Assembly (NCBI GenBank): GCA_964609395.1
Contig: CAZSRU010000001.1
Span: 7,324-71,323, forward strand
Direction: 5' to 3'
Length of the DNA stretch: 64,000 nt
DNA from: an uncultured Victivallales bacterium
Lineage (GTDB): Bacteria > Verrucomicrobiota > Kiritimatiellia > UBA8416
Shown here: one piece after another, positions 1 to 64,000 of the stretch
Layout of the letters: every line of letters begins with the position of its first letter
How positions within the stretch are numbered: the stretch's first letter is position 1
Program-made: the position numbers and the translations under genes
Notes under the pieces: generated by a model
Databases searched by the model: none
What the model saw: the letters and a program-made list of their open reading frames with translations, nothing else
What the model was told of the DNA's origin: nothing

Positions 1-186
1 GGCAGGCGATCGGATCGGTATACACCGTTGAATCGCAGTCAAGCAATTTAAGATAGGATCGGATCGTAATGCCAATGCGCTGGTCATCATCCAGAATCAC
101 GACATGGACGTGGCGCGATAGGGATTTCGCTTCAAGTGCCATGGGAATCTCCGGGGTTGTTGCATCTGGCTGGCATTGAAAAACCG

Positions 187-1715
<1,529 letters not shown>

Positions 1716-1725
1716 ACGGGGGTCT

Positions 1726-2256
1726 CTAATTGAATTTGAGCAGCGCAACCAGCGGATAGCCATCTGTAAGCAGCGTTACCGCCCCCGGTAACTGCTGGAA
1801 GCGCAGCACGTCATCCGGCTTGATCGCGGTTGCTGAAGGAGCCGAAAGCGAAAACGTGGTTTCCACCCCGAAGAGGGTTGCCGTCAGTGCCCCGGCCACG
1901 ATATTAGCCCATTCCTTGATGGCGTCTATCGTGTCCGTATCGCCAACGTCCCCAAGCTCGAGGCCAAGTACATTTGCCGCGATTTCCTTTCCCTGTGCAA
2001 CCGGCACGGCAACCTGCAATTCACCGCACTGGGCGCTGCCGGTGAATGCCACCACGGCTGATATGTAATCATCGGCGGGGAGGGTGGGGGGGGCATCACC
2101 ACTGTCGATTTCGGCAAAAACAAAGGCGAAATTCTCCAGCGTGGCAACCAGTGCCTGTTTTAGCGAATCGAGGATCGCGTCATCCTGTACGGTTTTCATC
2201 TCCATGCTTGGCTCCTGGCTGGGGGTCTGCGGGACGCTGCGTTTGGTGGGGTTCAC
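1726..2256 (-). CDS. cheX: CheX/CheC-family chemotaxis phosphatase
   Basis: 176 aa, N-terminal helix then CheC-like fold signature (ANVLGLELGDVGDTDT, IVAGALTATLFG); sits in the che operon. Confidence 0.6.
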   Translation of the reverse strand: MNPTKRSVPQTPSQEPSMEMKTVQDDAILDSLKQALVATLENFAFVFAEIDSGDAPPTLPADDYISAVVAFTGSAQCGELQVAVPVAQGKEIAANVLGLELGDVGDTDTIDAIKEWANIVAGALTATLFGVETTFSLSAPSATAIKPDDVLRFQQLPGAVTLLTDGYPLVALLKFN

Positions 2257-2259
2257 CCG

Positions 2260-3132
2260 TTAAATGAGTGACATCAGGATGTCCGACTTGGTCGATTCCT
2301 CGTGGATTTCATCCACGATAAGGGATATATCCGATACGGATAAGCCAAGGCGCTTCCAGACGGTTTGCACACATGCCGGATCAGCAAGATCGCCACCGTT
2401 GCCGATCTGTTCGCGATTGCAGATATAGTTAGCCATGTGGCACAGCGCTGTCGCTTCCCAATACTCGGGGGGCGCTGAATCGGGATCGTGGTGCCAGAGG
2501 ATCGGCAGCATCAGGTCTTCGGCCATGTTCCATTTGCCGCAAAGCCATCCGCCGAGTGCTGCATGATCGATTCCCGCCGCCTCCAGCTCTGCGCTGTAAA
2601 GGCTCATTGGCCTCGAACTGGCCAACGCAAGCGCGGCATGGAACTCATCGGCCATGAATTGATCCATGATCAGCTTGCCGATATCGTGGAGCAGGCCGAC
2701 AAGCCGCAAGGTCTCGTTGGTATGTCTTTTCTTCAAATTCGGCTTCGCATGCTTATTCACGACACAAGCCGCAATTCCCACGCTGATGGAATGCCGCCAG
2801 AACTCATCGCGGTTGAAATTGCCGCCTTGCTGATGACCGAATGCAGAGAAAATGGACGTGGATAGGGCAATGTTATTGGTGGCGGTCAACCCCAGTCTCG
2901 CCACCGCTTGTTGCACGGACTGTATTTCTACCCCGCCTGCATAAAGGGATGAGTTAACCACTTTGAGAATTCGTGCCGTAATCGCCGGGTCGTCCTCGAT
3001 CAGCCGCGCAATCGAGTTGGCGTTTGAATTGGGGTCGCGCACGGCTGCCGACAGCTTGTTCATAACGAGTGGTAGTGTCGGCAGGTTGCGTACGCCGTTC
3101 AGGATATCGATGATTTCATTAATGTTTTTCAT
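2260..3132 (-). CDS. HDOD-domain signalling protein
   Basis: HDOD-type motifs (ITARILKVVNSSLY, LHDIGKL, HAALG) in a 290 aa protein. Confidence 0.7.
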   Translation of the reverse strand: MKNINEIIDILNGVRNLPTLPLVMNKLSAAVRDPNSNANSIARLIEDDPAITARILKVVNSSLYAGGVEIQSVQQAVARLGLTATNNIALSTSIFSAFGHQQGGNFNRDEFWRHSISVGIAACVVNKHAKPNLKKRHTNETLRLVGLLHDIGKLIMDQFMADEFHAALALASSRPMSLYSAELEAAGIDHAALGGWLCGKWNMAEDLMLPILWHHDPDSAPPEYWEATALCHMANYICNREQIGNGGDLADPACVQTVWKRLGLSVSDISLIVDEIHEESTKSDILMSLI

Positions 3133-3176
3133 TAACAGCCGCAGCCTTTCTGACGGGATTGCGTATGAGTTGTCAA

Positions 3177-3578
3177 TTAATCTGTTGTGGTCTTCTCGGG
3201 AGTCCTGCCAAGTAGGCGCGTCATGATATCGCGAATGCCTTCGGGCGTAAAGGGTTTGTTTAGATATTCACGCACACCCCGGGCCTTGAGTTCGCGCATG
3301 CGCATCTCGCTGCGGTCGGTACTGACGATGACGACCGGCGTTTCCTTTAATTTACCCTGTCGTTCCATCTCCTCGACCATCTCGACCCCGTTCATCACCG
3401 GCATGTTAAGGTCGGCAAACATCAGGTCAACCCATTGGGCATCGAGTATATCAATGGCTTCGCGCCCGTTGGCCGCCTCGAAGATCTCACCGATATCCTC
3501 GCCGGTCATGCGTACCGCACGTCCGACGACTTTGCGTACAATTGCGGAATCATCAACAATTAAAATATTATAAGCCAT
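3177..3578 (-). CDS. cheY: Chemotaxis response regulator CheY
   Basis: 133 aa single receiver: [35 protein letters not shown] motif. Confidence 0.85.
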   Translation of the reverse strand: MAYNILIVDDSAIVRKVVGRAVRMTGEDIGEIFEAANGREAIDILDAQWVDLMFADLNMPVMNGVEMVEEMERQGKLKETPVVIVSTDRSEMRMRELKARGVREYLNKPFTPEGIRDIMTRLLGRTPEKTTTD

Positions 3579-3607
3579 CGGATGTGCTCCTGTCTTCTCT
3601 CAAGTAT

Positions 3608-4504
3608 TTATGTCTTGTCGACTTCGGGTTGGATGATCGAATTCCATTCATTCATTTTCTCAAGCGTGATGCTGGCAACCTGCTCAATATCCTGGGAGCG
3701 TAGCCCCAGCCTGACCGCCCCATCTTCGGTAACGATATACCGGAATCCGTCAATCCCGTCACCCACGCCAAGACTATATACCAGCGTATCGGCTAAATGC
3801 ACCATTAAAGCGGTTTCCCGGTACTCCGTGGCTAGATTCGGGTGGTGGTGGTGGTTCACAATGGCGATCAACTCCTCTGGGAAGGCCCACTTTTCCATCA
3901 ACCATGCGCCCGCCTGTGGGTGACTGACGCCTAGAATGTTGATTTCAATCTGATCAAAGGCCGCGTCGGAATCACGCAATTGGGCGTCAAATTCACGGCG
4001 GTTCTCCTGTACGAACGGGTCTAGCACGATTTTTCCCATATCATGCACGAGCCCTGCCGTGAAAAGCATTTCCTTCGGGTGACGTCCAAGGCTTAAAGCC
4101 AGCGTTTCGGCGGTCAGGGCCACGCCGATCGAATGTTTGAGCAGCATATGCGGTTCCAGGTCGTAGCCGTCGAGTTTCATGGCCAGGTGTGTGGCAAGCC
4201 CCTGTGCCATGATTATGCGAAACAGCCGTTTCGAACCCAGTCGCACAAACGCCTGTTGCAGCGAATCGATCCGTTGTGCTCCTGAAAACGCAGCGGAATT
4301 GACGACTTTGAGGATATTCATGGTAATGCCGGGATCGTAGCGTACGCTGTCGGCAAGCTGCTTGAAATCAAGATGCGGATCGGTTGCATGCGCCATCAGG
4401 TCGCGGAACATGGCTGGCATCGGTGGATGTGCGTCAACGGCATGGCGAATACGTTCAATCGTATCGTCTTGGCGGTTGTGGCTGTCGTTGCGTTTGTTGA
4501 TCAT
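3608..4504 (-). CDS. HDOD-domain signalling protein (second copy)
   Basis: MNILKVVNSAAF, GLVHDMGKIVL, HP(Q)AGAWL - HDOD signature; 298 aa. Confidence 0.7.
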   Translation of the reverse strand: MINKRNDSHNRQDDTIERIRHAVDAHPPMPAMFRDLMAHATDPHLDFKQLADSVRYDPGITMNILKVVNSAAFSGAQRIDSLQQAFVRLGSKRLFRIIMAQGLATHLAMKLDGYDLEPHMLLKHSIGVALTAETLALSLGRHPKEMLFTAGLVHDMGKIVLDPFVQENRREFDAQLRDSDAAFDQIEINILGVSHPQAGAWLMEKWAFPEELIAIVNHHHHPNLATEYRETALMVHLADTLVYSLGVGDGIDGFRYIVTEDGAVRLGLRSQDIEQVASITLEKMNEWNSIIQPEVDKT

Positions 4505-4507
4505 GCT

Positions 4508-4987
4508 CTAGAACTCACTTTCCACGCCGGATGACCGAAGAGTGCAGCGCCCACTGCCGATTTCGAGTTTCAAGGTTCGTGATAAAGAACCGCCGACCTG
4601 TTCGGCCTTGATCATCAATCCGTTTTTCCAAAGGATTTTGCGAAGCACGGTGTGGTTACGCTCCCCGATCCGGAAAAGGTTGCTGTTATCGAGTATCCGT
4701 GCGCAGCCAGCCACTTTTATAATGGCCCGCGAGCGGTTTACACCGAGTTCAAAGAGCATGGTAAGGAATTTCATCATGCCCGAGTCAACAAACATAAACG
4801 GCTTCACTTCGGCCTTCTGTGGATCAACACTGGCGATCGGCAGCATGCAGTGAATGATCCCGCCGACCTGGACCCCGGGATCATAGATGGCAATGCCCAC
4901 GCATGAGCCCAGTGAGTAGGTGACGAGCGTATCATCGGGATTATTCGAAACCTTGCCGTCGGCTATATCAATTATTATCTGACTCAT
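4508..4987 (-). CDS. cheD: Chemoreceptor glutamine deamidase CheD
   Basis: 159 aa with YSLGSCVGIAIYDP and GGIIHCMLP motifs characteristic of CheD. Confidence 0.85.
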   Translation of the reverse strand: MSQIIIDIADGKVSNNPDDTLVTYSLGSCVGIAIYDPGVQVGGIIHCMLPIASVDPQKAEVKPFMFVDSGMMKFLTMLFELGVNRSRAIIKVAGCARILDNSNLFRIGERNHTVLRKILWKNGLMIKAEQVGGSLSRTLKLEIGSGRCTLRSSGVESEF

Positions 4988-5802
4988 TTTATGTATACCG
5001 ACGGTTTAACGCTACGGAAATTACCCAGCATACCCGATAAGCTTTCCGCGTGACCGACCATCAGGATGCCGCCGGGTTTCAAAAGGCGCCAGATTTCATC
5101 GAGTAGCCCTTTCCTGACTTTGTTGTCGAAATATATCATGACATTTCGGCAGAATACAATATCGAAAGGCCCCGCCATCGGATATGGCGGTTGCGCGAGA
5201 TTAAGTCGGGCAAACGAAAGCATGCGGCGCAGTTCATCGTTCACGACATAGCAGCGGTTGGCAACGTCTGCCGGTTCCTTTCTGAAGAACCGGCGGGTCA
5301 TTGATTCTGGAACCTTTTCGAGGTGCCTTGGTTCGTAGCGACCGGCCTTGGCAACATCAAGAGCGCGCGTGGAAATGTCGGTGGCCAGAATCTTGAAGTC
5401 GCTGACGTCGGGAATCGCGGCTCTGGCCGTCATCGCGATCGTGTAGGGTTCCTCTCCTGTCGATGAGGCGGCGCACCAAATGCGAAACGAGCGCTGGCCG
5501 CCGCCGTGCCATTGCTGAAGCAGCTCGGTGAGCAGTTGGAAGTGATGTTCCTCACGAAAGAAGTAGGTGACGTTGGTGGAAATGGCATTAAGCATTTCGA
5601 CAAGCTCGTCGCCGTCCTTATCGTCCTTTACCAGACGATAATACTCCTCGTAACGGTCAATTCCGAGCGCTCGCATGCGTTTTCCCATGCGCGAGGCCAC
5701 CAGTGCTTCCTTTTGCGGCCCCAGATGGATGCCTGCCTTGTCGTAGACAAGCTCGCAAAACCGGCTGAACATTTCGGCACTTAACTCTTCATTCTTATTC
5801 AT
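4984..5802 (-). CDS. cheR: Chemotaxis protein methyltransferase CheR
   Basis: 272 aa; CheR N-domain and SAM-MTase region (FRIWCAASSTGEEPYTIAM, FDIVFCRNVMIYF). Confidence 0.9.
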   Translation of the reverse strand: MNKNEELSAEMFSRFCELVYDKAGIHLGPQKEALVASRMGKRMRALGIDRYEEYYRLVKDDKDGDELVEMLNAISTNVTYFFREEHHFQLLTELLQQWHGGGQRSFRIWCAASSTGEEPYTIAMTARAAIPDVSDFKILATDISTRALDVAKAGRYEPRHLEKVPESMTRRFFRKEPADVANRCYVVNDELRRMLSFARLNLAQPPYPMAGPFDIVFCRNVMIYFDNKVRKGLLDEIWRLLKPGGILMVGHAESLSGMLGNFRSVKPSVYIK

Positions 5803-5990
5803 GCGGGGTTCAGACTATGTGTAAACCGGTTCGCAATCAATCACAAAAGAACTAAAAAATTGAAAACATACAGGGTTGCGTTATTTGATTTATGACGTTA
5901 TGTTTACCCCTGATGTCGGACTTGTGTTTGTCTTTCGGCAGGCAAGTTCGCCGAGTCAGGGCTAATGTTACAACAGGGAGTTCGGGCAGT

Positions 5991-7031
5991 ATGAACGATA
6001 CGAATGATGCCGCGAGCATGGCTCCGTTGGGGCGCGACGGTGTGGGGCGCTGTGCTGTTGCGTGCCCGATGTGCGGGCATGAGCACACGCAGTACCGGTT
6101 GAATCCACGCATGTACTGGAATAACGATCTTGATCTGGATCGCAAGCCTTCAGGTTTCCAATGCTTGAAGGGGCTTGCGGGGCTGTATCCTCCGCTTTAC
6201 GATTTGTGGCATTGCCCGAAATGCCATTTCACGACGCATAACCGGACGTTTCCCGATCCTCTGAAAAATGTGTTCATCGAAAAAGGGCTTGTACAGCGGC
6301 ACTTGGCGGATGCGGCCAAGCCGGGAACGGCATTTTCGCGTGTTTGTGAGGTCCTCGGGGCGGATCAGAATATCGATAAGGTCGATTTTCAATCCGCTAT
6401 CCGCTGTGCGTTACTGGCCATTTATTTCGACGCCTTCATCGTCGGCCTTTTGAGACAAGGATATGCGTCGTTGGCGCGAAGCTGCTTAAGGCTGGCGTGG
6501 TTGCACCGGGATTGGACGTCAATGGATGCTGATTACGATTCCAAGAGTACAGCATTAAGTGCAAAAATCGACAAGCTTGCCGTCGATTGGCCGGATATTC
6601 CCCGATCAGAGAATGATGCCTTGAAGTTGGCCTGCGTTCACTATGAGGCCGCCCTGAACGAAGCGTCCGTTGAAAATGATCCCATGGAAACGGCTACGAT
6701 TCTCATGCATTTGGCGCGAATTTGCCTGCAGATGGGGGATACAAGCTCGCCCGCCAAGCATCTGGAGGCATGTCGCCGCGGTGCGATGGAAGAGCAAAAC
6801 CGACTGGCTGCGGTCATGCACGAGGATGATCGGCGCCGAGAAATGCCTGAAGATGAACGAGGTCAACTGGTTTCCGCCAGCCGGCGCATCAAGACGATGA
6901 TTGATGACTGCGGCGACCTTCAGACGGAAATCCGCCGTTTGCAGTCAGCGGCCAAGGCACCGGTTGCGTCGCGTCAGGTGAAATCCCCTGAACCGAAGAA
7001 AGGGTTGCTTAAAGGGTTTTTCGGTGGGTGA
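5991..7031 (+). CDS. DUF2225-like zinc-ribbon protein (CxxC-N37-CxxC then long helical region); start moved to ATG 5991 (RBS AGGGAG)
   Basis: CPMCGHEH...NDLDLDRKP...LYPPLYDLWHCPKCHF matches the DUF2225 N-terminal arrangement; divergently placed between cheR and fliO. Confidence 0.55.
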   Translation: MNDTNDAASMAPLGRDGVGRCAVACPMCGHEHTQYRLNPRMYWNNDLDLDRKPSGFQCLKGLAGLYPPLYDLWHCPKCHFTTHNRTFPDPLKNVFIEKGLVQRHLADAAKPGTAFSRVCEVLGADQNIDKVDFQSAIRCALLAIYFDAFIVGLLRQGYASLARSCLRLAWLHRDWTSMDADYDSKSTALSAKIDKLAVDWPDIPRSENDALKLACVHYEAALNEASVENDPMETATILMHLARICLQMGDTSSPAKHLEACRRGAMEEQNRLAAVMHEDDRRREMPEDERGQLVSASRRIKTMIDDCGDLQTEIRRLQSAAKAPVASRQVKSPEPKKGLLKGFFGG

Positions 7032-7539
7032 TCTGGTTGCCTGTGGCATGTCGGGTGCTTATAGCTCCGGCATGAGACAGAACTTTTCTCGATATTGTCG
7101 CTCAGCGCTTCTTCTTTCTGTGATATTGCTTTCTATGCGAACGGCGCTTGCCGCCGATCAAACGAATGCAAATGGACAAGCCATGCCGTCGCGGGATGTG
7201 CCCGCTTGGGTCTCGCAGTCATCCGGCGGTTCCGCAGATACGCTGGCCCGGCCAGGCCGTTATGGTGCTTTCCGCTCGATGGCGGCTCTGCTGGTTGTGC
7301 TTGGCGGGTTATTCGGGGTGCATGTGCTTCTGCGCCGGCGTGGTGCACTTTGGACTAGCCCCGATCTTCTGTCGTTGCGCGTTGTGGCCCGCAAGCGTTT
7401 CGGTGCACGACAGGAACTGATTGTAGTCGAATGGGAGGGGCAGCGCCTGCTCCTAGGGGCGGGGCCCGGTTTTATTACCCGACTTAGCCGCATGGCGTCG
7501 GCAACAAAGCCGCAGGGTGCAGAGGAGCAGGATTCATGA
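7024..7539 (+). CDS. fliO: Flagellar biosynthesis protein FliO (exact start uncertain)
   Basis: Single TM segment and conserved FliO C-terminus LLSLRVVARKRFGARQELIVVEWEGQRLLLGAG; followed directly by fliP. Confidence 0.75.
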   Translation: MGDLVACGMSGAYSSGMRQNFSRYCRSALLLSVILLSMRTALAADQTNANGQAMPSRDVPAWVSQSSGGSADTLARPGRYGAFRSMAALLVVLGGLFGVHVLLRRRGALWTSPDLLSLRVVARKRFGARQELIVVEWEGQRLLLGAGPGFITRLSRMASATKPQGAEEQDS

Positions 7540-8369
7540 ACGTCTTCTGGCGTAACTGTGCGACTTCCGTTGTGCGCCGTATTCCTGTGCTTGCGATCGC
7601 GCTGGTCGTGCTGACGTCAGGTGCGCCGCGTGCTTTCTCGCAGGATGCGGGTATTCCTACGACGCCTGCCTCAAGCGGAATGTCCAGTCCGGCGGGGCCG
7701 CTAGGGGTCCAGATTCGCTTTGACGGGGGCGAATCCCCGGAGACGCTCTCGACTAGCATTCGGATCCTGATCTTGATGACTGTGCTTTCCCTGGCGCCAT
7801 CGGGTATGATCATGCTGACGGGGTTTACGCGTATAATGATTGTGCTGAGCATCGTCAGGCGCGCGATCGGCCTCCAGTCTGCCCCACCGAATCAGCTTAT
7901 TGCCGGCTTGGCCATGTTCCTGACGTTTTTCGTCATGCGTCCCGTATTCGAAGAAATTCATAAGAATGCCTGGGAGCCGTTGCGTGCCGGTGCGATTAGC
8001 GACATGGAGGCATGGGATCGGGCGGCGGCACCGCTGCGGACTTTCATGCTGCGGCAGAGCGGTGAGTCGGAGTTGCGCTTGTTTCATGAATTGGCCAACG
8101 AGCCGATCCCCGAACGGCCTGAAGAGGTTAAGCTAGGTGTGCTGGTGCCAGCTTTCATGGTCAGCGAATTGAAAACGGCCTTTCAGATGGGGTTCTTGGT
8201 CTGGTTGCCTTTTTTGGTCATTGATCTTGTCCTGGCGTCCTCGTTGATGGCATTGGGGATGATGATGCTGCCGCCGATGATGATCTCGTTGCCCATTAAA
8301 GTCTTGTTCTTCGTGCTGGCGGACGGATGGACGATTGTGATTCATGGGTTGGTGAAAAGCTTCTTGTGA
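7536..8369 (+). CDS. fliP: Flagellar export gate protein FliP
   Basis: Signal peptide plus conserved FliP core (GFTRIMIVLSIVRRAIGLQ, FLVIDLVLASSLMALGMMMLPP). Confidence 0.95.
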   Translation: MNVFWRNCATSVVRRIPVLAIALVVLTSGAPRAFSQDAGIPTTPASSGMSSPAGPLGVQIRFDGGESPETLSTSIRILILMTVLSLAPSGMIMLTGFTRIMIVLSIVRRAIGLQSAPPNQLIAGLAMFLTFFVMRPVFEEIHKNAWEPLRAGAISDMEAWDRAAAPLRTFMLRQSGESELRLFHELANEPIPERPEEVKLGVLVPAFMVSELKTAFQMGFLVWLPFLVIDLVLASSLMALGMMMLPPMMISLPIKVLFFVLADGWTIVIHGLVKSFL

Positions 8370-8393
8370 TTGATGCGTGAAAGGTGAGCGACT

Positions 8394-8657
8394 ATGACAC
8401 CACAAATGGCATTGGAATTGTCTAACCGCGCGATGATGATCGCGCTGCAACTATCCTTGCCGATGCTCTTGACCGCCATGATTGTCGGCGTTGTGGTCAA
8501 CATCTTTCAAACGGTAACCTCGATTAAGGACCAGAGTTTGGCGTTTGTTCCCAAGATCCTGGCCGCGGCGGCGGTAACGGGGTTGGCGATGCCCTGGGGT
8601 ATCCAGATGATGAGCGCCTATTTCCGCGATATGTACCAGCTCCTGGGCGGGTTGTAG
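8394..8657 (+). CDS. fliQ: Flagellar export gate protein FliQ
   Basis: 87 aa two-TM protein with FliQ consensus. Confidence 0.9.
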   Translation: MTPQMALELSNRAMMIALQLSLPMLLTAMIVGVVVNIFQTVTSIKDQSLAFVPKILAAAAVTGLAMPWGIQMMSAYFRDMYQLLGGL

Positions 8658-8659
8658 TC

Positions 8660-9436
8660 ATGACCGTGCTGCTGGGGGATTATCCGGTTGTCCTGTTGAT
8701 GGTGTTCTTCCGGGTGAGTGGTGTCCTGCTGGTTCTGCCGTTCTTCGGCATCCCGGCGGACAGCGGGTGGTTGCTGGCGGGAGCGTCGCTGCCGTTGACG
8801 CTTCTCTTCGCCAGCGTCATTTCACCATCCTGGAGTGCCGCCGCAGCCGCCCTGACCACAACGGGCGACTTGGTGCTGGCTATTTTTGGCGAAACCATGC
8901 TTGGCTCGGCGATCGGCTTGGTTTGCGGGATTTTTATCAACGCTTACGTGGTTGCCGGCACCCTTGCCAGCAGCGGATGTTCGCTGTCAATGGCCGAGGA
9001 ACTGGATCCGATAACCGGCGAGTCCTCGGATGTGCTGACGCAGGTTTGGCGCATGCTTTTCCTGTTGACGGTGCTGTCAACGGACGCGCACCTGATGGTT
9101 TTCCGCATCCTGGCGCGCACGTTCGAGCAACTGCCAGTGCCGTGGGTCGGTTGGGTGCATGGCGGACGCGACCTGGCATTGCTCGGGGGCACCGCATTCC
9201 GTGCCGGAATGTCGATCGCACTGCCGATTATTCTGGTTTCATTACTGGTCAGTATAGGTATGGCCTTGATCGCCCGAATGGCCTCCGGCTTTGATGTCAT
9301 GTTTCTCTCGCTGCCTTTCCGCTTGCTACTCGGGTTGAGTGTTTTTGCTCTTGCCTTGCTGTTGGGCGGCGGACTCCTGCGCACTATGGCATATCAGATG
9401 CTATCATCCTTGTCTCAGTTCCTAGGATGGTATTAA
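8660..9436 (+). CDS. fliR: Flagellar export gate protein FliR
   Basis: 258 aa polytopic membrane protein in fliPQR-flhB order. Confidence 0.85.
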   Translation: MTVLLGDYPVVLLMVFFRVSGVLLVLPFFGIPADSGWLLAGASLPLTLLFASVISPSWSAAAAALTTTGDLVLAIFGETMLGSAIGLVCGIFINAYVVAGTLASSGCSLSMAEELDPITGESSDVLTQVWRMLFLLTVLSTDAHLMVFRILARTFEQLPVPWVGWVHGGRDLALLGGTAFRAGMSIALPIILVSLLVSIGMALIARMASGFDVMFLSLPFRLLLGLSVFALALLLGGGLLRTMAYQMLSSLSQFLGWY

Positions 9437-9480
9437 TCATCGTGATGCATGTGGGATTTTCCCCATGAAAAGCAGGGGTT

Positions 9481-10617
9481 ATGGAAGGCAAAGACGGCAA
9501 AAGCGAGAAAGCGACCAGTAAGCGGCGCTCTGAGCAGCGTGATAAAGGCAATCTGGCCGTATCGCAGGAAATCATCACTGTGGCTGTATTGTTCCTAACG
9601 GTGATCCTGCTCCGCCAGGGATTCCCTTCCTATCTGGCTGGAACACGCCGTATGCTTGAAGTCAGTTGCCTGGCGATGAGTGCCGATGACGCGTGGAGCG
9701 GAATTTGGTTGCAACAGCAATACTGGCACGGGCTCGGAGCTGTCTTGCGTGTTATCGCGCCACTCGTGGGCGGAATCCTGCTGGCGGGGATTATCGGCAG
9801 CGTCGGCCAGACGGGCCCCTTTTTCAGTTGGGAGGCCTTTCAGGCTGGCGGCCTCAAGGCGCTTGACCCGATCAAGGGGGCCAAGCGATTATTCTCGTTC
9901 AAATCGGTGACCAAACTGCTGATGACGCTGGCGAAAATCGGATTGATTGCGGGCGTCATGACCCTTATGTGGCGACGCAAGTGGAATACCGTTGCCCAGT
10001 TGCACGATTTTGACTTGAGTTCGGCTGTCGGCTGGGTGGGACATAACCTCTATACGACGGTCATGGTGATTATCGTGTTGGCGATCTGCATTGCCGTCGT
10101 GGATTTCGTGATCACCTACCGTCGGCATGAGAAAAGCATGATGATGTCCAAGCAGGAGGTCAAGGACGAGCGCAAACAGTACGAAATGAAGCCCGAGGTC
10201 AAACGGGCGCAATTTCGTAAGATGCGGTCATTGACCATTTCCAGGATGGTGGCGGAAGTACCTAAAGCGACCGTGATCATTACAAACCCGACTCGGGTGG
10301 CGGTGGCGATCAAGTATAATCCCGCCGAGATGGAGGCGCCACAGGTTGTCGCCAAAGGCCTGCGCATCCGGGCCAAGCGCATTCGCGAACTGGCGGCAAA
10401 GCACGGGATCCCGATCGTGGAGCGCCCGCCGCTGGCACGCGCCTTGTATCGGTCTGTGCCGACGGGACGCTCTATCCCCGCCGGGCTGTTCGAGGGCGTT
10501 GCGGAAGTGCTTGCGTATCTGCATCGGTTAGGGTACCGGCTGGAAGGGATTGCGGGTCAGAAGGTGTCGACGGGAAATGCCGTCGAGCAGGAAGGATATA
10601 GGGCGCCATGGCTTTAA
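9481..10617 (+). CDS. flhB: Flagellar export switch protein FlhB
   Basis: 378 aa; four TM segments; autocleavage site NPTR/NPTH-like (VIITNPTRVAVAIKYN); C-terminal cytoplasmic domain. Confidence 0.9.
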   Translation: MEGKDGKSEKATSKRRSEQRDKGNLAVSQEIITVAVLFLTVILLRQGFPSYLAGTRRMLEVSCLAMSADDAWSGIWLQQQYWHGLGAVLRVIAPLVGGILLAGIIGSVGQTGPFFSWEAFQAGGLKALDPIKGAKRLFSFKSVTKLLMTLAKIGLIAGVMTLMWRRKWNTVAQLHDFDLSSAVGWVGHNLYTTVMVIIVLAICIAVVDFVITYRRHEKSMMMSKQEVKDERKQYEMKPEVKRAQFRKMRSLTISRMVAEVPKATVIITNPTRVAVAIKYNPAEMEAPQVVAKGLRIRAKRIRELAAKHGIPIVERPPLARALYRSVPTGRSIPAGLFEGVAEVLAYLHRLGYRLEGIAGQKVSTGNAVEQEGYRAPWL

Positions 10618-12707
10618 AGGATTTTAGGCATTCCGATTTGCTGGTGGCCGCGGCGATGATCCTGATCTTGTCCGTGCTGATTCTCCCGATTCCGACACCA
10701 CTGCTGGATGTGATGCTCGTGCTGAGTATCGCCATGGGGGCGCTCGTTCTATTTATCACGCTTCAGTTGAAGGATGCCCTTCAGCTTTCCTCATTCCCTT
10801 CCATGCTGCTGATGCTGACGCTTTTCCGGCTGGCTCTCAATGTTGCCACCACACGCCAGATTCTGCTCACGGGTTTTGCTGGCAACGTGATCCAGTCGTT
10901 TGGCGATTTCGTGGTGGGTGGCAACTATGTTGTCGGTGTGGTTATCTTCCTGATCCTGGTGCTTGTGAATTTCATGGTGATCACCAAGGGAGCGGGGCGC
11001 ATCGCCGAGGTGGCAGCCCGGTTTACGCTGGATGCTATGCCAGGCAAGCAAATGAGTATCGATGCCGATCTGAATGCCGGGCTGATTGATGAAGCGACAG
11101 CCCTGCGTCGTCGCGAGGGGCTTTCCAGCGAGGCTGATTTCTACGGGGCGATGGATGGTGCCAGCAAGTTTGTCAAAGGCGATGCGGTGGCCGGCCTCGT
11201 CATTACCGCCATCAATATCGCTGGCGGTTTTGCGATCGGCATGATGCAGCAGGGTATGGGTGCGATCGAGGCCTTGCAGAAATATACACTCCTGACGGTG
11301 GGTGATGGCCTTGTCTCGCAGATTCCCGCGTTGGTGATCTCGACGGCAGCCGGCATGCTGGTGACACGCGCCGCTTCGGATCAAAGCCTGGGCGAGGACA
11401 TCAAATCGCAGCTTTTCATGCGCCCCAAGCCTCTGTATGCGACGGCGGGAATGCTCGGTGCCATGGCGCTGGTGCCGGGGCTGCCGTTCATGCCGTTTAT
11501 GCTGCTGGCGATGACGATGGGCGGCATCGGGTATTCGCTACGCAAGTTGCCGCCGCCGTCGGAAACCACATCTGCGCCGGGGGGGGCAAAGAAAAAGGCG
11601 CTGCCGGGGAGTGACGAGGCGAAAGCATTGCCCATGAGTCGCCCGGCGGATATCCCGGATGTAAGCGCGATGGATGTTGAAATCGGCTTTGGTCTGGTTC
11701 CTCTGGTTGACCGCGGCCAGGGAGGCACGTTGCTGGATCGGATTACCACGATCCGGCATCAGATGGCCGAAGACCTCGGGTTCATTCTCCCTCCCGTGAA
11801 TGTGCATGATAACGCCAGGTTGCGCAATACGGAGTATGCGATCCGTGTCCGTGGTCTGGAGGTTGCGCGTGGTATCCTGCAGCCGCAGCAGTGGTTGGCA
11901 GTCGATGCCACTGGCGATGTGCATTTTGAAGGCCCGGCACCGGTTAAGGAACCGACCTTCGGATTCCGGGCGTGGTGGGTGAGCGCCGCGCAACGCGAAC
12001 TGGCCGAGGCTCGAGGAATGACGGTTGTGGATGCCAGCGGTGTGCTCAGTACGCATCTGGCTGAGACGATTCGCCGCCATGCCGGGGAGCTGCTGGGGCG
12101 GCAGGATGTCAGCGAGATGATTGATAATGTCAAACAGAAGCATGCGTCGGTTGTGCAGGAGTTGATCCCGGCCCGACTCAGTATCGGTGTCGTACATCGC
12201 GTGCTTCAGTATTTGCTGCGTGAACGCGTTTCGGTTCGCGATCTTGCCTTGATCCTGGAAACCCTTTCTGATCATGCTGCCAAAACGCAGGATCCGGTGA
12301 TTCTTGGCGAACTGTGCCGCCGCTCCCTTGGTGGTCATATTGTGGGGGCCTATCTTGAGGCTGGCAACCGACTTCCCGCCATCGCGCTGCACCCGGAGCT
12401 TGAATCCGCGATGCAAAGCGCGATTCATCGCGAGAACGGTGACTTGGGCGTATTGGCTTTACCTCCGGTGCAGGTGCAGGCTATTCTGAAAAGCGTTGAA
12501 ACCATTCTTCAGGCGGCTCGCAAAAAGAATCGCCATCCGGTAATGGTGGCACTTCCGGTTTTACGGCGGCATATCCGTCGATTAATCGAAGCGCAGGAGC
12601 GAGATCTGGCTGTGCTTTCATTTGTGGAAATACCGGATTTTGTTGATATTGATGTTATCGGGTTGATCAAGACGCCTTCGGGGCAAGCAGGCAAGGGAGA
12701 TGCGTGA
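10608..12707 (+). CDS. flhA: Flagellar export apparatus protein FlhA
   Basis: 699 aa; conserved TM core, FHIPEx-like loop and large C-terminal cytoplasmic domain. Confidence 0.95.
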   Translation: MALKDFRHSDLLVAAAMILILSVLILPIPTPLLDVMLVLSIAMGALVLFITLQLKDALQLSSFPSMLLMLTLFRLALNVATTRQILLTGFAGNVIQSFGDFVVGGNYVVGVVIFLILVLVNFMVITKGAGRIAEVAARFTLDAMPGKQMSIDADLNAGLIDEATALRRREGLSSEADFYGAMDGASKFVKGDAVAGLVITAINIAGGFAIGMMQQGMGAIEALQKYTLLTVGDGLVSQIPALVISTAAGMLVTRAASDQSLGEDIKSQLFMRPKPLYATAGMLGAMALVPGLPFMPFMLLAMTMGGIGYSLRKLPPPSETTSAPGGAKKKALPGSDEAKALPMSRPADIPDVSAMDVEIGFGLVPLVDRGQGGTLLDRITTIRHQMAEDLGFILPPVNVHDNARLRNTEYAIRVRGLEVARGILQPQQWLAVDATGDVHFEGPAPVKEPTFGFRAWWVSAAQRELAEARGMTVVDASGVLSTHLAETIRRHAGELLGRQDVSEMIDNVKQKHASVVQELIPARLSIGVVHRVLQYLLRERVSVRDLALILETLSDHAAKTQDPVILGELCRRSLGGHIVGAYLEAGNRLPAIALHPELESAMQSAIHRENGDLGVLALPPVQVQAILKSVETILQAARKKNRHPVMVALPVLRRHIRRLIEAQERDLAVLSFVEIPDFVDIDVIGLIKTPSGQAGKGDA

Positions 12708-13923
12708 GATGAAGATCCGCCGTTATAAAGGCTCGAGTCGCGAAGAACTCTACCAGTTGATTAACAAGGAGATGGGGCCGAACGCAGTCGTTGTGGCTCC
12801 TGAGACCTCGGGTGGGGGACTATTGACGCGCGGTAAGAAATATGAATTGATCGCGATTCTGGAGGATGCGGAAGAGTCGGGGGCGTCAACCGCAAAGGCG
12901 GCCCCTGCGGGGGGGGCGGCCGACCCTGCGGTCGCAGACGATATGAACCGGTGGCAGCGTATACATACCAGGCAGTGGCGCGAACTGCAAACGAAGATGA
13001 GTCAAATCCAGAAGACCGTGGATACGTTGCAGGCTGGGCATCATGCCCCCCGCGGCGTTGCGCCGGATTCACTGCCTGTGCACGCGGCACTGTGGGACTC
13101 GCGTTTTGTTCAATGGGCAAGGCGGGAAAAAATGGAGCTGCTGGATGCCGATGCGCAACAAGTACGCGCTATTCTGGGCGATTCCCTGCCGATCGAAGGG
13201 CATTTCCAGTTCAAGGGACAGCAAAAGAAACCGCATATTATTGTCCTGACCGGTCCTACCGGATCCGGCAAGACCACGACATTGGCCAAGATGGCGGCAA
13301 TCTGTGCGCATCAGGAGCGCTTGCGTGTCGGTATTGTCAGTATCGATACCTACCGGGTGGCGGCGGTCGATCAGATCCGCGAGTATGCCTCGCTGCTGGA
13401 CATGGAGTTACGCGTTGCGTTCTCGGCGGACGAGGCGCGTTCCGCGATTGCAGAGCTCGCCGATAATGATGTGATTCTGGTGGATACGCCCGGCCGCACC
13501 CATTTTGATGAGATGGGGCTTGCCGTCAGTCACAAGGTTCTGCGGGGAATGGGGGAAATGACGGTCCTGTTAACGATCCCGGCGACCTTGAGTATCAACG
13601 ATCTGGCCGATACGCTGCAGGGGTTCAAGCGCTTTCAGCCGCGTTATCTGGTCGTGACGAAAGTGGATGAGACGCGCCAACCGGTTCTTTTTACGGCCTT
13701 GCCTTTCGAAACGGATTTGAAGGTTGCGTTTGTGACCAATGGGCAGCGGGTCCCGCAGGATATTTTTCCCGGTGACGCCGAGCGGATTGGCGCACTACTG
13801 ATGCCGACGCGAGGGAGCGTTGAGTCCTCACCCAAGCCGTTCAGTTCGGTTTTGCAAGACCGCGTTGACAGTGTTCACGCAACGCGTGCCCGTGCCGCGG
13901 ATGATGCCGGAGGCAGGCAATGA
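12700..13923 (+). CDS. flhF: Flagellar SRP-type GTPase FlhF
   Basis: GPTGSGKTTT P-loop, DTPGR, TKVDE motifs; follows flhA. Confidence 0.9.
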   Translation: MREMKIRRYKGSSREELYQLINKEMGPNAVVVAPETSGGGLLTRGKKYELIAILEDAEESGASTAKAAPAGGAADPAVADDMNRWQRIHTRQWRELQTKMSQIQKTVDTLQAGHHAPRGVAPDSLPVHAALWDSRFVQWARREKMELLDADAQQVRAILGDSLPIEGHFQFKGQQKKPHIIVLTGPTGSGKTTTLAKMAAICAHQERLRVGIVSIDTYRVAAVDQIREYASLLDMELRVAFSADEARSAIAELADNDVILVDTPGRTHFDEMGLAVSHKVLRGMGEMTVLLTIPATLSINDLADTLQGFKRFQPRYLVVTKVDETRQPVLFTALPFETDLKVAFVTNGQRVPQDIFPGDAERIGALLMPTRGSVESSPKPFSSVLQDRVDSVHATRARAADDAGGRQ

Positions 13924-14849
13924 ATGTCGGTAGTAATCTTAATGAGCACACCGGGGATCAGGCCGCCGCCTTGCGTCCGTCAACACCCTTGAGTAAAAAG
14001 ATGGCACCACCCCCTGTCGGTGCGCGTTGTATCGCGATCGGGAGCGGCAAAGGCGGTGTCGGCAAAACCGTGGTTTCGGTCGGATTGGCACTGTCGTTAT
14101 GCGAGCGCGGTCAGCGTGTCCTTCTGTTTGACGGGGATATGGGGCTGGCAAACGTGGACTTGCAGATGGGGTTGGTGCCTGCCTTTACAATACAGGATGT
14201 GATCTTCGGGCATTGTTCGCTTGAAAAGGCCTGTATGCGCATCGAAGGAGGGCCGGATGTGCTGGTGTCTGCCTCGGGTGCTCCCGAACTGGCTGATCTG
14301 AGCCCGGCAAGACGTCAGCTTTTTATTGAGGATCTATTCCGTTTTTCGTCCAATTATGATTATTTCCTGATTGATACCGGTGCCGGTATCGGGCGTGGCA
14401 GCACCGATTTCCTGGCTGCCTGCCCGGAGGTGCTGGTTGTGCTGACGAACGAACCGACCTCGCTGATGGATGCGTATGCCTTGATCAAGACACTGCATCT
14501 GCGGGGTGAGGTACACGGGCTCGGGGTGATCGTGAATATGGTGGATTCGCTTGACGAAGGCGAGCGGGTTTTCTCTCGACTCAATGCGATTGCACGGCAG
14601 TTTCTCGGTGTGTCGTTGGCTCTGGCTGGGGTTCTGGTTTATGATCGGCAGGTCTCGGATGCGATTCGTCAACAGCAAAGCATTGTCCGCTATGCCAGCG
14701 GGGGGGCGGTTGCGCATTGCTTGCGTGATCTGGCCCGCCATATCGAAACCCGCCCTCGGCAACAGGTGGTGCCGCTGAGCTTGGCGCAGTGGGGAAAACA
14801 GTGGGAAGTGACGGCGTTTCTTTCGGCCGAAGGGGATAAGGCATTATGA
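13920..14849 (+). CDS. flhG: MinD-like ATPase FlhG/FleN (flagellar number regulator)
   Basis: Deviant Walker A GSGKGGVGKT; ParA/MinD fold; follows flhF. Confidence 0.9.
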   Translation: MNVGSNLNEHTGDQAAALRPSTPLSKKMAPPPVGARCIAIGSGKGGVGKTVVSVGLALSLCERGQRVLLFDGDMGLANVDLQMGLVPAFTIQDVIFGHCSLEKACMRIEGGPDVLVSASGAPELADLSPARRQLFIEDLFRFSSNYDYFLIDTGAGIGRGSTDFLAACPEVLVVLTNEPTSLMDAYALIKTLHLRGEVHGLGVIVNMVDSLDEGERVFSRLNAIARQFLGVSLALAGVLVYDRQVSDAIRQQQSIVRYASGGAVAHCLRDLARHIETRPRQQVVPLSLAQWGKQWEVTAFLSAEGDKAL

Positions 14850-15157
14850 AGGCGCTCTTATGTCAGATTGCATTGATTGTAGGCGGGATCGTGGCAGCCC
14901 TGTCGCTTGGGGTTAACTTGTTGCGGCATATGGAGCTGTTCACGGCGGTTTTCCGCGCCATCCTTGTTTTTATCGGTACAGTCACCATCATCTTTCTCTT
15001 CCTGCATCTTTTCTCTGTGATCCTGGTCCGTTTTGTTGCCGAGCAGGTGGTCCAGCAACGTAGTCATGCCGATGACGAACAGAATAAGACAAAGCAAGCT
15101 GGTACCTTTGTGCGTACACGCGCAGGAACGGCACCAAAAGCGATTGAACCGAAATGA
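14846..15157 (+). CDS. Small two-TM membrane protein between flhG and fliA (translationally coupled, ATGA overlaps)
   Basis: 103 aa, two hydrophobic helices then charged tail; overlaps flhG stop and fliA start. Confidence 0.5.
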   Translation: MKALLCQIALIVGGIVAALSLGVNLLRHMELFTAVFRAILVFIGTVTIIFLFLHLFSVILVRFVAEQVVQQRSHADDEQNKTKQAGTFVRTRAGTAPKAIEPK

Positions 15158-15927
15158 GTACGCAAACAACCGATATCAAGGATGAGGAATGTGTAGCCCT
15201 GTGGGCGACGCATGTCGCGGCCCCATCGGAGGATTCGGTTGCTCGCCTTGTCGAGTTTTACCTGCCGATGGTGCGCCAGACGGTTGCGCTGATGTCGGTT
15301 TATTGCCGCCCGGACCTTGACCGGGACGACTTGATCCAGCACGCCATGATGGGACTGTGGCAGTGCATCGAGAAGTTTGATCCTCAACGCCAGATCCGGT
15401 TTCGCAGCTTTGCGATGCCGCGGATTCGCGGGGCGGTGCTGGATGCGCTGCGACGGCATGACCCGTTGAGCCGGAATGACCGCGCACTACTGAAAACATT
15501 GCAGGATTCGGTGGCACTTTTCAGTCATCAGCACCAGGCGGTTCCGGATGAGGAAACGCTGGCAGCGCTGGCCGATATCGATGTCGACCGGTTGCATGAT
15601 TTAACTGCGCGTGCCCAGCCTGTGCTCTCGTTGGATGGAATCGGGCTCGAGGACATGGAAGGCAATGGGCAGAGTCTTGGAGACCGGTTGATTGATGAAA
15701 ATGCACCGGATCCACGCCTGGAAACAGTGCGCAACGAGCAGGGTGCCATTTTCAGGAAAGCCTTCAAGCAATTACCGTCACGACAGCAGAAGATCCTCTA
15801 TTTGTACTATTATGAAGACTTGACTTTAAAGGATATCGGCGCAATTCTGGATCTTACAGAGGCGCGTATATGCCAGTTGCATGCAACGGCACTGCTTTTT
15901 TTGAAAGCATTGATGAGAAGCGCGTAA
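15154..15927 (+). CDS. fliA: Flagellar sigma factor sigma28 FliA
   Basis: Sigma70 regions 2-4; region 4.2 HTH LTLKDIGAILDLTEARICQLHATAL. Confidence 0.9.
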   Translation: MSTQTTDIKDEECVALWATHVAAPSEDSVARLVEFYLPMVRQTVALMSVYCRPDLDRDDLIQHAMMGLWQCIEKFDPQRQIRFRSFAMPRIRGAVLDALRRHDPLSRNDRALLKTLQDSVALFSHQHQAVPDEETLAALADIDVDRLHDLTARAQPVLSLDGIGLEDMEGNGQSLGDRLIDENAPDPRLETVRNEQGAIFRKAFKQLPSRQQKILYLYYYEDLTLKDIGAILDLTEARICQLHATALLFLKALMRSA

Positions 15928-15956
15928 GCCTGAACGTGTAGTAGACGAAGGATGCG

Positions 15957-16253
15957 ATGAGTAGTTCATTAAGCGCAAGTGATGGTGGAGGCTTGGTGGG
16001 GAAGGATGGGCTTGCCCCTTCGGAGTCTTTGCACCGCGTTTCATCAATCGATCAGAACGGATCGAGAAAGGATGACGGAGCGTCCCGGAACCAGGAGAAT
16101 CCGCGTCGTCGTCCGCCGGTCGAGGACCGTATCGAGCTCAGTGAGGATGCGCTCCGTGAGGCCCTGTTGAATCCCGGGCAGTTGCCGGAAGTCCCCGACC
16201 CCGCGCCGGAAGTTCCCGATTTACCGCCGGTTTCCTTCCGTGCGCAAGTCTAA
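15957..16253 (+). CDS. Acidic, low-complexity small protein; candidate anti-sigma28 factor FlgM
   Basis: 98 aa with GAAGGA RBS; disordered S/G/D/P-rich composition; central motif EDRIELSEDALREAL resembles the FlgM D-K-V-x-L-S motif; position immediately after fliA. The FlgM C-terminal helix is not recognisable. Confidence 0.35.
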   Translation: MSSSLSASDGGGLVGKDGLAPSESLHRVSSIDQNGSRKDDGASRNQENPRRRPPVEDRIELSEDALREALLNPGQLPEVPDPAPEVPDLPPVSFRAQV

Positions 16254-16259
16254 TGGTTT

Positions 16260-16766
16260 TTATGACACGCTGATCTGCGTGTAAAACACGTCGGCGTTGA
16301 GCGTGACCGGCGCGACCATGGTGAGCTTGACACCCGATGGGGTACAGAGATGGTGGTTGACGCCAACCGCGATCGTCGGCAGCGAGAGTGACAGCAGGAA
16401 TCCTTTCTCGGAAAGTCGTGTCTTGGCTCCTCCGGCAGCCATGTTGGCCAGTTCACCCACGACGTCATTCAGTTCATCCGAGGCTACTTCAGCATCACTC
16501 TCCATCATCATCATGCTTCTGAAAATCAGCTTTGCCAACTCTTCGGGGAAAATCAGCGAGAGTTGAGCGCGTACTTCGATGCCGCTTTCAGGATGTGTGC
16601 CTGAAAGACTGATGGTTCCTGAGACATTTCCGGTGGGGGATCCAGCTTCCTTTGATGCAATTTCCCCAACCGAAACGGGCAGCATGACCATTTGGGTAAA
16701 CGTATCTTCAAGGCTCGCGAAAACGGCCGGGGGGATCTGCATCAATAATTCCGTTGTATTGCTCAT
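16260..16766 (-). CDS. CheC/CheX-family phosphatase (start moved to MSNTT ATG 16766, RBS AAGGA)
   Basis: Motif ELNDVVGELANMAAGGAKTRLS typical of CheC-like domains; downstream of cheY. Confidence 0.6.
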   Translation of the reverse strand: MSNTTELLMQIPPAVFASLEDTFTQMVMLPVSVGEIASKEAGSPTGNVSGTISLSGTHPESGIEVRAQLSLIFPEELAKLIFRSMMMMESDAEVASDELNDVVGELANMAAGGAKTRLSEKGFLLSLSLPTIAVGVNHHLCTPSGVKLTMVAPVTLNADVFYTQISVS

Positions 16767-16794
16767 GATTCGGTCCTTGCTGTCTTCGTTGGTG

Positions 16795-17175
16795 TTAGTT
16801 GCCCAGGAGTTCCGCCATTTTAGCCTTGAGGGTTTCGGGGGTGAACGGTTTGACAATGTAAGCATTTGCCCCGCAAGTCAATGCCTCGATGACGTCGTCC
16901 TTCGCCCCTTCTGTCGTTACCATCATGATGGGAACCTTGCCGTAGGACGGCAGGCTGCGAAGTCTCTTGATCAGCTCCAAACCGTCCATGTTCGGCATAT
17001 TCCAGTCAGTCAGCACGCAGTCAAACTGCGCATTCTCGCAAAGCTGGATCGCTTCCTGTCCGTCGGCGGCTTCGGTGACATCGTTGAAGCCGCAGCGGGC
17101 AAGCGTCATCTTGAGGATGCGACGCATGGTCGAGGAATCATCGGCTACCAGTATTTTTGGATCTGATGCGCTCAT
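16795..17175 (-). CDS. cheY: Chemotaxis response regulator CheY
   Basis: 126 aa: ILVADDSSTMRR, LTDWNMPNMDG, PIMMVTTEG, YIVKPF. Confidence 0.9.
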   Translation of the reverse strand: MSASDPKILVADDSSTMRRILKMTLARCGFNDVTEAADGQEAIQLCENAQFDCVLTDWNMPNMDGLELIKRLRSLPSYGKVPIMMVTTEGAKDDVIEALTCGANAYIVKPFTPETLKAKMAELLGN

Positions 17176-17325
17176 AGGCTTTCCATCTGTGCAGGTTTTA
17201 TGAAACTATCTTGATCGGCGAAAAAGAACGAATTGGTGACGTTTAATAGCCTATGTTCGAGCAGAATTCAATCATTAAAACATATGTTATAAACAATCCT
17301 GTGGTGTTTTTTGCCGGTTTGCCGG

Positions 17326-17341
17326 TGGCACTGGATCTGCT
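17326..17341 (+). promoter_or_regulatory. sigma54 promoter TGGCACtggatCTGCT upstream of flgL (-12 C is 14 nt before the ATG)
   Basis: GG at -24 and GC at -12 with exact spacing; 12/16 consensus. Confidence 0.6.
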
Positions 17342-17353
17342 AACAGTCAAGGC

Positions 17354-18280
17354 ATGCGAATTACTCCAGATATGAATATGCGAATGATGTCAGGTGCCAT
17401 GATGCGGCATCAACAAACGTTGTTTGATGTGCGGCGGCAAATGTCTTCTGGACGAAAAGTCAATCTGGCCTCCGATGATCCTGGTGCTTACGAGGCGATC
17501 CAGGGCTTGAAATCGGATTTGTCGCAGTTGTCGCAGTTTGAGCGGAATTCCAATATGGCCCGGCATTATCTAACGATGCTGGATAGCAGCCTGGACAAGA
17601 CCGTGAACCTGGTGCATCAGGCCAGTGAGTTAGCCGTGCGCGCGAGCGATGCCACATTGGATCCCGGCACGCGCGAGGCCATGGCACAACAGGCGGAGCA
17701 ATTGTTGCAGTCGCTTCTGGCCGTGGCCAACAGTTCCGAGGGCGGCCGCTATAATTTTGCCGGCCTGAGGGCGAGTGAGAAACCGTATGTCGAGCAGGTT
17801 GATCCGGTAACCGGTCGGATTACCGCTGTGGTATATGCGGGAAGCGAAGAAACCCGGATGATCAAGATCGGCCCGGAACAATACGCGGCGACCAATATTG
17901 CAGGGAGTCAGTCGGTAGGTGAGGGAGGCATATTCCAGACGTCGACACGAGATTTATTTGATAGTGTGATTCGTTTGCGCGATTCGCTGTCGGCTGGTGT
18001 GAATGGTGCGGAAACCGATAACCTTGAACGGCTGAACGACGACTTGAACCATGTTCTGGGTCAAGTGAGCTTGAACGGAGCCCGGCACGAGCAGGTCAAT
18101 ATGAATGTGTCCTATCTGCGTGAGATGCAATTAACCAACCAGCAATCGCTTGCGACGCTGGATTCCGTTGATATGGCGGAAGCAGCCATGCAGCTTTCAC
18201 AGGCGCAAACGGCCTATCAAGCGGCCCTTCACGGTACTTCAACCCTGATGCAGCAAGTGTCCTTGCTGAATTACATGTAA
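17354..18280 (+). CDS. flgL: Flagellar hook-associated protein 3 FlgL
   Basis: N-terminus MRITPDMNMRMMSG...RKVNLASDDPGAY matches FlgL/flagellin D0; flagellin-type C-terminus. Confidence 0.85.
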   Translation: MRITPDMNMRMMSGAMMRHQQTLFDVRRQMSSGRKVNLASDDPGAYEAIQGLKSDLSQLSQFERNSNMARHYLTMLDSSLDKTVNLVHQASELAVRASDATLDPGTREAMAQQAEQLLQSLLAVANSSEGGRYNFAGLRASEKPYVEQVDPVTGRITAVVYAGSEETRMIKIGPEQYAATNIAGSQSVGEGGIFQTSTRDLFDSVIRLRDSLSAGVNGAETDNLERLNDDLNHVLGQVSLNGARHEQVNMNVSYLREMQLTNQQSLATLDSVDMAEAAMQLSQAQTAYQAALHGTSTLMQQVSLLNYM

Positions 18281-18296
18281 GCCCGCCCCCCGGGCT
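18281..18296. terminator. Short GC hairpin AGCCCGccccCGGGCT between convergent flgL and fliN
   Basis: 6-bp perfect inverted repeat; no T-tract. Confidence 0.3.
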
Positions 18297-18298
18297 GC

Positions 18299-18727
18299 TC
18301 AGAGCGAATTGATCCGGTCCTCTGGTTTTACCAGTTTGGTGATTCGGATCCCGTAACTCTCGTCGACAACCACGACGTCGCCCTGGCCGACGGCGGTTCC
18401 ATTGACGATTAGATCGGCGGGGCTTCCAGCCGTGCGGTCCAGTTCGATGATGGAACCGGGTGCCAGGTTCAGGACCTCACGGATCGTCAATCGGGAATTG
18501 CCGACTTCGACTTTGATCTCGACGGGAATATCCATGATGAGTTTCAAATTGCCGTCTCGATCCGGAGTTCCGCGTGGACTCTCCTTGAGGCTGTCGATAT
18601 CTACGGGATGTACCGCGACTGTGGCCTGTTGAGGCGCTGCTTGCGCGGGCTCTTGATTCTGATCGAGCATTCGCATCATTTCGCGTTCTTCCTCTGTCAT
18701 GTTTTCCATCTCGTTTGTGTCGCTCAT
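18299..18727 (-). CDS. fliN: Flagellar motor switch protein FliN (start moved to MSDTNE ATG 18727, RBS AAAGAGG)
   Basis: Conserved SpoA-type C-terminus LNLAPGSIIELDRTAGSPADLIVNGTAVGQGDVVVVDESYGIRI. Confidence 0.9.
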   Translation of the reverse strand: MSDTNEMENMTEEEREMMRMLDQNQEPAQAAPQQATVAVHPVDIDSLKESPRGTPDRDGNLKLIMDIPVEIKVEVGNSRLTIREVLNLAPGSIIELDRTAGSPADLIVNGTAVGQGDVVVVDESYGIRITKLVKPEDRINSL

Positions 18728-18743
18728 AGAGGCCTCTTTGGTC

Positions 18744-19784
18744 TTATGTTTTCGGTTTTGTTGCGGGAGGGGCAGGTGTGGTGGCGGACGTTGGGGCCGG
18801 GCGCGTTGAGAACAGTTGCTGTACGGACACCGCCATCTGGCCGTGACGGGCACCCGCCCGGACGAGGCCGATGTCGCGGTCGCCGACTTGGATGACGAGC
18901 GGGTCGCCAGCTCGGCGTCCAAGCTTGATGATGTCGCCAATCTGGAGATCGCCGAGTTCCCGTGCGCTGACCTGTGCGCGTCCCAGTTCAACATGGGTGC
19001 TCAAGGGGGCCAGTTCGATAGCCTGTAGCGCGTTCTGACGGATTTCTGCCAGCCGGCCGACAGCCGTGGTGTTTGTATGTGCCTCGGCGCGCTGGAAGAT
19101 GGCCTGTAGCGTGCTGAATGGGTAGCAGATCTGCAGGCGACCTTCCGCTTCGTTGAGTTTCAGTTTGAGTACCCCGCAAAGGCAGGGGGTGTCCAGCGGG
19201 GCGACTTGTGCCTGTTCGGGGTCGACGCCCTGCGAGAAGACGGAGAACTGTAACGGCTGTACGCCGCTCCAAGCCAACACCAGTTCATCCATGATGCGGT
19301 CAACCCACGTGCGCAGGATATCCAGTTCCAAAGCGCTGAATTCCCTGGTCGGTTCGGTAGCGCTGGCGACACCGTCGCCACCCAGTAGCATATCGAGGAT
19401 GATCTGCCCCAAGGGCGGGGCCACTTCGATGGCGATTGGGCCGGCGTCTATAATGGAGACCCCCAGCAGGTATGTCGGGCTTTCCAGTGCCAGCATGAAC
19501 TCCCCGTAACTGACTTGGTCGAGGGCGCTCAGCGTTGTTTCTCCAGAGATCTTAAACATGGAAAACATCAGGCTTTGCAGGTTCTTGGATAAGCCCTGAT
19601 GCAAGGACTGGAGCTGCTGGAGGTGTTCTGCCGACAGCAACTGAGGCTTCCTGAAATCATAGGCTACCACCTTGATGTCGGCCGCCGGTCGGGCGCGCGG
19701 TTCCTTCGCCACCTCCTCGATTCGCCCCGTGCGGACCGCATCTCGCAGCGCATCAATTTCAGCTTGGGTCAACGTTTCGGCCAT
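18744..19784 (-). CDS. fliM: Flagellar motor switch protein FliM
   Basis: N-terminal CheY-P binding motif LTQAEIDALR; FliM middle domain and FliN-like C-terminus. Confidence 0.9.
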   Translation of the reverse strand: MAETLTQAEIDALRDAVRTGRIEEVAKEPRARPAADIKVVAYDFRKPQLLSAEHLQQLQSLHQGLSKNLQSLMFSMFKISGETTLSALDQVSYGEFMLALESPTYLLGVSIIDAGPIAIEVAPPLGQIILDMLLGGDGVASATEPTREFSALELDILRTWVDRIMDELVLAWSGVQPLQFSVFSQGVDPEQAQVAPLDTPCLCGVLKLKLNEAEGRLQICYPFSTLQAIFQRAEAHTNTTAVGRLAEIRQNALQAIELAPLSTHVELGRAQVSARELGDLQIGDIIKLGRRAGDPLVIQVGDRDIGLVRAGARHGQMAVSVQQLFSTRPAPTSATTPAPPATKPKT

Positions 19785-19792
19785 GATCCGCC

Positions 19793-20305
19793 TTATTGGA
19801 TTAGAAATTCACTGAAGACCACTTCCAGCACCGTCCCAATGGCTCGGTCGCTTAACATCGCGTTTATCTCGGTCGCGATATCGCGTTTCAGCGTTTCTCG
19901 GTCTTCCTGCGATTCAAGTTGTTCAAGGGTGCGCCGCCCGGCAGCGGAAATGACGCGATCCTGGACGACCGGTTCGATAGACCTCAGGTATTCCTCGACC
20001 TTTGTATCGCTCAGGACCAGGTGTGCCTCCAGGCGAAGCACCCGCGTCATCCGTGTCCCGGCTACATTCACGGTAATCGACTTGACGGGCAGTCTTACGG
20101 GGGTAGCCGCCGCCTCCCGATCTGCCTTTGGCACTTTTGGCTCGCGTGGCGCCAGTGTTGTGCGCACAACCATGTAACTGGCTGCCGGGGCGATCAGCAT
20201 GACTGCCAGCCCAAAGATCACGACAAACAGATTGCTGTTTTTTCGCCTAGCTTTGGTGCCCTCGGCTTGATCTGCAACATCATCGTTAGTCTCAGCCATG
20301 ATCAT
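19793..20305 (-). CDS. fliL: Flagellar basal body-associated protein FliL
   Basis: Single TM (LFVVIFGLAVMLIAPAAS) then periplasmic FliL domain; sits between motB and fliM. Confidence 0.8.
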   Translation of the reverse strand: MIMAETNDDVADQAEGTKARRKNSNLFVVIFGLAVMLIAPAASYMVVRTTLAPREPKVPKADREAAATPVRLPVKSITVNVAGTRMTRVLRLEAHLVLSDTKVEEYLRSIEPVVQDRVISAAGRRTLEQLESQEDRETLKRDIATEINAMLSDRAIGTVLEVVFSEFLIQ

Positions 20306-21050
20306 TTTCTCCCGTACTACTGGGGCGAGGTAAGTCGCCCTCCTTGTTTCTGGCACGCTTCAGCAAGAATGTCACTTGCGGAGGGGGGCCATCGTGTCCA
20401 TCGTCAAGCATTCGGCAAAACCCAACAGCACGTATCCGATCGGTAGGAATAGGCCCTTTTACAATCAGATGTCTAGACAACCAGGCGGCACGCTGTGCTG
20501 CCAGTTTGCGATCGGCGGCAGGATTCCCCGTGTCGCCCCGGACTTCGATTACGATCCGATACTTTTTCATTGAATACAGCAGTGTCGCTGCCTGGTCAAG
20601 CGCGAATTGCGTATCACGGGTTACGCTCACGCGTCCGGGGTCAAACCGGATCTTTGAATAGATGCGTAAAGACTGTCTCGCATCCTCGAAATCGAAGCTC
20701 TTCACGTCGGCATCACTGAGCGTGAAACCATCGCGTTCACCATGTTTGTAGCCGACAAGCATGGCATCCTTGTTGTCTTCATTTGTATCCATGGTGCTTG
20801 CCGGCAGGGCTCTTATCGATCGCCAGAACTCCAATACGCCCGTGCCGCCGGCAATGCCGCCAAGGTTGCGGATCTTGCCTACGCCTTTCTTGTACTGGGA
20901 TGAGCGATTCTGCCCAAGGGATAGCATGATGATAAAAAAGGCCAGCAGAATCGTCATTAAAGAGGCAAATTGCCCCATATAGGCAGGAGCCTCAACGACC
21001 TTTGGGGGTTCTGGCGGATTTCTTTTCATTGCCATATCCCGGTCGGCCAT
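20292..21050 (-). CDS. MotB paralog with a full OmpA-like peptidoglycan-binding domain but lacking the conserved TM aspartate
   Basis: TM helix AYMGQFASLMTILLAFFII (Ser in place of the MotB proton-binding Asp); C-terminal OmpA motif (RKLAAQRAAWLSRHLI). Confidence 0.7.
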   Translation of the reverse strand: MADRDMAMKRNPPEPPKVVEAPAYMGQFASLMTILLAFFIIMLSLGQNRSSQYKKGVGKIRNLGGIAGGTGVLEFWRSIRALPASTMDTNEDNKDAMLVGYKHGERDGFTLSDADVKSFDFEDARQSLRIYSKIRFDPGRVSVTRDTQFALDQAATLLYSMKKYRIVIEVRGDTGNPAADRKLAAQRAAWLSRHLIVKGPIPTDRIRAVGFCRMLDDGHDGPPPQVTFLLKRARNKEGDLPRPSSTGENDHG

Positions 21051-21817
21051 TTATCGATGGTTCGCAGATCCGTCACCTTTCTCTCTCCCAGAATGGTGAT
21101 GAGTACTGCCTCCGTATTGGCCGTGCCATCCGTGCCGGCGATCTGCACACCCGTTCCGAAACGCTGTATATCGGCCTTCATGGCCGTTTGCATGGCGCCG
21201 GCCACGCTCTCGGCGCGTTCCACGCCCAGCCCCCATACTGAGCGAGATGTTTCGGAGTTGACGACCGTCTGCTGTGCAAGGACCGCCGTGATGAGAATGT
21301 CGTTGTCGTGACCGGCGAGCAATTTTGCAATGCCCTCCCATAGTCGATTTTCTTTCGGGTTCTCCCAATCTGCCGTTCCTTGAATGAACAGCGATTTGGT
21401 TTGCAGGATGATGGTGAGACCGTCTTCAATCATGCGGATGAGCACCCGGTCTGGCAAACCGTCGGGGTTGGTATTGCTGCTGGCACGGATTTCGACGATC
21501 ATCTGCGGCACCATTTCTGCCATTTCCTCGAGCGTCAGGAATCGGAGCGTCTGCTCTTCCCCCGGGGTTTGAGACAAGCCGTCGGCGTCCACTATCGGTG
21601 TGTCCTCCCTGATTAGAAACGGCTCTAATTGCTCGACCCCGCCGAGTGCGCCGCGCATGGCTCCGATCATGGGAGACAGTTTCTCGCTCTCCATGTCAGA
21701 AAAGGCAATCAGCATGACAAAGAAACAAACCAGAAGGGACATGCAGTCCCCGAAAGTCATCATCCATGCAGGACATCCCTTGGGCTTCGAAGAAGGTGGT
21801 GCTGCGCTACGTTTCAT
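21026..21817 (-). CDS. motB: Flagellar stator protein MotB (Asp-containing TM plug region; degenerate C-terminal PG-binding domain)
   Basis: PAWMMTFGDCMSLLVCFFVML matches MotB TM with the conserved Asp; follows motA. Confidence 0.8.
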   Translation of the reverse strand: MKRSAAPPSSKPKGCPAWMMTFGDCMSLLVCFFVMLIAFSDMESEKLSPMIGAMRGALGGVEQLEPFLIREDTPIVDADGLSQTPGEEQTLRFLTLEEMAEMVPQMIVEIRASSNTNPDGLPDRVLIRMIEDGLTIILQTKSLFIQGTADWENPKENRLWEGIAKLLAGHDNDILITAVLAQQTVVNSETSRSVWGLGVERAESVAGAMQTAMKADIQRFGTGVQIAGTDGTANTEAVLITILGERKVTDLRTIDKWPTGIWQ

Positions 21818-22578
21818 TCCGTTTCCGTAAGGGCGCGCAGGGCAGGCGGCATGTAGCTGCGCAACTTCTCTTGTGCCACACGCGGGCTGTCTCCCTGCTG
21901 GATCGAGAGGATTCCCTGCAGGACCATGCGCCGGATCGCGGCTTCCTCTTTTGTACGCTGTTCCAGTTTTCCCGCAATCGGCAAGGCGATCATATTCGCG
22001 ACCATGGCGCCGTACATCGTAGTGAGCAGGGCAACGGACATTCCCATTCCGATACTGCTCGGGTCATCAAGGTTGCGCAGCATTTGGATCAGGCCGATCA
22101 ACGTGCCGATCATGCCAAATGCTGGCGCATAGGACGCGATCGCCTGAAAAATGGCGTGACCAACCGCGTGACGCTCAAGCATCGAATCAATGTCTTGCGC
22201 GAGAACGGCCTCAATGATTTCCGCCGAGTTTCCGTCCACCCCCATCTGCAAGCCTTTTTTCAAGAACGGGTCAGTCAATGTCTCGACATCGCTTTCCAAG
22301 CCAAGTATGCCATCTCGCCGTGCCCGGACCGCGAAATCGGATAGCTGCTTGAACAGAGCTAATGAGTCCTTCTGGCTATTCATGAATGCTTTACGGACGA
22401 CGCCAAAAGTACCGATGATTTTCTTGGCAGGGAAATTCATGAGCGTGGCCGCGAATGCTCCGCCGACGGTGAGCATGATCGACGGAACGTCAATGAACCC
22501 CGATCCACCTCCCATAAGGATTGCACTGATCACCAGTACAAGTCCGAGTATGATTCCGATGATTGTTCCGATGTCCAT
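21814..22578 (-). CDS. motA: Flagellar stator protein MotA
   Basis: 254 aa four-TM MotA/TolQ/ExbB family; conserved C-terminal TM3-4 (GMIGTLIGLIQML). Confidence 0.9.
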   Translation of the reverse strand: MDIGTIIGIILGLVLVISAILMGGGSGFIDVPSIMLTVGGAFAATLMNFPAKKIIGTFGVVRKAFMNSQKDSLALFKQLSDFAVRARRDGILGLESDVETLTDPFLKKGLQMGVDGNSAEIIEAVLAQDIDSMLERHAVGHAIFQAIASYAPAFGMIGTLIGLIQMLRNLDDPSSIGMGMSVALLTTMYGAMVANMIALPIAGKLEQRTKEEAAIRRMVLQGILSIQQGDSPRVAQEKLRSYMPPALRALTETE

Positions 22579-22583
22579 GGTTC

Positions 22584-22817
22584 CTATTCCTTCTCATCCG
22601 CGGGCGGGGGCTCGGTTAACCATGCCGTTGGCCGCGAACAACCTGTACGTATACGGAATGCCACAATACGTTCGACCACCTCATCCGGGGTCTCCGAGAC
22701 AAACAACCGGTGGCCGTTAATGAAAACGAGCTGTGTATCCGGCGTGATCTCGATCCGTTCAAGTAGGTCGGGATTCACGTAACAAACGCGCCCATGCAGG
22801 TCCGAACAGGTTATCAT
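22584..22817 (-). CDS. flbD: Flagellar protein FlbD
   Basis: 77 aa; CYVNPDLLERIEITPDTQLVFINGHRLFVSETPDEVVERI matches the FlbD family; located flgE-flbD-motA as in Bacillus and spirochetes. Confidence 0.8.
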   Translation of the reverse strand: MITCSDLHGRVCYVNPDLLERIEITPDTQLVFINGHRLFVSETPDEVVERIVAFRIRTGCSRPTAWLTEPPPADEKE

Positions 22818-22898
22818 CGTTGTTGCCTCCGTATCCTTGCTGCCTAAGCCAAGGTGCCTCTGTGGATAATCAATTCGGCATTATTCTAGCCAGTCGGA

Positions 22899-23747
22899 CT
22901 AACGTTTCAATGTTAATAATTCCTGCAGCATTTCGTCCGAAGTGGATATGGTTCGCGAATTGGCCTGGAATCCACGCTGCGTGACGATCATGTCGGTGAA
23001 TTCCTGTGCCAAGTCGACGTTGGAATTCTCGATATAACCCTGAAGGATCTGGCCGATTCCGTCGCCGCCCGGATTGGCAAATGGGCGGATCGTTGCAGCA
23101 TCAGTGGCTGTGTAAAGATTGCTGCCGACGGCCTGCAATCCATTCGGGTTGTCAAACTCGGCTACGGCAACGCGTCCTGCCACCTGTGCCTCCGCTCCGG
23201 CGACCGATACGTACAAGGTACCGTCCAGGGCGATGTTGAATGAGGACGTGTTGGGTGGCAGAACGATGTCCCCGAGAGCAGCCTGTGTCAGCCCGGTCAT
23301 GTCGGGCGCGGGGTCGCCAAGATTTGCCGTCATGACGCCTTGCAGCCGTTTGCCGTCGGGATTGACGAGAAAGGACTGACCGGCATCGACATCAAGCGTA
23401 AAATCGCCAGCACGCGTGAAACGCTGCTGATTCGCCGCGCCGCCAACATCATTGACAACAAAGAACCCATTGCCGGATAGGCCGAGATTTGTTGAAATAC
23501 CCGTTTGCATCAGAGCTCCACCACCGAAGTCACGGCTGATGGCGCTGAGCTGGGTCCCGAGGCCAACCTGCATGCCCGGCGATCCCGGCGATGCCCCCCG
23601 CAGGGTGGTCACATATGCTTCCTTGAATGTGACGTTGCTTTGCTTGTAGCCGGTGGTGTTGACATTAGCTATATCGTTGCCAATCACGTTCATGCGAATC
23701 TGATGGGTTTTCAACCCTGAAATGCCACTGGACATTGACGGGATCAT
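22899..23747 (-). CDS. flgE: Flagellar hook protein FlgE (short form)
   Basis: Rod/hook N-terminal (SGLKTHQIRMNVIGNDIANVNTTGYK) and C-terminal (TDMIVTQRGFQANSRTI) domains; follows flgD. Confidence 0.8.
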   Translation of the reverse strand: MIPSMSSGISGLKTHQIRMNVIGNDIANVNTTGYKQSNVTFKEAYVTTLRGASPGSPGMQVGLGTQLSAISRDFGGGALMQTGISTNLGLSGNGFFVVNDVGGAANQQRFTRAGDFTLDVDAGQSFLVNPDGKRLQGVMTANLGDPAPDMTGLTQAALGDIVLPPNTSSFNIALDGTLYVSVAGAEAQVAGRVAVAEFDNPNGLQAVGSNLYTATDAATIRPFANPGGDGIGQILQGYIENSNVDLAQEFTDMIVTQRGFQANSRTISTSDEMLQELLTLKR

Positions 23748-23807
23748 AACGTTTACTCCTTGGTTTGTGTGTTAGTGCTGTCTCGGAAAACGGGCGGCGG
23801 TCATCGA

Positions 23808-24374
23808 TCAATACGGGATGAGGGAATTGTACCATGACGGTGTGTCGCTGTCGGTGCTATCCGCCGGCCAAAGGCTTGGGTTTTCATCCGGTACGGTTAC
23901 GGCATTCTGTACATCTCCTGCAAGCAGGCGCATGCCGCTCAAGTTTGCCGTCGGGTATGTCTGGCCATTGATCTGCAGGATCATATCGCCATCCTGCCAG
24001 GTCATGCTCTCTACAACCCCTTTCACCTGCGTGCCGTTATTCAAGGTGAGTTCCACGTTCTGATCCTGTAGTAGCATGGCATCCACAAGTCCGCTGGATT
24101 TGCGCATGGCTTCGATCTGTCCGTTTAAATTCTGCATTTGTTCCAGTGCGCTGAATTGGGCCAGTTGTGCAATGCTTTCCGAGCTGTCCATGGGATTGAG
24201 CGGATCTTGTGAGGATAGTTGCGTGACCAGCAGATTCAAGAACTCGTTTTTCCCCAGGCTGCCGCCCGGGGTTGCGTCTTGCTTGCCGACCGCGCTCAAG
24301 GCGGCTTCGATCGCCGTGGCGTCTGATCCAGCAGGAGCCCAGTCCGCAGATGCTACTCCTTCGATTGCATTCAT
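23808..24374 (-). CDS. flgD: Hook capping protein FlgD
   Basis: LGKNEFLNLLVTQLSSQDPLNPMDSSESIAQLAQFS is the FlgD N-domain signature. Confidence 0.85.
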   Translation of the reverse strand: MNAIEGVASADWAPAGSDATAIEAALSAVGKQDATPGGSLGKNEFLNLLVTQLSSQDPLNPMDSSESIAQLAQFSALEQMQNLNGQIEAMRKSSGLVDAMLLQDQNVELTLNNGTQVKGVVESMTWQDGDMILQINGQTYPTANLSGMRLLAGDVQNAVTVPDENPSLWPADSTDSDTPSWYNSLIPY

Positions 24375-24389
24375 TGTGTTTCTCCTTTT

Positions 24390-25802
24390 TTAGGCTACCC
24401 AGCGATTACGTTCCCAGGATGCCAGGCGTCTTGCCGGTGCCGGGGATGCTGCGAGTTGTGGTGGCTGGACATGCAGTCGTCCAAATGTGTTGGGTGTGTC
24501 AGCGTTTTGCTGGTCGGTTGGCCGCCCGTCCCTGTCCTGGCAGGAAACGGAAAACTGCCCTACCTGCACACCTTGTGATGCGAGGGATGCCCGAAGATCG
24601 GCTTCTTGCCCCACGAGTAGGGCGTGAACGGCCTCGCCTTGCACGGAAAGTTCAATTGACAGGCCTCCGGGCGTCTCCTTGCATTGAAGGACGAGTTTGC
24701 CCAATGCCGCCGGTTCGAGCTCAATCCGTAGCCGCTGGTCGTCGGAGCGCATCGTTCGTAGCGTCAGATGATCGAACTGTTCGATAAAACGCTTGATGTC
24801 CATCGTCGCGGCCGGTGACTCCAGCGCGGTTGGTGTGGGGGATGGGGATACGCGAGCGGCGCTATCCGTTTGCAGCGTGTTCGCCGCAGCCGTCAATGAA
24901 TTTGTCGCGTCGCCTTCAGGGATGCCGGGTTGAGGCCTAAGTGCCGCGTGTTTCCCGGGCGACTGTTGGTTGTTGTCTCGCTCTTCGCGTTGCGGGTCGT
25001 CTGGCATGCCGGCAGGTAGTGACGCCACCAGCTCTGCCCGTGCGTCAGGGGCTTCTGTTGCCACGGGGGGCGCGGATGGTGGCAGTGGCTGCGCTTTCGT
25101 CTCGTCTTGGCTAGGCTCCGTTGCCGCCTGTGATGGCGGTATGGAAACAGGCGGGGCGTCTGTGGCAATGCCGATCGGATCGATTGGCGTGGTGTCCGTC
25201 TGATCGGTCTGATCCGTCCGATCCGTCTGATCGGCCTGCTCCGTCTGCCCGGTCAGATCCGTCTGATCGGCCTGTTCCGTCTGCCCGGTCTGATCCGTCC
25301 GATCCGTCAGATTGGTCTGCCCCGGCTGGCCTGGTTCCGTCATCACGAGCGTTTCCGGGAGTGCTGGCCCCGTTGGCTGCCCCACCGTTGCCGAGGGCGC
25401 ATCCGCTATGCGCTCAGTCTCGCCAGCATCTGTCGGCGTATGGCCGGTATAGGCAAAGAAAGCGACCGATACCCAATCGATATGTGCCTCGTCAATCCCG
25501 GGATGTGCCTCGTCAATCTCGTGAACCGTATCTGCCGTCTCTGTTTCGGGTGCTATTGCCGGCAATCCGCTCCGCGCTGATTCCTCGGTCTGGTCTTGCG
25601 TTTCAGTCTGGGTATATGCTTCGAGCTGCGCTGCAAAGCAGCCACTTTCAAATGCCGATTGGCGCGTCCTGTCATTCCCTTCCCGTCTTGTGGCAGGCTG
25701 GCTTTGGCTGTCTGGCGCGTCCTCTCGCCATACACATTCGTGTTCCTTTGACTGGCGGGAGTCGCGTGCTTTTGAAGCCAGGATGATATCGATGGTGTTC
25801 AT
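24390..25802 (-). CDS. fliK: Hook-length control protein FliK (with acidic tandem-repeat linker)
   Basis: C-terminal FliK domain (LRIELEPAALGKLVLQCK...LSIELSVQGEAVHALL); long Pro/Gln/Thr/Asp low-complexity region. Confidence 0.8.
   Translation of the reverse strand: MNTIDIILASKARDSRQSKEHECVWREDAPDSQSQPATRREGNDRTRQSAFESGCFAAQLEAYTQTETQDQTEESARSGLPAIAPETETADTVHEIDEAHPGIDEAHIDWVSVAFFAYTGHTPTDAGETERIADAPSATVGQPTGPALPETLVMTEPGQPGQTNLTDRTDQTGQTEQADQTDLTGQTEQADQTDRTDQTDQTDTTPIDPIGIATDAPPVSIPPSQAATEPSQDETKAQPLPPSAPPVATEAPDARAELVASLPAGMPDDPQREERDNNQQSPGKHAALRPQPGIPEGDATNSLTAAANTLQTDSAARVSPSPTPTALESPAATMDIKRFIEQFDHLTLRTMRSDDQRLRIELEPAALGKLVLQCKETPGGLSIELSVQGEAVHALLVGQEADLRASLASQGVQVGQFSVSCQDRDGRPTDQQNADTPNTFGRLHVQPPQLAASPAPARRLASWERNRWVA
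25190..25330. repeat. In-frame tandem repeat inside fliK (6-nt and ~40-nt periodicity; encodes QTDQTD/QTEQADQTD repeats)
   Basis: Visible repeats gatccgtctgatcggcctg(c/t)tccgtctgcccggtc duplicated. Confidence 0.7.
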
Positions 25803-26431
25803 TGTTGTCTTGCCTGATTACTGCTGGTGCCAGCCTTCTCGTCTTTCTGTTTACGAATGAGATCACTCCAGGCTACAGCATGTTCGATGCCATTGTCGCC
25901 CAGCGCGACGGCGGCATCCATAATGGCCCCCGCCTGGCGGTCTGCCAGATTGTATAGAATGCGTGCCGCCTGATCATTTTCCATTTCAGTAAGCAGTCTG
26001 GCGGCATTCTGTGCATCCATTTTGGCGTAGAATTCAGCCAGTTTCCGGGTATTTATCTTCTCTGCTTCATCAAAGGCCTTGAAATGCTTCTCCAGCGCTT
26101 GCTCAGCCGATGTAAGCTCATCGCGCATCCGCTGTAATAGAATTTCCTCCTGGCGGACACGGGCCTCACGATTGTCGAGTTGCTCTTTTTGCCGATTCAT
26201 TGCCTCCTGACGGGCACGAATTTCCTCCAGCAGAACGTCGACCGCCTGGCTTTGTTCGGAAAATATGCTTGATCGCGAGTCGCGAGATTGAGCCTTTGCG
26301 GCCTCTTCCACGTCGGGGTCGGTTTTCGAGGAATCCGCGTCAGCGCTCAGGCGTCCTGTTGCGTAGATGGTTGCGAGCATGCTTAGGGCGGCGGCGCAGA
26401 GCATGCAAACAAAAACAAACAGACCTTTCAT
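25799..26431 (-). CDS. MgtE-N-like flagellar protein (YlxF/FlbB-position protein between fliJ and fliK)
   Basis: Signal/TM N-terminus, coiled coil, C-terminal motif ARLLTEMENDQAARILYNLADRQAGAIMDA typical of the MgtE_N/MotE family. Confidence 0.6.
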   Translation of the reverse strand: MKGLFVFVCMLCAAALSMLATIYATGRLSADADSSKTDPDVEEAAKAQSRDSRSSIFSEQSQAVDVLLEEIRARQEAMNRQKEQLDNREARVRQEEILLQRMRDELTSAEQALEKHFKAFDEAEKINTRKLAEFYAKMDAQNAARLLTEMENDQAARILYNLADRQAGAIMDAAVALGDNGIEHAVAWSDLIRKQKDEKAGTSSNQARQQ

Positions 26432-26931
26432 ATGTGTATCTCCTGATGCGTCACGCGACCGTCTCTAGAGATGACGGCGTGGGAATCCTTCCGTCTTGAA
26501 TAGGCAATGCACGCCTGTTCATCCTGGATGTTCTGCTCGAGCTTGCCGATTTTCTCAAGCCAGGCCTGGCGTTCACGCTTGGAGAGGCTCTCCATAACCT
26601 TTTTCTCGATCAGTGCTTTTTTCAGATCCTCGCGTCGCTTGGTAACGGTTACGATCTGTCTGCTGACTGCATGTATCGCGTGATCGAGACGATCCGTGAG
26701 ATGATGTTTCCACGCCAGTTGCAAGCGGTGTTCGCCGGCTGAAAGGGTTGTCTTTGTCGTGACTTCCAATTGCGCCGATGTGCATTGGTGAAGTACCTGC
26801 TGGCAGTTCTCCTGCTCGCCACGGAATGCGGCCAGTTCACGCTCTGACTGCGCCAGTTGGGTCTCGCAGCGGCTCGTCGCGGCTTCGCGTGCATCAAGGA
26901 CACGTTGTAAACGATAGGTGAACGCCTTCAT
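26428..26931 (-). CDS. fliJ: Flagellar export chaperone/stalk protein FliJ
   Basis: 167 aa coiled-coil; N-terminus FTYRLQRVLDAREA; follows fliI. Confidence 0.75.
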   Translation of the reverse strand: MKAFTYRLQRVLDAREAATSRCETQLAQSERELAAFRGEQENCQQVLHQCTSAQLEVTTKTTLSAGEHRLQLAWKHHLTDRLDHAIHAVSRQIVTVTKRREDLKKALIEKKVMESLSKRERQAWLEKIGKLEQNIQDEQACIAYSRRKDSHAVISRDGRVTHQEIHI

Positions 26932-28250
26932 CGCAGCGCCTCCTCAAGTCGGGTCAGCATCGTTTCCGGTGTCGATAGCTCCTCCGGACGCTGGCGCAGG
27001 AATGCATTGATCGAGTCAATCTTTTTCAACGACTCGTCAATCTTGGGGTTTGATCCGGATACGTAGGCGCCGACATTAACCAGGTCCTCCGCCTTGCGGT
27101 AGACAGACAGTAATTCGCGCAGGCGTCCAGCCAGTTCTGCTTGCCGGGGGGGCACAACATCGCTCATCAGGCGGCTGATGCTTTTTAGCACATCGATAGC
27201 CGGGTAATGGTTCATTTCGGCGATTTCGCGGGACAGCACAATGTGGCCGTCAAGAATCGAGCGAACGCTGTCGGCAATCGGGTCGTTCATGTCATCGCCT
27301 TCAACCAGTACGGAAAAGAATGCCGTGATGGTTCCCTTTGGCGACGTGCCTGGACGCTCCAGCAGGCGAGCCAGCAGCCCGAAAACGCTGGGCGGGTAGC
27401 CCCGCGTGGCTGGCGGCTCGCCAACCGCCAGTCCGATTTCCCGCTGTGCCATGGCGTAGCGTGTGACCGAATCCATCATCAACAGCACATCGTCACCGCG
27501 ATCGCGGAAGTACTCCGCGATCGCCATCGCCGTCGCGGCCCCCGTCCTTCTTAGCAGCGGCGACTGATCGGATGTCACCGCCACGACGACCGATTTCTGT
27601 AGGCCATCCCCCAGGTTTTTTTCGATGAAGTCGCGCACTTCACGCCCGCGTTCGCCAATCAACGCAATGACATTAACCGATGCGCACGAATGCCTGGCCA
27701 GCGATCCGAGCAGGACGCTTTTCCCAACGCCACTGCCGGCAAAGATACCGATGCGTTGTCCTTTCGCGCACGTAAGGGTGCTGTCAATCGCGCGGACTCC
27801 CGTATGAAAAATCTTGTTTATGCGGGTGCGTTCGAGAGGGGATGGCGGGAGACGATCAATTTCAATGCTGCTGGTGTTCACTGGAGGAGGCAGTCCATCG
27901 AGAGGATTACCCAAACCGTCGACGACGCGGCCCAGCAGGCTGGGGCCAGCCGCGATGCGCATGGCACCCGCCGGTAGCACGCGGTCACCGGGGCGGATTC
28001 CGGCGACATATTCGATCGGCATCAGGATGACTGACCGTTCATGGAAGCCGACGACTTCGGACGGAATTCGCGTGCGTGCTTCCGGCGGCCCAGTCTCGAT
28101 CCACGCCAGATCGCCAACCGAAACACGGGGACCGGTGGATTCAACGGTTAACCCGATGACGCGCGTGACCCGTCCTTCGGATCGCGTCCAACTGCGCTTC
28201 GGCAGCCGATCCATGCGCGAGAGCAGATCAATCTGGATATCGGTCTTCAC
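26928..28250 (-). CDS. fliI: Flagellum-specific ATPase FliI
   Basis: Walker A GIFAGSGVGKS, Walker B LLMMDSVTR; F1-ATPase beta-like. Confidence 0.95.
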   Translation of the reverse strand: MKTDIQIDLLSRMDRLPKRSWTRSEGRVTRVIGLTVESTGPRVSVGDLAWIETGPPEARTRIPSEVVGFHERSVILMPIEYVAGIRPGDRVLPAGAMRIAAGPSLLGRVVDGLGNPLDGLPPPVNTSSIEIDRLPPSPLERTRINKIFHTGVRAIDSTLTCAKGQRIGIFAGSGVGKSVLLGSLARHSCASVNVIALIGERGREVRDFIEKNLGDGLQKSVVVAVTSDQSPLLRRTGAATAMAIAEYFRDRGDDVLLMMDSVTRYAMAQREIGLAVGEPPATRGYPPSVFGLLARLLERPGTSPKGTITAFFSVLVEGDDMNDPIADSVRSILDGHIVLSREIAEMNHYPAIDVLKSISRLMSDVVPPRQAELAGRLRELLSVYRKAEDLVNVGAYVSGSNPKIDESLKKIDSINAFLRQRPEELSTPETMLTRLEEALR

Positions 28251-28909
28251 TTGCTTTTATCCGTGCCGGTACTATTGGTTTGAAGATGCTTCTCGGGGGA
28301 GGAAAGTGTTTCGCGCAGGACTTCAAGCCGTTCGCGCAGGCGACCGTCGAAAATGCCGTTGCGACTTTCGATCACCACGTCACCGGGACTAAGCGTGCTG
28401 TCGCACACCCACTCGATAGGCCCTTTGCGCGCTGGGGAAAGCTCACCGGTCTGTCCGAACTGGACATCCCCGGACGCCAGTCGTATTCGCATTCCCTGAA
28501 GGTCAGAGATGGGGGCCAGCGTTTCTTCGATCACGTCGCGCAGCATGGCTCTGTCGGGCAATTGGTGTTGCAGGATGATTTCGGCGACCCGGATGGACAT
28601 GTCGATCAAGTGTTTCTGGATATCGGCCTGAAGGGCGCTGATGGCTTTACCCCATTTTTGCTCCAAAAGTTCCCAACGCTTCCGTTCTGCTTCCTTGATG
28701 ACCTGGATTTCCTGCCGTACCATTTCGCCAGCAAGCTTCTTCGCCTGCTGTTCGATCCTGTCTTTATCTGGAATCGCCGGGGCTTGCTCGCGATGCTCTG
28801 TGACGACACAACCGCGGGAACGGATGCCCGGAGCGTAGGCGTGAGGAATGCTTGAGCTAAACGTATTCATTTGCCGCTCCCTCTTGAATGCTGATCTCGC
28901 CCTGTCCAT
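28247..28909 (-). CDS. fliH: Flagellar assembly protein FliH
   Basis: Position between fliG and fliI; coiled-coil plus FliH C-domain. Confidence 0.75.
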   Translation of the reverse strand: MDRARSAFKRERQMNTFSSSIPHAYAPGIRSRGCVVTEHREQAPAIPDKDRIEQQAKKLAGEMVRQEIQVIKEAERKRWELLEQKWGKAISALQADIQKHLIDMSIRVAEIILQHQLPDRAMLRDVIEETLAPISDLQGMRIRLASGDVQFGQTGELSPARKGPIEWVCDSTLSPGDVVIESRNGIFDGRLRERLEVLRETLSSPEKHLQTNSTGTDKSK

Positions 28910-29873
28910 CCAGTTCCCGGATCAGATTGATGATTTCCTTCTGCTTGGCCTCGACATCGGAAAGTTTGGTTTTGGGGGCAAACTGCATGTCTTCCTTTAA
29001 ACCTTCCACGGCGCGCTTGGACATATTGGAGAAGAATTTCTCGCGGACGTCGATCGGCGCGTTGCGCAAGGCGAGAGCCAGTGCTCCCATATCGATCTCC
29101 TGCATGATGCGCCGCATGTCGGCATCACTGAGTCTGACAATGTCCTCAAAGCTGAATAGCCGATCGCGCAGATCGGTGCCAAGCTGTGGCGACTGTTCGT
29201 CAATCGTCTGTAGAATCGCTTCGACCAACCCATGGTCGAGTGCCTGTAGTATGCTTGATGCCCGCTCAATGATGTCGCCGGTATTGGCTTTTTCGGTCTT
29301 CTTGCTTTTTCCGATGCGGGTTTCAATGTATTCGGCCGCGCGTGCGACGACCGCTTCCGATGGCGGTTTGCCGGTACACAGGATAAACATTACTTTTTTG
29401 CTGACTTCGTGGGGGATGAGGTTTAGCACCTCTGCCGCTAATTCCGGTTCCAGGTAGCGCATCACCATGGCGATTATATTGGGTTGTTCACGGCCAAGAA
29501 TGGAAAGAATCTGGTCGGCTCCCATTTCTGACAGCTTTGCGAAGGCATTGGTACCGACCGGGGCGTCCTGCAGCAGGGCGGTGGCCCGCTTTTCGCCGAT
29601 GGCCCGGGTCAGGAGGCTTGTCGCCATTTGTTCATCCCCGCGGATGGTGCCGTTCGAACTGGTGATGCCATGCAGGCAATCGGCCACCACGCGCTGGCGT
29701 ACTTCATTCGGAACAACGCCCAGTTGGCGGATGGCTTCCGCAACGCGCGTGAGCGTCCCCGGGTTCAACTGCTGTAGAATGGTCGCGGCAGAAGCCTCGT
29801 TCAAGCTAGCCAGCAGGATGGCCACTTTCTGCTCTTCGCTTAAATGCGTGTCAAGGGTGATTGTACCGCTCAT
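28857..29873 (-). CDS. fliG: Flagellar motor switch protein FliG
   Basis: 338 aa; conserved FliG middle and C-terminal torque helix region (charged motif near the C-terminus). Confidence 0.9.
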   Translation of the reverse strand: MSGTITLDTHLSEEQKVAILLASLNEASAATILQQLNPGTLTRVAEAIRQLGVVPNEVRQRVVADCLHGITSSNGTIRGDEQMATSLLTRAIGEKRATALLQDAPVGTNAFAKLSEMGADQILSILGREQPNIIAMVMRYLEPELAAEVLNLIPHEVSKKVMFILCTGKPPSEAVVARAAEYIETRIGKSKKTEKANTGDIIERASSILQALDHGLVEAILQTIDEQSPQLGTDLRDRLFSFEDIVRLSDADMRRIMQEIDMGALALALRNAPIDVREKFFSNMSKRAVEGLKEDMQFAPKTKLSDVEAKQKEIINLIRELDGQGEISIQEGAANEYV

Positions 29874-29914
29874 AACCGTCTCTCTTATTGCTTAATAACG
29901 ATCTTTGGCCTCGG

Positions 29915-31492
29915 TCAGTTCTTGCCGCGCACGGTGTGGTCAATCCAGGTGGCGACAACTGAAGGGCTTTGCTCGGCGAGGCGCGAAACCACGTCGAATT
30001 CCGACTGGTTATCATCGAGTGCCGTTAGATTCCCCGCGCCCAGCGCATGTGTGGATCCGTCAGCCCCTGCCAGCATGGATACCGGGACCCCGACGTTTTC
30101 GCGTTCGATGGACAGGCTTCTGAATGTGCGGCGGCTGAAGCTTATCAGGATCGCCAGCATCACGATTCCCGCCAGTGTGCGGAGGGCCGCCGTCGGCGAG
30201 AAGGGGAGCTGCGTCCACCAGAGCGGCAGTGCTGGTTTTGGTGTCGTATCCGGTGATGAGTGGAACGCCATTTCGATCACCTCGATCGAATCCTGGCGTT
30301 GAGCGCTGGAAACGGCACCTACCGCAGATCGTACCATCCGCTCAATATTCTTCAACTCCTCTGCGCTGCGCGCGGTTTCCCCTTGGGCGACGGAGACTGA
30401 AACGGAGAGCCGCTCGATACGCCCACCCTGGTCCAGTATGCTTTCCCGTCCTGACGGGATCCGGTATTCGGATTCGACATCTTCGCGCTTCTTCTTGCTC
30501 GTGGCCTGTTCCATAGTGACGGTTGACTTCGGATCGCCGACCGCCACGCGGGCGACACCATCCTGAGGCGTGCCGACCGGATCGCTCGAGTTTTCCGAAC
30601 TGATCGTCTCCTTGAATAGAACACGCCCTTCGGCATCATAGGTTTCGCTGTGGCGTTCAATGCGACGGAAATCGATATCGGCGCTGACACGCACCATCGC
30701 CTTGCCTGCACCGATCGCAAGGTCCAGCATGTCTTGTGCTTTGCGTGCCAGGCTGTCCTCGACGTTGCGCCGCATGTCCATCTGGCGCTGGCTTGATCCC
30801 ACAATCGGATCCTTGCTGCCGCTGTCGTCGGTGAGCATTCGTCCCATCTGGTCGGTAATCGTGATATGCCCGTCTCCCATGCCGGGGACGGCCGCGCTGA
30901 CAAGCTGGCTGATGCTGCTGATCTGTTCGCCGCTGAGACGTACCCCCCGGTTCAGCGTGAGCATGATGGACGCACTGGCCGCCTTGTCCCGCTCGGAGGC
31001 AAACAGCTTGTCTTTAGGCATGACCAGCATGACGCGGGCAGACTGGACGCCATTGACAGCCATGATCGTACGTTCCAGCTCGCCTTGCAGCGCCCGCTGG
31101 AAGTTGACTTGTTGCGCAAACTCCGTCAGGCCGAACTTGGGTTGCTCGAAGATCTCGAAACCGGTGGAACTGTCCTTCGGCAACCCGTTGGCGGCGAGCA
31201 TCAAACGGGCGCGGTAGACGTCTGCGGCGGGGACGTAGATGGCTTGGCCGTGGGAACGGAGCTGAACGGTGATTTTCGCGTCTTCCAGTTGTTCCTGGGC
31301 TCTGGCGGCATCCTCAAGGCTCATTCCCGTGTAGAGAAGCCGGAAATCCGGCTGGCTCGACCAGTAGAGCGTACCCCCGATGGCAAGTGCCGTGACCATC
31401 AATGCCAGGATGATACTGACTTTCTGATTGATGCCGAAATGTTTCCACAAAATACCGATTTGATGTCCAAGTAAGGATATGCTGCCAGGCAT
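29915..31492 (-). CDS. fliF: Flagellar MS-ring protein FliF
   Basis: 525 aa with two TM segments and YscJ/FliF ring domains. Confidence 0.9.
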   Translation of the reverse strand: MPGSISLLGHQIGILWKHFGINQKVSIILALMVTALAIGGTLYWSSQPDFRLLYTGMSLEDAARAQEQLEDAKITVQLRSHGQAIYVPAADVYRARLMLAANGLPKDSSTGFEIFEQPKFGLTEFAQQVNFQRALQGELERTIMAVNGVQSARVMLVMPKDKLFASERDKAASASIMLTLNRGVRLSGEQISSISQLVSAAVPGMGDGHITITDQMGRMLTDDSGSKDPIVGSSQRQMDMRRNVEDSLARKAQDMLDLAIGAGKAMVRVSADIDFRRIERHSETYDAEGRVLFKETISSENSSDPVGTPQDGVARVAVGDPKSTVTMEQATSKKKREDVESEYRIPSGRESILDQGGRIERLSVSVSVAQGETARSAEELKNIERMVRSAVGAVSSAQRQDSIEVIEMAFHSSPDTTPKPALPLWWTQLPFSPTAALRTLAGIVMLAILISFSRRTFRSLSIERENVGVPVSMLAGADGSTHALGAGNLTALDDNQSEFDVVSRLAEQSPSVVATWIDHTVRGKN

Positions 31493-31522
31493 GGTTGAAT
31501 CCCTTTCTTCGGTTAGCTACGA

Positions 31523-31843
31523 TCAGGCCTGCATACGAGCAATCTGCTGGTAAGCGTCGAGCAGTTTGTTGCGAACTTCCATCATCAGGTCAAACGCGAT
31601 TCCTGCCTCTGTCATTCGCGTCGTGACGTCATGTATGTTGGTGGTTTCGCCGGTGATCAGGCCTTCGATCGAACGATCGGCATCCTGCTGCAAGCCGTTG
31701 ACCTCGCGTACGAGGTCGCCGAGCACGGATTGAAACGAGGGGGCTCCCCCCTTTTCGGGTTTCGAACTGCTGCCAGACTCTGGCCGCATCGGGTCCGCTG
31801 ATTCCAGACCGTTAATGGGACGATAAGCATCAATAGGTGTCAT
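31523..31843 (-). CDS. fliE: Flagellar hook-basal body protein FliE
   Basis: 106 aa; C-terminal FliE motif (MTEAGIAFDLMMEVRNKLLDAYQQI). Confidence 0.85.
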   Translation of the reverse strand: MTPIDAYRPINGLESADPMRPESGSSSKPEKGGAPSFQSVLGDLVREVNGLQQDADRSIEGLITGETTNIHDVTTRMTEAGIAFDLMMEVRNKLLDAYQQIARMQA

Positions 31844-32280
31844 TTGCCGATCTCCAGTGCTTTGAGTGCCATTGTTTTTGCTGATTTGATGGCGGCAACA
31901 TTTGCCTCGTAAGCACGGGTCGCGACCATCATGTCAACCATTTCTTCCATCGGATTCACATTCGGGAGGGTAACGTAGCCTTCCGGATCCGCATCCGGGT
32001 GACCGGGGCGGTAGGCGCGTTGCAGTGAGCTCTGGTCAACGACTGTGCGATCAATCCGAACTCCGTTGGCTGCTTCATTCTGCGGTCCGCGCCGACCGCC
32101 GAGCGTACGGTTTAATTGTTCGGCAAAGACCACATCACGCCGACGATACACATTACCGTTGACATCCTTGGTGGTGTCGGCATTTGCCAGATTGCCCGCG
32201 ATAACACGCATCCGGTACGATTGCGCGTCCATGGCGCTAGCCGAGATACCGAGTGTCGGGAATATGCTTTGATCACTCAT
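31840..32280 (-). CDS. flgC: Flagellar proximal rod protein FlgC
   Basis: 146 aa; rod N-terminal (ASAMDAQSYRMRVIAGNLANADTT) and C-terminal motifs. Confidence 0.9.
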   Translation of the reverse strand: MSDQSIFPTLGISASAMDAQSYRMRVIAGNLANADTTKDVNGNVYRRRDVVFAEQLNRTLGGRRGPQNEAANGVRIDRTVVDQSSLQRAYRPGHPDADPEGYVTLPNVNPMEEMVDMMVATRAYEANVAAIKSAKTMALKALEIGK

Positions 32281-32301
32281 AAGAGTCGTCCCTTAAACCG
32301 T

Positions 32302-32631
32302 TTAGTTACCTTTTATTGCCTTTCGAATTCCTGCATATTTGCGCGATAAAAGGTCGGCGGATGTCACATAAAGCAACTGGTTTTCAGACATCGCGGCAAA
32401 TTCACGTTCCAAGCTGACCGGGGAGGCGGAGGAGTCCTTCTTTATGGTAGGGTTGAATGGCCCGGCCTCGGGGGTGCGCTTTTGGACGGCAGACTTAAGC
32501 TCGTCGATAAAACTGACGTCACTGCGCTGGTAGCCCGGTGTGTTTACGTTCGCAATATTGCTGGCCAGCGCCTGGCCTCGCAGTGCTGTCGCGTCTAGGA
32601 TGCGGTTCAGAAGTAATGTCACATCGTTCAT
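32302..32631 (-). CDS. flgB: Flagellar proximal rod protein FlgB (start moved to MNDVTLLL ATG 32631; the longer ORF would read through its own promoter and the upstream stop)
   Basis: LLNRILDATALRGQALASNIANVNTPGYQR matches the FlgB N-terminus. Confidence 0.85.
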   Translation of the reverse strand: MNDVTLLLNRILDATALRGQALASNIANVNTPGYQRSDVSFIDELKSAVQKRTPEAGPFNPTIKKDSSASPVSLEREFAAMSENQLLYVTSADLLSRKYAGIRKAIKGN

Positions 32632-32644
32632 GCTTGCCAGTATA

Positions 32645-32660
32645 AGCACCCTGCGTGCCA
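32645..32660 (-). promoter_or_regulatory. sigma54 promoter TGGCACgcaggGTGCT immediately upstream of flgB (-12 C is 15 nt before the ATG)
   Basis: Exact GG-N10-GC spacing with a TGGCAC -24 element; just downstream of the EBP gene stop. Confidence 0.6.
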
Positions 32661-32668
32661 TAGGCAAG

Positions 32669-34153
32669 TTACAGACCAGCCGGCAGGGAGCCTTCCTCGC
32701 GGTAGCGATTGAGCTTGTTTCGCAGCGTGCGGATGCTCACACCGAGCAGATCGGCCGCCTGGTTGCGCTGCCCATCGGTTTTTTCCATGGCGCGCAGGAT
32801 GGTTTGCCGTTCCAGCGCATCCAGGCATAGCGTCGTGTTGGCTGGGGAGGGGACCGCGCTGTCCGGGGCACATTCGCTCGCTGGCTTGCTTTCGGCGGGA
32901 GGCGTATGGGGGGGACTCTGCGTGGCCGGTTCCAGGATGGCCGAGTTCGCTCGTGTGCAGGTGCTGCCGTGCACTTCTGGCGGTAGCATCGCTGGCGTCA
33001 GTTCCGGCCCCTTTTCCATGACGCAGAGACGCTCAATCAGATGTTCCAGTTCGCGTACATTACCCGGCCAGGTGTAGCGGCACAGGATGTCGAGTGTGTC
33101 CTGGCGGAACCGCAAACCGTCGGTTTTGCCAGTCAGATTTCGAAGGTGCCGTTTGAGAAAGTTGTCTGCCAGCATCGGGATGTCCTCTGGCCGCTCGCGC
33201 AAGGGTGGCACATGGATGGGGACGACATTGAGCCGGTAGTATAGATCCTGCCGGAAGCCGCCCTCGCGCACATAGCTTTGCAGATCGCGGTTCGTGGTGG
33301 CAATGATCCGGCATTCCGCGCGCAGCGTTCGGCTTCCGCCAACACGTTCGAACTCACGCTCCTGAATCACGCGCAGCAGCTTCGCCTGCAGACCGAGCGG
33401 CATCTCGCTGATCTCGTCCAGCAGCAACGTCCCGTTGCCCGCGAGTTCGAAGCGTCCCGGGCGCCGGTTGATTGCCCCTGTAAAGGCCCCCTTCTCATGC
33501 CCGAAAAGTTCACTGTCGGCCAGCGATTCCGGTACGGCCGCGCAGTTCATACGCACAAAAGGACGTTTGCGGTATTCCCCGAGTCCGTGGATGGCCTGGG
33601 CTACTAATTCCTTACCCGTACCGCTTTCGCCTGAGATCAGTACCGTCGAGGAAGAAGCGGCGACGCGTTCAATCTGCTCGATCAGCTTTTGCATGGCGAC
33701 GGTTTGGCCGAGCAGGCGTTTTCCCTTTGGCATCGACCAGCCGAGCTCTTCCTTGAGATAGTCGTTTTGCGCATTGAGCCGCACCCACTCCTTTGCCCGG
33801 TTCAGGACGACTTCCACCTGCTCCGGTGAGAAGGGCTTCATGAGGAAGTCGATCGCTCCCAGTTTCATCGCTTCCACGGCTTGCTCCACGGTGCCGAAGG
33901 CGGTGACCATGACCGTCAGGGTCTCGATACCCGCCTCCTGCTTCCAGCGCAGCAGGTCCATGCCGCCTAGAACCGGCATTTTGATGTCGACGAAGGCCAT
34001 GTCGAAGTCGCGTTCTTCCATCAGTTTCTGTGCCTGTGCCCCATTACCAGCCTGCACCACCTCAATTCCAGCACGTGTGAGGGTTTCCACCACAAATTCG
34101 CGCATCAGTATGTCATCATCAACCACAAGCACGGTTTCAATACTGGAGATCAT
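32669..34153 (-). CDS. sigma54-dependent response regulator (FlrC/FleR-type: receiver + AAA+ + HTH)
   Basis: Receiver domain, GESGTGKE Walker A, GAFTGA-type sigma54 contact loop, C-terminal Fis-like HTH. Confidence 0.9.
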   Translation of the reverse strand: MISSIETVLVVDDDILMREFVVETLTRAGIEVVQAGNGAQAQKLMEERDFDMAFVDIKMPVLGGMDLLRWKQEAGIETLTVMVTAFGTVEQAVEAMKLGAIDFLMKPFSPEQVEVVLNRAKEWVRLNAQNDYLKEELGWSMPKGKRLLGQTVAMQKLIEQIERVAASSSTVLISGESGTGKELVAQAIHGLGEYRKRPFVRMNCAAVPESLADSELFGHEKGAFTGAINRRPGRFELAGNGTLLLDEISEMPLGLQAKLLRVIQEREFERVGGSRTLRAECRIIATTNRDLQSYVREGGFRQDLYYRLNVVPIHVPPLRERPEDIPMLADNFLKRHLRNLTGKTDGLRFRQDTLDILCRYTWPGNVRELEHLIERLCVMEKGPELTPAMLPPEVHGSTCTRANSAILEPATQSPPHTPPAESKPASECAPDSAVPSPANTTLCLDALERQTILRAMEKTDGQRNQAADLLGVSIRTLRNKLNRYREEGSLPAGL

Positions 34154-35427
34154 GCTTCCACTCCTGTTTTGGGTAATTCAACACTAAATAGACTGCCTCT
34201 GCCGGGTTCGCTGGAGATGTTGATCTCGCCACCGTGGATATCGATGATTTTGCGGGTGAGCGATAAGCCTAGGCCGGTGCCGCCTTCCTTGGATGTAAAG
34301 AAAGGATCAAACACTTTGGACACAAGCAACGCATCCATGCCGCACCCGTTGTCGCGCACATGCAAGGCGACCGTGTTGTGGCTATCGGTGGCCGATATAT
34401 GGACGGTGCCGGAGGCGTCGCAGGCCTCAATGGCGTTGATTCCCAGATTGAGCAGCGCTTGGGTTATCTGGCGGTAGTCACCGCGGAACTGTATGTCTGG
34501 CTCGGGCGGTGTCATGACGAGACAAACGCGGGTGCGTGTGGCCCGGTCTTCCAGTGTTTCCCGGCAGGATTCGAATACGGCCGCAACGGATACCTGTGAT
34601 ATCTGCAGACGCATCGGGCGTGCATAGGTCAGTAGGTTGGTGATGACATAATTCAGGTTCTGAGCGCCCTCGACGATCCGTTCCGCCAGGCGCAATGGGC
34701 CGGGCATGGTTTCCAGATCCCGTCGCAGCAGCCGTGCAAACCCTTCGATCGTACCCAGGGGATTGCGAATCTCGTGAGCCACGCTGGCTGCCATCTCGCC
34801 AAGGGCGGCAAGCCTCTCCTGGCTTTGGAGGCGCTTTTCCATGCGGCGGAATTCGGTGACATCACGCAGATTGCATATCGCACCCAGAATCTTGCCGTCG
34901 GGTGCGGTTACCGGGGCAAGACTCAGCAGTATTCGTCGCGTTTCGCCCTGCCCATGGCTCGTGGTCCAGGGATGGTCAAGCAATGGCGTGTCGCCGTGGA
35001 GTACCCGCCCCAGGTGTGATTCTGATTCCGGCGCCTGCACGATATGCGAGAACAAGGCATTCTCGATTTCCGGACGCGTTACCTGCAGCAGGCGGCATGC
35101 GGCTGAATTACACCGTTCAATACGCCCGTCCTGGCCGACGACCAACAACCCGTCGGTCAGGCTTTCAACCACGCTTTCCAACCGACTGGAGACCTGCCGG
35201 AGCGCTTGGTTCGTGGCCGTCAACTCGCTGTTACGCTCCTGCAGGGTCTTGTTGGAGCTGGCAAGGTCAGCTTCCAGTGAGCGGTAAGCCTTCTCCAGTT
35301 GGCGGCTTTGGCGCTCGAAGATTTCAAATGCCGACTGCACGGCCGCCAAGGTTCCGTCGTTTTGATTTGAAACCGGAACCGTCGCGGAAGGGGCTAGGGT
35401 ATGGATGGGAAGGTGAGGGGCCTGCAT
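34150..35427 (-). CDS. PAS-containing sensor histidine kinase (FlrB/FleS-type)
   Basis: PAS domain, HisKA (SVAHEIRNPL) and HATPase_c (GTGLGLS) motifs; overlaps the start of the cognate EBP gene. Confidence 0.85.
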   Translation of the reverse strand: MQAPHLPIHTLAPSATVPVSNQNDGTLAAVQSAFEIFERQSRQLEKAYRSLEADLASSNKTLQERNSELTATNQALRQVSSRLESVVESLTDGLLVVGQDGRIERCNSAACRLLQVTRPEIENALFSHIVQAPESESHLGRVLHGDTPLLDHPWTTSHGQGETRRILLSLAPVTAPDGKILGAICNLRDVTEFRRMEKRLQSQERLAALGEMAASVAHEIRNPLGTIEGFARLLRRDLETMPGPLRLAERIVEGAQNLNYVITNLLTYARPMRLQISQVSVAAVFESCRETLEDRATRTRVCLVMTPPEPDIQFRGDYRQITQALLNLGINAIEACDASGTVHISATDSHNTVALHVRDNGCGMDALLVSKVFDPFFTSKEGGTGLGLSLTRKIIDIHGGEINISSEPGRGSLFSVELPKTGVEA

Positions 35428-35429
35428 GA

Positions 35430-35753
35430 TTAATGCTCCTGGGGTACCGGGGTGTCATCGCCGCCGGCACTGATGCGGTATTCACGTTCCTGCACCATCA
35501 GCTCTTCCATCGTCACTCCCAGTTCCTGCAGGGCGCAAAGGGTTGCCGCATTCAGCGGGATTCCGCCGGTGCTTTCGGCCACCTGCCGCAAATGACCAGT
35601 GAGCGCATCGGCGTATTGCTCGGCCTGGCGCAATAACGTTGTCCGATTGCTGCCGCCGGCAATCGATCGGAGCTGTACGTAGATGTCGCGAATGGCTGCT
35701 GCCTGTGTCTTTGCGTTTCTGATTTCAGTCATTAGTTCCATGCTGGGTTCCAA
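35430..35753 (-). CDS. Hypothetical 107 aa helical protein adjacent to the histidine kinase
   Basis: ORF abutting the TPR gene stop and the HK start; no recognisable motif (weak HPt-like GHLRQ). Confidence 0.4.
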   Translation of the reverse strand: MEPSMELMTEIRNAKTQAAAIRDIYVQLRSIAGGSNRTTLLRQAEQYADALTGHLRQVAESTGGIPLNAATLCALQELGVTMEELMVQEREYRISAGGDDTPVPQEH

Positions 35754-37985
35754 TCATAAGGCGGCTGCCCGTGCCCGCATCGAAAGTTGGTCTGTCTTTT
35801 GGATCCAGTCGCGAAGGGCATCGGCAGAAAGGAGGGTGTCGCCAGCCGGTGTCTGCTTATCGGAGATGGCTTGCCGCCCCATCCACGCCATGACGGTTGC
35901 CGCTGGTTCCTTCGCGATCAGTCGCGTAAGCGTCTGTATCCGGTATTGTTCCAGTGGCAACTGCGCTCGCCAGTACGAATCACTTTCCATTTGCGAAAGC
36001 AGTTGGTCAATACGCCCGTAGGCCTCGTTTTGTATCAACCGGTCCATCACGGCATCTGCCGTGGCCAGCATCAGTGCTTTCGGCGGCTTGGCTGGCGCTG
36101 GGCGAGGGTGGACTGTCGGTTGTGTCGCCAGTGCCGTTAAATCGGGAACCAGAATTTCAAATAGCGTTGTCAGCAAGGCGTCGCCAGAAGGTCCGCAGGT
36201 TTGCCGCCAGCGCCTGATGGCTTCCTTGTGCTGGCCTTGCCGCATGGCAATCGCGGCCCACAACGGTGTCGATTCAGGCCAGATGCCGGCCCACTCGGAA
36301 TGGGTGTTCAGCGTCCGTAGTATCTGATCGGCATCGCGGTCGCGCTCCATGCTTAAGAGCACTCGCGCTTGCCCCAGCATGGCTTGAGCCAGGGTTGAAC
36401 TCTTGTCGCCCGCCTTCTGTGAATGTAAGCTTGCCAACAGGATTGCATGCCTGTAATACGTTTCAGCCGCGGCTGGCAGCGAAAGTTCCTCAAGCCGTTG
36501 GGCGGTGATCAGAAGGCCCTCGGAGCTGCGCTCATCCTGCGGGAATCGCATCGTGGCGTCGATCGCACTTCCAACCAGGCCGGCGGTGGCGTTCGGATCC
36601 TTGGCCAGTGCTTTTAAAAGGCTGTGGCGGGCATGGGTGTCCAATGGTTTGTCTGTGTTTAGCGATATCAGTTTGTAGAGATACCGGACCTGTGCATCGA
36701 GATTACCGCGTCTGGCTGCTAGATCGGCTTGCACTTCAAATTCCTTGGCTGGATTCGTCGCCTTGCTGGCTTGCGCCTGCGCTGCTGCCAGATAGCGTTC
36801 GGCTCGATCCAGTTCATCACGTCCTATTGCCGTTCTGGCGGCACGAACCAGGATGTTGTAGGGCTCTGCTTGCCCAGGCTTCAGCATGCCTAGCTGTCGA
36901 TCAAGCGTTGAGAGGAGTTGGCCTACCCGCGCGGTATCGGTTGTGGACGCGAGTTCATGGCCCAGATCGATCAGAGCCGTTTCCTGTAGATGCGTGTCGG
37001 CGAACATCAGCAGTCTGGCAGCGGCGACATCCTCGATGGATCGTTCCTGCCGCAGCAAGGCAAGCAGACGCTGCGCGGCCTGCCGGCGGCCGGGTGCAGA
37101 GGTGTTGTAGGCCGCTCGCTGAAGAGCGGTAATGGCTTGACTCGTGTTGTTGCTTCTGATGGCGATTTGGGCGAGAATGATCTGCGATTCCTGCATTATC
37201 TGCGAGTTGTTGCTTTGCGCCAATGTGTTGGCGTTCTCGGTCAGTTGCTGTTTTATCTGATCCCGTTTCTCACTGGGTGTTGCCCCTTCGAAATGTGAAC
37301 TGAGCGCATCGAACCATTTCTGGTTTGTGTATATCCGCCAAAGCACTCTGGTCTCACCGTGCAATGCCTTGGTTTGCTGTTCCCCGATCTCGGCAGTTGG
37401 CTTGAGCGCACGAAGGCTTGCATAGGCCGGGGCGGCGTACCCAAAGTCAAATAAGACCTGGAATTCGAGCAGGTTCAAGTCAAATGGCAGTTTGCCTTGG
37501 TCGCGAACCCTCGCGAGAATGCGATTCGCATGCTGTAGGGATTGCTGGTCGCGCAGTTTGCTGGCCAGTTGCAGGAAAACCGTTGCCAAATCGACCGCGA
37601 TGCAATCATCGATATCCTGTTTTACAAGCACGTCCGCGTAATTGGCCGCCATGCGATAACGCTGCCAAGCGGGGCGCCAGTTGTCATCTTTTAGCAGGAA
37701 TTTCGTCATGGCCATAATGGCGGTGTTCTTCTGTTTGGGCGTTTCTGCAATCTCAATGGCATCGCTAAAGAAGATGAAGGCCATGAGCGGATCATTCGCC
37801 TTGTCGCGTTTTTCTGCCCACTGTAGCATCAGAACGTCGGCGGGAGGCAGCTCTTGGATGATATAACGATGGACCATCACTCCGGTCATCGAGGTTGTAA
37901 ACGCCAGGCCGATGCCCATCATGGCCAGTGTAAGAAAAAGTGCGGAGCCTTGCTTCGCGCGAGAATGTCTATTGTGTGCTGTCAT
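35754..37985 (-). CDS. Large single-pass membrane protein with extended alpha-helical (TPR-like) repeats
   Basis: 743 aa; one N-terminal TM helix (ALFLTLAMMGIGLAFTTSMTGVMV) then an Ala/Leu/Gln/Arg-rich helical region. Confidence 0.55.
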   Translation of the reverse strand: MTAHNRHSRAKQGSALFLTLAMMGIGLAFTTSMTGVMVHRYIIQELPPADVLMLQWAEKRDKANDPLMAFIFFSDAIEIAETPKQKNTAIMAMTKFLLKDDNWRPAWQRYRMAANYADVLVKQDIDDCIAVDLATVFLQLASKLRDQQSLQHANRILARVRDQGKLPFDLNLLEFQVLFDFGYAAPAYASLRALKPTAEIGEQQTKALHGETRVLWRIYTNQKWFDALSSHFEGATPSEKRDQIKQQLTENANTLAQSNNSQIMQESQIILAQIAIRSNNTSQAITALQRAAYNTSAPGRRQAAQRLLALLRQERSIEDVAAARLLMFADTHLQETALIDLGHELASTTDTARVGQLLSTLDRQLGMLKPGQAEPYNILVRAARTAIGRDELDRAERYLAAAQAQASKATNPAKEFEVQADLAARRGNLDAQVRYLYKLISLNTDKPLDTHARHSLLKALAKDPNATAGLVGSAIDATMRFPQDERSSEGLLITAQRLEELSLPAAAETYYRHAILLASLHSQKAGDKSSTLAQAMLGQARVLLSMERDRDADQILRTLNTHSEWAGIWPESTPLWAAIAMRQGQHKEAIRRWRQTCGPSGDALLTTLFEILVPDLTALATQPTVHPRPAPAKPPKALMLATADAVMDRLIQNEAYGRIDQLLSQMESDSYWRAQLPLEQYRIQTLTRLIAKEPAATVMAWMGRQAISDKQTPAGDTLLSADALRDWIQKTDQLSMRARAAAL

Positions 37986-38781
37986 GCAAATCCAATCCTT
38001 CCCGTCGGCTGGAAACCTGAATGACGCTTAAAAGTTGCGATCGCTCGGCATTCCCTGTCAGGCGCTGACTTTGAATGCGTAGCGTGTCCGGGCTGTCGAG
38101 AACATCGACAAATGTGCCTGCGCCCGCTTCGAAATGCCTCCTGATCGCCGGCGTCTGCGCCAGGATGCAGAGTCGGCCGCCTTGCGCCGAGAGCCATCCT
38201 GCCCATGCGCACAGGCTGCGCATGGCCGTCATGTCGGCCTGCGTCGCGGGGGTCGTTTCAAGCGCAATCCATTTCTCATCGCGGGCGGCACGCAACAAGC
38301 GGGCGGCGTTGCGGGCCGTCAGCGTCCCGCGAAGACGGACGCGACGGAAGCGCCCGATTCGCCGCTCGTTGCCGCTGCCAGATGCTGGCGGATGGGCGGC
38401 TGCCTTTAAAAACATTTTCAGGGTACTTTGCAATTGCTCGGCCTGTACCGGTTTTTGAAGAACGCTGCTGATTGCCAGTGCTTGACGGCGTTCCTCGGAG
38501 ATGCATTCGGTTTCGGCCGTCATGCATACGACTGTGGTTTGATGGCCATTGCTGCGCATTTTCGCGATCACGTCGGTACCGTAGCCATCGGGAAGCCGAT
38601 AATCCATCAGTACCATTTGCGGCCCGAGACGTTCCCAGCTCGCTTCGGCCTCGCTGGCGCACTCGGCAACGTTAACGCTGCATGCCCCAGGAAACCGTTC
38701 CAGGGTTCTGCGCAAGGTGGCGGCCAGCAGTGGGTCGTCCTCCACCAGCAGGATGACGATACCGCACGCATCAGAAGTCAT
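37969..38781 (-). CDS. Response regulator with receiver domain fused to a STAS-like (anti-sigma-antagonist-like) C-terminal domain
   Basis: Receiver motifs (ILLVEDDPLLA, VLMDYRLPDGYG, TVVCMTA); the C-terminal 110 aa loosely match the SpoIIAA/STAS pattern (WIALETTPATQADMTAMRSL...AQGGRLCIL). Confidence 0.5.
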   Translation of the reverse strand: MTSDACGIVILLVEDDPLLAATLRRTLERFPGACSVNVAECASEAEASWERLGPQMVLMDYRLPDGYGTDVIAKMRSNGHQTTVVCMTAETECISEERRQALAISSVLQKPVQAEQLQSTLKMFLKAAAHPPASGSGNERRIGRFRRVRLRGTLTARNAARLLRAARDEKWIALETTPATQADMTAMRSLCAWAGWLSAQGGRLCILAQTPAIRRHFEAGAGTFVDVLDSPDTLRIQSQRLTGNAERSQLLSVIQVSSRREGLDLHDSTQ

Positions 38782-39310
38782 AACTGGCTCCTTCTGTGTA
38801 GCGTGGTATAATCAGCACGATACCGGCGGACAGTACGGCAGAGGGGCTTAGGCCATTGATTTGCTGTATCCATTTGGCCCGGTCCTTGTTGCCGTAGACC
38901 ATCGGGTTGGCGGCAATGCTCTCAAGGGTGTCGCCAGTCTGAACCTCGTAATATTCGAATGCTCCGCTACGCAAAAGACTCAATAAATGGTCTTTTCTCT
39001 TGATTTCTTTCCGACTTTCCTCCAGTTGCTTGTCGAGGCTCTCGATCTGCGCCTTCTGTTCATCTAGTCGGGTGTTCTGGATAGCGACTTCCGTCTGGCT
39101 TTGGCTTAACTGTGCGGTTGTGGCCTGTAGTTGCGTGGTCAGGCGTGTGACCTCTTCAAGCAGGGCTTGCGCTTGAAGGGCTCGCCGCTCCAGTGCGTTA
39201 AGACTGCTGGTGTCTGGCGCATTGGCCGAGGCCCAAAGCGCGACAGAGAGACTCAGGATTACAACGCTGGGTACGATCCATTGACGGTTACATTTTCCGG
39301 TGCCATTCAT
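38771..39310 (-). CDS. Secreted/anchored coiled-coil protein with C-terminal LysM peptidoglycan-binding domain (start moved to ATG 39310, RBS AAGGAA)
   Basis: Signal-anchor, long coiled coil, LysM motif YYEVQTGDTLESIAA...INGLS. Confidence 0.65.
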   Translation of the reverse strand: MNGTGKCNRQWIVPSVVILSLSVALWASANAPDTSSLNALERRALQAQALLEEVTRLTTQLQATTAQLSQSQTEVAIQNTRLDEQKAQIESLDKQLEESRKEIKRKDHLLSLLRSGAFEYYEVQTGDTLESIAANPMVYGNKDRAKWIQQINGLSPSAVLSAGIVLIIPRYTEGASYDF

Positions 39311-39362
39311 ATCGATATTCCTTACCATGTCCGAGCGGAGTCAATCGTGGTCTCGATTTGCT

Positions 39363-39378
39363 AGCAGGGTCTGTGCCG
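39363..39378 (-). promoter_or_regulatory. sigma54 promoter cGGCACagaccCTGCT upstream of the LysM/RR-STAS/TPR operon
   Basis: GG-N10-GC exact spacing; shares the GCTAGCAGGGT core with the fliD promoter; 54-nt leader to a strong RBS. Confidence 0.6.
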
Positions 39379-39423
39379 CAAATCGTGTGTGATTGCAGTG
39401 TTTGCGAGGCAAAGCTATATCAA

Positions 39424-40800
39424 TCAGATAGTTATGCTGTGATCCTTGATTTTTCTTAGCAAGGAACTGCGATGGATTTTTAGAATTTCGGCCGCTTGGC
39501 CGCGATGTCCGCTCACGTCGCGCAAAACACGCATAATCAACTGTCGTTCGCATTCGGCAAGGCTCATGGATGGAATCTCAGAGGTCTGACCGGTGGGGGG
39601 CTGTGTTTTGGCCGGTGTTGCTTGTTTGCCGTTTGGAATGGCAAGATCCTTGGCATCAATCTCGTTGCCTGTACACAGAATGACGCCGCGTTCGATCGAA
39701 TGGCGCAGCTCACGGACGTTCCCTGGCCAGTCATAAGCGCAAAGTGCTTCCATGGCCGCCGTCGTGAATCCACTAAGGTGGCTGCCTGCTGTTTTTTTGT
39801 GATGATTGAGGCACTGTTCCGCAAGCTTTGGAATACTTTCCGGGTGCTCACGCAGCGGCGGCAGGGTCAGGGGGAAGACCGACAAACGGTAATAGAGATC
39901 CTCGCGGAACGTACCATCCTTTACCATTTCCTGTAGATTGCGGCAGGTGGCGGCGACGATGCGCACATCCACCTGAATGACTCGGCTCCCGCCTAAACGG
40001 CGGAATTGCTTGTCCTCGATCACCTTTAGCAGTTTCGCCTGCAGAGCGGGGGCCATATCGCCGATCTCATCGAGGAAAACCGTGCCGCCATCGGCGATTT
40101 CAAGCAAACCGGGTTTGCTGACCTTGGCATCAGTGAAGGCACCTTTCTCATAACCGAAAACCTCGCTTTCCATCAACGGCCCCGGAATCGCCGAGCAATT
40201 GATGTCGACAAACGGCTTCGCGGCACGTGCGCTGAGGCGATGCACGGCAGACGCCATCATTCCTTTTCCAGTTCCGCTTTCCCCTAAAAGCAGCACCGTC
40301 GTGTCGGGGAAGGCGGCAATGCGCTGTACTTTTGTAAAGAGATCACGCAGGGCTCCGCCGCCAATCATCTCGTCGAGCTGCCAGACGTCGCCGCCGGAAC
40401 CGGTCGATAGCCGCGCGAGTCCCTCCACGCGCTCTTCCATGTTGACCGCTTTCTCAACATTACGGATGATTTTCTCAAGTTGCTCGTTTTCGTACGGTTT
40501 AGGTAAGTAGTCGTAGGCCCCGCTGCGAATGGCTTGAATGGCTGATCTGACATCGCTGTGGCCGGTTACAAAAACAACGTAAGCTCCCTTTGATAAGCCG
40601 TTGATCTCTTCAAGGAAATGGAAACTGTCGCCGTCGGGTAATCGCCGGTCAAGAAAGATCAGCTTGAATTGATTATCCTTCAGTCGGCTGCGTGCTTCGC
40701 TTAACGAATCGCAGGCTTTGACGTCGTGGCCTTTGCGCTTTAAAAGGTCAAACATGACCTTGCGCTGGATTTCGTCATCTTCAACGATTAGAATATCCAT
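39424..40800 (-). CDS. sigma54-dependent response regulator (NtrC/FlgR-family, second copy)
   Basis: Receiver + AAA+ (GESGTGKG) + GAFTDA + C-terminal HTH. Confidence 0.9.
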   Translation of the reverse strand: MDILIVEDDEIQRKVMFDLLKRKGHDVKACDSLSEARSRLKDNQFKLIFLDRRLPDGDSFHFLEEINGLSKGAYVVFVTGHSDVRSAIQAIRSGAYDYLPKPYENEQLEKIIRNVEKAVNMEERVEGLARLSTGSGGDVWQLDEMIGGGALRDLFTKVQRIAAFPDTTVLLLGESGTGKGMMASAVHRLSARAAKPFVDINCSAIPGPLMESEVFGYEKGAFTDAKVSKPGLLEIADGGTVFLDEIGDMAPALQAKLLKVIEDKQFRRLGGSRVIQVDVRIVAATCRNLQEMVKDGTFREDLYYRLSVFPLTLPPLREHPESIPKLAEQCLNHHKKTAGSHLSGFTTAAMEALCAYDWPGNVRELRHSIERGVILCTGNEIDAKDLAIPNGKQATPAKTQPPTGQTSEIPSMSLAECERQLIMRVLRDVSGHRGQAAEILKIHRSSLLRKIKDHSITI

Positions 40801-41552
40801 TATGGTGTTGCCCTTTCTGCGGCATCAGACGGCGGCATCGGCATGGTCGGGCAAGATAACGTCACGGTCCATTCGTTTGCTCGGCATGGCGCCAGTTCCG
40901 CTGTGCAATCACCGCCGGTGAGGCGGGCCAGGCGTTGCGCCAACGCAAGCCCCAGGCCGAGGTGGCGTGGTCGTGTTGTGTAAAAAGGTAGAAAAGCCTG
41001 ATCTCGCAGGGCGGCGTCGATGCCAGGCCCCGAATCGGACACGGTCCATGCGATGCCGTCTTCGTTCGCCTGTAGGTGCAGGCCGACAATACCGCGCGGC
41101 ACAGCCTCGCAGGCGTTGGTCAGGAGTTCCTGCAAGGCGATTCGCATGATCGACGGCGCGGCTGTTGCCGCGTCACCCTGTTGGCGGATCTCTACATTCG
41201 GGAAACGGCGGGCTACGGCCGCCATGGCTTCTGCGGTTATGTCGGATACGAACTCTGGCCGAATCGCGGGGTCGCGTTCCCAGTACAGGCTGAATCGATT
41301 GGCCATATCGGTTAGCGAATCACACTCCCGGAGCATTAAGGGAAAGTACTCGCGAAGATCGGGAGCAAGGGCGCTTCCTGCATCGGATTCGATGAGGTTC
41401 ACGGCCCCGCTGATGCCTGAGGCGATGTTCCGCAGACGGTGCCGCAGCACATGCGACATGCGCTCTAAGTCGTCGGTGCTTAAATGGGGTGGAGTAACTG
41501 AAATCATTGTTTTTCTTATACAACTCGTGTCGGGCGGTGTCAAGAAAGTCAT
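40800..41552 (-). CDS. Soluble histidine kinase (FlgS-like, no TM segments)
   Basis: 250 aa; HisKA H-box (SHVLRHRLRNIASG) and HATPase_c (GLGLALAQRLARLTGG). Confidence 0.8.
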   Translation of the reverse strand: MTFLTPPDTSCIRKTMISVTPPHLSTDDLERMSHVLRHRLRNIASGISGAVNLIESDAGSALAPDLREYFPLMLRECDSLTDMANRFSLYWERDPAIRPEFVSDITAEAMAAVARRFPNVEIRQQGDAATAAPSIMRIALQELLTNACEAVPRGIVGLHLQANEDGIAWTVSDSGPGIDAALRDQAFLPFYTTRPRHLGLGLALAQRLARLTGGDCTAELAPCRANEWTVTLSCPTMPMPPSDAAERATP

Positions 41553-41561
41553 TTTTCGTGA

Positions 41562-43475
41562 TCACAGCGTGGCGTGCCACAGGCACAAGTTCACGATCGG
41601 CCATAGTTTCATGGGGTGGACCGTCATGCTGCCGTTCAGCCAGGCATCAACCGCGATCGGGTTGAATAGCGTGTGCCGAAGGGGCGATGTCGCAATTGCC
41701 TCCCTGATCATGGGATTCATCCACGTGTCCATCCAGTCGAAAACAGGCACGGGGAAGCTCATCTTCGGGCGCTGCAGGATCGACGTCGGGACCGAATCGG
41801 TATAGGCGTGGCGTAGCAGCCGTTTGGATTCGATCAGATCCTGTTGTACAATCTCCATCACGTTCAGCCCCTGCGCGGCAATCGCACCAGCCGGTTGCCG
41901 CCAGTCCAGGCGGTAGGTGTCCGGCAGCGAGAATGCAAAATCAACCAGCCGGTGATCGGTAAACGGGACGCGCGCCTCGACGGATGCGGCCATGGAACTG
42001 GAGTCCACCCGCAGGAGCAAGCCTTCGAGGTTGACGCGCAGGTGGGCAAGCATGATGCGGTCCAGGGTGGATGCATCCGGGTGGCGGCTGTAGAGTTGCT
42101 GATAGAAGGCTCGGATGGCATGGTCGTTGTGCAGGCTGGCCGTGATATCCGGATGCATCCAGAGTTGCTTCTCCGGCGTGGACATCCAGGTGTTCAGCAG
42201 CAGGTGCTGGGTGGCCAGATCCGGCAGGTGCGCTTGTCCATAGCCGCGCAGTAGCGCCTGATCGGTCGCATTCATACCTGACTCAGGCTTTGGTGAGCGC
42301 GAAGCCCGGTCGAAGTCATGGGCCGCGAAATAGGCAATCGTGTAACCGCCGAAGATCTCGTCGGCACCTTCGCCGCTCAAGGCCACCGTGTATTCCTCGC
42401 GCAGTGCTTTTGAAAGCATGTAGATCGGCACTTCGTTAGGGGTGGTGAGAGGGAGACCGTTCTGGCGTATCAAAAAATCCCACAATGCGGGGTAATCGGC
42501 CGAGTCAAGCGTGATTTTGCGGCACTTCATACGGTAGGCGTCAGCCGCCTCTTTCACATACGGGAATTCGTTGAACCCGGGTTGCGCGTAGCCCACGTTA
42601 TAGGCGTGAAAGTGGTTGTCCGTGAGGGTGCTGGCCTGTTCTGCAATAATGGTTGAATCCAGGCCGCCGCTGAGAAAACCGCCCAGCGGAACGTCGCTGA
42701 TCAGGCGCAGCCGTACCGCCTCCTTGATCAAGTCGCGCGTTTCTTCGGCCGCCGCTTCCAGTGAGAGCCGTGATTTGTCCTGCGGTGCAGGGCAGGATGG
42801 TGCCCAATAGCAGCCGCCATGCTGCCCGCCGCTCGCGTCGATGCGCATCCAGTGGCCGGGTTCCAGCAAGTGCACGCCGCTGAGCAGGGTATCCTGCCCG
42901 AGATTAACCCGTATGGTGGATAGGTAGTGGGAGGCGGCCGAAGCGTCAAGTGCGGGTTTTTCCGGCAGCAGGGCCAGCAATGCGCGCATCGACGAGGCAA
43001 AACAGAACGTCTTGCGTTGCTGTGCCCAGAATAGCGGCTTTACGCCCAGTCGGTCGCGGGCCAGGAAGAGTGCGCGGTGGCGGGGGTCATAAATGGCGAA
43101 GGCAAACATGCCGAGGAGTCGGTAAATGCAGGCCGTGTCCCACTCCAGAAAGGCGTGCAGCAGCACTTCGGTGTCCGAATGGGTTTGAAATGCGTGTCCC
43201 GCGGCTTGCAGCTCGGTGCGCAATTCCCGGTAATTGTAAATCTCTCCATTAAAGACGATTACCGATCCGGTTTGCGGATCCACCAGCGGCTGGTGCCCGC
43301 CGTCGATGTCGATAATGGCCAGGCGTCGGTGCGCAAGCCCTATGCGGTCTGTGTGGAATTGCCCCTGATCGTCCGGGCCGCGCAAGGCCATGCAATCGGC
43401 CGCATCCTGAAGCCGCGGCAGCCACTGCTCGCAAGGAAGTGCGGTGGGGGAGGCGTAGCCGGCAATACCGCACAT
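41562..43475 (-). CDS. Asparagine-synthetase-family glutamine amidotransferase, PseA-like candidate flagellin-glycan modification enzyme (start moved to MCGIAG ATG 43475, RBS AGGAG)
   Basis: N-terminal Ntn Cys (MCGIAGY), PP-loop SGGLDSS; adjacent to fliD and flagellin. Confidence 0.75.
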   Translation of the reverse strand: MCGIAGYASPTALPCEQWLPRLQDAADCMALRGPDDQGQFHTDRIGLAHRRLAIIDIDGGHQPLVDPQTGSVIVFNGEIYNYRELRTELQAAGHAFQTHSDTEVLLHAFLEWDTACIYRLLGMFAFAIYDPRHRALFLARDRLGVKPLFWAQQRKTFCFASSMRALLALLPEKPALDASAASHYLSTIRVNLGQDTLLSGVHLLEPGHWMRIDASGGQHGGCYWAPSCPAPQDKSRLSLEAAAEETRDLIKEAVRLRLISDVPLGGFLSGGLDSTIIAEQASTLTDNHFHAYNVGYAQPGFNEFPYVKEAADAYRMKCRKITLDSADYPALWDFLIRQNGLPLTTPNEVPIYMLSKALREEYTVALSGEGADEIFGGYTIAYFAAHDFDRASRSPKPESGMNATDQALLRGYGQAHLPDLATQHLLLNTWMSTPEKQLWMHPDITASLHNDHAIRAFYQQLYSRHPDASTLDRIMLAHLRVNLEGLLLRVDSSSMAASVEARVPFTDHRLVDFAFSLPDTYRLDWRQPAGAIAAQGLNVMEIVQQDLIESKRLLRHAYTDSVPTSILQRPKMSFPVPVFDWMDTWMNPMIREAIATSPLRHTLFNPIAVDAWLNGSMTVHPMKLWPIVNLCLWHATL

Positions 43476-43491
43476 GGGGACGCTCCTGCCG

Positions 43492-44967
43492 TTACTTGCT
43501 GCCGTTGAGCTGGCCCAACAGGAATTCGAACCCCGACTGCATTTTGCCGATGGCCTCATCCATGGCACCGAACTGACGCCAGAGCATCGCTTCTTTCATC
43601 TCCAGTTCCCGCGTCATGCGGTCAATCCGTTCGTCCTGGCGAGTGATCTCATCATTGATATTCTCAATGCCGACATCAATCCATCCGTCGAGCTCCGAGG
43701 CGTAATTCTTGGTTTCCGTATAAATGGAAAGGGCGATGCCGCCTTCGCGTACGCCGGCCTGTGTTTCGGAGGGAACGCCCCGGAAAAGATTTTCAACCTC
43801 AGTGGGATATTGCTCCAACATGGCATCGAGGCGTTCTTCGTCGATAATGGCCAAGCGGTTCTGTTCTCCCTGGGTCCAGATACCGATGTGTTGGAGAGAA
43901 TCCATGACTCCCTGTGCCCCGTTGAACGAATACCCTGCATTATCAGCCGTGTGGGTACTGTTCATCAGTTGCCCGGCCAACCCACGCAATTTATAGGTGA
44001 TTTCGCGCATCATACTGTTGTCTTGCAGCATGCCAGGTAAAGGGTTCGATGGATCGCTGCGATCCCAGGTCCCGTAGAACTCATTGACTTCCGCAGCCGT
44101 GTTGTAGGCTTCTATGAAGGTGTTGATCGACTCCTTGATCGCGGCATTATCCCGCCCCACCTTGATTTCGCTGTATCCGGTGTCGTACAAGTTCAGCGTG
44201 ACGCCGTCGACAATATCGGATAGACCGGTGTTGGACGAGCGGGTAACCGTGGCACCATTCACCTTGAATTCGGCATTCTGGGCGGATAGCAATTCGTTGG
44301 TGACCGTGCCAAAGGCGTCCAGGACGCCGAGGCTGAGCAGAGGGGTTCCGGCCGTGTCGGAGATGGAAATGGTATCCGAGCCAGTGTTGACACGCTGAAG
44401 GACGAGCCGATTATCAAGGATCGATGCGGTCACTTGGTCGGCTTCCGGCATAAGCTCGGTGGCCGCATTGATTTTGTCGCGTAGCGAGGACAGGGTTTCC
44501 GTATTACTGATGGTAAAGGTCTGGCCGCCGATGGCGAACTGGTCTCCGAGGCTGACGCCGGCAATGGTGGTCAGGAGCGTGGAGGAGGTCACGGGGGCCC
44601 CCCCCGAGTCGGTCAGTCCGGTAGCGGAGGCAATCGTTTGTGCGCGAGCCAGTTGCGTGACTTCTATCGTATAGGTATTGGCGGCGGCATTGGCGGCGGC
44701 GGTGGCGGTCGCCACTGAGGAATCGGTGCTAGTGGACGCCATTTTACGCCAGACATCCATCCAGCGCAGGCTGTCGGAGGCGCGCGTCAGGGCGCTAAGG
44801 TTGTCCTTTACATCAATCCATGCCGTGACCTTATCATTGCGCAAGGACTGTTCGTCCTGCACTTTTTTAACGCGGCTGCCTTCCATCTCCATGATTTTGG
44901 CGATGGTGGCACCTACATCGAACCCGGAAGCGAGTCCGCTGATACGAAAATCGGGTGTAACACTCAT
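43492..44967 (-). CDS. fliD: Flagellar filament cap protein FliD
   Basis: 491 aa; N-terminus ISGLASGFDVGATIAKIMEME and coiled-coil C-terminus typical of FliD. Confidence 0.9.
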   Translation of the reverse strand: MSVTPDFRISGLASGFDVGATIAKIMEMEGSRVKKVQDEQSLRNDKVTAWIDVKDNLSALTRASDSLRWMDVWRKMASTSTDSSVATATAAANAAANTYTIEVTQLARAQTIASATGLTDSGGAPVTSSTLLTTIAGVSLGDQFAIGGQTFTISNTETLSSLRDKINAATELMPEADQVTASILDNRLVLQRVNTGSDTISISDTAGTPLLSLGVLDAFGTVTNELLSAQNAEFKVNGATVTRSSNTGLSDIVDGVTLNLYDTGYSEIKVGRDNAAIKESINTFIEAYNTAAEVNEFYGTWDRSDPSNPLPGMLQDNSMMREITYKLRGLAGQLMNSTHTADNAGYSFNGAQGVMDSLQHIGIWTQGEQNRLAIIDEERLDAMLEQYPTEVENLFRGVPSETQAGVREGGIALSIYTETKNYASELDGWIDVGIENINDEITRQDERIDRMTRELEMKEAMLWRQFGAMDEAIGKMQSGFEFLLGQLNGSK

Positions 44968-44982
44968 GGTGCTGATGTGGCT

Positions 44983-44998
44983 AGCAGGGTTAATGCCA
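44983..44998 (-). promoter_or_regulatory. sigma54 promoter TGGCATtaaccCTGCT upstream of fliD (-12 C is 17 nt before the ATG)
   Basis: Exact -24/-12 spacing; core GCTAGCAGGGT shared with the LysM-operon promoter. Confidence 0.6.
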
Positions 44999-45002
44999 TG
45001 GA

Positions 45003-45035
45003 GGATTATGGAAAAAAAAACGGGACGCCGTTCAG
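45003..45035 (-). terminator. Rho-independent terminator of flagellin 1 (8-bp GC stem CGGGACGC/GCGTCCCG followed by T9 on the minus strand)
   Basis: Perfect inverted repeat followed by a 9-nt U-tract in the transcribed orientation. Confidence 0.8.
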
Positions 45036-45058
45036 AGCGTCCCGCTTATGCCACTTAT

Positions 45059-45086
45059 AAGGAGTTGGAGCCACCTCGCCGCTGCG
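45059..45086. other. 12-bp perfect-stem hairpin GAGCCACCTCGC-cgct-GCGAGGTGGCTC just downstream of flagellin 1 stop
   Basis: Perfect palindrome, no T-tract; lies between the flagellin stop and the terminator. Confidence 0.6.
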
Positions 45087-45111
45087 CGAGGTGGCTCGTT
45101 GTCCGTTATAA

Positions 45112-46050
45112 TTAACCGATCAACTGCAGCACGCTCTGCGGCAAGGCGTTTGCCTGTGCCAGCATAGCGGTACCGACCTGCGTCAGGATCTGCTGCTTCA
45201 TGAAGTTCGTGGATTCCAAGGCCATATCCGTGTCGCGGATCTGGCTCTCAGCACCCATGATGTTCTCCTGATAGCTGCGGATACCTTCCAGCGAATGGCC
45301 AAGCCGACTGGCCTCGGCACCCAGCGTCGCCCGCGCCTTGCTGAGGTGGTCGACCGCCAGTTTCAGCACGGCGGTTGCGCGCTGCGCACCTGCCATGGTC
45401 GAAATCTGGATGCCGCCACCGATGTCCGAGATTCCGCGTGCAAGCACCATCGACCAGTGGATTTCCTGCTGAGTCGTTACCGCGCCGACACCCGCGAACT
45501 GACCGCACGAGAACGTGATGAACGTTTCGCCGAGAACGGCCGTGCTGTTGGCATGCAGTGCCAGCGACGTTCCGCAGAACAACTGTCCCGGATCCGCGCC
45601 GACCTGAGTGACCAAACCATTGCTACCCTGGAACAAATTGGCTGTGTTGAATTTACCGCGCGCCAAACTGCCGGTTGTGATTCGTGTGATTTCCGCCTGC
45701 ATCTGCTCAAATTCCACCTGCAGATTGTCGCGGTCCGTCTGTGTTTTCGTTCCATCGGCCGATGCCACGGCGAGTTCGTTCATCCGGTGCACCATATCGT
45801 GGATCTTCTGCATCCAGGAATCCGCCGTACGCATGTAAGCCTGGGCATTCTGGATGTTCTGAGCCGCCATGCTCGAATTGCGGATCTGCGAACGCATACG
45901 TTCGCTCATCGCCAAGCCAGCCGGATCATCCGACGCCGTCGTGATGCGCAAACCGCTGGACAGCTTGCTCATCGATGAGCGCATGCTATTCACGCTGGAC
46001 GCATAGTTAACCCACACACCGAACGCGGGAACGTTATTGTATACTTGCAT
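45112..46050 (-). CDS. fliC: Flagellin (short D0-D1 type), paralog 1 (start at MQVYNN ATG 46050, RBS GGAGG)
   Basis: Flagellin N-terminus (KLSSGLRITTASDDPAGLAMSERMRSQIRN) and C-terminus (STNFMKQQILTQVGTAMLAQANALPQSVLQLIG). Confidence 0.9.
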   Translation of the reverse strand: MQVYNNVPAFGVWVNYASSVNSMRSSMSKLSSGLRITTASDDPAGLAMSERMRSQIRNSSMAAQNIQNAQAYMRTADSWMQKIHDMVHRMNELAVASADGTKTQTDRDNLQVEFEQMQAEITRITTGSLARGKFNTANLFQGSNGLVTQVGADPGQLFCGTSLALHANSTAVLGETFITFSCGQFAGVGAVTTQQEIHWSMVLARGISDIGGGIQISTMAGAQRATAVLKLAVDHLSKARATLGAEASRLGHSLEGIRSYQENIMGAESQIRDTDMALESTNFMKQQILTQVGTAMLAQANALPQSVLQLIG

Positions 46051-46453
46051 GATCTTCCTCCGTGATTTTGTCTTCACTTTTGAATTTTCACCTTAAGAGT
46101 TAGCATCCTTGCTTTCTCTGACTTATGCCGCTATCCGTTTTCTTTGGGTCGCTTATGCCGGAGGATTGCGAGCTCTATGCCGGTTTCCTCGACCCCTCGC
46201 GATGTTGTAATCTATTTCCGAGTTCCATTCCCCCCTTTTCTTTTGACTGACGCTTAATCTGGACGGCCGACACCGCATCGGCCTCCCCGCACAGTCGTAG
46301 ATTCGGTATCCAGACCCCGGTGCTTAAACAAGGCATCATATTTTCCAGCGATCTGCGGTGGCGTCGGCAGAAGTTGCCCATCGCGGTAGGGGTGCCGCCC
46401 GCGGTGATGGCAGTATTTTCCGTTTCAAGGGCTCTGATCATGCAGTTTCCGTG

Positions 46454-46469
46454 TGGCATCCGTGGTGCT
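46454..46469 (+). promoter_or_regulatory. sigma54 promoter TGGCATccgtgGTGCT upstream of fliW-csrA
   Basis: Exact spacing; ~70 nt before the fliW ATG. Confidence 0.5.
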
Positions 46470-46537
46470 TTAGAGAAGCAGCCAAGTCGAGAGGCAACGC
46501 GAACACGGAGGCGGTAAAACAAACGAGGGACGCAGCT

Positions 46538-47062
46538 ATGAACACGAAGTCGATATACGAAGACGCGATTGTTGTTAAACCTTATTCGAGGCTGGTCTCC
46601 TTGACGATCCGGCCGGAGCATGTATTCCATCTCCCGCAAGGCCTGCCTGCCTTTGAGGGATTCAAGAATTACATTTTCACGATCAAGCCGGATACCAGTC
46701 CATTTATTTTCATGCAATCAATTGAGCCCGCCGGCCTTTCGTTTGTCTGTATTGACCCCTTCCTGGTGTATCCGGATTATGCGCCCCGTATCGGGACCGC
46801 CGACCAGGATCTTCTTCGTCTTGCCCGCCCGGAAGCGCTGATGTTGTTAAGCATCGTGACCGTGCGCGCCGATGAACGCGAAACAACGGCGAATCTACAG
46901 GGACCCCTGGCGATCAATATTGAAAACTCGATCGGCAAGCAGATTCTCTGCGATGGGCAGACTTATCCGGTGCGGTATAGGATCTGGGATGCCATCAGCC
47001 AGGACGAAACGACGCTCGATCAGGCTTCCGTGCGGTACGGCATTGAGTATGCTAGCGCATAG
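46538..47062 (+). CDS. fliW: Flagellar assembly factor FliW (CsrA antagonist); start moved to MNTKS ATG 46538 (RBS GAGGGA)
   Basis: FliW-family sequence (FEGFKNYIFTI...LLSIVTVRAD...TANLQGPLAINI) directly upstream of csrA. Confidence 0.85.
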   Translation: MNTKSIYEDAIVVKPYSRLVSLTIRPEHVFHLPQGLPAFEGFKNYIFTIKPDTSPFIFMQSIEPAGLSFVCIDPFLVYPDYAPRIGTADQDLLRLARPEALMLLSIVTVRADERETTANLQGPLAINIENSIGKQILCDGQTYPVRYRIWDAISQDETTLDQASVRYGIEYASA

Positions 47063-47132
47063 ATGGAACGGGGCATGATGAGAATGGCAGCTAATGGTTT
47101 ATTGAAAACGCGACAGGCCAAGGAGGGCCGCT

Positions 47133-47366
47133 ATGCTAGTACTGACAAGGAAGTTGGAAGAGAGCGTGATGATCGGCACGGACATCGAGGTGCGCGTACT
47201 GGGGGTACATGGCGATCAGGTGCGATTGGGTTTTTCGGCACCTAAAACGGTTTCGGTTTTCCGCAAGGAAGTGTTCGATGCGATTCAGGAGGAAAATCGG
47301 CAGGCGGCCAGTCCGGACAAGGTTGGACTGGCGGCGTTTGCCGAATCGTTTAAACGACGGGGTTAA
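47133..47366 (+). CDS. csrA: Carbon storage regulator CsrA
   Basis: MLVLTRKLEESVMIGTDIEVRVLGV...VRLGFSAPKTVSVFRKEV matches CsrA almost residue-for-residue. Confidence 0.95.
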   Translation: MLVLTRKLEESVMIGTDIEVRVLGVHGDQVRLGFSAPKTVSVFRKEVFDAIQEENRQAASPDKVGLAAFAESFKRRG

Positions 47367-47517
47367 TCCAAGGTCCGTTCCAGGGCTGGATTATGGAAAG
47401 GAGGTGACGGGAGTCAGTCGGGGTTGGAATGCACTGCCGCCGGTGCAGTGCACAGGGCGCCATGGGCGGTCTGGAGTGATGCCGGTGTTGTAAATGAGGA
47501 TTCAATGCTAACAAGAA

Positions 47518-47553
47518 GGGGCAAGGACGCCCCAGATTAAAAATCAAGGAGGA
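47518..47553 (+). promoter_or_regulatory. Putative CsrA binding sites in the flagellin 2 leader: GGA in a hairpin loop (GGGGC-AAGGAC-GCCCC) plus GGA overlapping the Shine-Dalgarno AAGGAGG
   Basis: Stem-loop 47518..47533 with an AAGGA loop; second GGA at the SD 47546..47553; arrangement mirrors known CsrA-hag regulation. Confidence 0.5.
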
Positions 47554-47561
47554 GAGAGAAA

Positions 47562-56465: not shown

Positions 56466-57644
56466 ATGACAAGTAAACAGCATTCAGCAGTGAGTGTGGC
56501 CGCGGCCGGGGGGAGTTTAAAAATGCATGTGTTGCGTGTGTCCTTCATGTCACTGCTGCTGGTGGTCTCGCTGGTTCCGTTGAATGTGCAGGGGACGTCA
56601 CTTTCGCGCATCAAGGATATTGCCCGCATTGTCGGTCTCGATGATCTTGAACTGGTGGGCTACGGTCTGGTGATTGGGCTAGGTGCCAGTGGTGATCGGG
56701 ATTTGACGATGACGCAGCAGACGATGGCGAATCTGCTCAATCAGTTTCAGATCACGGTTCCGCCTTCGGAAATCAATGGGCAGAATGTGGCGGCAGTCAT
56801 TGTTACCGCCCGTGTAAAACCGTTTTTTCACGAGGGTGACCGTGTGGATATCCAGGTGATGTCGATCGGCGATGCCGCCTCACTTGCTGGCGGTACGCTT
56901 CTGATGACCCCGCTTCTGGCACCGGATGGAAAAGTTTCCGCGCTGGCTCAAGGCTCGCTGACGGTGGGGGGGTTTAGCGTTGGGGCCGATACGCCGGGGG
57001 GGCAGCAACTCAGCCGTAATACGCCTACATCCGGGCGTGTCCCGGGGGGGGCGTCGTTACGTTTCGCTGATCGCCGTGCGTGGGCTCGCGATGGGGTGCT
57101 GACGCTGTCATTGCGGCATCCTGATTTCAGTACCGCCACGCGTGTCGCGTCGGCAATTAATGCCGTGCACCCTGGCGTTGCCGGTGCCCGTGATGCCGCC
57201 ACCGTTGATGTCCGTGTGCCTGAGAATGCCCTCGAGATGGGGCGTGTTGCCGTGTTTGTCGCCAGTATTGAGAATGCACGAGTGCAGACCGATATGCAGG
57301 CGAAGCTGCTGCTGAATGAACGCACCGGTACGATTGTCATCGGCGGCGATATCTATATTCACCCGGCCGTGGTGGCGCACGGTAATCTGACCGTTTCAAT
57401 CAAGTCACGCCTCGCGGTCTCGCAGCCGGAACCCTTTTCGGAGGGACAGACGGTCGTGACTGAAGATATGCAGGTTGGCGTCAAGCAGGATGATGCCCGC
57501 GTCATGATGTTGCCGGAAGTGACCACGGTAAAGAGGTTGGCCGACACGTTGACTCAAATGGGTGGGACGCCGCAGGACTTGATCTCGATTCTCCAGGCAT
57601 TGCATCGCCTTGGAGCGCTACAGGTTGAAATCGAGACAATGTGA
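56466..57644 (+). CDS. flgI: Flagellar P-ring protein FlgI
   Basis: 392 aa; signal peptide plus conserved FlgI core (DIARIVG...LVGYGLVIGL, final ALQVEIETM). Confidence 0.9.
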   Translation: MTSKQHSAVSVAAAGGSLKMHVLRVSFMSLLLVVSLVPLNVQGTSLSRIKDIARIVGLDDLELVGYGLVIGLGASGDRDLTMTQQTMANLLNQFQITVPPSEINGQNVAAVIVTARVKPFFHEGDRVDIQVMSIGDAASLAGGTLLMTPLLAPDGKVSALAQGSLTVGGFSVGADTPGGQQLSRNTPTSGRVPGGASLRFADRRAWARDGVLTLSLRHPDFSTATRVASAINAVHPGVAGARDAATVDVRVPENALEMGRVAVFVASIENARVQTDMQAKLLLNERTGTIVIGGDIYIHPAVVAHGNLTVSIKSRLAVSQPEPFSEGQTVVTEDMQVGVKQDDARVMMLPEVTTVKRLADTLTQMGGTPQDLISILQALHRLGALQVEIETM

Positions 57645-57650
57645 GCGATT

Positions 57651-57965
57651 TTGGGGGCGCAGATGGATATTCAAATCAATGCCGTGAGCGAAGACGTACC
57701 TCGAAACCGCTCGGAAAACAAGGCTCCTGCGGATTTGCGGGCGGCCTGCCAGCAGTTCGAAGGTCTGTTGGTGGGGATGATTTTGAAGGAAAGTTTGCGT
57801 GTATCATTCAGTGAGCCGGATGAAGATACCGCAACCGGTTTGGACGGATTCCGTGATTTCTGCATCGAACAGGTGGCGTCGTCATTGGCCGAGACCTCAT
57901 CGCTGGGTATTGCCGACCAGTTGTTGGAACAAGTTGATGTTCGAGTGAAGCGGGAGGGGATATGA
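57651..57965 (+). CDS. Rod-binding protein (FlgJ N-terminal domain only, no muramidase domain)
   Basis: LRAACQQFEGLLVGMILKESLR and GLDGFRDFCIEQVASSLAETSSLGIADQLLEQ match the Rod_binding/FlgJ N-domain. Confidence 0.7.
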   Translation: MGAQMDIQINAVSEDVPRNRSENKAPADLRAACQQFEGLLVGMILKESLRVSFSEPDEDTATGLDGFRDFCIEQVASSLAETSSLGIADQLLEQVDVRVKREGI

Positions 57966-58351
57966 GTATGTTGGAAGCACGTGAACGGGCCTTGGCTGTT
58001 CTTGAACGGCTCTTCGAGGTTTCCAGCGATTTGCGGGATGCCATGCTTGCCCGGGATACGGAGCGGATCCAGCAGGTGGTGGCTCGACAAGACGAGCTTC
58101 GTTTGCTTGCCCTGCCGTCACCCGCCCTCTCGGAAGATCAGTTGAAGGCGGATCCGGAGGTGGCCTCCTTGGCCAATCGCCTGCATCGGCTTCAGGAATC
58201 CAATCGCCTATTGGCTGCCGCATTTCTGGGTATCTATCGCAATACCTTTAACGCGCTTGCGGGGAAAGCGTCGGATACCGGTCTTTATGGACGCAGCGGG
58301 AATCTGTTGTCAATCCCCCGTGCCTCCATGTTGGTACAGCAGACAGGATAA
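57962..58351 (+). CDS. FlgN-like export chaperone candidate (helical 129 aa protein immediately upstream of flgK)
   Basis: Conserved position (flgN-flgK), all-helical; weak sequence similarity only. Confidence 0.4.
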   Translation: MSMLEARERALAVLERLFEVSSDLRDAMLARDTERIQQVVARQDELRLLALPSPALSEDQLKADPEVASLANRLHRLQESNRLLAAAFLGIYRNTFNALAGKASDTGLYGRSGNLLSIPRASMLVQQTG

Positions 58352-58357
58352 CCCATT

Positions 58358-59815
58358 ATGACACAACCTATCCATGATAGCTGGACCATTGCCCGAAGTG
58401 CGATCCTGACGCATCAGCACCGACTGGCTGTGACGGCTAACAATATCGCGAATGTTGATACCCCCGGCTATTCCCGCCGGACGGTAAGGCTCGGGACCGC
58501 ACCGGAAACCCTGAGTGCGCTGACGCAGACGCGAACCTGGTCTAACGGGGCTGGCGTTCAGGTGTTGGATATTGTTCGTGCATCGAATCAAATGAAAAGC
58601 AATATGCTGCGCCAGCAGTTGTCCGATACGTCAGGGCACCATACCCGCGCCGATGCCCTGGGCAGTCTGGAGTCGCTGATGCGGGAGGATGGCGACAGCG
58701 CACTCGGGGTTCGTCTGGATGCCTTCTGGAATGCGTGGTCTGATCTATCGAATCAGGCGGATAATGTCGGTTTCCGGAGTGTGGTGATCCAGCGAGGCAA
58801 CGAGTTGGCCAGTCATTTGCGTTCGCTTAGTAGTCGTATCGACCGATTTGAGGGCCAGATTATCGGAGGCGCTCCCGGCAATTATACCGGGCAGTTGGCA
58901 AGTGATGTAGACTCATTCAACCGGATGACGACAGAGCTACAGGATTTGAACCGGCAGATCAGTTACGCCTCATCGAGCTTCGACCCCAACTCGCTGATTG
59001 ACCGTCGCGACGTGCTGTTGCGCGAAATCAGTGCGTTTGCAAATGTCACTGTGGGTTCTGACTTTTCCGTGACGCTCGATGGTCAGGCGGTTGTTTCCGG
59101 CGATGGTACGGTTCGTTCCGAACTCGAAATCACCGACGCGGGTCCGCCGCCTCTCTTTGCCCTCGATGGGACGGCGGTCACGCTTTCCTCCGGTCATATC
59201 GGTGCCTGGGTTGATGTGTTGGGAATCTCGACGGTGATGAGCGATCGGCTTGACCTGCTTGCTGTTGATCTGGCCGATGCAGTCAACCGTATCCATAATA
59301 GTGATCTCAATCCTGCTGGCGACAGTTACGATCTTACCGGGCAGCGGTGCGATTGGAATTTCTTTACGGCGACATCGGCTGCCGATATCGCGGTCAACAC
59401 GATCATTTACGATCCGGCAAACCCGATGCAGATGAACCCCGGGTTAATAGCCGCCGCCGGTAGCTTTTATGATGATGGGCTAGGGGTGACAGGGCCGAAT
59501 ACGGGCGACGGTGCTCGTGCACTCCAGATTGCCGAACTTGCCGATGCCACCCGTAGCGCACTCAATGAGCAGGGTTTTGGTGCCTTTCATGTCACGGGGC
59601 TGACGCTGCTCGGCAGCATTATTTCCACCGAACGAACGCTGGGGGATAACGGCGATGCCATTATCGGGGCCATTGAGGATGACCTTCAGTCCGAGATTGG
59701 CGTCAATCTTGATGAAGAGCTAATGGATATGATGTCGGCGCAGCGGGCGTTCCAGGCGGGGGCCAGGCTGCTGCAAACGGTGGATGAAATGCTGCAGACC
59801 ATTTTGAAATTTTAA
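58358..59815 (+). CDS. flgK: Flagellar hook-associated protein 1 FlgK
   Basis: N-terminal rod/hook motif LAVTANNIANVDTPGYSRR; C-terminus MMSAQRAFQAGARLLQTVDEML. Confidence 0.9.
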   Translation: MTQPIHDSWTIARSAILTHQHRLAVTANNIANVDTPGYSRRTVRLGTAPETLSALTQTRTWSNGAGVQVLDIVRASNQMKSNMLRQQLSDTSGHHTRADALGSLESLMREDGDSALGVRLDAFWNAWSDLSNQADNVGFRSVVIQRGNELASHLRSLSSRIDRFEGQIIGGAPGNYTGQLASDVDSFNRMTTELQDLNRQISYASSSFDPNSLIDRRDVLLREISAFANVTVGSDFSVTLDGQAVVSGDGTVRSELEITDAGPPPLFALDGTAVTLSSGHIGAWVDVLGISTVMSDRLDLLAVDLADAVNRIHNSDLNPAGDSYDLTGQRCDWNFFTATSAADIAVNTIIYDPANPMQMNPGLIAAAGSFYDDGLGVTGPNTGDGARALQIAELADATRSALNEQGFGAFHVTGLTLLGSIISTERTLGDNGDAIIGAIEDDLQSEIGVNLDEELMDMMSAQRAFQAGARLLQTVDEMLQTILKF

Positions 59816-59845
59816 CAGAACGTAAACTCGAATCAGGAGGAAAGA

Positions 59846-60001
59846 ATGAAAGCATTCGTTAAGCGGGAAGAGAATTTGAAATCCAAGGTGACGGTCAAGA
59901 AAAGCACGGTGGCTACCGACTGCTTGCAACAGGCAGCCGATTGGCTGGGGCTTTACAGTCGTATTCTTGAGAACCTACAGGTGGCGAGGGCCGCCCGGTG
60001 A
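59846..60001 (+). CDS. Small 51 aa ORF with strong RBS (AGGAGG), stop overlapping the GTG start of the next gene
   Basis: GGAGG 7 nt upstream of the ATG; GTGA overlap with the HAD-like gene; below the ORF-track size cutoff. Confidence 0.35.
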   Translation: MKAFVKREENLKSKVTVKKSTVATDCLQQAADWLGLYSRILENLQVARAAR

Positions 60002-60714
60002 AGACCCCCGGCGAGAATGCAGCTTTGCATGCATCCCGCTCAGCATCTCCAACGGTCATTTGCTGGCTGGATGATGTGCTTTATCCCGCGCGCATGTATC
60101 ATGAAGGTGCCTGTCGCGCCGGGGCGGGATTGCTGCGTCACCTGATCGGTGTCGATATGCATGACGCCCTTTCGGTCTGCTACGTTCCGGGACGAGAAGA
60201 GGATACGGTACGCAAGGTCCTTTCAGGCGTCGGCACGAAAACCGATGAACGGCTCGTCCGCAAGGTTGCCGAGGCCATGGCTGTGCATACACCGCAGGTT
60301 TCCCCCTATGCGGATGCGCTTGAGACCTTTGGGATTCTACAGGCGCTCGGGGTTTCGCTCTGGTTGCTTGGCGAAGGACCGCCACGCGCACAGCGCTTGG
60401 TTGCTGATCGACTGGGGCTTGGCCGCGTGTTTCAGGGGGTGGCTTATTCGGATCCTCACCAGAGTAAATACGAATGGCAGGATTCTCTGATGCTACTGGA
60501 GCTCGCCGCCGGCGTGGAGGCCGATCAGTCCGTGCTGGTGTGTGCCGATCCGGTCCGCGTGGCCGCCATCGCGAAGCAGGGCAGGCGTGTCTATTACCTT
60601 GATCGAAAGGCGGATCCGATCGCCCGCCGCCCGCCGGTTCCTAACGTGATCCCGATGCTGAACCTATACGACCTGCCGGAGGCGCTGGGGTTAGTGGCCT
60701 GGGATCGGAATTGA
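59998..60714 (+). CDS. HAD-superfamily-like hydrolase (degenerate motifs)
   Basis: N-terminal VICWLDDVLYP (motif I-like) and C-terminal VLVCADPVRVAAIAKQG (motif IV-like). Confidence 0.45.
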   Translation: MKTPGENAALHASRSASPTVICWLDDVLYPARMYHEGACRAGAGLLRHLIGVDMHDALSVCYVPGREEDTVRKVLSGVGTKTDERLVRKVAEAMAVHTPQVSPYADALETFGILQALGVSLWLLGEGPPRAQRLVADRLGLGRVFQGVAYSDPHQSKYEWQDSLMLLELAAGVEADQSVLVCADPVRVAAIAKQGRRVYYLDRKADPIARRPPVPNVIPMLNLYDLPEALGLVAWDRN

Positions 60715-60837
60715 CGCGCTCCGTATGTCGCAATAAGCGACAGGAATCAACTGGACCGATGTGTGCGCCTTTTTTGGTTAAAACGTAATATGTTTATAAT
60801 TAGATAGTTGCGCTAATATTCTGACATTGTTAAAGGT

Positions 60838-60853
60838 TGGCACGCATATTGCA
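60838..60853 (+). promoter_or_regulatory. Consensus sigma54 promoter TGGCACGcataTTGCA upstream of rpoN, preceded by a ~60 nt AT-rich tract
   Basis: Perfect match to TGGCACG-N4-TTGCA; 53 nt upstream of the rpoN ATG. Confidence 0.7.
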
Positions 60854-60904
60854 TTGGTAATCATCAACGAAGTGTTGTTAACTACTCTTTGATTGGTGGG
60901 AACC

Positions 60905-62443
60905 ATGAATATAAATTTCAACTTGTCCGGTAACGTCTCCCAGCAGCAGCAGCTTAATCTGGCCCCACAACTGCTGCAATGGCTGCGCCTTCTCCAGGTG
61001 CCGGCGCAGCATTTGGAACAGATGGTTCGGAGTGAGATTGAAACCAATCCCGCGCTGGAAGTCGATGAGAGTGCCCCCGCCGCACCGGATGATGCCGACC
61101 TTTACGCCGAGCCATCGGCGGATGTGCGTGACGCGGATTCCGAGCGTGAAGGCAGGGAATTGGAGGAGCGTTTTGAAATCCTTGCTGAAATCGATTCGCA
61201 ATGGGCGGATGAAAACCGCAATATGGCGGGCGAGGATCTCGGTCGTACGCAGGACCGGATCGACTATCAGTTGCAGTCACTGGTGTCTGCCTCTTCCCTT
61301 CAGGAACATCTTCTTCGCCAGTTGGCGGTGATGAATAAGCCGGATGTCCTGAAGGTCAATGCGGGATTGATTGTTGGAATGCTGGATGAGCGCGGCTATC
61401 TGGACGTCTCGCTGGATGAATTGGCCGAAGAACTCGCACTTGCCGTTGAGGTGGTGGAGGATGCCCTCGCGGTGGTTCAGGAATGTGATCCGATAGGCGT
61501 TGGTGCCCGTGATTTGCGTGAATGCCTTCTCTTGCAGTTATCGCCGACGGACGACGCCCATGCGGTTGCCCGGCGAATCGTATCCCGCTATATCGAGGCG
61601 CTGGCGCGTGGGCAGCTTGAGGGCATCGCCCGTCAGTTGGGGGTGTCTTTGGCCGAGGTTGAGTCGGCAGTAAAGCTGATCCGCACACTCAACCCGACTC
61701 CCGGCAAGACGTTTGAAGAGCAGAAGATGGTTACGCAGACGGTGACGCCCGATATTTCCATCCGGCGCAACGCGGAAGGGGGCTTTGATATTGAAATGGT
61801 TGAACAGTCGCTGCCGCGACTGCGCATCAGCCCCTATTGCCGACGCATGATCGAGCAAGGCGGCTTGTCAAAAACGGATTTGGCCTATATTCGTTCCCGT
61901 ATCCGTGCCGCCTCTTTCCTGATAGAGGGACTTGAAAAACGCGGGTCGACATTGCGGCGCATTGCAGAGGAGATTATCCGCGGCCAGCACCGCTTCCTGC
62001 GGGGGGAGGAAAGCGAGATCCGGCCCCTGACCATGGCCAAGGTGGCGAGCTTTATCGGGGTGCATGACACCACCGTCAGCCGTGCCCTGGCTGACAAGTA
62101 TGTCTCCACGCCGGTTGGCGTGTTGCCCATGAAAGCGTTTTTCTGCACCGGATATCGGTGCGATGATGGCAGTGCCATGACACCGGAAATGGTGCGCCGG
62201 CGCATCGAGCAGATGATTCTCGATGAAGAACCCGGAAAACCGATCAAGGACGAATGTATTGCCGCTCAGTTGCGTGAGAGTGGTGTTGTGGTAGCCCGTC
62301 GTACGGTTGCCAAATATAGAGGCGAATTGGGATTGCCATCATCGAAGGAACGTGCGCAGGCACGCCGCCAGGGCCTACGGGTTATCCATGGCTCCGGCAA
62401 TCCTGCTGCAAGCATCGAACCGGTGGCAGTGGCTTTTGGATAA
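60905..62443 (+). CDS. rpoN: RNA polymerase sigma54 factor RpoN (start at ATG 60905)
   Basis: Region I (LNLAPQLLQWLRLLQVP), core-binding and DNA-binding regions, RpoN box ARRTVAKYR. Confidence 0.95.
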   Translation: MNINFNLSGNVSQQQQLNLAPQLLQWLRLLQVPAQHLEQMVRSEIETNPALEVDESAPAAPDDADLYAEPSADVRDADSEREGRELEERFEILAEIDSQWADENRNMAGEDLGRTQDRIDYQLQSLVSASSLQEHLLRQLAVMNKPDVLKVNAGLIVGMLDERGYLDVSLDELAEELALAVEVVEDALAVVQECDPIGVGARDLRECLLLQLSPTDDAHAVARRIVSRYIEALARGQLEGIARQLGVSLAEVESAVKLIRTLNPTPGKTFEEQKMVTQTVTPDISIRRNAEGGFDIEMVEQSLPRLRISPYCRRMIEQGGLSKTDLAYIRSRIRAASFLIEGLEKRGSTLRRIAEEIIRGQHRFLRGEESEIRPLTMAKVASFIGVHDTTVSRALADKYVSTPVGVLPMKAFFCTGYRCDDGSAMTPEMVRRRIEQMILDEEPGKPIKDECIAAQLRESGVVVARRTVAKYRGELGLPSSKERAQARRQGLRVIHGSGNPAASIEPVAVAFG

Positions 62444-62465
62444 GCATTTGGAGAACGCTGGCGTG

Positions 62466-63182
62466 ATGAATGTAGCCATTATACCTGCACGCGGTGGCAG
62501 TCAACGGATTCCACTCAAGAATATCCGTGAGTTCTGCGGGAAACCGATGCTGGCCTGGTCGATAGAAGCGGCGCTGCAGAGCCGTTGTTTCGCGCGCGTT
62601 ATCGTTTCAACCGATAATCAGGAAATCGCCGATGTGGCCAGGCATTATGGTGCTGAAGTCCCGTTTCTACGGCCGCGTTTGCTGGCCGATGCACACACGG
62701 GATTAGAGGCCGTGATCTGGCACGGGGTTGAATGGCTGGATGCGGCAGGCATGGATCTGAACTATGTCTGCTGTGTTTTTGCAACCGCGCCATTCCTGAC
62801 ATCCGCGGCACTGCGGGACGGCTTGGCTGCTCTAGAGCAGGCTCCGCTCCGCCAGTTTTCAATTTCCGTGACCAGCTATCCATTCCCGGTTCAACGTGCC
62901 GTCCGGATAACCGCCGATGCCTGCATCGAGCCCTTGTATCCTGAATTCATGAAAACCCGGTCGCAGGATTTGGAAAGCGCGTTTCACGAGGCCGGTCAGT
63001 TTTTCTGGGCACGGCCAGAGGCGCTTCGCCAGCGACTATCGGTCTATGCGCCGGGCGCGTCGGCACCGGTTGTGATTCCGCGTTGGCGGGTCCAGGATAT
63101 TGACACCATGGAAGACTGGGCGCAGGCGGAGCTCCTCTTCCGCGCATTAAGGACGGTGCCGGATGATGCGAATTGCATTTAG
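62466..63182 (+). CDS. pseF: CMP-nonulosonic acid synthetase (NeuA/PseF-like acylneuraminate cytidylyltransferase); start moved to ATG 62466
   Basis: N-terminal nucleotide-binding motif VAIIPARGGSQRIPLKNI and the CMP-NeuAc synthetase fold. Confidence 0.75.
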   Translation: MNVAIIPARGGSQRIPLKNIREFCGKPMLAWSIEAALQSRCFARVIVSTDNQEIADVARHYGAEVPFLRPRLLADAHTGLEAVIWHGVEWLDAAGMDLNYVCCVFATAPFLTSAALRDGLAALEQAPLRQFSISVTSYPFPVQRAVRITADACIEPLYPEFMKTRSQDLESAFHEAGQFFWARPEALRQRLSVYAPGASAPVVIPRWRVQDIDTMEDWAQAELLFRALRTVPDDANCI

Positions 63183-64000
63183 AACCGATGCTTCTGTCAA
63201 GATCGGGGTCGGGCATGTGGTTCGTTGCCTGAATCTCGCTCGGGCATTGCGTGCGCAAGGGGAGCAGGTTTCATTCCTGTGCCGGGAGACCGAGGGGCAT
63301 GCCGGAGCGCTGATTGCCGAAAACGGTTTTCCAGTACATCTGCTTCCGGTAACGGACGGCGGCGGGATACATCATCCGCATGGGCAGGGTGCCTGGGGGC
63401 GGCGCGAGGCGTTGATGGATGTCGAGGCTTGTTGCTTGCATCTGAAAGAGCAGATGGATTGGCTTGTCGTTGATCATTACGGTTTGGACGTCTGCTGGGA
63501 AACGGCAATACGAGCCAAGGCGGCGCGGATCATGGTCATTGATGATCTTGCCGACCGCCCGCACGATTGTGAGCTGTTGCTTGATCAGAATCTCCTGCCG
63601 TCACTTGAAACACGCTACCTCCAGCGCGTGCCCACGCACTGTCGTTACCTTTTGGGTCCCGGTTATGCATTGCTCGATGACGCCTTCGGCAGGTTGGCCT
63701 GCCAGGCAGGCGTACGTCACCATGTGCAGCGCCTGCTAGTATTCTTTGGTGGGGGGGATGAAGGCAACCTGACCGCCCGTGCATGGCGTGAATTGGATGA
63801 ACTCGGGCTTGAAGGCGATGTTGTCGTCGGTAGAGCAAATCCTCATCTGCCCGAGGTGGAGTCGCTTTGCAATAAAAATGCGTCTCGCTGGACGCTGCAT
63901 GTGCAGACAAGACAAATGGCGGAATTGATGCTGCAAGCCGATTTGATGGTTGGTGCAGGCGGCTCCACGCACTGGGAACGCTGCCTGCTCGGGTTGCCTT
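63163..64000 (+). CDS. pseG: PseG-like UDP-sugar hydrolase (UDP-2,4-diacetamido-2,4,6-trideoxyhexose hydrolase), 3' partial at window end
   Basis: N-terminus MRIAFRTDASVKIGVGHVVRCLNLARAL and C-terminal GAGGSTHWERCLLGLP match the PseG family; overlaps the pseF stop by 20 nt. Confidence 0.75.
   Translation, partial: MMRIAFRTDASVKIGVGHVVRCLNLARALRAQGEQVSFLCRETEGHAGALIAENGFPVHLLPVTDGGGIHHPHGQGAWGRREALMDVEACCLHLKEQMDWLVVDHYGLDVCWETAIRAKAARIMVIDDLADRPHDCELLLDQNLLPSLETRYLQRVPTHCRYLLGPGYALLDDAFGRLACQAGVRHHVQRLLVFFGGGDEGNLTARAWRELDELGLEGDVVVGRANPHLPEVESLCNKNASRWTLHVQTRQMAELMLQADLMVGAGGSTHWERCLLGLP

What the first reader, a model, noticed from the sequence alone, without database searches (positions are those of the whole stretch)
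35430..38781. Uncharacterised regulatory module (receiver-STAS regulator, TPR membrane protein, small helical protein) embedded between two sigma54 two-component systems upstream of flgB
Three co-directional, overlapping genes sit between a FlgS/FlgR-like pair and the FlrB/FlrC-like pair that precedes flgB. They are a response regulator whose output looks like a STAS/anti-sigma-antagonist domain, a 743 aa single-pass membrane protein with TPR-like helical repeats, and a 107 aa helical protein. The layout suggests a partner-switching or checkpoint module feeding into the sigma54 flagellar cascade. None of the three is a known flagellar gene.
Basis: partly seen in the sequence, partly recalled or inferred. 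Interest (0 to 1): 0.65.

Follow-up and report, generated by a model that had tools for sequence, protein, structure and literature searches.

The report
Sigma-54 signalling operon with receiver-STAS regulator
The three flagged genes are real and belong to a conserved six-gene, sigma-54-driven signalling operon of uncultured Verrucomicrobia/Lentisphaerae-type bacteria. The operon contains a cell-wall-binding protein, a receiver fused to a STAS domain, a membrane-anchored TPR protein, a small helical protein, a kinase and a sigma-54 activator. In this genome it sits inside the flagellar gene hierarchy, and its function has never been studied.

Summary
All genes lie on the minus strand. They are REC-STAS (37969-38781), a 743-aa protein with one N-terminal membrane helix and TPR repeats (35754-37985), and a small helical protein of about 103 aa (35430-35741).

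A sigma-54 promoter (YGGCAY-N5-CTGCT) precedes the LysM gene in all 11 lineages examined, and a similar element precedes flgB. LysM–REC/STAS–TPR–small protein–PAS kinase–sigma-54 activator is therefore one operon. The small protein is missing in one lineage.

In three distant lineages the unit lies with no flagellar genes and no first kinase/regulator pair within 10 kb. It is therefore a self-contained signalling module tied to the second kinase/regulator pair, and it is wired into flagellar control only in some clades.

I found no support for classical partner switching. My best guess is that the kinase phosphorylates both receivers and that the REC-STAS protein feeds back on the kinase or the small protein. 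The TPR and LysM proteins are probably periplasmic.

Verdict: new variant of a known kind. Interest 0.5.

The parts
39363..39378 (-). Sigma-54-type promoter (CGGCACAGACCCTGCT) in the 95-nt gap between the first sigma-54 activator and the LysM gene. It is the predicted start of the six-gene operon.
   Evidence: The strict pattern YGGCAYN5YTGCH occurs 8 times in the window against 1.5 expected, and 0 of 100 shuffles reach 8. An equivalent element lies in front of the LysM gene in L003, L005, L007, L091, L092, L093, L094, L095, L096 and L099, and also in the near-duplicate loci L097 and L098.
38771..39310 (-). Gene X: a secreted protein with a signal peptide (…WASA|NA), a coiled coil, a C-terminal LysM domain and a conserved Y-x-[F/L/W]-COOH tail. 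An alternative start lies at 39328.
   Evidence: Pfam LysM scores 25.9 bits against a cut-off of 20.9, and 6 of 7 orthologues hit LysM. An N-terminal hydrophobic segment or lipobox is present in orthologues. The C-terminal tail is conserved.
37969..38781 (-). REC-STAS response regulator (270 aa). The receiver is aa 10-121 (nt 38419-38754), the STAS domain aa ~141-240 (nt 38062-38361), and an extra conserved C-terminal helix aa 244-264 (nt 37990-38052).
35754..37985 (-). 743-aa TPR-family protein with a single N-terminal signal-anchor helix (aa ~12-39, nt 37869-37952). Its most conserved core is aa ~480-600 (nt 36186-36548), with invariant E499, Y511, R541, R557, W576, Q585, E588, R591 and R592.
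   Evidence: The hydrophobic helix is present in all 45 aligned homologues, and the charge rule gives N-in for 35 of 45. Pfam TPR models hit about 24 of 45 family members. The family profile matches consensus TPR proteins at E=3e-30 and CpoB at 3e-7. Only 53 relatives exist among 1.84 billion representative proteins.
35430..35741 (-). Small acidic protein (103 aa, pI 4.9), probably a three-helix bundle, with the invariant C-terminal motif E-R-E-x-R. Its stop lies 2 nt from the PAS kinase start.
   Evidence: Alignment of 10 orthologues. No Pfam or NCBIfam family. The only PDB profile hits are designed helical bundles. It is absent from locus L095.
34150..35427 (-). Soluble PAS histidine kinase (HK2), always the fifth gene of the unit.
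   Evidence: Pfam PAS_4, HisKA and HATPase_c hits, and no hydrophobic helix. It is 45-68% identical across the distinct lineages (93% in the near-duplicate L097).
32669..34153 (-). Sigma-54-dependent response regulator (RR2), the last gene of the unit.
   Evidence: Pfam Response_reg, Sigma54_activat and HTH_8 hits. It is 58-76% identical across the distinct lineages (95% in the near-duplicate L097), including the non-flagellar loci, and is the best conserved member.
32646..32660 (-). Second sigma-54-type element (TGGCACGCAGGGTGC) lying 8 nt after the RR2 stop and 13-14 nt before the probable flgB start (ATG at 32631).
   Evidence: Equivalent elements sit after RR2 in L003 (16198), L007 (16032), L092 (16148), L097 (15482), L098 (10016) and L099 (12395). 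In L097 the element stays next to flgB despite an insertion of about 160 nt after RR2.
39424..41552 (-). Upstream pair: a minimal histidine kinase (HK1, 40800-41552, with DHp and catalytic domains only) and a sigma-54 response regulator (RR1, 39424-40800). They are linked to the unit in flagellar-type loci only.
   Evidence: invariant VLRHxLxN H-box. The pair is present upstream in the window and in 9 of the 12 other loci: L003, L005, L007, L091, L092, L097, L098 and L099, plus an RR1 fragment in L093. It is absent in L094-L096.

Best explanation
The flagged genes are the accessory half of a self-contained operon transcribed from a sigma-54 promoter. The gene order is LysM protein (X), REC-STAS, TPR protein, small helical protein, PAS histidine kinase (HK2), sigma-54 activator (RR2). 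The family is confined to uncultured bacteria that NCBI names Verrucomicrobia or Lentisphaerae. In this genome the operon is the middle unit of a co-directional flagellar array: fliD, an amidotransferase, HK1 and RR1, then this operon, then a second sigma-54 promoter and flgB-flgC-fliE-fliF.

Proposed mechanism (inferred, not shown). HK2 is the only kinase always present, so it most likely phosphorylates two receivers. RR2 is the output and drives sigma-54 promoters such as the one before flgB, and possibly the operon's own promoter. The REC-STAS protein is a modulator. Its STAS domain has lost the serine switch, so its availability would be set by aspartate phosphorylation of the fused receiver. 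This is the logic of PhyR and of the REC-RsbW regulators LvrC and TciR. The STAS domain would then bind a GHKL-type ATPase domain, most plausibly the catalytic domain of HK2, as SpoIIAA binds SpoIIAB and CheS binds CheA. Alternatively it binds the small helical protein whose gene is translationally coupled to HK2. Either way it would gate or feed back on RR2 activation.

The LysM and TPR proteins are predicted to form a complex outside the cytoplasm. It would be bound to peptidoglycan through LysM and anchored in the inner membrane through the TPR protein's N-terminal helix, and the conserved C-terminal Y-x-F tail of X may dock in the TPR groove. I cannot tell whether this complex supplies an envelope or positional cue or is simply co-expressed hardware.
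For: Shown:
- The gene order recurs in 13 loci.
- A sigma-54 promoter precedes X in all 11 lineages, and a second follows RR2.
- Genes overlap or lie 2-12 nt apart.
- The receiver keeps its phospho-acceptor residues.
- The output domain has a STAS fold but no conserved serine.
- No RsbW or PP2C gene is encoded in the unit.
- The unit persists without HK1-RR1 and without flagellar genes in L094-L096. This leaves HK2 as the only constant kinase.
- The small protein is absent in L095 while REC-STAS is kept, so its partner must be among the constant members.
- HK2 and RR2 are far better conserved than the four accessory genes.
- X has a signal peptide and a LysM domain.
- The TPR protein is N-in in 35 of 45 homologues.

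Precedents from papers:
- The STAS-only protein CheS binds the kinase CheA (PMC12654446).
- REC fused to an RsbW-like domain occurs in LvrC (PMC13269768) and TciR (PMC12826045).
Against: - No binding or phosphotransfer was tested.
- The receiver of REC-STAS is slightly closer to RR1 than to RR2 (25.5% against 22.3% identity) and shares RR1's RLPDG loop. HK1 could therefore be its kinase in flagellar-type loci.
- The TPR topology is a charge-rule prediction, and 7 of 45 homologues point the other way. If the TPR domain is cytoplasmic, it would more likely be the scaffold for REC-STAS and the small protein.
- No upstream activator site shared by the promoters was found, so it is unknown which activator fires which promoter.
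- The model gives no convincing role for the two envelope proteins.
Confidence: 0.4

Rival explanations
1. This is the first reader's reading: a classical partner switch onto a sigma factor. The STAS domain would sequester an anti-sigma factor, for example the small helical protein acting like FlgM. This would free sigma-28 or sigma-54 for flagellar transcription.
For: The STAS fold is confirmed. There is a precedent: the Pseudomonas STAS protein PA3347 binds FlgM under control of the response regulator PA3346 (PMC8256260). fliA and rpoN are both in the window. The small protein is acidic, helical and about 100 aa, like many anti-sigma factors.
Against: No conserved serine switch. No RsbW-type kinase or PP2C phosphatase in 9 of 10 distinct loci. 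The small protein has no FlgM or anti-sigma family signal and is missing in L095. The module occurs with no flagellar or sigma-factor genes within 10 kb.
Confidence: 0.15
2. The LysM and TPR proteins are structural parts of the flagellar motor. They would form a periplasmic, peptidoglycan-anchored stator or collar scaffold like PflA/PflB, MotC/MotK or FlcB. In that case only REC-STAS and the small protein are regulators.
For: Periplasmic TPR proteins paired with a peptidoglycan-binding module are a recurring motor scaffold, and they partner FlgY/MotE/FlbB E-ring proteins (PMC13023049). The window has a FlgY-like candidate between fliJ and fliK, with MgtE_N at E=1.5e-4. The TPR protein is predicted to be exported and membrane-anchored, and X binds peptidoglycan through LysM. 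The accessory proteins evolve fast, as motor add-ons do.
Against: Both genes always travel with HK2-RR2, even where no flagellar gene lies within 10 kb (L094, L095, L096). They are never seen apart from that pair. Family profiles hit no solved flagellar scaffold protein, only generic TPRs.
Confidence: 0.2
3. The module is a split FimV/HubP-like polar landmark. LysM would sit outside the cytoplasm and the TPR domain inside. The landmark would recruit the receiver protein and the kinase to the pole to control organelle number or placement, together with FlhF/FlhG.
For: The combination of LysM, a membrane helix, TPR repeats and a receiver recalls FimV-FimL-PilG and HubP (own knowledge). flhF and flhG are in the window. 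One distant locus lies next to pilus/secretion ATPase genes. Seven of 45 homologues have an N-out charge pattern.
Against: No hit to the FimV models of NCBIfam. The majority charge pattern places the TPR domain outside the cytoplasm. The cytoplasmic N-terminal tail is short and is the least conserved part of the protein.
Confidence: 0.1

Closest known systems
STAS anti-sigma-factor antagonists (SpoIIAA, RsbV, PA3347/HsbA) and the STAS-only CheA partner CheS
   Different: The domain is fused to a receiver. It lacks the phosphorylatable serine and has no dedicated kinase or phosphatase. It carries an extra conserved C-terminal helix with invariant E246-R247. Its sequence similarity is below Pfam's threshold.
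Response regulators fused to a partner-switch component: PhyR (sigma-like domain + REC), LvrC and TciR (REC + RsbW-like domain)
   Same: The logic is the same: aspartate phosphorylation of a receiver controls a fused partner-switch module, linking a two-component system to protein sequestration (PMC13269768, PMC12826045).
   Different: Here the fused module is the antagonist (STAS), not the anti-sigma or sigma-mimic part. The target is unknown and may not be a sigma-factor pathway at all.
Sigma-54 flagellar cascades (FlrA then FlrBC in Vibrio, FleQ then FleSR in Pseudomonas, FlgSR in Campylobacter)
   Same: Soluble kinases pair with NtrC-type activators, and sigma-54 promoters lie in front of early and rod genes. 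rpoN, fliA, flhF and flhG sit in the same cluster.
   Different: There are two full kinase/regulator pairs in tandem, with four extra genes inside the second operon. Neither regulator reaches the cut-off of the FlgR or FlbD models. Part of the module exists outside flagellar loci.
Periplasmic TPR motor scaffolds (PflA/PflB, MotC/MotK, FlcB) and LysM-TPR landmarks (FimV/HubP)
   Same: Large TPR proteins that are membrane-anchored or exported, combined with a peptidoglycan-binding domain and encoded in flagellar regions (PMC13023049).
   Different: No detectable sequence relationship beyond generic TPR repeats. The link is to a two-component system rather than to motor genes. The peptidoglycan-binding module is on a separate polypeptide.
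Small trans-acting modulators of kinases or sigma-54 activators (Sda, FliX-FlbD, FleN-FleQ, HrpV/HrpG-HrpS)
   Same: A small protein encoded right next to the kinase/activator pair and translationally coupled to it. This comparison rests on my own knowledge of these systems.
   Different: No sequence or family relationship. The role of the small protein here is purely inferred.

Membership tests
Response regulator receiver (REC, PF00072) | Pfam score above the gathering threshold, and the acidic pocket, phospho-acceptor Asp, Thr/Ser and Lys residues | tested here: met
STAS / SpoIIAA-like fold | A beta-beta-alpha-beta-alpha-beta-alpha-beta-alpha fold that superposes on solved STAS domains | tested here: met
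STAS / SpoIIAA-like fold | Sequence membership (Pfam STAS or STAS_2 above the gathering score) | tested here: not met
   STAS_2 scores 20.6 bits against 29.2, and STAS 15.3 against 22.6. Only 3 and 2 of 26 homologues match at E<=0.01. The profile against PDB sequences finds no STAS. A distant orthologue in L095 has an unmarked STAS_2 hit.
Partner-switching anti-sigma antagonists (SpoIIAA/RsbV type) | A conserved phosphorylatable Ser/Thr at the start of helix 2 (the DSSG motif) | tested here: not met
   The equivalent columns read D-M-T-A, S-E-T-V, D-D-A-A, D-N-N-A, G-E-G-A and so on. No Ser/Thr is conserved.
Partner-switching anti-sigma antagonists (SpoIIAA/RsbV type) | A cognate RsbW-type kinase/anti-sigma factor and/or a PP2C phosphatase encoded alongside | tested here: not met
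   Absent from the window and from 8 other distinct loci. Only L096 has a divergent PAS-SpoIIE-HATPase_c_2 gene.
TPR repeat proteins | Matches to TPR repeat models | tested here: met
   The window protein alone has only ANAPC3 at E=0.04. At family level, about 24 of 45 homologues hit TPR models down to 8e-12. The family profile hits consensus TPR proteins at 2.7e-30.
LysM peptidoglycan-binding domain | Pfam LysM above the gathering score | tested here: met
   25.9 bits against 20.9, and 6 of 7 orthologues match.
HPt phosphotransfer proteins (suggested check for the small protein) | A helical bundle with an invariant phospho-accepting histidine | tested here: not met
   There is no invariant His in 10 orthologues. 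The invariant residues are Y21, R25, L37, E85, R86, E87 and R89. There is no Hpt hit.
FlgM anti-sigma-28 factor (for the small protein) | A match to the FlgM family model | tested here: not met
   No Pfam or NCBIfam hit at E<=0.1-1.
FlgR / FlbD / FlrC-type flagellar sigma-54 regulators | A score above the curated NCBIfam cut-off | tested here: not met
   RR1 scores 314 bits on the FlgR model against a cut-off of 750. RR2 scores 361 bits on the FlbD model against 750. The best matches are generic AtoC/NtrC models, also below cut-off.
PflA/PflB, MotC/MotK, FlcB periplasmic scaffold proteins | Homology beyond generic TPR repeats, and location at the motor | tested here: inconclusive
   Three profile searches of PDB sequences returned no flagellar scaffold protein. 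I could not confirm which of these proteins are in that file. Localisation cannot be tested here.
FimV/HubP polar landmark | Matches to the FimV core or C-terminal models, with LysM, membrane helix and TPR on one chain | tested here: not met
   No FimV model among the NCBIfam hits. LysM and TPR are on separate polypeptides.

The most novel reading that the evidence does not exclude
REC-STAS defines an uncharacterised class of response regulator in which aspartate phosphorylation replaces serine phosphorylation as the switch of a STAS domain. The STAS domain would act inside a two-component system by binding the catalytic domain of its own kinase, or a small kinase- or activator-bound inhibitor. 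This would link a peptidoglycan-anchored TPR/LysM envelope complex to a sigma-54 activator that controls flagellar rod and MS-ring genes. In short, it would be an assembly or envelope checkpoint built from parts not used this way in any studied bacterium.
Probability: 0.2. Interest if true: 0.7.

Novelty: new variant of a known kind. Interest (0 to 1): 0.5.

Why it matters
Flagellar regulation is understood in only a few proteobacterial and campylobacterial models, and nothing is known for the Planctomycetes-Verrucomicrobia-Chlamydiae (PVC) group. This locus shows a tandem arrangement of two sigma-54 kinase/regulator pairs with four lineage-specific genes built into the second operon.

The REC-STAS protein would complete a set. 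Receivers fused to the sigma mimic (PhyR) and to the anti-sigma kinase (LvrC, TciR) are known. A receiver fused to the antagonist has, to my knowledge, not been characterised.

The same six-gene unit also occurs away from flagellar genes. That makes it a portable signalling cassette whose input, possibly the state of the cell envelope, and whose logic could be worked out with purified proteins even though the organisms are uncultured.

Tried and rejected
- **STAS profile against PDB sequences.** It found no STAS protein. Only the fold comparison was informative.
- **Fold searches with the full-length model.** Receiver hits swamped the results and no two-domain REC+STAS structure appeared.
- **AlphaFold-database fold library.** It was not available, so I could not survey how common REC-STAS is.
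- **Word-based homologue searches.** They gave only 3 relatives of the TPR protein and 4 of the small protein. The exhaustive search was needed.
- **Genome scan with the REC-STAS alignment.** The pattern fell in the generic receiver loop and returned mostly unrelated receivers, with only 2 true species hits.
- **Metagenome scans.** The narrower alignment found 3 loci from one metagenome.
- **HPt and FlgM readings of the small protein.** Both rejected.
- **Homology of the conserved C-terminal core of the TPR protein to any solved protein.** None found.
- **Guessing the cognate kinase of REC-STAS.** Receiver similarity was inconclusive: 25.5% identity to RR1 against 22.3% to RR2.
- **Shared upstream activator site in front of the promoters.** Nothing was found beyond the coding sequence of RR1.
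- **Taxonomic names for the window's own proteins.** None is on record.


Full report
**What is there.** The window is a 64-kb flagellar and chemotaxis supercluster from a metagenome contig (JGI 3300020048, 120 kb). It carries che genes, fliOPQR-flhBA-flhF-flhG-fliA, motAB, fliLMN, hook genes and fliFGHIJ. It also carries flgBC, fliD, flagellins, fliW-csrA, a Maf-type gene, fliS, flgFGAHI, flgN-flgK, rpoN and sugar-modification genes.

The flagged interval lies on the minus strand. Read in the direction of transcription, the genes are:
- fliD (43492-44967);
- an asparagine-synthase-like amidotransferase;
- a 250-aa minimal histidine kinase, HK1 (40800-41552);
- a sigma-54 activator, RR1 (39424-40800);
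- a 95-nt gap;
- gene X (38771-39310/39328);
- REC-STAS (37969-38781);
- the 743-aa protein (35754-37985);
- the small protein (35430-35741);
- a PAS kinase, HK2 (34150-35427);
- a sigma-54 activator, RR2 (32669-34153);
- flgB, flgC, fliE and fliF.

From X to RR2 the genes overlap or lie 2-12 nt apart.

**The four accessory proteins.**

*The 743-aa protein.* It has one N-terminal hydrophobic helix, as do all 45 aligned relatives. The charge-difference rule puts the N-terminus inside the cytoplasm, and hence the bulk outside, in 35 of 45, with 7 opposite and 3 ties. About half of the family hits TPR models, and the family profile matches consensus TPR proteins and CpoB. The best conserved part, aa 480-600 with four invariant arginines, has no detectable relative. 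An exhaustive HMMER search of 1.84 billion representative proteins found only 53 relatives.

*Gene X.* It encodes a signal peptide (a lipobox in some orthologues), a coiled coil and a LysM domain above Pfam's threshold. Its C-terminus is conserved as Y-x-[F/L/W].

*The small protein.* It is acidic and has three helix-length segments separated by conserved Gly/Pro breaks. It carries an invariant E-R-E-x-R motif and has no invariant histidine. It has no family, and its only PDB profile hits are designed helical bundles.

**Operon structure.** The motif YGGCAY-N5-CTGCT fits the -24/-12 consensus of sigma-54 promoters. It lies in the gap in front of X in the window (39363-39378). It also lies in front of X in every other lineage examined: L003, L005, L007, L091, L092, L093, L094, L095, L096 and L099.

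In the window the strict pattern occurs 8 times against 1.5 expected, and 0 of 100 shuffles reach 8. Several of these sites lie in gaps just upstream of genes: X, fliD, flgI, rpoN and a flagellin.

A similar element lies directly after RR2 and 12-14 nt before the flgB start in the window, L003, L007, L097, L098 and L099. In L092 it precedes a sugar-modification gene. In L097 an insertion of about 160 nt separates RR2 from this element, and the element stays with flgB.

No terminator-like site lies between RR1 and X, so read-through from upstream is possible. Which activator uses which promoter is not known. A search for a shared upstream site found nothing.

**Conservation and distribution.** The order X, REC-STAS, TPR, small protein, HK2, RR2 is found in the window and in 12 further loci.
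- HK1-RR1 lies upstream in the window-like and Lentisphaerae-like loci.
- flgB follows in the window, L003, L007, L091, L097 and L098.
- flgB does not follow in L005 (Lentisphaerae bacterium RIFOXYA12_FULL_48_11) or L092. L099 ends too soon after RR2 to tell.
- In three distant lineages (L094, L095, L096) the unit has neither HK1-RR1 nor any flagellar gene within 10 kb. It keeps its sigma-54 promoter, and RR2 is still 58-59% identical to the window's RR2.
- L095 lacks the small protein.
- L096 has a divergent PAS-PP2C-RsbW-type gene next to the unit.

HK2 and RR2 are much better conserved than the four accessory proteins. Across the distinct lineages they are 45-76% identical, against 22-55% for the accessory proteins. 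The only organism names attached to any member are 'Verrucomicrobia bacterium' (UBA6015) and 'Lentisphaerae bacterium' MAGs.

**Interpretation.** Three things are shown. The unit is a discrete, sigma-54-dependent, lineage-restricted signalling operon. Its constant core is HK2-RR2 plus X, REC-STAS and the TPR protein. In this genome it is embedded in the flagellar hierarchy.

The mechanism is inferred. HK2 is the only kinase always present, and the small protein is dispensable in one lineage. The simplest model is therefore a branched pathway in which HK2 phosphorylates both RR2 (the output) and REC-STAS (a modulator).

A STAS domain without a serine switch, fused to a live receiver, suggests control by aspartate phosphorylation. 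PhyR works this way, as do the REC-RsbW regulators LvrC and TciR (PMC13269768, PMC12826045). Known STAS partners are GHKL ATPase proteins: SpoIIAB, RsbW, and the kinase CheA for CheS (PMC12654446). HK2's catalytic domain is therefore the most plausible target, followed by the small protein.

X and the TPR protein are probably an envelope complex, and the Y-x-F tail of X may be a TPR ligand. Their connection to the cytoplasmic proteins is unexplained. The cytoplasmic tail of the TPR protein is short and is its least conserved part. I rate the overall model at about 0.4 and the specific STAS-HK2 contact at about 0.25.

**Rivals.**
- *Classical partner switch onto sigma-28 or sigma-54.* The PA3346/PA3347-FlgM system is a precedent (PMC8256260). 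It is weakened by the missing serine, the missing kinase and phosphatase, and the lack of any FlgM signal in the small protein. The small protein is also absent in L095, and the unit occurs outside flagellar loci.
- *Motor-scaffold role for X and the TPR protein.* TPR proteins paired with peptidoglycan-binding modules recur in motors and partner E-ring proteins (PMC13023049). A FlgY-like gene sits between fliJ and fliK here. However, both genes always travel with HK2-RR2 and are found with no flagellar genes nearby.
- *Split FimV/HubP-like landmark.* This needs the opposite topology and has no family support.

**Comparison and novelty.** Every individual part belongs to a known kind: receiver, STAS fold, TPR, LysM, PAS kinase and NtrC-type activator. 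The combination has, to my knowledge and in the literature I could search, not been described or characterised. This holds in particular for the receiver fused to a non-phosphorylatable STAS domain inside a sigma-54 two-component operon with two envelope proteins. I file it as a new variant of a known kind. The organisms are uncultured, so tests will need heterologous or in vitro work.

Noticed in passing
window 60838-60852 (+): A perfect sigma-54 consensus (TGGCACGCATATTGC) lies about 40-55 nt upstream of rpoN itself (start about 60893-60905). This suggests that the sigma-54 gene is autoregulated. A similar element precedes rpoN in L092 (5512).
   Followed up: partly
window 25799-26431 (-): The unannotated 210-aa gene between fliJ and fliK has a sub-threshold MgtE_N hit (E=1.5e-4, 22.7 bits against 25.9). 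With its position, this fits the published criteria for a FlgY/FlbB/MotE E-ring protein (PMC13023049).
   Followed up: partly
window 32631-32669 (-): flgB is probably mis-started in ORF and gene calls. The sigma-54-like element overlaps the annotated 5' end. The likely start (ATG at 32631, MNDVTLLL) is only 13-14 nt from the element, so the flgB mRNA would be leaderless or nearly so. The same spacing is seen in L003 and L097.
   Followed up: partly
L005 6130-6828; L007 6109-7062: In Lentisphaerae-type loci a multi-pass membrane protein with a C-terminal coiled coil lies directly upstream of the sensor-less kinase HK1, overlapping it in L007. It may be a separate sensor subunit. It is absent from the window, L003, L091 and L092.
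   Followed up: no
L096 1513-3669 (minus strand of the locus): A 718-aa PAS-SpoIIE(PP2C)-HATPase_c_2 protein, a typical partner-switch kinase/phosphatase, is transcribed divergently from the module in this one distant lineage. The STAS domain there reads D-E-T-S at the switch position.
   Followed up: no
window 41562-43568 (-), 49057-50871 (+), about 62400-64000: An asparagine-synthase-like amidotransferase lies between fliD and HK1. With it are a Maf/MptE-like gene and NeuB/CMP-sugar genes. Together they look like a flagellin glycosylation island interleaved with the regulators. The amidotransferase ORF as listed starts at a GTG inside fliD, and the public call is 31 aa shorter.
   Followed up: no
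window 20292-21050 and 21026-21817 (-): Two adjacent MotB-like genes (both with MotB_plug, one with a weak OmpA hit) follow a single motA.
   Followed up: no
L097 about 15320-15480: In the 88-95% identical relative of the window, about 160 nt are inserted between RR2 and the flgB promoter. The insert holds a long inverted repeat (GAACGAGAACGGCGACGAGAACGG … CCGTTCTCGTCGCCGTTCTCGTTC). It could be a terminator or a small repeat element that insulates the two transcription units.
   Followed up: no
L094 9494-9509: An additional sigma-54-type element (CGGCACGCGCCCTGCT) lies between the TPR gene and the small-protein gene in this locus. It suggests an internal promoter for the small protein, HK2 and RR2.
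   Followed up: no

What the first reader, a model, noticed from the sequence alone, without database searches (positions are those of the whole stretch)
41562..43475. PseA-like amidotransferase next to fliD and flagellin points to acetamidino-pseudaminic acid on flagellin
An asparagine-synthetase-family gene (MCGIAG Ntn nucleophile, PP-loop) sits inside the filament gene cluster. In Campylobacter the homologous PseA makes the acetamidino derivative of pseudaminic acid for flagellin glycosylation. Together with the maf, pseF and pseG homologs in this window, it predicts O-glycosylated flagellin.
Basis: partly seen in the sequence, partly recalled or inferred. Interest (0 to 1): 0.5.

Follow-up and report, generated by a model that had tools for sequence, protein, structure and literature searches.

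The report
Flagellum-linked AsnB-type amidotransferase, not PseA
A real asparagine-synthetase-family gene sits directly behind the flagellar cap gene fliD and keeps company with flagellin or flagellin-sugar genes in several bacterial phyla, so it probably modifies the flagellin sugar coat, but it is not related to the Campylobacter enzyme PseA and its product is unknown.

Summary
Window 41562-43475 (-) encodes a 637-aa class-II glutamine amidotransferase with an Asn_synthase domain, an MCGIAG N-terminus and an SGGLDS PP-loop. It starts 16 nt after fliD, in a cluster with two flagellins, fliW, csrA, maf and fliS. PseF and PseG are verified at the window end.

The claim of PseA homology fails. 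PseA is annotated as an N-acetyl sugar amidotransferase (NASAT family). The target gives no sequence match to NASAT and lacks its four-cysteine motif.

Of 48 species-level orthologue loci, 19 carry flagellin or FliD within 10 kb, against 0 of 32 loci of other AsnB-like paralogues. The arrangements differ between lineages:
- fliD-X
- fliD-fliS-X
- flbT-flaF-cheD-X
- maf-neuA-neuB-neuC-X
- flagellins divergent from X

Partner sugar genes are Pse-type here and Neu/Leg-type elsewhere.

Best reading: a flagellar-regulon amidotransferase that modifies the flagellin nonulosonic-acid glycan. A COOH-to-CONH2 conversion is most likely, as with the WbpS/WbqG uronamide enzymes. Rivals are amidine formation (a PseA analogue), housekeeping Asn synthesis, and modification of protein or peptidoglycan. 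I rate it a new member of a known kind, of moderate interest.

The parts
41562..43475 (-). AsnB-family glutamine amidotransferase ('AsnBL'), 637 aa: Ntn glutaminase domain plus PP-loop synthetase domain
   Evidence: Pfam GATase_7 and Asn_synthase; TIGR01536 413 bits against a cut-off of 267.
43457..43475 (-). Start codon and MCGIAG; Cys2 becomes the N-terminal nucleophile
   Evidence: C2 is invariant in 21 orthologues.
42654..42671 (-). PP-loop SGGLDS (aa 269-274), the ATP pyrophosphatase motif
   Evidence: Invariant in alignment A1.
42357..42377 (-). SGEGADE motif (aa 367-373), equivalent to human ASNS Ser362-Glu368, which binds AMP and the substrate
   Evidence: PMC6748925.
41997..42020 (-). 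LLLRVDSS (aa 486-493). Arg489 aligns with E. coli AsnB R387. Leu486 occupies the position of human Asp-400, part of the pocket for the alpha-amino group of aspartate
43476..43491 (-). 16-nt fliD-AsnBL spacer containing the AGGAG ribosome-binding site; no terminator
43492..44967 (-). fliD (filament cap), first gene of the inferred fliD-AsnBL-HK-RR operon
   Evidence: FliD_N, FliD_C.
44983..44998 (-). Sigma-54-like element TGGCATTAACCCTGCT, 16 nt upstream of the fliD ATG (weak evidence, inferred)
   Evidence: The pattern count over the window is only marginally above chance.
45018..45047 (-). Strong intrinsic-terminator-like hairpin (12 pairs plus a T-run) between the flagellin gene and fliD
45112..46050 (-). 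Flagellin paralogue A (312 aa from the ATG)
46538..47062 (+). fliW
   Evidence: 86% identity to FliW of L001, which carries PF02623.
47133..47366 (+). csrA
47562..48503 (+). Flagellin paralogue B (313 aa, about 84% identical to A)
49057..50871 (+). Maf-type (MptE-like) putative flagellin nonulosonic-acid glycosyltransferase
   Evidence: PF01973, E 6e-33. One search gives only a weak PseD-like match.
50885..51325 (+). fliS (flagellin chaperone)
40800..41552 (-). Small cytoplasmic histidine kinase starting 9 nt after the AsnBL stop codon
   Evidence: Orthologues lie next to AsnBL in 7 other species loci.
39424..40800 (-). Sigma-54-dependent response regulator (FlrC/FleR-like) overlapping the end of the HK gene
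62466..63182 (+). pseF (CMP-pseudaminic acid synthetase)
63163..64000 (+). pseG (runs off the window). On the source contig it is followed by pseI, an ATP-grasp ligase and a HAD hydrolase

Best explanation
AsnBL is a catalytically intact AsnB-family amidotransferase that depends on glutamine and ATP. It is expressed with the late flagellar genes as part of an inferred fliD-AsnBL-HK-sigma54 RR operon.

**Chemistry shown by sequence.** The Ntn glutaminase domain should release NH3 from glutamine. The PP-loop domain should adenylate an oxygen of the acceptor, and NH3 should then displace AMP.

**Acceptor (inferred).** The acceptor is the nonulosonic-acid glycan that Maf puts on flagellin. It could be the free or CMP-activated sugar, an acyl substituent on it, or the sugar already attached to flagellin.

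**Most likely reaction (inferred).** COOH to CONH2, as in every AsnB-family enzyme I know to be characterised, including the sugar uronamide enzymes WbpS and WbqG. This would remove the negative charge of the sugar or its substituent on the filament surface.

AsnBL is not a PseA (NASAT) homologue.
For: **Intact catalytic apparatus**
- Cys2, the R50/R51 pair aligned with E. coli AsnB Arg49, N76-G77-E78, D101, SGGLDS, SGEGADE, R489 and EARVPF are all present. They are invariant in 21 orthologues of 44-85% identity.

**Operon structure**
- The gap to fliD is 16 nt with an SD sequence, and the gap to the HK gene is 9 nt.
- A terminator is found only upstream of fliD.

**Recurrent neighbourhoods in different arrangements**
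- fliD-X in Kiritimatiellota: L001, L004, L009, L011, L007, L029 and L031-L034.
- fliD-fliS-X in a Methylomarinum MAG (L038).
- Flagellin-like gene, flbT, flaF, cheD, then X, then a sigma-54 RR, with a GT41 and a Sel1 protein nearby. L046 is annotated by Pfam; L047, L049, L050 and L052 share the flagellin-like, FlbT, FlaF and GT41 matches.
- Three flagellin genes divergent from X in L045.
- X as the last gene of maf-neuA-neuB-neuC operons in L006, L008, L019, L022 and L030. GT or NeuD-like genes are inserted in L014, L024, L025, L033 and L036.

**Statistics**
- Flagellin or FliD lies within 10 kb in 19/48 species-level orthologue loci, against 0/32 loci of other AsnB-like paralogues (Fisher p=2e-5).
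- Flagellar or NulO/glycosyltransferase genes are present in 27/48 against 2/32.

**Precedent**
- The AsnB-family protein WbpS (PGN_1234) is required for a glucuronamide in P. gingivalis. Its homologue WbqG is required for the uronamide form of N-acetylgalacturonic acid in E. coli O121 (PMC7468200).
- TIGR03108, the family those enzymes belong to, is the target's second-best NCBIfam match (374 bits).

**Departure from canonical AsnB**
- The AsnB equivalog NF006949 is failed (259 bits against a cut-off of 499).
- Leu486 replaces Asp-400/D384 of the alpha-amino pocket for aspartate.
Against: - No biochemical or genetic data exist, and the acceptor is inferred from gene context only.
- I know of no natural nonulosonic-acid carboxamide.
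- 19-21 of the 48 orthologue loci show no flagellar or glycan gene within 10 kb. One sits in the dcw/mur cell-wall cluster (L089). Another lies beside GT4 genes and a Wzm/Wzt-type exporter (L090).
- TIGR01536, which NCBI treats as an equivalog for asparagine synthase, is passed.
- The negative E/D/E cluster that binds aspartate in ASNS is retained.
- Species in the neighbourhood count are phylogenetically related, so the p-value overstates independence.
- The partner sugar pathways differ (Pse against Neu/Leg type). This fits a feature common to all NulOs, but it also fits a target that is not a sugar.
Confidence: 0.45

Rival explanations
1. Non-homologous functional analogue of PseA/PtmG. The PP-loop domain would adenylate the oxygen of an N-acetyl carbonyl on Pse (or on Leg/Neu in relatives). 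Glutamine-derived NH3 would then convert acetamido to acetamidino.
For: - No NASAT-type ORF (PP-loop plus four cysteines) is present in the window, on the 10 kb beyond pseF on the source contig, or in any orthologue locus.
- Related N-type ATP pyrophosphatases adenylate amide- or ureido-type oxygens (GMP synthetase, argininosuccinate synthetase). This is my own knowledge; PMC6748925 groups them structurally.
- Authors of the T. forsythia O-glycan cluster made the same untested proposal for the AsnB-like Tanf_01265 and Pse5Am7Gra (PMC6120980).
Against: - No AsnB-family enzyme is known to make an amidine.
- All known acetamidino sugars with assigned genes use NASAT enzymes (PMC10607449).
- From memory, the T. 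forsythia glycan also contains a ManNAc uronamide, which would explain its asnB more simply.
- Absence of a NASAT gene within 10-20 kb says little about the rest of the genome.
Confidence: 0.15
2. Ordinary housekeeping asparagine synthetase (glutamine-hydrolysing) that happens to be embedded in flagellar operons in these lineages, perhaps to supply Asn during filament synthesis.
For: - It passes TIGR01536, and all AsnB catalytic motifs are intact.
- Sources name its homologues asparagine synthase.
- Orthologues also occur in non-flagellar contexts.
Against: - It has been re-associated with filament or flagellin-glycosylation genes in at least five different gene orders across Kiritimatiellota, Verrucomicrobiota (Opitutales) and a gammaproteobacterium. 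The control is 0/32 other AsnB-like loci.
- It fails the AsnB equivalog NF006949.
- Sequence identity to E. coli AsnB is low, and only fragments of the synthetase domain align.
- Asp-400/D384 is replaced by Leu.
- The window's flagellins are not Asn-rich (5-7%).
Confidence: 0.13
3. Amidation of a non-sugar target. One option is side-chain or C-terminal carboxylates of flagellin or FliD. The other is peptidoglycan-precursor carboxylates (mDAP or iso-Glu), as with the long AsnB-type enzymes AsnB1 and LtsA, perhaps to ease flagellar passage through the wall.
For: - In the Pontiellaceae loci the gene lies between fliD and fliW with no sugar genes within 8-10 kb.
- One orthologue lies between murG-murC-ddl and mraZ-mraW-ftsI-murE.
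- AsnB-family enzymes acting on peptides exist. The lasso cyclase model NF033535 matches at 205 bits.
- Thiopeptide C-terminal amidation and mDAP amidation are further examples, from my own knowledge.
Against: - Only 1 of 48 loci is in a cell-wall cluster.
- No precedent exists for enzymatic amidation of flagellin.
- The frequent position as last gene of maf-neuA-neuB-neuC operons points to the sugar.
Confidence: 0.1

Closest known systems
WbpS / WbqG / PGN_1234 sugar uronamide-forming amidotransferases (AsnB family, NCBIfam TIGR03108 eps_aminotran_1)
   Same: - Same two-domain architecture: Ntn glutaminase plus PP-loop Asn_synthase.
- Encoded inside glycan biosynthesis loci.
- They convert a sugar carboxylate to a carboxamide, with genetic evidence in P. 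gingivalis and E. coli O121 (PMC7468200).
- TIGR03108 is the target's second-best NCBIfam hit (374 bits).
   Different: - The target scores far below the TIGR03108 cut-off (374 against 817), and the best stretch covers only aa 1-384. The C-terminal, substrate-side half is different.
- The context is flagellar filament and nonulosonic-acid genes, not O-antigen or EPS genes.
- The acceptor is unknown.
Asparagine synthetase B (E. coli AsnB, PDB 1CT9; human ASNS, 6GQ3)
   Same: - Same Pfam domains and the same catalytic residues.
- Passes the broad TIGR01536 model.
   Different: - Fails the AsnB equivalog NF006949 (259 against 499).
- About 80 residues longer.
- aa 383-486 do not align.
- Asp-400/D384 of the aspartate pocket is Leu.
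- Flagellar gene context.
TsnB9 hydroxyamidotransferase (PDB 7YLZ), the closest solved structure by sequence
   Same: - Best PDB hit (E 6e-63), with aa 1-379 aligned.
- Same fold family.
- An AsnB-like enzyme whose acceptor is not aspartate.
   Different: - TsnB9 is a secondary-metabolite enzyme (per my own knowledge, from trichostatin biosynthesis).
- The C-terminal half aligns only weakly (19 bits).
- There is no contextual similarity.
PseA / PtmG / WbpG / WbuX N-acetyl sugar amidotransferases (NASAT; PDB 8WEX)
   Same: - PP-loop SGGxDS and ATP-to-AMP+PPi chemistry.
- Modification of (nonulosonic) sugars with ammonia.
- Location in flagellin glycosylation loci in Campylobacter.
   Different: - No detectable sequence similarity.
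- No four-cysteine zinc motif.
- The target has its own fused glutaminase domain.
- NASAT enzymes make amidines from N-acetyl groups, whereas AsnB-family enzymes are known only to amidate carboxylates.
Tanf_01265 'AsnB' of the Tannerella forsythia protein O-glycosylation cluster
   Same: An AsnB-like gene encoded next to pse/leg genes in a protein O-glycosylation locus. Its authors proposed, without a test, that it forms the Am group on Pse (PMC6120980).
   Different: - 605 aa, in Bacteroidota, and serving S-layer rather than flagellin glycosylation.
- Its sequence relationship to the target was not tested here.
- Its function is also unproven.

Membership tests
PseA / NASAT (N-acetyl sugar amidotransferase; PDB 8WEX; NCBIfam accession TIGR03573 from my memory) | Sequence match to the family model or to the solved member | tested here: not met
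   No NASAT-type model is among the nine NCBIfam hits at E<=0.01. 8WEX is absent from the PDB hits even at E<=10.
PseA / NASAT | Conserved tetracysteine zinc motif CXXCXn[GN]XCXXC (PMC10607449) | tested here: not met
   The target has no CXXC at all.
PseA / NASAT | PP-loop SGGxDS | tested here: met
   SGGLDS at aa 269-274. This motif is shared by the whole ATP pyrophosphatase superfamily, so it does not discriminate.
PseA / NASAT | Single compact PP-loop protein without a fused glutaminase domain | tested here: not met
   The target has an N-terminal Ntn glutaminase domain (GATase_7, aa 49-168). The compact single-fold NASAT architecture is from PMC10607449; the absence of a fused glutaminase is my own knowledge.
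PseA / NASAT | Converts acetamido to acetamidino on Pse | not testable with these tools
   Needs glycan NMR or MS/MS, or an enzyme assay.
AsnB family (class-II glutamine amidotransferase + Asn_synthase; PF13537/PF00733; TIGR01536) | N-terminal Cys nucleophile and glutaminase residues (E. coli R49, N74, G75, E76, D98) | tested here: met
   MCGIAG, with HRRL, NGEIYN and SDTEV aligned to 1CT9. These are invariant in A1.
AsnB family | PP-loop, SGEGxDE and R..D/E.R.PF motifs of the synthetase domain; scores above the model cut-offs | tested here: met
   PF00733 E 5e-71. TIGR01536 413 bits against 267. Motifs.
Bona fide asparagine synthetase B (NF006949 equivalog) | Score above the equivalog cut-off | tested here: not met
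   259 bits against a cut-off of 499; the best stretch covers aa 1-169 only.
Bona fide asparagine synthetase B | Aspartate alpha-amino pocket Glu-364, Asp-367, Asp-400 (human numbering; PMC6748925) | tested here: inconclusive
   E369 and D372 are kept, but they belong to a motif that non-Asp enzymes such as TsnB9 also have. Asp-400 is Leu486, invariant in the orthologues.
Bona fide asparagine synthetase B | Makes Asn from Asp; complements an Asn auxotroph | not testable with these tools
   Needs experiments.
WbpS/WbqG sugar uronamide amidotransferases (TIGR03108) | Score above the TIGR03108 cut-off | tested here: not met
   374 bits against 816.9.
WbpS/WbqG sugar uronamide amidotransferases | Encoded within a glycan biosynthesis or glycosylation locus | tested here: met
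   In the window the gene lies in the same cluster as maf. Orthologues are the last gene of maf-neuA-neuB-neuC operons.
WbpS/WbqG sugar uronamide amidotransferases | Converts a sugar carboxylate to a carboxamide | not testable with these tools
   Needs a mutant plus the glycan structure.
Lasso-peptide / macrolactam cyclases (AsnB-like) | Score above the model cut-off; usually a degenerate glutaminase site | tested here: not met
   NF033535 scores 205 against 525 and NF033561 scores 58 against 300. The glutaminase site is intact.

The most novel reading that the evidence does not exclude
The enzyme makes a nonulosonic-acid derivative not yet described on any flagellin. One option is a C-1 (or acyl-substituent) carboxamide that neutralises the sugar. 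The other is an acetamidino group made by an AsnB-family enzyme instead of a NASAT, which would be a new reaction type for the family. Either way it would define a flagellin-glycan tailoring step conserved across Kiritimatiellota, Verrucomicrobiota (Opitutales) and some Proteobacteria, with motility-gene contexts in Lentisphaerota too.
Probability: 0.35. Interest if true: 0.6.

Novelty: new member of a known kind. Interest (0 to 1): 0.42.

Why it matters
Flagellin glycosylation with sialic-acid-like sugars controls filament assembly, surface charge, autoagglutination and phage or immune recognition. Its tailoring enzymes are known almost only from Campylobacter, Aeromonas and a few others.

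This gene is a recurrent and uncharacterised companion of fliD, flagellin regulators and maf/NulO operons in little-studied phyla (the PVC group). My literature searches found no paper linking an AsnB-family gene to flagellin glycosylation.

If it amidates the sugar, it would remove the one negative charge that defines these 'bacterial sialic acids'. It would also add a new tailoring reaction.

There are two practical points:
- Automated annotation as 'asparagine synthase' is probably misleading here.
- The PseA label should not be transferred to it.

Tried and rejected
1. **PseA homology.** Tested with NCBIfam, with PDB including the NASAT structure 8WEX at E<=10, and with a four-cysteine motif scan. 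Rejected.
2. **A NASAT gene nearby.** A motif scan of the window, all 90 loci and the source contig beyond pseF found none. This result does not decide anything.
3. **Asn supply for Asn-rich flagellins.** The flagellins contain 5-7% Asn, which is not unusual.
4. **Lasso or macrolactam cyclase.** Scores are below the cut-offs and the glutaminase site is intact.
5. **ATP-grasp and HAD genes after pseI as constant partners.** They are on the source contig but absent from all other orthologue loci. They remain only a local hint that the Pse carries an amide-linked acyl or aminoacyl group.
6. **GT41 (FlmG-like) next to the deltaproteobacterial orthologues.** The clustered protein is TPR-only, so those loci give no flagellar evidence.
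7. **Literature.** Four searches for AsnB or amidotransferase together with flagellin glycosylation or NulO found nothing relevant. The T. forsythia proposal came from a fifth search.
8. **Sigma-70 promoter and terminator scans.** Counts are not above chance, apart from the one strong hairpin after the flagellin gene. The sigma-54 pattern is only marginally enriched over the whole window, so the fliD promoter call is weak.
9. **Not run.** I did not predict a structure.
Full report
**Observation**

The minus-strand ORF ending at 41562 is real. Its longest form starts at GTG 43568, but the ATG at 43475 gives MCGIAG... (637 aa). That start is preceded by AGGAG and lies 16 nt after the fliD stop codon. 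Only this start leaves Cys as the N-terminal nucleophile.

Pfam finds GATase_7/GATase_6 (aa 34-168) and Asn_synthase (aa 246-634, E 5e-71). NCBIfam TIGR01536 is passed (413 bits against 267). The PP-loop SGGLDS, SGEGADE, R489 and EARVPF are present, as are the glutaminase residues aligned to E. coli AsnB. All are invariant in 21 orthologues of 44-85% identity.

The whole 64-kb window is a chemotaxis and flagellar supercluster. Around the gene lie:
- two 84%-identical flagellins, with fliW and csrA between them
- fliD
- maf (PF01973)
- fliS

PseF and PseG are verified at the window end. On the source contig (JGI 3300020048, 120.5 kb) they continue into pseI, an ATP-grasp ligase and a HAD hydrolase.

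**Is it PseA-like?**

No. pseA is annotated as an N-acetyl sugar amidotransferase (PMC6371046). That family (NASAT: WbpG, WbuX) includes two Campylobacter sequences in the alignment of PMC10607449. It is defined by a PP-loop plus a CXXC...CXXC zinc site in a compact single fold, with a solved member 8WEX.

The target differs on every discriminating point:
- No NASAT-type model is among its NCBIfam hits at E<=0.01.
- It does not hit 8WEX even at E<=10.
- It has no CXXC motif.
- It carries a fused Ntn glutaminase domain.

The two proteins share only the PP-loop superfamily. The best solved relative is the hydroxyamidotransferase TsnB9 (7YLZ, E 6e-63), followed by E. coli AsnB (5e-39).

**Is it linked to the flagellum?**

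Yes, and more widely than in this window. I collected orthologue contexts from exact-protein look-ups and from one scan of species-representative genomes (L009-L088). The closest relatives are uncultured Kiritimatiellota/Verrucomicrobiota MAGs, at 95% identity to JAIFLS01 bin_212.

Orthologues (at least 470 bits, 39-95% identity) occur in these arrangements:
- Directly after fliD in the window's clade and in Pontiellaceae, where the order is fliD-X-fliW-csrA-flagellin.
- After fliD-fliS in a Methylomarinum MAG.
- After a flagellin-like gene, flbT, flaF and cheD, and before a sigma-54 regulator, with a GT41 (FlmG-like) glycosyltransferase and a Sel1 protein nearby. L046 is annotated by Pfam, and four further Puniceicoccaceae/Opitutales species share the flagellin-like, FlbT, FlaF and GT41 matches.
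- Divergent from three flagellin genes in L045.
- Near a histidine kinase gene (with a likely sigma-54 regulator and cheY beside it, judged from clustering and sequence inspection) and motA-motB in Victivallis.
- As the last gene of maf-neuA-neuB-neuC operons in at least ten species.

With HMMs built from diverse flagellins and FliDs, 19/48 orthologue loci have such a gene within 10 kb. None of the 32 loci of other AsnB-like paralogues from the same scan does (Fisher p=2e-5). Counting NulO and glycosyltransferase genes as well gives 27/48 against 2/32. A small HK and/or a sigma-54 regulator lies within 1.5 kb in 14/48 against 1/32.

The species are related, so these are not independent events. 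Even so, at least five different gene orders argue for repeated selection of the linkage.

In the window, a strong hairpin with a T-run follows the flagellin gene, and no terminator separates fliD, AsnBL and the HK. A sigma-54-like TGGCAT-N5-CTGCT precedes fliD, but this evidence is weak.

**What does it act on?**

This step is inferred. In L008 the partner genes are NeuB_NnaB and NeuC_NnaA type, that is Neu/Leg-type, whereas the window has PseF/PseG/PseI. The enzyme is therefore not specific to Pse. If its target is the sugar, it must address a feature common to nonulosonic acids, or it acts after the sugar is transferred.

Every AsnB-family enzyme I know to be characterised amidates a carboxylate. 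AsnB-family enzymes in glycan loci (WbpS/PGN_1234, WbqG) make sugar uronamides, with genetic proof (PMC7468200). Their family, TIGR03108, is the target's second-best NCBIfam match but falls far below the cut-off.

I therefore favour COOH to CONH2 on the flagellin glycan. The site could be the C-1 carboxylate of the NulO. It could also be a free carboxyl on an amide-linked substituent; the ATP-grasp ligase after pseI hints that this organism's Pse carries one. That ligase is not a constant partner, however.

It has been proposed, untested, for an AsnB-like gene in T. forsythia (PMC6120980). I know of no precedent for it in this family.

**Housekeeping rival**

The protein passes the broad TIGR01536 model, and some orthologues lie in non-flagellar contexts. 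One is inside the dcw/mur cluster (L089). Another lies beside GT4 genes and a Wzm/Wzt-type exporter (L090).

Against this rival:
- It fails the AsnB equivalog NF006949.
- aa 383-486 do not align with AsnB.
- Leu486 replaces human Asp-400 (E. coli D384), one of three residues that form the pocket for the alpha-amino group of aspartate (PMC6748925).
- The flagellins are not Asn-rich.
- The neighbourhood signal is hard to explain for a housekeeping gene.

**Comparison and novelty**

AsnBL works like the WbpS/WbqG class of sugar amidotransferases and belongs to the AsnB superfamily. It is not a member of the curated AsnB, TIGR03108, TIGR03104 or lasso-cyclase subfamilies, and it is not a NASAT.

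Four literature searches found no paper connecting an AsnB-family gene with flagellin glycosylation.

I rate it a new member of a known kind: a glycan-locus AsnB-like amidotransferase in a new (flagellar) context, with an unknown acceptor.

By my own arithmetic, Pse5Am7Ac and a Pse5Ac7Ac carboxamide are isomers. Both are 0.984 Da lighter than Pse5Ac7Ac, at about 315.14 Da as a residue. Intact mass therefore cannot tell them apart.

**Verdict**

- Observation: confirmed.
- Interpretation: partly supported. The family call and the glycosylation context are right. The homology to PseA is wrong, and the acetamidino product is unproven.
- Interest: 0.42.

Noticed in passing
window 35754-39328 (-); also L007, L029-L034, L026, L053: Three genes recur in the flagellar loci of Kiritimatiellota and again near AsnBL where fliD is out of range. 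They are a 743-aa protein with no Pfam or NCBIfam hit (35754-37985), a response regulator with a weak STAS match (37969-38781), and a coiled-coil/LysM protein of 185 aa (38771-39328). They may be lineage-specific flagellar components or regulators.
   Followed up: partly
window 45112-46050 (-) and 47562-48503 (+): Both short flagellins (312 and 313 aa) carry two conserved cysteines in the central region (LFCG... and FSCGQFAG). This is unusual for flagellins and may indicate a disulfide or a modification site.
   Followed up: no
L091 12001-18024 (source contig beyond the window end); window 59998-60714: The pse operon continues as pseG-pseI, then an ATP-grasp ligase (PylC-like_N/ATPgrasp_Ter, 334 aa), then a HAD hydrolase. 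Two further paralogous HAD genes flank the region, one upstream of rpoN at window 59998-60714. This suggests a Pse derivative with an amide-linked acyl or aminoacyl substituent.
   Followed up: partly
window 60893-62443 and 62466: rpoN (sigma-54) lies immediately upstream of pseF, with a 22-nt gap. The sigma factor of the flagellar cascade and the flagellin-sugar operon are therefore adjacent. A perfect TGGCAC-N5-TTGCA match lies at 60838-60853, upstream of rpoN.
   Followed up: no
window 17326, 32645, 39363, 44983, 51655, 56425, 60838: Sigma-54-like TGGCA[CT]-N5-xTGCT elements lie in or near intergenic regions upstream of several flagellar operons. Over the whole window the enrichment is only marginal (51 matches against 39 +/- 6 expected).
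   Followed up: partly
window 20292-21050 (-) and 21026-21817 (-): Two tandem motB-like genes (both with a MotB_plug domain) follow motA (21814-22578). Only the first has a weak OmpA domain.
   Followed up: no
L002/L003/L010, downstream of AsnBL: In relatives of 67-68% identity the gene after fliD-AsnBL is not the HK. It is followed instead by an aldehyde dehydrogenase, a DHDPS/NanA-family aldolase, a polysaccharide pyruvyl transferase and an epimerase-methyltransferase fusion. These are further candidates for sugar tailoring.
   Followed up: no
L046, L047, L049, L050, L052 (Opitutales): A GT41-family TPR glycosyltransferase (FlmG-like) and a Sel1-repeat protein lie a few kb from the flbT-flaF-AsnBL group. 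These lineages may glycosylate flagellin with a FlmG-type enzyme rather than a Maf-type one.
   Followed up: partly
window 48542-49057 (+): A 171-aa ORF with no family hit lies directly upstream of maf. Its end overlaps the maf start. It is conserved in the same position in relatives (150-159 aa in L001, L004, L009 and L011).
   Followed up: no

Follow-up and report, generated by a model that had tools for sequence, protein, structure and literature searches.

The SELEX consensus for CsrA is RUACARGGAUGU, and the hexaloop of RsmE-hcnA reads A/U-CANGGANG-U/A. The leader of the Bacillus subtilis flagellin gene hag, with the gene order fliW-csrA-hag, is reportedly known from the work of Yakhnin in 2007 and of Mukherjee in 2011 and 2016, and the loop of its upstream CsrA site (BS1) is AAGGAC, as in the leader analysed here. 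The partner-switch loop between FliW, CsrA and flagellin has been established for hag (PMC6529632, PMC7652899, PMC13443453), a system also treated by Oshiro 2019 (PMC6529632), and the G-38A allele of hag ('GGA to GAA') puts the GGA of its BS1 at -39..-37 (PMC13443453). The identity of the hag loop with ours relies in part on the G-38A numbering (PMC13443453); when the literature was searched for the precise sequence of the hag leader, only unrelated primers came up. In Campylobacter jejuni, the 45-nt leader of flaA carries two hexaloops of the ANGGA type at a distance of 21 nt, and its ribosome-binding site is covered by the second; the structure is backed by compensatory changes, and GGA mutants are de-repressed 2-3-fold (Dugar 2016, PMC4894983). 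As for the spacing of such sites, one CsrA dimer bridges sites 10-63 nt apart, with an optimum at approximately 18 nt, according to the summary of Mercante 2009 given in PMC7652899.

The window analysed here, a stretch of 64,000 nt from an uncultured Victivallales bacterium, encodes a flagellar and chemotaxis cluster that comprises cheB, cheR, fliPR, flhBAFG, a flgL-like gene, fliM, motB, fliK, fliI, fliG, fliF, flgFGAHI, flgK and rpoN, as well as two sigma-54 activators with kinases. In this cluster, fliW, csrA and the gene for flagellin 2 are directly consecutive on the plus strand, and the gene for a second flagellin, flagellin 1, lies on the opposite strand (Table 1). MQVYNNVPAF is the N-terminus of both paralogs; the flagellin 1 ORF was listed as 45112-46077 (-), from a longer GTG start, and we took ATG 46050 as the true start. 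The initial annotation had described a GGGGC-AAGGAC-GCCCC hairpin with GGA in its loop, 28 nt upstream of an AAGGAGG SD in the flagellin 2 leader, with fliW-csrA immediately upstream. The sequence agrees exactly with the former, and the Pfam assignments of FliW and CsrA bear out the latter. The gene order is that of hag, and so is the presence of two GGA stem-loop sites, one of them over the SD. The BS1 GGA lies approximately 37 nt before the ATG in both cases, at -37..-35 in the window. Unlike B. subtilis, the window has two flagellin paralogs, both with sites, and its host is a Gram-negative bacterium of the PVC superphylum. With C. jejuni it shares a sigma-54/sigma-28 flagellar hierarchy, two flagellins and Maf/MptE-like genes nearby, whereas in that organism flaA has neither csrA nor fliW as a neighbour.

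Table 1. Genes, candidate CsrA sites and promoter candidates in the window.
Feature	Position	Strand	Description
Sigma-70-family gene	15154-15927		in fliA position
Further sigma-54-type element	17326-17341	+	
Further sigma-54-type element	39378-39363	-	
FliD	43492-44967	-	Pfam
Further sigma-54-type element	44998-44983	-	
Flagellin 1 CDS	45112-46050	-	312 aa from ATG 46050; Pfam flagellin
BS2/SD, flagellin 1	46064-46054	-	CACGGAGGAAG; GGA 46061-46059, 11 nt 5' of ATG
BS1, flagellin 1	46119-46096	-	two-tier hairpin AGAG / AGC(A)-AAGGAT-(U)GCT / CUCU; GGA 46108-46106
Inner stem-loop, flagellin 1	46112-46103	-	GCAAGGATGC
Sigma-54-like element, flagellin 1	46182-46167	-	CGGCATAGAGCTCGCA; 132 nt upstream; common to L003 and L004
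Sigma-28-like element, flagellin 1	46326-46300	-	TAAG-N16-CCGAAT; ~276 nt upstream
Sigma-54-type promoter candidate, upstream of fliW-csrA	46454-46469	+	TGGCATCCGTGGTGCT; consensus match, kept in nearly all related loci
fliW	46538-47062	+	174 aa; Pfam FliW
csrA SD hairpin, candidate autoregulatory site	47116-47129	+	GGCC-AAGGAG-GGCC; GGA 47122-47124; 3 nt before ATG 47133
csrA	47133-47366	+	77 aa; Pfam CsrA
csrA coding hairpin, candidate second autoregulatory site	47142-47157	+	CUGAC-AAGGAA-GUUGG; codons 4-9; GGA 47149-47151
BS1, flagellin 2, candidate high-affinity CsrA site	47518-47533	+	GGGGC-AAGGAC-GCCCC; 5-bp GC stem, hexaloop AAGGAC; GGA 47525-47527
BS2, flagellin 2	47544-47553	+	TCAAGGAGGA; GGA 47548-47550 inside SD, 14 nt 5' of ATG
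SD, flagellin 2	47546-47552	+	AAGGAGG; 28 nt from hairpin start
Flagellin 2 ATG	47562	+	
Flagellin 2 CDS	47562-48503	+	313 aa; Pfam Flagellin_N + Flagellin_C
FliS	50885-51325	+	Pfam
Further sigma-54-type element	56425-56440	+	
Further sigma-54-type element	60838-60853	+	
rpoN	60893-62443		

The BS1 hairpin of flagellin 2 is present in the MFE and centroid folds of 76-nt, 141-nt and 209-nt contexts, with the SD unpaired, and on its own it folds at -10.9 kcal/mol (z = -3.3). An A-rich spacer separates it from the SD, and the two GGA motifs are 23 nt apart, close to the 21 nt of flaA, where the second site likewise lies over the ribosome-binding site. The SD stem of the window differs from that of flaA, being just 2 bp long (TC/GA); because only these pairs flank its GGA, BS2 of flagellin 2 is single-stranded in effect. 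In flagellin 1, the SD hairpin likewise has only two pairs (UC/GA), and the GGA-to-GGA distance is 47 nt. Its BS1, taken with the outer AGAG/CUCU helix, folds at -6.9 kcal/mol (z = -2.5). The flagellin 1 leader had been credited with a GGA in its SD and a weaker stem; the SD GGA is there, and the 'weaker' stem proves longer than annotated, the outer helix lengthening it to two tiers. Flagellin 2 should be a tighter CsrA target than flagellin 1, a prediction made because of its stronger stem and near-optimal spacing.

Hairpins with GGA in the loop are not rare as such. Counting those with GGA in a loop of 4-8 nt and a stem of at least 5 bp, we found 21 in the window compared with 30.4 +/- 4.5 in dinucleotide shuffles, and as this is no enrichment we make no claim of significance for the hairpin alone. 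That shuffled sequence matches the window in the frequency of such hairpins speaks for a chance adjacency of two motifs, a reading that is nevertheless already contradicted by the conserved position of the hairpin, the covariation of its stem and its recovery by independent models across phyla, and to which we accord next to no probability. What exceeds chance is the position and conservation of the hairpin, not the hairpin itself.

The comparison with relatives was made with flagellin 2 as the query and one genome per species, which yielded 25 loci, all from MAGs of Kiritimatiellia, 'Verrucomicrobiota' or Lentisphaerae; the best relative by flagellin 2 is 79% identical (UBA6015). The arrangement of a flagellin gene on the minus strand next to fliW-csrA-flagellin on the plus strand recurs among these loci. 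A hairpin with an ANGGAN hexaloop and a stem of at least 4 bp is found at -90..-20 in 23 of the 33 related flagellin leaders, as against 1.6% of random 70-nt windows, all drawn from the same DNA, and if stems of at least 3 bp are admitted the figures become 26 of 33 and 3.0%. In a blind alignment of the csrA-flagellin spacers from the six nearest relatives, BS1, the SD and the ATG came out as the sole invariant non-coding columns.

We then aligned on their GGA 26 distinct hairpins chosen by the hairpin finder (alignment A1). In the loop, A11, G13, G14 and A15 are invariant, C10 is present in at least 90% and G17 in most; the closing pair is C-G in 23 of the 26, and the variable position is A, G or C, followed by GGA and then by U or C. 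The closing pair and the loop columns therefore give the consensus C-A-N-G-G-A-N-G, i.e. CANGGANG, to which the C-AAGGAC-G of the flagellin 2 BS1 conforms. Written as C-A-(A/G/C)-G-G-A-(U/C)-G with a closing C-G pair, this consensus shows no sequence-level difference from the high-affinity sites of CsrA and RsmE. Stem cells of A1 are paired in 84.6% of cases, compared with 52.6% after shuffling and 33-42% in slid registers, a percentage inflated by the selection of the hairpins through a hairpin search, so that the background test and the searches of unseen loci serve as the controls. Double changes affect 55 cells compared with 17.6 after shuffling, all seven stem pairs are compensated, and the covariation score is 0.73 compared with 0.18. 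Run unconstrained on A1, RNAalifold returned the same 7-bp stem and hexaloop. As in C. jejuni flaA, the structure is thus backed by compensatory changes.

These data bear on two further readings of the hairpin. It might be a general stabiliser or processing element at the 5' end of the mRNA, acting against 5'-dependent RNases independently of CsrA, as could be suggested by its stable stem, located close to what is presumably the 5' portion of a highly abundant mRNA, and by the presence of more GC-rich hairpins between csrA and BS1 at several loci. For such a function a stem would suffice, yet it is the loop that is invariant (A11, G13, G14, A15) while the stem sequence drifts freely, and the motif of the loop is met again at the SD and within csrA; we regard this reading as very unlikely. 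Still less probable, in our view, are a role in intrinsic termination or attenuation past the end of csrA and a role as palindromic DNA that a transcription factor binds. A terminator scan did flag 47533-47518 (-), and the element is a perfect 5-bp inverted repeat. However, what follows the stem on the plus strand is AGAUUAAAAAUC, which contains no U tract, the minus-strand match has no gene to terminate, and the flagellin 1 copy is not 3' of any gene; as only the minus strand matched and the plus strand is devoid of a U tract, we rejected the intrinsic terminator. As for a DNA operator, base-pairing is kept and half-site sequences are not, which is the signature of an RNA element.

The hairpin was also recovered with covariance models. 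A model built from A1 (R1) was run without filters on 17 unseen metagenomic loci (69 kb) at E <= 1, and 26 of its 28 matches fall in flagellin BS1, flagellin SD, the csrA SD or csrA codons 2-10. A second model (R2) was built from the metagenomic loci alone, some of them very distant, with the window and its close relatives excluded. In the whole window (128 kb) it ranks 47513-47539 and 46094-46120 second and third. The covariance-model matches amount to 22.7 and 17.8 bits for the BS1 of flagellin 2 and to 19.9 and 16.9 bits for that of flagellin 1, the lower value of each pair being that of R2. The top R2 match, 8949-8975 (-), has the loop AAGGGT, which is devoid of GGA, and lies antisense inside fliR; it was dismissed. 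The Rfam covariance models gave no match at the gathering threshold in the whole window, and none at positions 45950-47700 with permissive E values up to 10.

A metagenome scan with a CsrA alignment brought up fliW-csrA-flagellin loci of much more distant lineages, whose flagellins are 27-46% identical and start with MR.. or MI.., and which have canonical CCGATAA sigma-28 -10 boxes. Their BS1 elements (e.g. ugccac-AAGGAU-guggca and gauucac-AAGGAU-gugaauc) place the GGA 34-41 nt 5' of the ATG, a range that includes the 37 nt of the window, and their SD has the form UUC-A(A/G)GGAG-GAA. The geometry of BS1 and BS2 is near-fixed across very distant phyla, which agrees with the view of an ancient module (PMC6529632). 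The window element is thus a typical representative of a leader type that is ancient and conserved over a wide range. In a set of distant, Firmicute-like leaders (L029, L033-L036, L051, L055, L059 and L060), we observed in addition a common long hairpin with GGCGGCCGAC or ACGGCCGC in its loop. This hairpin, which has no relation to the window, is located some 50-90 nt 5' of the flagellin ATG, 3' of the sigma-28 promoter and 5' of BS1, and matches no element that we recognised as known.

As for the second site, an SD of the form A(A/C/G/T)GGAGGA, 10-15 nt 5' of the ATG, occurs in all 33 leaders. In most relatives the SD is itself a hexaloop hairpin (e.g. gauuc-AAGGAG-gaauc), with 4-6 bp in many, and its third pair covaries, UUC...GAA being paired in 15 of 15 cases and AUC...GAU in 6 of 14. 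Over all leaders the GGA-GGA spacing is 23-62 nt, and the spacings of both window leaders and of the relatives fall inside the 10-63 nt that a dimer can bridge (PMC7652899). At L017:2747-3001 (Pontiellaceae bacterium B12219), the end of csrA is approximately 35 nt before the flagellin ATG and BS1 is absent, the leader having just an SD, AAAGGAU; the arrangement is here reduced to a single site. Flagellin paralogs devoid of BS1 at L016:1978 and L019:3001 have perfect sigma-54 promoters, TGGCATACCCTTTGCT and TGGCACACAGCCTGCT, and in this they recall flaB, the minor flagellin that depends on sigma-54 in Campylobacter and Helicobacter.

The initial annotation had proposed a two-site CsrA architecture of the hag and flaA type, a proposal strengthened here by the hairpin GGA and the SD GGA, the loop consensus, the bridgeable spacing and the compensatory changes. 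Every part of this architecture that can be tested in sequence is present and under selection. We consider it highly probable that the leaders are two-site CsrA operators in a FliW-CsrA-flagellin partner-switch loop. In the 5' leader of each flagellin mRNA, BS1 would be the hexaloop C-A-N-GGA-N-G and BS2 the GGA within the SD; a single CsrA dimer, supplied by the gene next upstream, would bridge both and block the 30S subunit, so as to repress flagellin translation. FliW would bind the N55/C-terminal surface of CsrA, whereupon the mRNA would be released, and FliW would itself be sequestered by cytoplasmic flagellin. Such a partner switch would therefore tie flagellin synthesis to flagellin export, as in hag and flaA. 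The loop, which the initial annotation had also put forward, is supported by synteny and by the conserved interface residues described below; we infer it by homology, and infer as well CsrA binding, repression, antagonism by FliW and a transcription start 5' of BS1.

CsrA might bind and the leader nonetheless serve mainly as a sponge that titrates CsrA from other targets, or in mRNA localisation. The C. jejuni flaA leader, of the same two-hexaloop design, has a dual role (PMC4894983), the CANGGANG sites of the csrA mRNA could be among the titrated targets, and the spacer between csrA and BS1 is GGA-rich. Nevertheless, BS2 overlaps the SD in every leader, which directly predicts ribosome occlusion, and the two-site pattern is found in no other gene of the window. 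We deem a mainly sponge-like or localising function unlikely, with the proviso that the two roles are not exclusive and that a sponge is compatible with CsrA binding.

The best structural match of the window CsrA is Geobacillus CsrA in its complex with FliW (5DMB_D, 1e-18), with an alignment that extends through residue 74; among its best solved relatives is also B. subtilis CsrA (1T3O). The window protein has the C-terminal extension, with IQEEN55, and I14 is present; N55 is invariant in 11 relatives. In B. subtilis, mutation of CsrA N55 abolishes FliW binding (bioRxiv 10.1101/2020.07.02.184341). The window FliW matches 5DMB_A (3e-18), and at a constant offset of 11 its P37, F69, N119, K134 and Q135 are the equivalents of P26, F58, N108, K123 and Q124 in B. 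subtilis; in the same alignment, A111 corresponds to G122. Those B. subtilis residues are the 'N55-proximal' and core-proximal ones (bioRxiv 10.1101/2020.07.02.184341). The extension with N55 and the K-Q pair of FliW are thus common to both organisms, and the residues through which CsrA and FliW interact in B. subtilis and Geobacillus are retained in the window. CsrA Asp41 differs: the window has Ser41 instead, and its relatives have S, P or A. The salt bridge between D41 and FliW K123 is needed for allosteric inhibition in B. subtilis, where alone this role has been established (bioRxiv 10.1101/2020.07.02.184341).

The csrA gene carries candidate sites of its own. Both of its hairpins are of the CANGGANG type, the GGA of the coding hairpin being 27 nt 3' of that in the SD. 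GCC-ANGGAG-GGC is found at the csrA SD in 17 of 17 related csrA loci and also in many metagenomic loci; a soil csrA group devoid of fliW has CGCC-AGGGA-GGCG instead, and the SD hairpin is absent from Firmicute-like loci in which the fliW-csrA gap is 14-39 nt. In the coding site, all 17 loci encode Thr5 by ACA; for Arg6, AGG is used in 12 of the 17, and three further codons are CGG, which keeps the GGA. Among the genes of the window, only 15% of the codons for Thr are ACA, and only 4.4% of those for Arg are AGG. The csrA SD is the third-best covariance-model match though absent from the model, and both csrA sites score with models that never included them. The two hairpin sites suggest two-site translational autoregulation of csrA. 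Translational autoregulation of Escherichia coli csrA (Yakhnin 2011) is cited in PMC7652899; as in the window, a GGA site there overlaps the SD of csrA itself and a second lies in the early coding region, whereas E. coli has four sites, sRNA antagonists and no FliW, compared with two hairpin sites in a fliW-csrA operon here. In B. subtilis, fliW and csrA are translationally coupled (PMC6529632); in the window, in contrast, they are 70 nt apart and the csrA SD is embedded in a hairpin. Autoregulation of csrA may substitute for the coupling found in B. subtilis (PMC6529632). It is tempting to speculate, with somewhat less than even confidence, that the FliW:CsrA balance is set here by self-repression of CsrA, through the SD hairpin and a hairpin at codons 5-7 held by the rare ACA-AGG pair, rather than by translational coupling, and that the same dimer controls two differently transcribed flagellin paralogs.

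As for transcription, B. subtilis uses sigma-D, whereas a sigma-54 operon is predicted here. Matches to TGGCAY-N5-YTGCW with at most one mismatch number 19 in the window compared with 10.7 expected, and such elements precede fliW, fliD, the flgL-like gene, flgI, rpoN and others. For flagellin 2, the stretch from csrA to BS1 yielded no sigma-70, sigma-54 or sigma-28 consensus. Within csrA, a GCCGAATC motif was considered as a flagellin 2 promoter and set aside, being inseparable from coding conservation. In L004, the csrA stop is approximately 10 nt from BS1, which makes co-transcription of flagellin 2 with fliW-csrA plausible; the fliW sigma-54 promoter may drive flagellin 2 also, by read-through. 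Both promoter candidates of flagellin 1 sit 5' of its BS1, and the sigma-28-like one would produce a leader of approximately 250 nt. Nine other genes of the 'flagellin-1-type' have sigma-28-like counterparts 238-276 nt 5' of their ATG. Three copies of CGGCATA(A)G, at 46182-46175, 46160-46152 and 46130-46122 (-), 22 and 30 nt apart, precede the hairpin of flagellin 1, and the related locus L005 has an analogous doubled GGCTACATAAC. These repeats could be regulator sites or promoter elements.

The regions around flagellin 2 hold several other features. The spacer between csrA and BS1, 47367-47517 (+), contains seven GGA motifs in 150 nt. A perfect SD-like AAAGGAGGTGA at 47398-47408 (+) is kept in L001 and partly in L002; a small ORF behind it was considered and discarded, as there is no start codon at a workable distance and the relatives have no common ORF. 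Further on, at 47430-47452 (+), lies a GC hairpin, TGCACTGC-N7-GCAGTGCA, devoid of a U tract, and relatives have other GC hairpins there. Past the flagellin 2 stop, a long GC-rich hairpin, GGCCGGTCATCGCC...GGCGATGACCGGCC, also devoid of a U tract, is present at 48506-48560 (+); after it comes a 171-aa ORF (48542-49057, +) with no Pfam match, in a position that is often that of flaG. Between the genes for flagellin 2 and FliS, at 49057-50871 (+), an MptE-like protein (PF01973, Maf-type) is encoded; adjoining fliD, at 41562-43568 (-), is the gene for a homolog of asparagine synthase. These two genes are consistent with a role in flagellin glycosylation or modification, as in Campylobacter.

What we describe is, on sequence grounds, the already-known FliW-CsrA-flagellin loop, met in the little-studied Kiritimatiellia; the literature searched contained no paper on CsrA in Kiritimatiellia or Lentisphaerae. 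The analysis extends sequence-level evidence for this loop to both groups, and hence to the PVC superphylum. It also provides a compact descriptor of CsrA-controlled flagellin genes in metagenomes, covered by no Rfam family, namely a CANGGANG hexaloop 23-62 nt 5' of an A(N)GGAGGA SD. If the proposal on csrA is true, FliW-free CsrA would limit both flagellin and itself, which would give the homeostasis loop a fourth node, and the csrA self-sites would represent a variant way of keeping the stoichiometry of the module.

Follow-up and report, generated by a model that had tools for sequence, protein, structure and literature searches.

Is rpoN, the gene for sigma-54, itself transcribed by sigma-54 in an uncultured clade of the PVC lineage, and which sign would the resulting feedback have? 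Sigma-54 is usually treated as constitutively present, with its activity set wholly by activators. An rpoN gene behind an enhancer-dependent promoter would turn the amount of sigma-54 into a regulated, possibly bistable, variable. We consider this question for the stretch of DNA given above; the window denotes this whole stretch at its full length of 64 kb.

The rpoN gene and its surroundings

The window, which also encodes FliA, is one large flagellar cluster with rpoN at the cluster end:

60905-62443 (+), rpoN (sigma-54), 512 aa, with the Pfam domains Sigma54_AID, CBD and DBD and with NCBIfam TIGR02395 above cutoff

The NCBIfam score of this open reading frame is 367 bits against a cutoff of 277. 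The protein is intact, including the RpoN box (ARRTVAKYR), and the start codon (ATG at 60905) is backed by the alignment with relatives. The closest named RpoN relatives are found in MAGs labelled Verrucomicrobia, Kiritimatiellae, Lentisphaerae and Spartobacteria. A gene for a CMP-sugar synthetase follows rpoN after 22 nt, succeeded by NeuB and related genes that probably serve flagellin glycosylation. On the other side, between flgK and rpoN, are a 51-aa ORF (59846-60001, +) and a 238-aa, weakly HAD-like ORF (59998-60714, +). The syntenic relatives (L163-L172) all have this pair at the same place; L174, which is non-flagellar, has a HAD-like gene two genes upstream of rpoN.

A consensus sigma-54 promoter precedes rpoN

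The core of the intergenic region comprises the following elements:

60838-60853 (+), sigma-54 promoter TGGCACG-CATA-TTGCA, the window's sole exact match to the consensus, with a conserved counterpart in all 11 relatives
60864 (+), predicted sigma-54 transcription start, placed by the fixed -24/-12 geometry, with a 41-nt leader
60895-60901 (+), Shine-Dalgarno-like GGTGGGA upstream of the rpoN ATG, as read from the sequence; relatives are G-rich at the same position

Promoters of the -24/-12 type have a fixed geometry, in which the start follows the GC at about 12 nt, and need sigma-54 as well as ATP hydrolysis by a bEBP. The box TGGCACGCATATTGCA at 60838-60853 (+) matches every specified position of TGGCACG-N4-TTGCW (16 of 16) and is the only exact sigma-54 consensus match on either strand of the window, where dinucleotide-preserving shuffles give a mean expectation of 0.01. 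The perfect-consensus motif that the sequence-only reading had placed before rpoN at these positions is thus confirmed, and it is unique in the window. Its GG (60839-60840, corresponding to -25/-24) and its GC (60851-60852, corresponding to -13/-12) are 10 nt apart. The 3' end of the box lies on the same strand (+) as rpoN, 51 nt from the ATG; the 53 nt given for this distance in the sequence-only reading is a trivial miscount. The predicted 5' leader of rpoN contains a palindrome GTTAAC (60878-60883) that recurs in the leaders of L163, L167 and L173 and could be a further operator or a chance occurrence.

Conservation of the box among relatives

Close relatives were fetched via exact-protein contig look-ups. 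These were used because the motifs for an RpoN search are universal, so that scans of the collection were saturated with distant loci: two such scans gave only relatives at no more than 39% identity, which were kept as a background set. A -24/-12 box is present at the equivalent place in 11 of 11 relatives, whose RpoN proteins are 46-85% identical (85, 68, 67, 64, 61, 58, 56, 56, 47 and 46% for the relatives with upstream sequence). The boxes of the relatives read TGGCACGCATATTGCG, TGGCACACCAAATGCT, TGGCACGTATAATGCT, TGGCATGGATATTGCT, TGGCACGATAATCGCT, TGGCATGTTTGTTGCT, TGGCATGCATCATGCT, TGGCACATCCTATGCT, CGGCACGGTTTTTGCT and AGGCACGAATCCTGCT, with a distance to the start codon of typically 46-60 nt. 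In the MAFFT alignment TGGCA and GC are nearly invariant, and the intergenic flanks have diverged to a mean column identity of 40%. Nine of the 11 relatives have enough upstream sequence to be scored; all nine carry a box with at least 10 of 12 consensus positions in forward orientation, versus none on the reverse strand and none in the coding control of the same nine loci.

In three relatives (L171, L173 and L174) the rpoN box is present outside of flagellar clusters, and hence belongs to rpoN rather than to the flagellar cluster. On the grounds of its conservation, the box is a genuine, evolutionarily retained sigma-54 recognition element of rpoN and not a chance occurrence.

A conserved palindrome and an AT-rich spacer upstream of the box

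Further upstream, the intergenic region contains two elements, the first of which had been missed in the sequence-only reading:

60726-60742 (no strand), 17-bp palindrome TGTCGCA-ATA-AGCGACA (7-N3-7), candidate UAS for a bEBP, a conserved block in the MAFFT alignment
60770-60837 (+), AT-rich spacer between palindrome and promoter, containing the lowest-GC 60-mer; AT-rich in relatives too

NtrC-type sites have the same 7-N3-7 geometry. The centre of the palindrome is located 105 nt upstream of the -24 GG, at about -129 from the predicted start. In the window, as in five relatives, palindrome and GG are 105-110 nt apart; the spacings in two others, 93 and 119 nt, differ from those of the other six loci by about one helical turn. 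Such distances are typical of upstream activator sites, which lie about 80-150 bp from the promoter. The consensus for the clade is TGTCGCA-N3-TGCGACA. The palindrome likewise precedes rpoN in the non-flagellar locus L174, and in L171 too. At a threshold of at least 12 of 14 positions, it is found upstream of rpoN in five independent clade loci within 1.4 Mb of fetched loci; the three matches in the same 1.4 Mb that are not at rpoN correspond to chance level. No second good copy occurs in the window, including its ten flagellar sigma-54 promoters. A UAS of the NifA type (TGT-N10-ACA) was rejected for its wrong spacing, the dyad being TGT-N11-ACA (17 bp) in the window as well as in the relatives.

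A dyad of this kind might also act at the level of RNA. The palindrome can form a 6-bp hairpin and a T6 run is found about 30 nt further on, which would accord with the box being a chance match, or the region a hairpin or terminator of the upstream operon, devoid of promoter function. Yet the palindrome region folds no better than its shuffles (z = -0.30), an Rfam search of the upstream region gave no match at E ≤ 1, and in the alignment, where 87% of the cells can pair at the dyad, covariation stays within the range of the shuffles, with both half-sites holding one consensus instead of compensating changes. Since covariation is not above the shuffle control, the dyad is interpreted as a DNA site, not as an RNA helix; in L171, moreover, the upstream gene is divergent and the dyad is therefore not a terminator there. 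Hairpin, terminator and riboswitch were rejected on folding, Rfam and covariation. A box without promoter function is further opposed by the 0.01 exact matches expected and by its retention in all 11 relatives while the flanks have diverged. We regard this explanation as highly improbable and, as far as comparative sequence data go, effectively refuted. The palindrome behaves like a putative protein-binding DNA site, and constitutes the strongest argument for activator dependence.

The segment between palindrome and box is exceptional in composition. Positions 60779-60838 have 25% GC, the lowest value of all 60-nt windows (mean of the whole window 56.7% GC), with a fraction of 0.00014 of the 60-nt windows being as low. 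The spacer has 30-39% GC in all relatives, and a motif GTAATATGTTTAT(A/C)ATTAGA is common to the window and L169. The unusually AT-rich stretch of about 60 nt described from the sequence alone is thus corroborated and its AT-richness conserved; the suggestion that it contains an IHF site had to be dropped. No conserved match to the IHF consensus WATCAANNNNTTR is found across the loci between UAS and promoter, where only one-mismatch versions occur, in two loci and at differing positions. The spacer is probably a flexible or bent segment that permits looping. Palindrome, AT-rich spacer and consensus -24/-12 box together are the classic layout of an enhancer-dependent promoter.

Beyond the clade, the box and the elements upstream of it have different distributions. 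The strict pattern occurs upstream of rpoN in 8 of 149 distant loci from many phyla in forward orientation, versus 2 in reverse. In several distant loci from Chthoniobacterales and Verrucomicrobiales, YGGC...TGCT boxes precede the rpoN start by 44-69 nt. Boxes of the form YGGC(R/A)YG-N4-(T/C)TGCT were noted in L009, L015, L020, L021, L025, L028, L033, L040 and L041, within a narrow range of 35-69 nt from the estimated start. A dyad or AT tract comparable to that of the window is mostly absent in the distant Verrucomicrobiota with rpoN boxes, which may mean that the box originally served sigma-54 binding as such. A phylum-wide sigma-54 box at rpoN may predate the clade-specific enhancer module. 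The statement that sigma-54-driven transcription of rpoN is uncommon holds for the distant loci (8 of 149); it is overstated for Verrucomicrobiia and several other classes, where such promoters have been reported as enriched (PMC12316311), and is further weakened by experimental cases of rpoN autoregulation (PMC3538637, PMC8229486).

The flagellar sigma-54 promoters of the window

The relaxed pattern TGGCAY-N6-TGCW has 11 matches in the window versus 0.72 expected; canonical sigma-54 promoters are therefore in wide use in this organism. Besides the rpoN promoter, these are flagellar sigma-54-type promoters of the form TGGCAY-N5-NTGCT, ten in number:

7044 (+), 9387 (+), 17326 (+), 25892 (-), 32660 (-), first five flagellar promoters
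44998 (-), 46454 (+), 51655 (+), 53158 (+), 56425 (+), remaining five flagellar promoters

The genes behind them are fliO, flhB, a flagellin/FlgL-like gene, fliK, a fliF-containing operon, fliD, fliW, an unannotated ORF, a rod gene and flgI. Within the flagellar cluster, a 743-aa ORF (35754-37985, -) and a 278-aa ORF (51935-52771, +) have no Pfam or NCBIfam match; the latter is separated by about 265 nt, with an AT-rich stretch, from the sigma-54 promoter upstream of it (51655).

The -12 boxes of the flagellar promoters read NTGCT, their spacers are GC-rich, and the promoters directly adjoin or overlap the preceding genes, most of them being located within or at the very 3' end of the upstream gene. 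In contrast, the rpoN promoter has an AT-rich intergenic region of 190 bp of its own, a TTGCA -12 box and the palindrome. No element common to rpoN and the ten flagellar promoters was detected, as k-mer counts are not above background; with the palindrome likewise absent, a shared upstream or downstream element was rejected. The lack of a shared upstream activator site at the flagellar promoters suggests activators that act there without a conventional UAS.

These differences bear on the proposal that sigma-54-dependent rpoN transcription forms a feed-forward loop that locks in the flagellar programme. The rpoN promoter would then be an ordinary member of the flagellar regulon, fired by whichever activator or activators serve the structural operons, and would mainly co-express rpoN and the glycosylation genes with the flagellum. 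Such a role is suggested by the position of rpoN at the end of a cluster that contains ten sigma-54 promoters and two bEBPs, a candidate activator among them, by the CMP-sugar synthetase, NeuB and further genes only 22 nt behind rpoN, and by the rpoN2 paralogues inside flagellar loci of R. sphaeroides and Xanthomonas (PMC7277832, PMC8657755). However, the same promoter persists in L171, L173 and L174, and the palindrome in L171 and L174, in the absence of flagellar or glycosylation neighbours; the architecture of the rpoN promoter is unlike that of the flagellar ones, which argues against its being one more flagellar promoter, and neither a common element nor the palindrome links the two. We therefore consider the flagellar feed-forward loop improbable.

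A candidate activator

The window encodes two response-regulator bEBPs, each with a kinase gene next to it:

39424-40800 (-), response-regulator bEBP (REC-AAA+-HTH_8 by Pfam), orthologous to a bEBP of L172, the best activator candidate
40800-41552 (-), short histidine-kinase-like partner of the preceding bEBP, with NCBIfam kinase hits
32669-34153 (-), second bEBP (Response_reg, Sigma54_activat and HTH_8 by Pfam), adjoining a histidine kinase (34150-35427)

NCBIfam does not name the two activators, for which no equivalog cutoff is reached. A specific assignment is suggested by the relative L172, whose rpoN is preceded by promoter and palindrome as in the window, and is followed directly by a 223-aa kinase-like HATPase protein and then by a 463-aa response-regulator bEBP. 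The latter is 61% identical to the bEBP at 39424-40800, with a conserved C-terminal HTH, versus 36% to the other bEBP of the window (32669-34153); the 223-aa HATPase protein is 50% identical to the product of 40800-41552. From rpoN to the kinase and bEBP genes of L172, neither a sigma-54 box nor a sigma-70 match nor a terminator was found. With nothing separating them, the three genes look like one operon, as is common for a bEBP that activates its own expression, and this linkage makes the bEBP at 39424-40800 the best activator candidate. Judged by gene order in one relative, the activator of rpoN is most likely this response regulator together with the kinase at 40800-41552. The proposal that rpoN is driven from within the locus, by one or the other of its two activators, thereby gains support from the linkage of one orthologue, in a single relative. 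Because the palindrome is absent at the flagellar promoters, the same activator would have to act there differently or not at all.

Both bEBP genes (-) lie downstream of the fliD sigma-54 promoter (the sites concerned are 32645-32660, -, and 44983-44998, -). The activators thus look sigma-54-dependent themselves, which would constitute nested feedback. A further sigma-54 promoter begins 9 nt past the stop codon of the bEBP gene 32669-34153. In L172, another sigma-54 promoter, TGGCATGGGCCCTGCT (8683-8698, +), is located right after the bEBP gene that lies behind rpoN; a 222-aa ORF without family hit, whose annotated start overlaps this promoter, comes next, and then a response-regulator gene.

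Sigma-70-like hexamers and the sign of the feedback

The rpoN promoter also overlaps a pair of hexamers of a different type:

60821-60850 (+), sigma-70-like CTGACA (60821-60826), 18 nt, CATATT (60845-60850), 9 of 12 positions in the promoter scan

The -10-like CATATT is nested between the GG and the GC of the sigma-54 box. All 11 lineages have an AT-rich spacer in the box, and in 6 of them it contains a -10-like sequence (CATATT, GATATT, GATAAT, TATAAT, CATCAT). A recurrent WATATT is found 17-25 nt upstream of TGGCA, not separable from the AT-richness of the region. No conserved -35/-10 pair was found upstream of rpoN among the relatives, the -35 hexamer not being conserved, and the nested hexamers are therefore weak evidence of a basal promoter. 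The search for an additional sigma-70 promoter, which had been recommended from the sequence alone, thus yields a pair in the window (CTGACA-18-CATATT at 9 of 12) that is not conserved, and a conserved sigma-70 promoter was rejected, as the hexamer pairs are weak as well as non-conserved.

The nested hexamers allow for feedback of the opposite sign. The sigma-54 holoenzyme, bound to a high-affinity box, might occlude a nested or just-upstream sigma-70 promoter and keep the level of sigma-54 constant; the palindrome would then serve another regulator of the sigma-70 promoter. Such negative autoregulation would account for the scan match with its -10 between GG and GC and for the -10-like spacers in 6 of 11 lineages, unlike the flagellar promoters, and it would solve the bootstrapping problem. 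As a homeostatic device predicts, the box is found in all genomic contexts and, in distant Verrucomicrobiota, without the palindrome. There are also precedents in other bacteria. The rpoN gene of P. putida is negatively autoregulated. The equivalent place in Pseudomonas rpoN loci is taken by AGGCA-TATAAT-TTGCT: in L042, L060 and L117 the box AGGCATATAATTTGCT, 76-82 nt before the rpoN start, encloses a perfect TATAAT, a layout that, by sequence, fits promoter occlusion by the sigma-54 holoenzyme. Negative autoregulation of rpoN has been reported for R. leguminosarum (PMC3538637). Against occlusion, the -35 is not conserved, several relatives have no -10-like spacer, and chance alone should produce -10-like hexamers in AT-rich DNA. 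It also leaves unexplained the conserved dyad at enhancer distance with its AT-rich spacer, and the bEBP operon fused behind rpoN in L172. We consider occlusion as the main function of the box to be possible, yet rather unlikely.

Activation is favoured because of the conserved enhancer-like architecture and the operon of L172. The region upstream of rpoN would then be a complete enhancer-dependent sigma-54 promoter that gives positive feedback, a reading that we hold to be somewhat on the probable side. The sigma-54 holoenzyme would bind the consensus box tightly in a closed complex; an NtrC-family activator at the palindrome would loop across the AT-rich spacer and open the complex at the expense of ATP; and rpoN, probably also the sugar-nucleotide genes behind it, would be transcribed. 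Since the synthesis of sigma-54 would need sigma-54 as well as an activated bEBP, a positive feedback loop would result. Such a loop logically requires a sigma-54-independent source of basal rpoN mRNA, for which the nested sigma-70-like hexamers are the leading candidate; in case of their use, basal expression would in addition be restrained by the bound holoenzyme as long as the activator has not fired. Box, palindrome and base composition, their conservation and the linkage of the genes are observed in the sequences; binding, looping, the identity of the activator and the sign of the loop are steps that we infer. Of the positive autoregulation originally proposed, a conserved promoter and likely autoregulation are retained; the sign is not readable from the sequence.

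Occlusion at rest and activation on signal are compatible, and together would provide homeostasis as well as inducibility. In a combined and, in our estimation, speculative version, basal sigma-70 transcription of rpoN would be shut by its own holoenzyme, and the resulting closed complex fired by one two-component bEBP. The 7-N3-7 enhancer, the AT-rich spacer and the -24/-12 box with a nested sigma-70 -10 would then constitute a toggle module that renders sigma-54 inducible instead of constitutive, throughout an uncultured PVC lineage. If so, members of the clade with the gene order of L172 would harbor a double positive loop of sigma factor and activator with built-in homeostasis.

We note that a regulatory map of an uncultured flagellated PVC group also emerges from the analysis, in which FliA and two two-component activators accompany eleven sigma-54 promoters. 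A candidate activator/operator pair that is open to testing is formed by the palindrome TGTCGCA-N3-AGCGACA with the bEBP at 39424-40800. Enhancer, spacer and perfect core promoter are compact natural parts that could be reconstituted in E. coli.

Comparison with known systems

The closest counterpart to the preferred reading, positive feedback through an enhancer-dependent promoter, is the prxS-rpoN2 arrangement of R. etli and M. loti, in which rpoN transcription is dependent on NifA and sigma-54 and for which an extra weak promoter has been described (PMC3538637). As in prxS-rpoN2, the rpoN gene of the window is found behind a -24/-12 promoter with an upstream bEBP site, the latter being a candidate by sequence. 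The rhizobial gene is a second, symbiosis-specific copy behind prxS, controlled by NifA via a TGT-N10-ACA UAS. In the window, unlike prxS-rpoN2, the promoter lies directly upstream of rpoN and is combined with a TGT-N11-ACA dyad, in a flagellar context and in a PVC lineage. A second counterpart is the flagellar rpoN of the gammaproteobacterium S. maltophilia, whose promoter activity is abolished in an rpoN mutant, corresponding to positive autoregulation in a flagellar regulatory context (PMC8229486). The part of that account considered here describes no anatomy of palindrome, AT tract and consensus box comparable to that of the window.

The Pseudomonas loci resemble the window in that their box encloses TATAAT, as that of the window encloses CATATT. 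They differ in that their boxes are imperfect (AGGCAT) and come without enhancer-like dyad or AT-rich spacer, whereas the box of the window is perfect and has a dyad 105 nt upstream.

Within the same phylum, a PSSM survey published in PLoS One in 2025 found predicted sigma-54 promoters upstream of rpoN to be enriched in Verrucomicrobiia, Planctomycetia and other classes, and read them as "implying autoregulation" (PMC12316311). Both studies place rpoN in its own regulon by promoter prediction, in agreement with our scan of distant loci. The survey is based on COG enrichment and does not describe promoter architecture; here, the palindrome, the spacer and the linkage to a kinase and bEBP are described in one uncultured clade. 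With respect to operon structure, L172 resembles glnA-ntrBC and zraSR, the latter an operon autoregulated by ZraR (PMC12316311), in that kinase and bEBP are part of one apparent operon with a sigma-54 promoter and an upstream dyad. Unlike in glnA-ntrBC and zraSR, the operon begins with a sigma factor gene (L172), or such a gene is the sole regulator gene behind the promoter (window). No new principle is involved, since rpoN autoregulation of either sign has been documented and the promoters of Verrucomicrobiia have already been described computationally. What is new is the architecture of the promoter, how deeply it is conserved within one uncultured PVC clade, and the naming of one particular bEBP as candidate activator.

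Follow-up and report, generated by a model that had tools for sequence, protein, structure and literature searches.

A predicted sigma-54-driven transcription unit linking rpoN to the pseudaminic acid genes pseF and pseG at the end of a flagellar gene cluster

Sigma-54 control of flagellin-glycosylation genes is already published: in Helicobacter pylori, the flaB-jhp0106 operon (jhp0106 being maf/pseE) is sigma-54-driven and provides the precedent (PMC5368276). Aeromonas caviae carries an flm locus (flmA, flmB, neuA, flmD, neuB) and maf1 (PMC3426422, PMC4065374), and Shewanella oneidensis encodes Maf-1, as well as Maf-2 plus GlfM, in a motility island (bioRxiv 10.1101/2023.12.03.569772). Sigma-54 genes that belong to flagellum clusters have been described as rpoN2 in Xanthomonas oryzae (PMC5550985) and, as cited in PMC12316311, in Cereibacter sphaeroides. 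For Verrucomicrobiia, autoregulation of rpoN has likewise been published as an in silico prediction, in the form of a trend (PMC12316311).

The window analyzed here (the whole stretch of DNA, 64,000 nucleotides) contains a flagellar and chemotaxis supercluster of ~60 kb, which ends with rpoN-pseF-pseG. New here is a perfect sigma-54 promoter, TGGCACGCATATTGCA, ahead of these three genes, and the literature yielded no flagellum-cluster rpoN unit with pse genes fused to it. In our main reading, to which a probability of about 0.6 is given, the three genes would form the final transcription unit of the supercluster, driven by sigma-54 and making CMP-pseudaminic acid (CMP-Pse) for flagellin via the transferase Maf. 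Coordinates of all features are collected in Table 1.

Table 1. Features of the locus, numbered from the first nucleotide of the window; gene names flaA and flaB were given here.
Feature	Coordinates	Strand	Description
AsnB-type amidotransferase	41562-43475	-	637 aa; directly downstream of fliD; GATase_6/7 and Asn_synthase domains
-24/-12 motif	44983-44998	-	Upstream of fliD
flaA (flagellin)	45112-46050	-	312 aa; Flagellin_N and Flagellin_C; presumed acceptor
flaB (flagellin)	47562-48503	+	313 aa; Flagellin_N and Flagellin_C; presumed acceptor
Unannotated ORF	48584-49057		157 aa; near maf
maf (putative flagellin nonulosonic-acid transferase)	49057-50871	+	604 aa; PF01973 MptE-like, 114.5 bits vs 34.6
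Unannotated ORF	51335-51634		99 aa; near fliS
-24/-12 motif	56425-56440	+	Upstream of flgI
Further -24/-12 motifs	Start positions 7044, 9387, 17326, 25877, 32645, 46454, 51655, 53158	- for 25877 and 32645	
ORF	59846-60001		51 aa; conserved upstream neighbor of rpoN, together with the HAD gene
HAD-like hydrolase	59998-60714	+	238 aa; weak HAD matches; conserved neighbor upstream of rpoN
Palindrome TGTCGCAATAAGCGACA	60726-60742	.	Candidate enhancer (activator-binding site), ~112 nt before the -24 element
Predicted sigma-54 (-24/-12) promoter TGGCACGCATATTGCA	60838-60853	+	Exact consensus; ~50 nt upstream of rpoN
rpoN (sigma-54)	60905-62443	+	512 aa; TIGR02395, 367 bits (cutoff 277); Pfam Sigma54_AID, CBD, DBD
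rpoN-pseF spacer	62444-62465	+	22 nt; ribosome-binding site GGAGA (Shine-Dalgarno)
pseF (CMP-pseudaminic acid synthetase, i.e. pseudaminic acid cytidylyltransferase)	62466-63182	+	238 aa; TIGR03584 equivalog
pseG (UDP-2,4-diacetamido-2,4,6-trideoxy-beta-L-altropyranose hydrolase)	63163-64000	+	Cut by the window end; TIGR03590 equivalog
Glycan cluster: GT2	Right of window		
Glycan cluster: TagD-like glycerol-3-phosphate cytidylyltransferase			157.9 bits, cutoff 165.4
Glycan cluster: TagF-like glycerophosphotransferase			
Glycan cluster: 894-aa GT2 protein	~14 kb past window end		C-terminal Capsule_synth, 44 bits vs 20; KpsS/Tanf_01245-like
Glycan cluster: GT1 and FkbM methyltransferase, then CBM_X2 surface protein			Next in order; surface protein 3025 aa

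Gene identities and the destination of the sugar

The preliminary description had placed pseF-like and pseG-like genes after rpoN in the same direction, with the window ending inside pseG, and the coordinates together with the equivalog models bore this out. In an HMM search, PseF scored 290.7 bits against TIGR03584 (cutoff 205.7, residues 3-226 of 238 covered), KdsB and other cytidylyltransferase models stayed far under their own cutoffs, and the protein matched PDB 9FTB, 'NeuA', over its full length (E = 1.3e-65); its predicted function is CMP-Pse synthesis. For PseG, of which the first 279 of 359 codons lie inside the window (the gene ends at window-equivalent 64242), the window fragment scored 270.4 bits and the complete 359-aa protein 288 bits against TIGR03590 (cutoff 153.55). 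PseG matched the Campylobacter jejuni PseG structure 3HBM/3HBN, of GT-B fold (E = 1.1e-17), and the N-terminal G-x-G-H motif was kept ('IGVGHVVRC' aligned to 3HBM 'IGFGHIKRD'); its histidine corresponds to the proposed catalytic base of the C. jejuni enzyme. The scores of rpoN, pseF and pseG were so far over the family cutoffs that chance is not an issue. GC and GC3 of pseF and pseG were the same as in neighboring genes and therefore gave no sign of recent transfer, so horizontal acquisition of the pse genes was not supported.

The contig was extended past the window, as the preliminary description had proposed for locating pseB, pseC, pseH and pseI, via exact protein look-ups. The gene just past pseG was pseI (equivalog HMM 467 bits, over the curated cutoff; the NeuB model stayed under its own cutoff), followed by an ATP-grasp ligase, whose only PDB match was the uncharacterised structure 2PN1, and then by a HAD hydrolase. 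The other three genes were sought among gene calls by domain (dehydratase/epimerase, DegT-type aminotransferase, GNAT) and were absent from ~99 kb of the 120.5-kb contig, the part covered running from contig position 21.5 kb to the contig end, and from the overlapping contig L009. NCBIfam gave no match on the 157-aa and 165-aa unannotated ORFs, which were considered as possible divergent PseH. In this contig, pseG and pseI are set apart by an insertion of 180 bp that carries a 24-bp hairpin. No other copies of it were present in the window or the other fetched loci, so it is not a dispersed repeat, and an Rfam scan from rpoN through the HAD gene returned only sub-threshold miRNA-like matches on the hairpin, taken as chance.

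A flagellin O-glycosylation system split across the locus had also been proposed, with pseF, pseG, Maf and a PseA-like gene as members; the first three stood and the last did not. The maf product carries an MptE-like/DUF115 domain, and the gene is bordered by flaB and the 157-aa ORF on one side and by fliS on the other. The PseD model NF050051 was weak on this protein (47 bits vs 670), which makes it a Maf family member and not a PseD orthologue. The supposed PseA-like gene proved to be an ordinary AsnB-type amidotransferase, a glutamine-hydrolysing asparagine synthase (TIGR01536, 413 bits vs 267), with no match to a PseA-type family. Since Maf adjoins two flagellin genes, O-glycosylation of flagellin with Pse is the best reading of the locus.

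Alternatively, CMP-Pse could serve chiefly, or as well, the glycan cluster that starts ~8 kb past the window end (genes ~8-19 kb out), which would build a glycoconjugate outside the flagellum: a polymer of capsule or teichoic-acid type, or a surface-protein glycan. We regard this as unlikely, but the content of the cluster (GT2, TagD-like, TagF-like, the 894-aa GT2/Capsule_synth protein, GT1, FkbM and the 3025-aa CBM_X2 protein) speaks for it. The 894-aa protein is a second possible CMP-sugar transferase, resembling BFO_1060/Tanf_01245. BFO_1060 is the homologue in strain FDC 92A2 of Tanf_01245, a Tannerella transferase for Pse/Leg derivatives (PMC5420450). With this KpsS/Tanf_01245-like glycosyltransferase encoded ~14 kb past the window end, Pse could also go to another glycan; its match to the BFO_1060 family was, however, weak (E = 6e-5, far under the 200-bit cutoff). 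The glycan cluster is set off from the pse genes by a histidine kinase gene (convergent), a HAD gene and an AAA gene (divergent), so the two do not form one operon. Genes for polysaccharide export (Wzx, Wzy, KpsMT or similar) were not seen right of the window. The position of maf beside the flagellin genes also argues for flagellin as the acceptor, as do two related contigs (L011, L012) in which pseF and pseG accompany rpoN and the flagellar cluster and are followed by housekeeping genes.

The promoter ahead of rpoN and the rpoN-pseF-pseG junctions

The site TGGCACGCATATTGCA was the sole exact match to TGGCACG-N4-TTGCW in the window (0.01 expected). It sits upstream of rpoN on the correct strand, within 190 bp of intergenic DNA with a GC content of 40%, and has GG at -24, GC at -12 and exact spacing. 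The looser pattern TGGCAY-N6-TGCW had 11 exact matches in the window vs 0.72 expected; all 11, the rpoN motif being one of them, were sense-oriented and close upstream of flagellar gene starts. In four related contigs (L006, L007, L008 and L011), a -24/-12 motif begins 62-68 nt ahead of the rpoN ATG amid diverged flanks. A motif at the same offset was found in five contigs, the RpoN identity of the relatives being 55-96%. The order flgK, 51-aa ORF, HAD, rpoN is common to the same four relatives. At RpoN loci of 40-47% identity, the promoter motif and the pse genes were mostly missing.

The predicted rpoN promoter would be driven by sigma-54 with an enhancer-binding ATPase; the window encodes two sigma-54 activators (32669-34153 and 39424-40800), and the gene for another is found just to its left. 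The candidate enhancer TGTCGCAATAAGCGACA is an exact TGTCG-N7-CGACA, and in L006, L007 and L008 a palindrome of this type precedes the promoter by 112-137 nt. As a regulon-wide activator site the pattern was rejected, because its enrichment was weak (one mismatch allowed, 6 in the window vs 2.6 expected), and it is retained as a local lead only.

Downstream of rpoN, pseF and pseG overlap by 20 bp (63163-63182), and the + strand from rpoN through pseG has no predicted terminator-like site. Scans for sigma-70 promoters and intrinsic terminators gave counts equal to those of shuffled sequence and are usable as negative evidence only. A tight rpoN-pseF-pseG unit was found in this window, in L006/L010 (96% RpoN identity) and in L011 and L012 (about 66%). 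Across these four contigs, which represent two lineages, rpoN-pseF gaps were 6-22 bp and pseF/pseG overlaps 4-20 bp, and the gene after pseG was pseI, Obg or an acetylglutamate-kinase-like gene. In a third lineage (L007, L008) the rpoN promoter is shared and no pse genes follow rpoN. The three genes thus lie on one strand with minimal spacing and free of terminators, and their adjacency is conserved across lineages. Co-transcription with rpoN is plausible from the 22-bp gap, the 20-bp overlap, the lack of a terminator and the conservation of the trio in two lineages with differing downstream genes; rpoN, pseF and pseG probably share one transcript from a sigma-54-type promoter. The preliminary description had placed the pse genes in an rpoN operon that couples glycan supply to sigma-54 levels. 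The operon is in keeping with these data; the coupling would probably be to sigma-54 activity and not to level alone, since the unit begins at a consensus sigma-54 promoter conserved in relatives.

The adjacency could also be devoid of regulatory meaning, with a pseF/pseG promoter inside the 3' end of rpoN, or the -24/-12 site could serve autorepression over a housekeeping promoter; we consider either quite improbable. Negative autoregulation of rpoN occurs in some Proteobacteria, and sigma-54 sites before rpoN can autorepress. A cell with a single sigma-54 gene cannot rely on sigma-54 alone for its expression, and weak sigma-70-like hexamers (CTGACA-18-CATATT and TTGGCA-16-AATCAT) overlap the site. 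Such sigma-70-like matches were, however, no more frequent in the region than in shuffled sequence (6 vs 6.0), and the hexamer spacing was not conserved in L007 and L008. The rpoN site shares its orientation with the ten further flagellar motifs and lies at a distance from the start codon that is within their range; between rpoN and pseF, 6-22 bp are too few to hold an intergenic promoter. One reservation applies to the sigma-54-driven unit: if rpoN is single-copy, a purely sigma-54-dependent promoter has a start-up problem, which makes a second promoter likely.

A proposed route from sigma-54 to glycosylated flagellin

Sigma-54 holoenzyme, together with an enhancer-binding activator encoded in the cluster, would transcribe rpoN itself plus two enzymes of the CMP-Pse pathway, given that the unit begins at a consensus sigma-54 promoter. 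The early steps would be carried out by PseB, PseC and PseH, presumably encoded elsewhere in the genome. PseG would then strip UDP off UDP-2,4-diacetamido-2,4,6-trideoxy-L-altrose, PseI would condense the product with PEP to pseudaminic acid, and PseF would convert this to CMP-Pse. Finally, Maf would transfer Pse to Ser/Thr of flagellin ahead of export. No sigma-54 motif was found before the flagellin or maf genes in the window, so the sugar donor may be made with the sigma-54-driven flagellar genes, before the acceptor.

The locus might also make some nonulosonic acid that is not Pse5Ac7Ac, or the pathway might be incomplete, with the ATP-grasp ligase, HAD hydrolases and AsnB-type amidotransferase replacing PseH or decorating the product; this seems very improbable. 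In its favor, PseB, PseC and PseH were not found in ~99 kb, the 157-aa and 165-aa ORFs lack an NCBIfam match, ATP-grasp and HAD genes directly follow pseI, and the AsnB-type gene comes right after fliD. Against it, PseG, PseI and PseF score over equivalog cutoffs specific for the Pse route, H. pylori, among other bacteria, has its pse genes scattered over the genome, and the ATP-grasp protein matches only the uncharacterised 2PN1.

A more far-reaching version of the CMP-Pse route is offered tentatively, and we would sooner doubt it than rely on it. A single self-activating mRNA would encode sigma-54, possibly one dedicated to the flagellum, along with the enzymes for donor synthesis and activation, so that rpoN-pseF-pseG would act as a positive-feedback module tying donor supply to commitment to the flagellum, ahead of flagellin and Maf, in one verrucomicrobial lineage. 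The arrangement is probably a tidy and fairly ordinary timing device for flagellin glycosylation.

Relation to known systems

The enzymes themselves are canonical. If confirmed, the locus would add uncultured Verrucomicrobiota to the bacteria with Maf/Pse-type flagellin glycosylation and would be a clean natural case of a sigma factor co-transcribed with the metabolic supply line for a structure under its control. Its practical value is modest: it maps the regulon and promoters (11 of sigma-54 type, all predicted) of a flagellar cluster in a poorly studied phylum and supplies a candidate site of rpoN autoregulation.

As in the Pse pathway of C. jejuni and H. pylori (PseB, PseC, PseH, PseG, PseI, PseF and Maf), equivalogs of PseG, PseI and PseF are present and maf adjoins a flagellin gene. 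Unlike in those species, PseB, PseC and PseH were not found locally, and the uncultured host probably belongs to the Verrucomicrobiota. Glycosylation genes stand under a predicted sigma-54 promoter of the flagellar hierarchy, as they do in H. pylori; here, in contrast, it is the donor-synthesis genes and not the transferase that follow this promoter, on a predicted transcript shared with rpoN. In Aeromonas caviae, a compact Pse system is likewise paired with a Maf transferase, which acts on polar flagellin; the closest solved structure to the window PseF is 9FTB, 'NeuA'. The five biosynthesis genes form one locus in Aeromonas, whereas only the last three steps are encoded near the flagellar cluster here, joined to rpoN. 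With S. oneidensis the locus shares the placement of pse genes and maf inside one large flagellar island, and small unannotated ORFs (157 aa, 99 aa) flank maf and fliS here as well; the Shewanella pse genes, however, are without linkage to rpoN. Finally, rpoN lies within the flagellar cluster under its control, as in the rpoN2 systems of X. oryzae and C. sphaeroides, and is preceded by a predicted sigma-54 promoter, in line with the trend in Verrucomicrobiia (PMC12316311).

Pathway genes in the window and to its right

Three + strand genes (rpoN, pseF and pseG) occupied the final 3.1 kb of the window. A preliminary description had named pseF- and pseG-like genes behind rpoN; both names and coordinates were correct, with TIGR03584 and TIGR03590 scores above their cutoffs (Table), and PseF also matched PDB 9FTB (E = 1.3e-65). 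The rpoN stop and the pseF ATG were separated by 22 nt, containing a GGAGA ribosome-binding site, and the pseG start preceded the pseF stop codon by 20 nt.

The sequence was extended using JGI metagenome contig Ga0207193_1000150 (120,508 bp), which carries the exact PseF protein, and walked further by exact-sequence protein ids. A single mismatch separated this contig from the final 11.5 kb of the window. Coordinate offsets implied that, from cheX to flgL (~16770-17400), the window has 106 bp fewer than the contig, and the response-regulator gene in this interval, a 256-aa ORF and flgI were not identical; the window thus derives from a close variant of the JGI contig.

Of the remaining genes that the preliminary description had named for a search to the right, pseI was present (TIGR03586), whereas pseB, pseC and pseH were not found in the inspected flank. 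Domains typical of PseB, PseC and PseH were detected neither in the window, nor in the right flank to contig position 21.5 kb, nor in 7.6 kb to the left, and two unannotated ~160-aa ORFs, candidates for a divergent PseH, matched no NCBIfam model. PseF, PseG and PseI are canonical representatives of known enzyme families; what is new is the host lineage. The gene previously described as PseA-like encodes a glutamine-hydrolysing asparagine synthase (TIGR01536) and does not belong to the PseA family. The gene for this AsnB-type amidotransferase follows fliD immediately, with a -24/-12 motif ahead of the two; its placement may point to a function connected with the flagellum or with glycans. One kinase-like gene and one sigma-54 activator gene come next on the same strand. 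No gene for the early Pse steps turned up in the inspected sequence, and the ATP-grasp ligase, the HAD hydrolases and the AsnB-type enzyme could indicate a modified sugar.

In the pseG-pseI gap of the JGI contig, a ~180-bp insertion held a perfect 24-bp-stem hairpin (z = -8.9 vs shuffles) with no T-run after it. The insertion was missing from a 96%-identical relative (L006, gap ~45 bp), and no further copies were found in the window or the other fetched loci.

Table. Coordinates of features in the window and in fetched loci (L001 and L027, stretches of the JGI contig; L007 and L008, rpoN loci of relatives).
Feature	Position	Strand	Details
rpoN	60905-62443	+	512 aa; TIGR02395 367 bits; all three Pfam sigma-54 domains
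pseF	62466-63182	+	238 aa; TIGR03584 equivalog 290.7 bits (cutoff 205.7)
pseG	63163-window end	+	TIGR03590 equivalog 270.4 bits (cutoff 153.55)
pseG, full length	First right of window		359 aa, 288 bits
Spacer	After pseG		224 bp
pseI	After spacer		TIGR03586 467 bits (cutoff 340); NeuB model below own cutoff
ATP-grasp ligase	After pseI		
HAD hydrolase	After ATP-grasp		
Hybrid histidine kinase	After HAD	convergent	
HAD gene, AAA protein, glycan cluster	Beyond kinase, in this order		
Glycan cluster	L027 8038-19119 (~8-19 kb right of window end)		FAD oxidoreductase, GT2, TagD-like cytidylyltransferase, TagF-like glycerophosphotransferase, 894-aa GT2 protein with C-terminal Capsule_synth domain, GT1, FkbM methyltransferase
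Surface protein	After glycan cluster		3025 aa
pseG-pseI gap with insertion	L001 11778-12000 (window-equivalent 64243-64465)		
Three HAD-family hydrolase genes around rpoN/pse	Window 59846-60714; L001 14060-14719; L001 17302-18024		
Predicted rpoN promoter	60838-60853		TGGCACGCATATTGCA
TGGCAY-N6-TGCW starts	7044, 9387, 17326, 25877(-), 32645(-), 44983(-), 46454, 51655, 53158, 56425, 60838		
Predicted flgB promoter and called start	32645-32661		Called ATG 32661
Predicted 116-aa ORF promoter and called start	51654-51670		Called GTG 51654
743-aa ORF	35754-37985	-	No family match
AsnB-type gene	41562-43475	-	TIGR01536, 413 bits
fliD-AsnB stretch	41562-44998	-	
Flagellin genes	45112-48503		
157-aa ORF	48584-49057		Stop overlaps maf start; no family match
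maf	49057-50871	+	PF01973 (MptE-like), 114.5 bits
99-aa ORF	51335-51634		After fliS; no family match
Palindromes behind rpoN	L007 11519-11640; L008 7506-7630		

Predicted sigma-54 promoters and related loci

Upstream of rpoN, where the spacer was 190 bp with 40% GC, a perfect sigma-54 match was found ~50 nt before the ATG. This was the sole exact match in 64 kb to the 12-specified-base consensus (0.01 expected). The pattern TGGCAY-N6-TGCW, which was picked after the first matches had been seen and corresponds to the textbook GG-N10-GC core, gave 11 matches vs. 0.72 expected, and 0/100 shuffles reached 11. All 11 were sense-oriented and close upstream of fliO, flhB, flgL, fliK, flgB, fliD, fliW, a 116-aa ORF, flgF, flgI and rpoN, and the pattern was absent ahead of the flagellin genes, maf and pseI. 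Together they make a predicted sigma-54 promoter map of the entire cluster. At the -12 element, the rpoN site reads TTGCA and the ten others TGCT. In public gene calls, flgB and the 116-aa ORF start inside the -24 elements of their predicted promoters; both start codons are probably mis-called.

If this rpoN copy is unique, it cannot depend on its own product alone, so the site before it could be dual-purpose or repressive. Weak sigma-70-like hexamers overlapping the site were not conserved.

Close and distant relatives were retrieved by RpoN searches, the nearest with a taxonomic name being Verrucomicrobiota MAGs. In L006/L010 (the same MAG contig under two accessions, RpoN 96%), the order was flgK, 51-aa ORF, HAD, rpoN, pseF, pseG, pseI, ATP-grasp, HAD. 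L011 and L012 (RpoN about 66%, and 89% identical to each other) carried rpoN-pseF-pseG with a 6-9 bp gap and a 4-bp overlap, followed by Obg and by an acetylglutamate-kinase-like gene, respectively. In L007 and L008 (RpoN 55-56%), flgK, the 51-aa ORF, HAD and rpoN were found and pse genes were not behind rpoN (opposite-strand genes in L007); the 51-aa ORF and a 238-aa HAD gene just upstream of rpoN were kept even there. In the window, L006, L007, L008 and L011, the distance from the start of a -24/-12 motif to the rpoN ATG was 62-68 nt, while the surrounding spacer had diverged. Judged from this retention, which includes relatives without pse genes, the predicted sigma-54 promoter before rpoN is the older, conserved feature, and the appended pseF-pseG pair is common to two sublineages and behaves in these sequences as a unit with rpoN. 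Repeated palindromes of the TTTTCCACA-N-TGTGGAAAA type, located behind rpoN in L007 and L008, could be terminators or binding sites.

Maf, flagellins and the distal glycan cluster

The window was a single flagellar and chemotaxis supercluster, comprising che genes, fliOPQR-flhBAFG-fliA, flgL, fliNML-motBA, a flgB-to-flgE block, two sigma-54 activators with kinases, fliD, two flagellin genes flanking fliW-csrA, maf, fliS, flgFGAHI-flgN-flgK, the 51-aa ORF, a HAD-like gene and rpoN. The 743-aa ORF lay among flagellar two-component and activator genes. Maf, also part of the earlier proposal, was recovered as a PF01973 protein encoded between flaB and fliS. The 157-aa or the 99-aa ORF could be a GlfM/FliT-type accessory factor for Maf. 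The flagellin genes were a near-identical pair in opposite orientations, and GGA-rich leaders before both start codons are consistent with translational control of the flagellins by FliW/CsrA.

In combining a cytidylyltransferase, a phosphotransferase and a methyltransferase, the distal glycan cluster is reminiscent of the genes for the type A flagellin glycan of C. difficile. Three of the cluster's proteins had a C2185-like N-terminal domain in common (JGI precomputed Pfam hits). The Tannerella Pse/Leg-derivative transferase Tanf_01245 is a member of the BFO_1060 family, which the 894-aa GT2 protein matched weakly (E = 6e-5, with a score far under the cutoff). As it also has a Capsule_synth domain, this protein could likewise draw on CMP-Pse, but its gene does not share an operon with the pse genes, and the cluster showed no export genes.

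Proposed pathway and known systems

The gene identities, motifs, gene junctions and synteny are direct observations from the sequences. From them we infer that rpoN-pseF-pseG would be co-transcribed as a sigma-54-dependent, activator-dependent unit within the flagellar regulon. PseG, PseI and PseF would catalyze the final three steps to CMP-Pse, which Maf would take as donor for O-glycosylation of both flagellins, the putative acceptor. Because sigma-54 motifs accompany the donor genes but neither the flagellin genes nor maf, the donor may become available earlier than its acceptor. The coupling of glycan supply to sigma-54 levels in the preliminary description is plausible, but is better put as coupling to sigma-54 activity; its overall reading, a flagellin O-glycosylation system split over the locus, is partly supported.

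In full-text literature searches, neither the fusion of pse genes to an rpoN unit nor flagellin glycosylation in Verrucomicrobiota came up, although their absence from the library searched is weak evidence. The regulatory arrangement rpoN-pseF-pseG is neat and unsurprising. Campylobacter, Helicobacter, Aeromonas and Shewanella provide well-established cases of Pse biosynthesis with Maf transferases (PMC3426422, PMC4065374, bioRxiv 10.1101/2023.12.03.569772), and flaB-jhp0106 of H. pylori is a documented example of a flagellin-glycosylation gene under sigma-54 control (PMC5368276). Copies of rpoN within flagellar clusters occur in Xanthomonas and Cereibacter (PMC5550985; PMC12316311), and sigma-54 promoters before rpoN were a trend in Verrucomicrobiia in an in-silico survey (PMC12316311).
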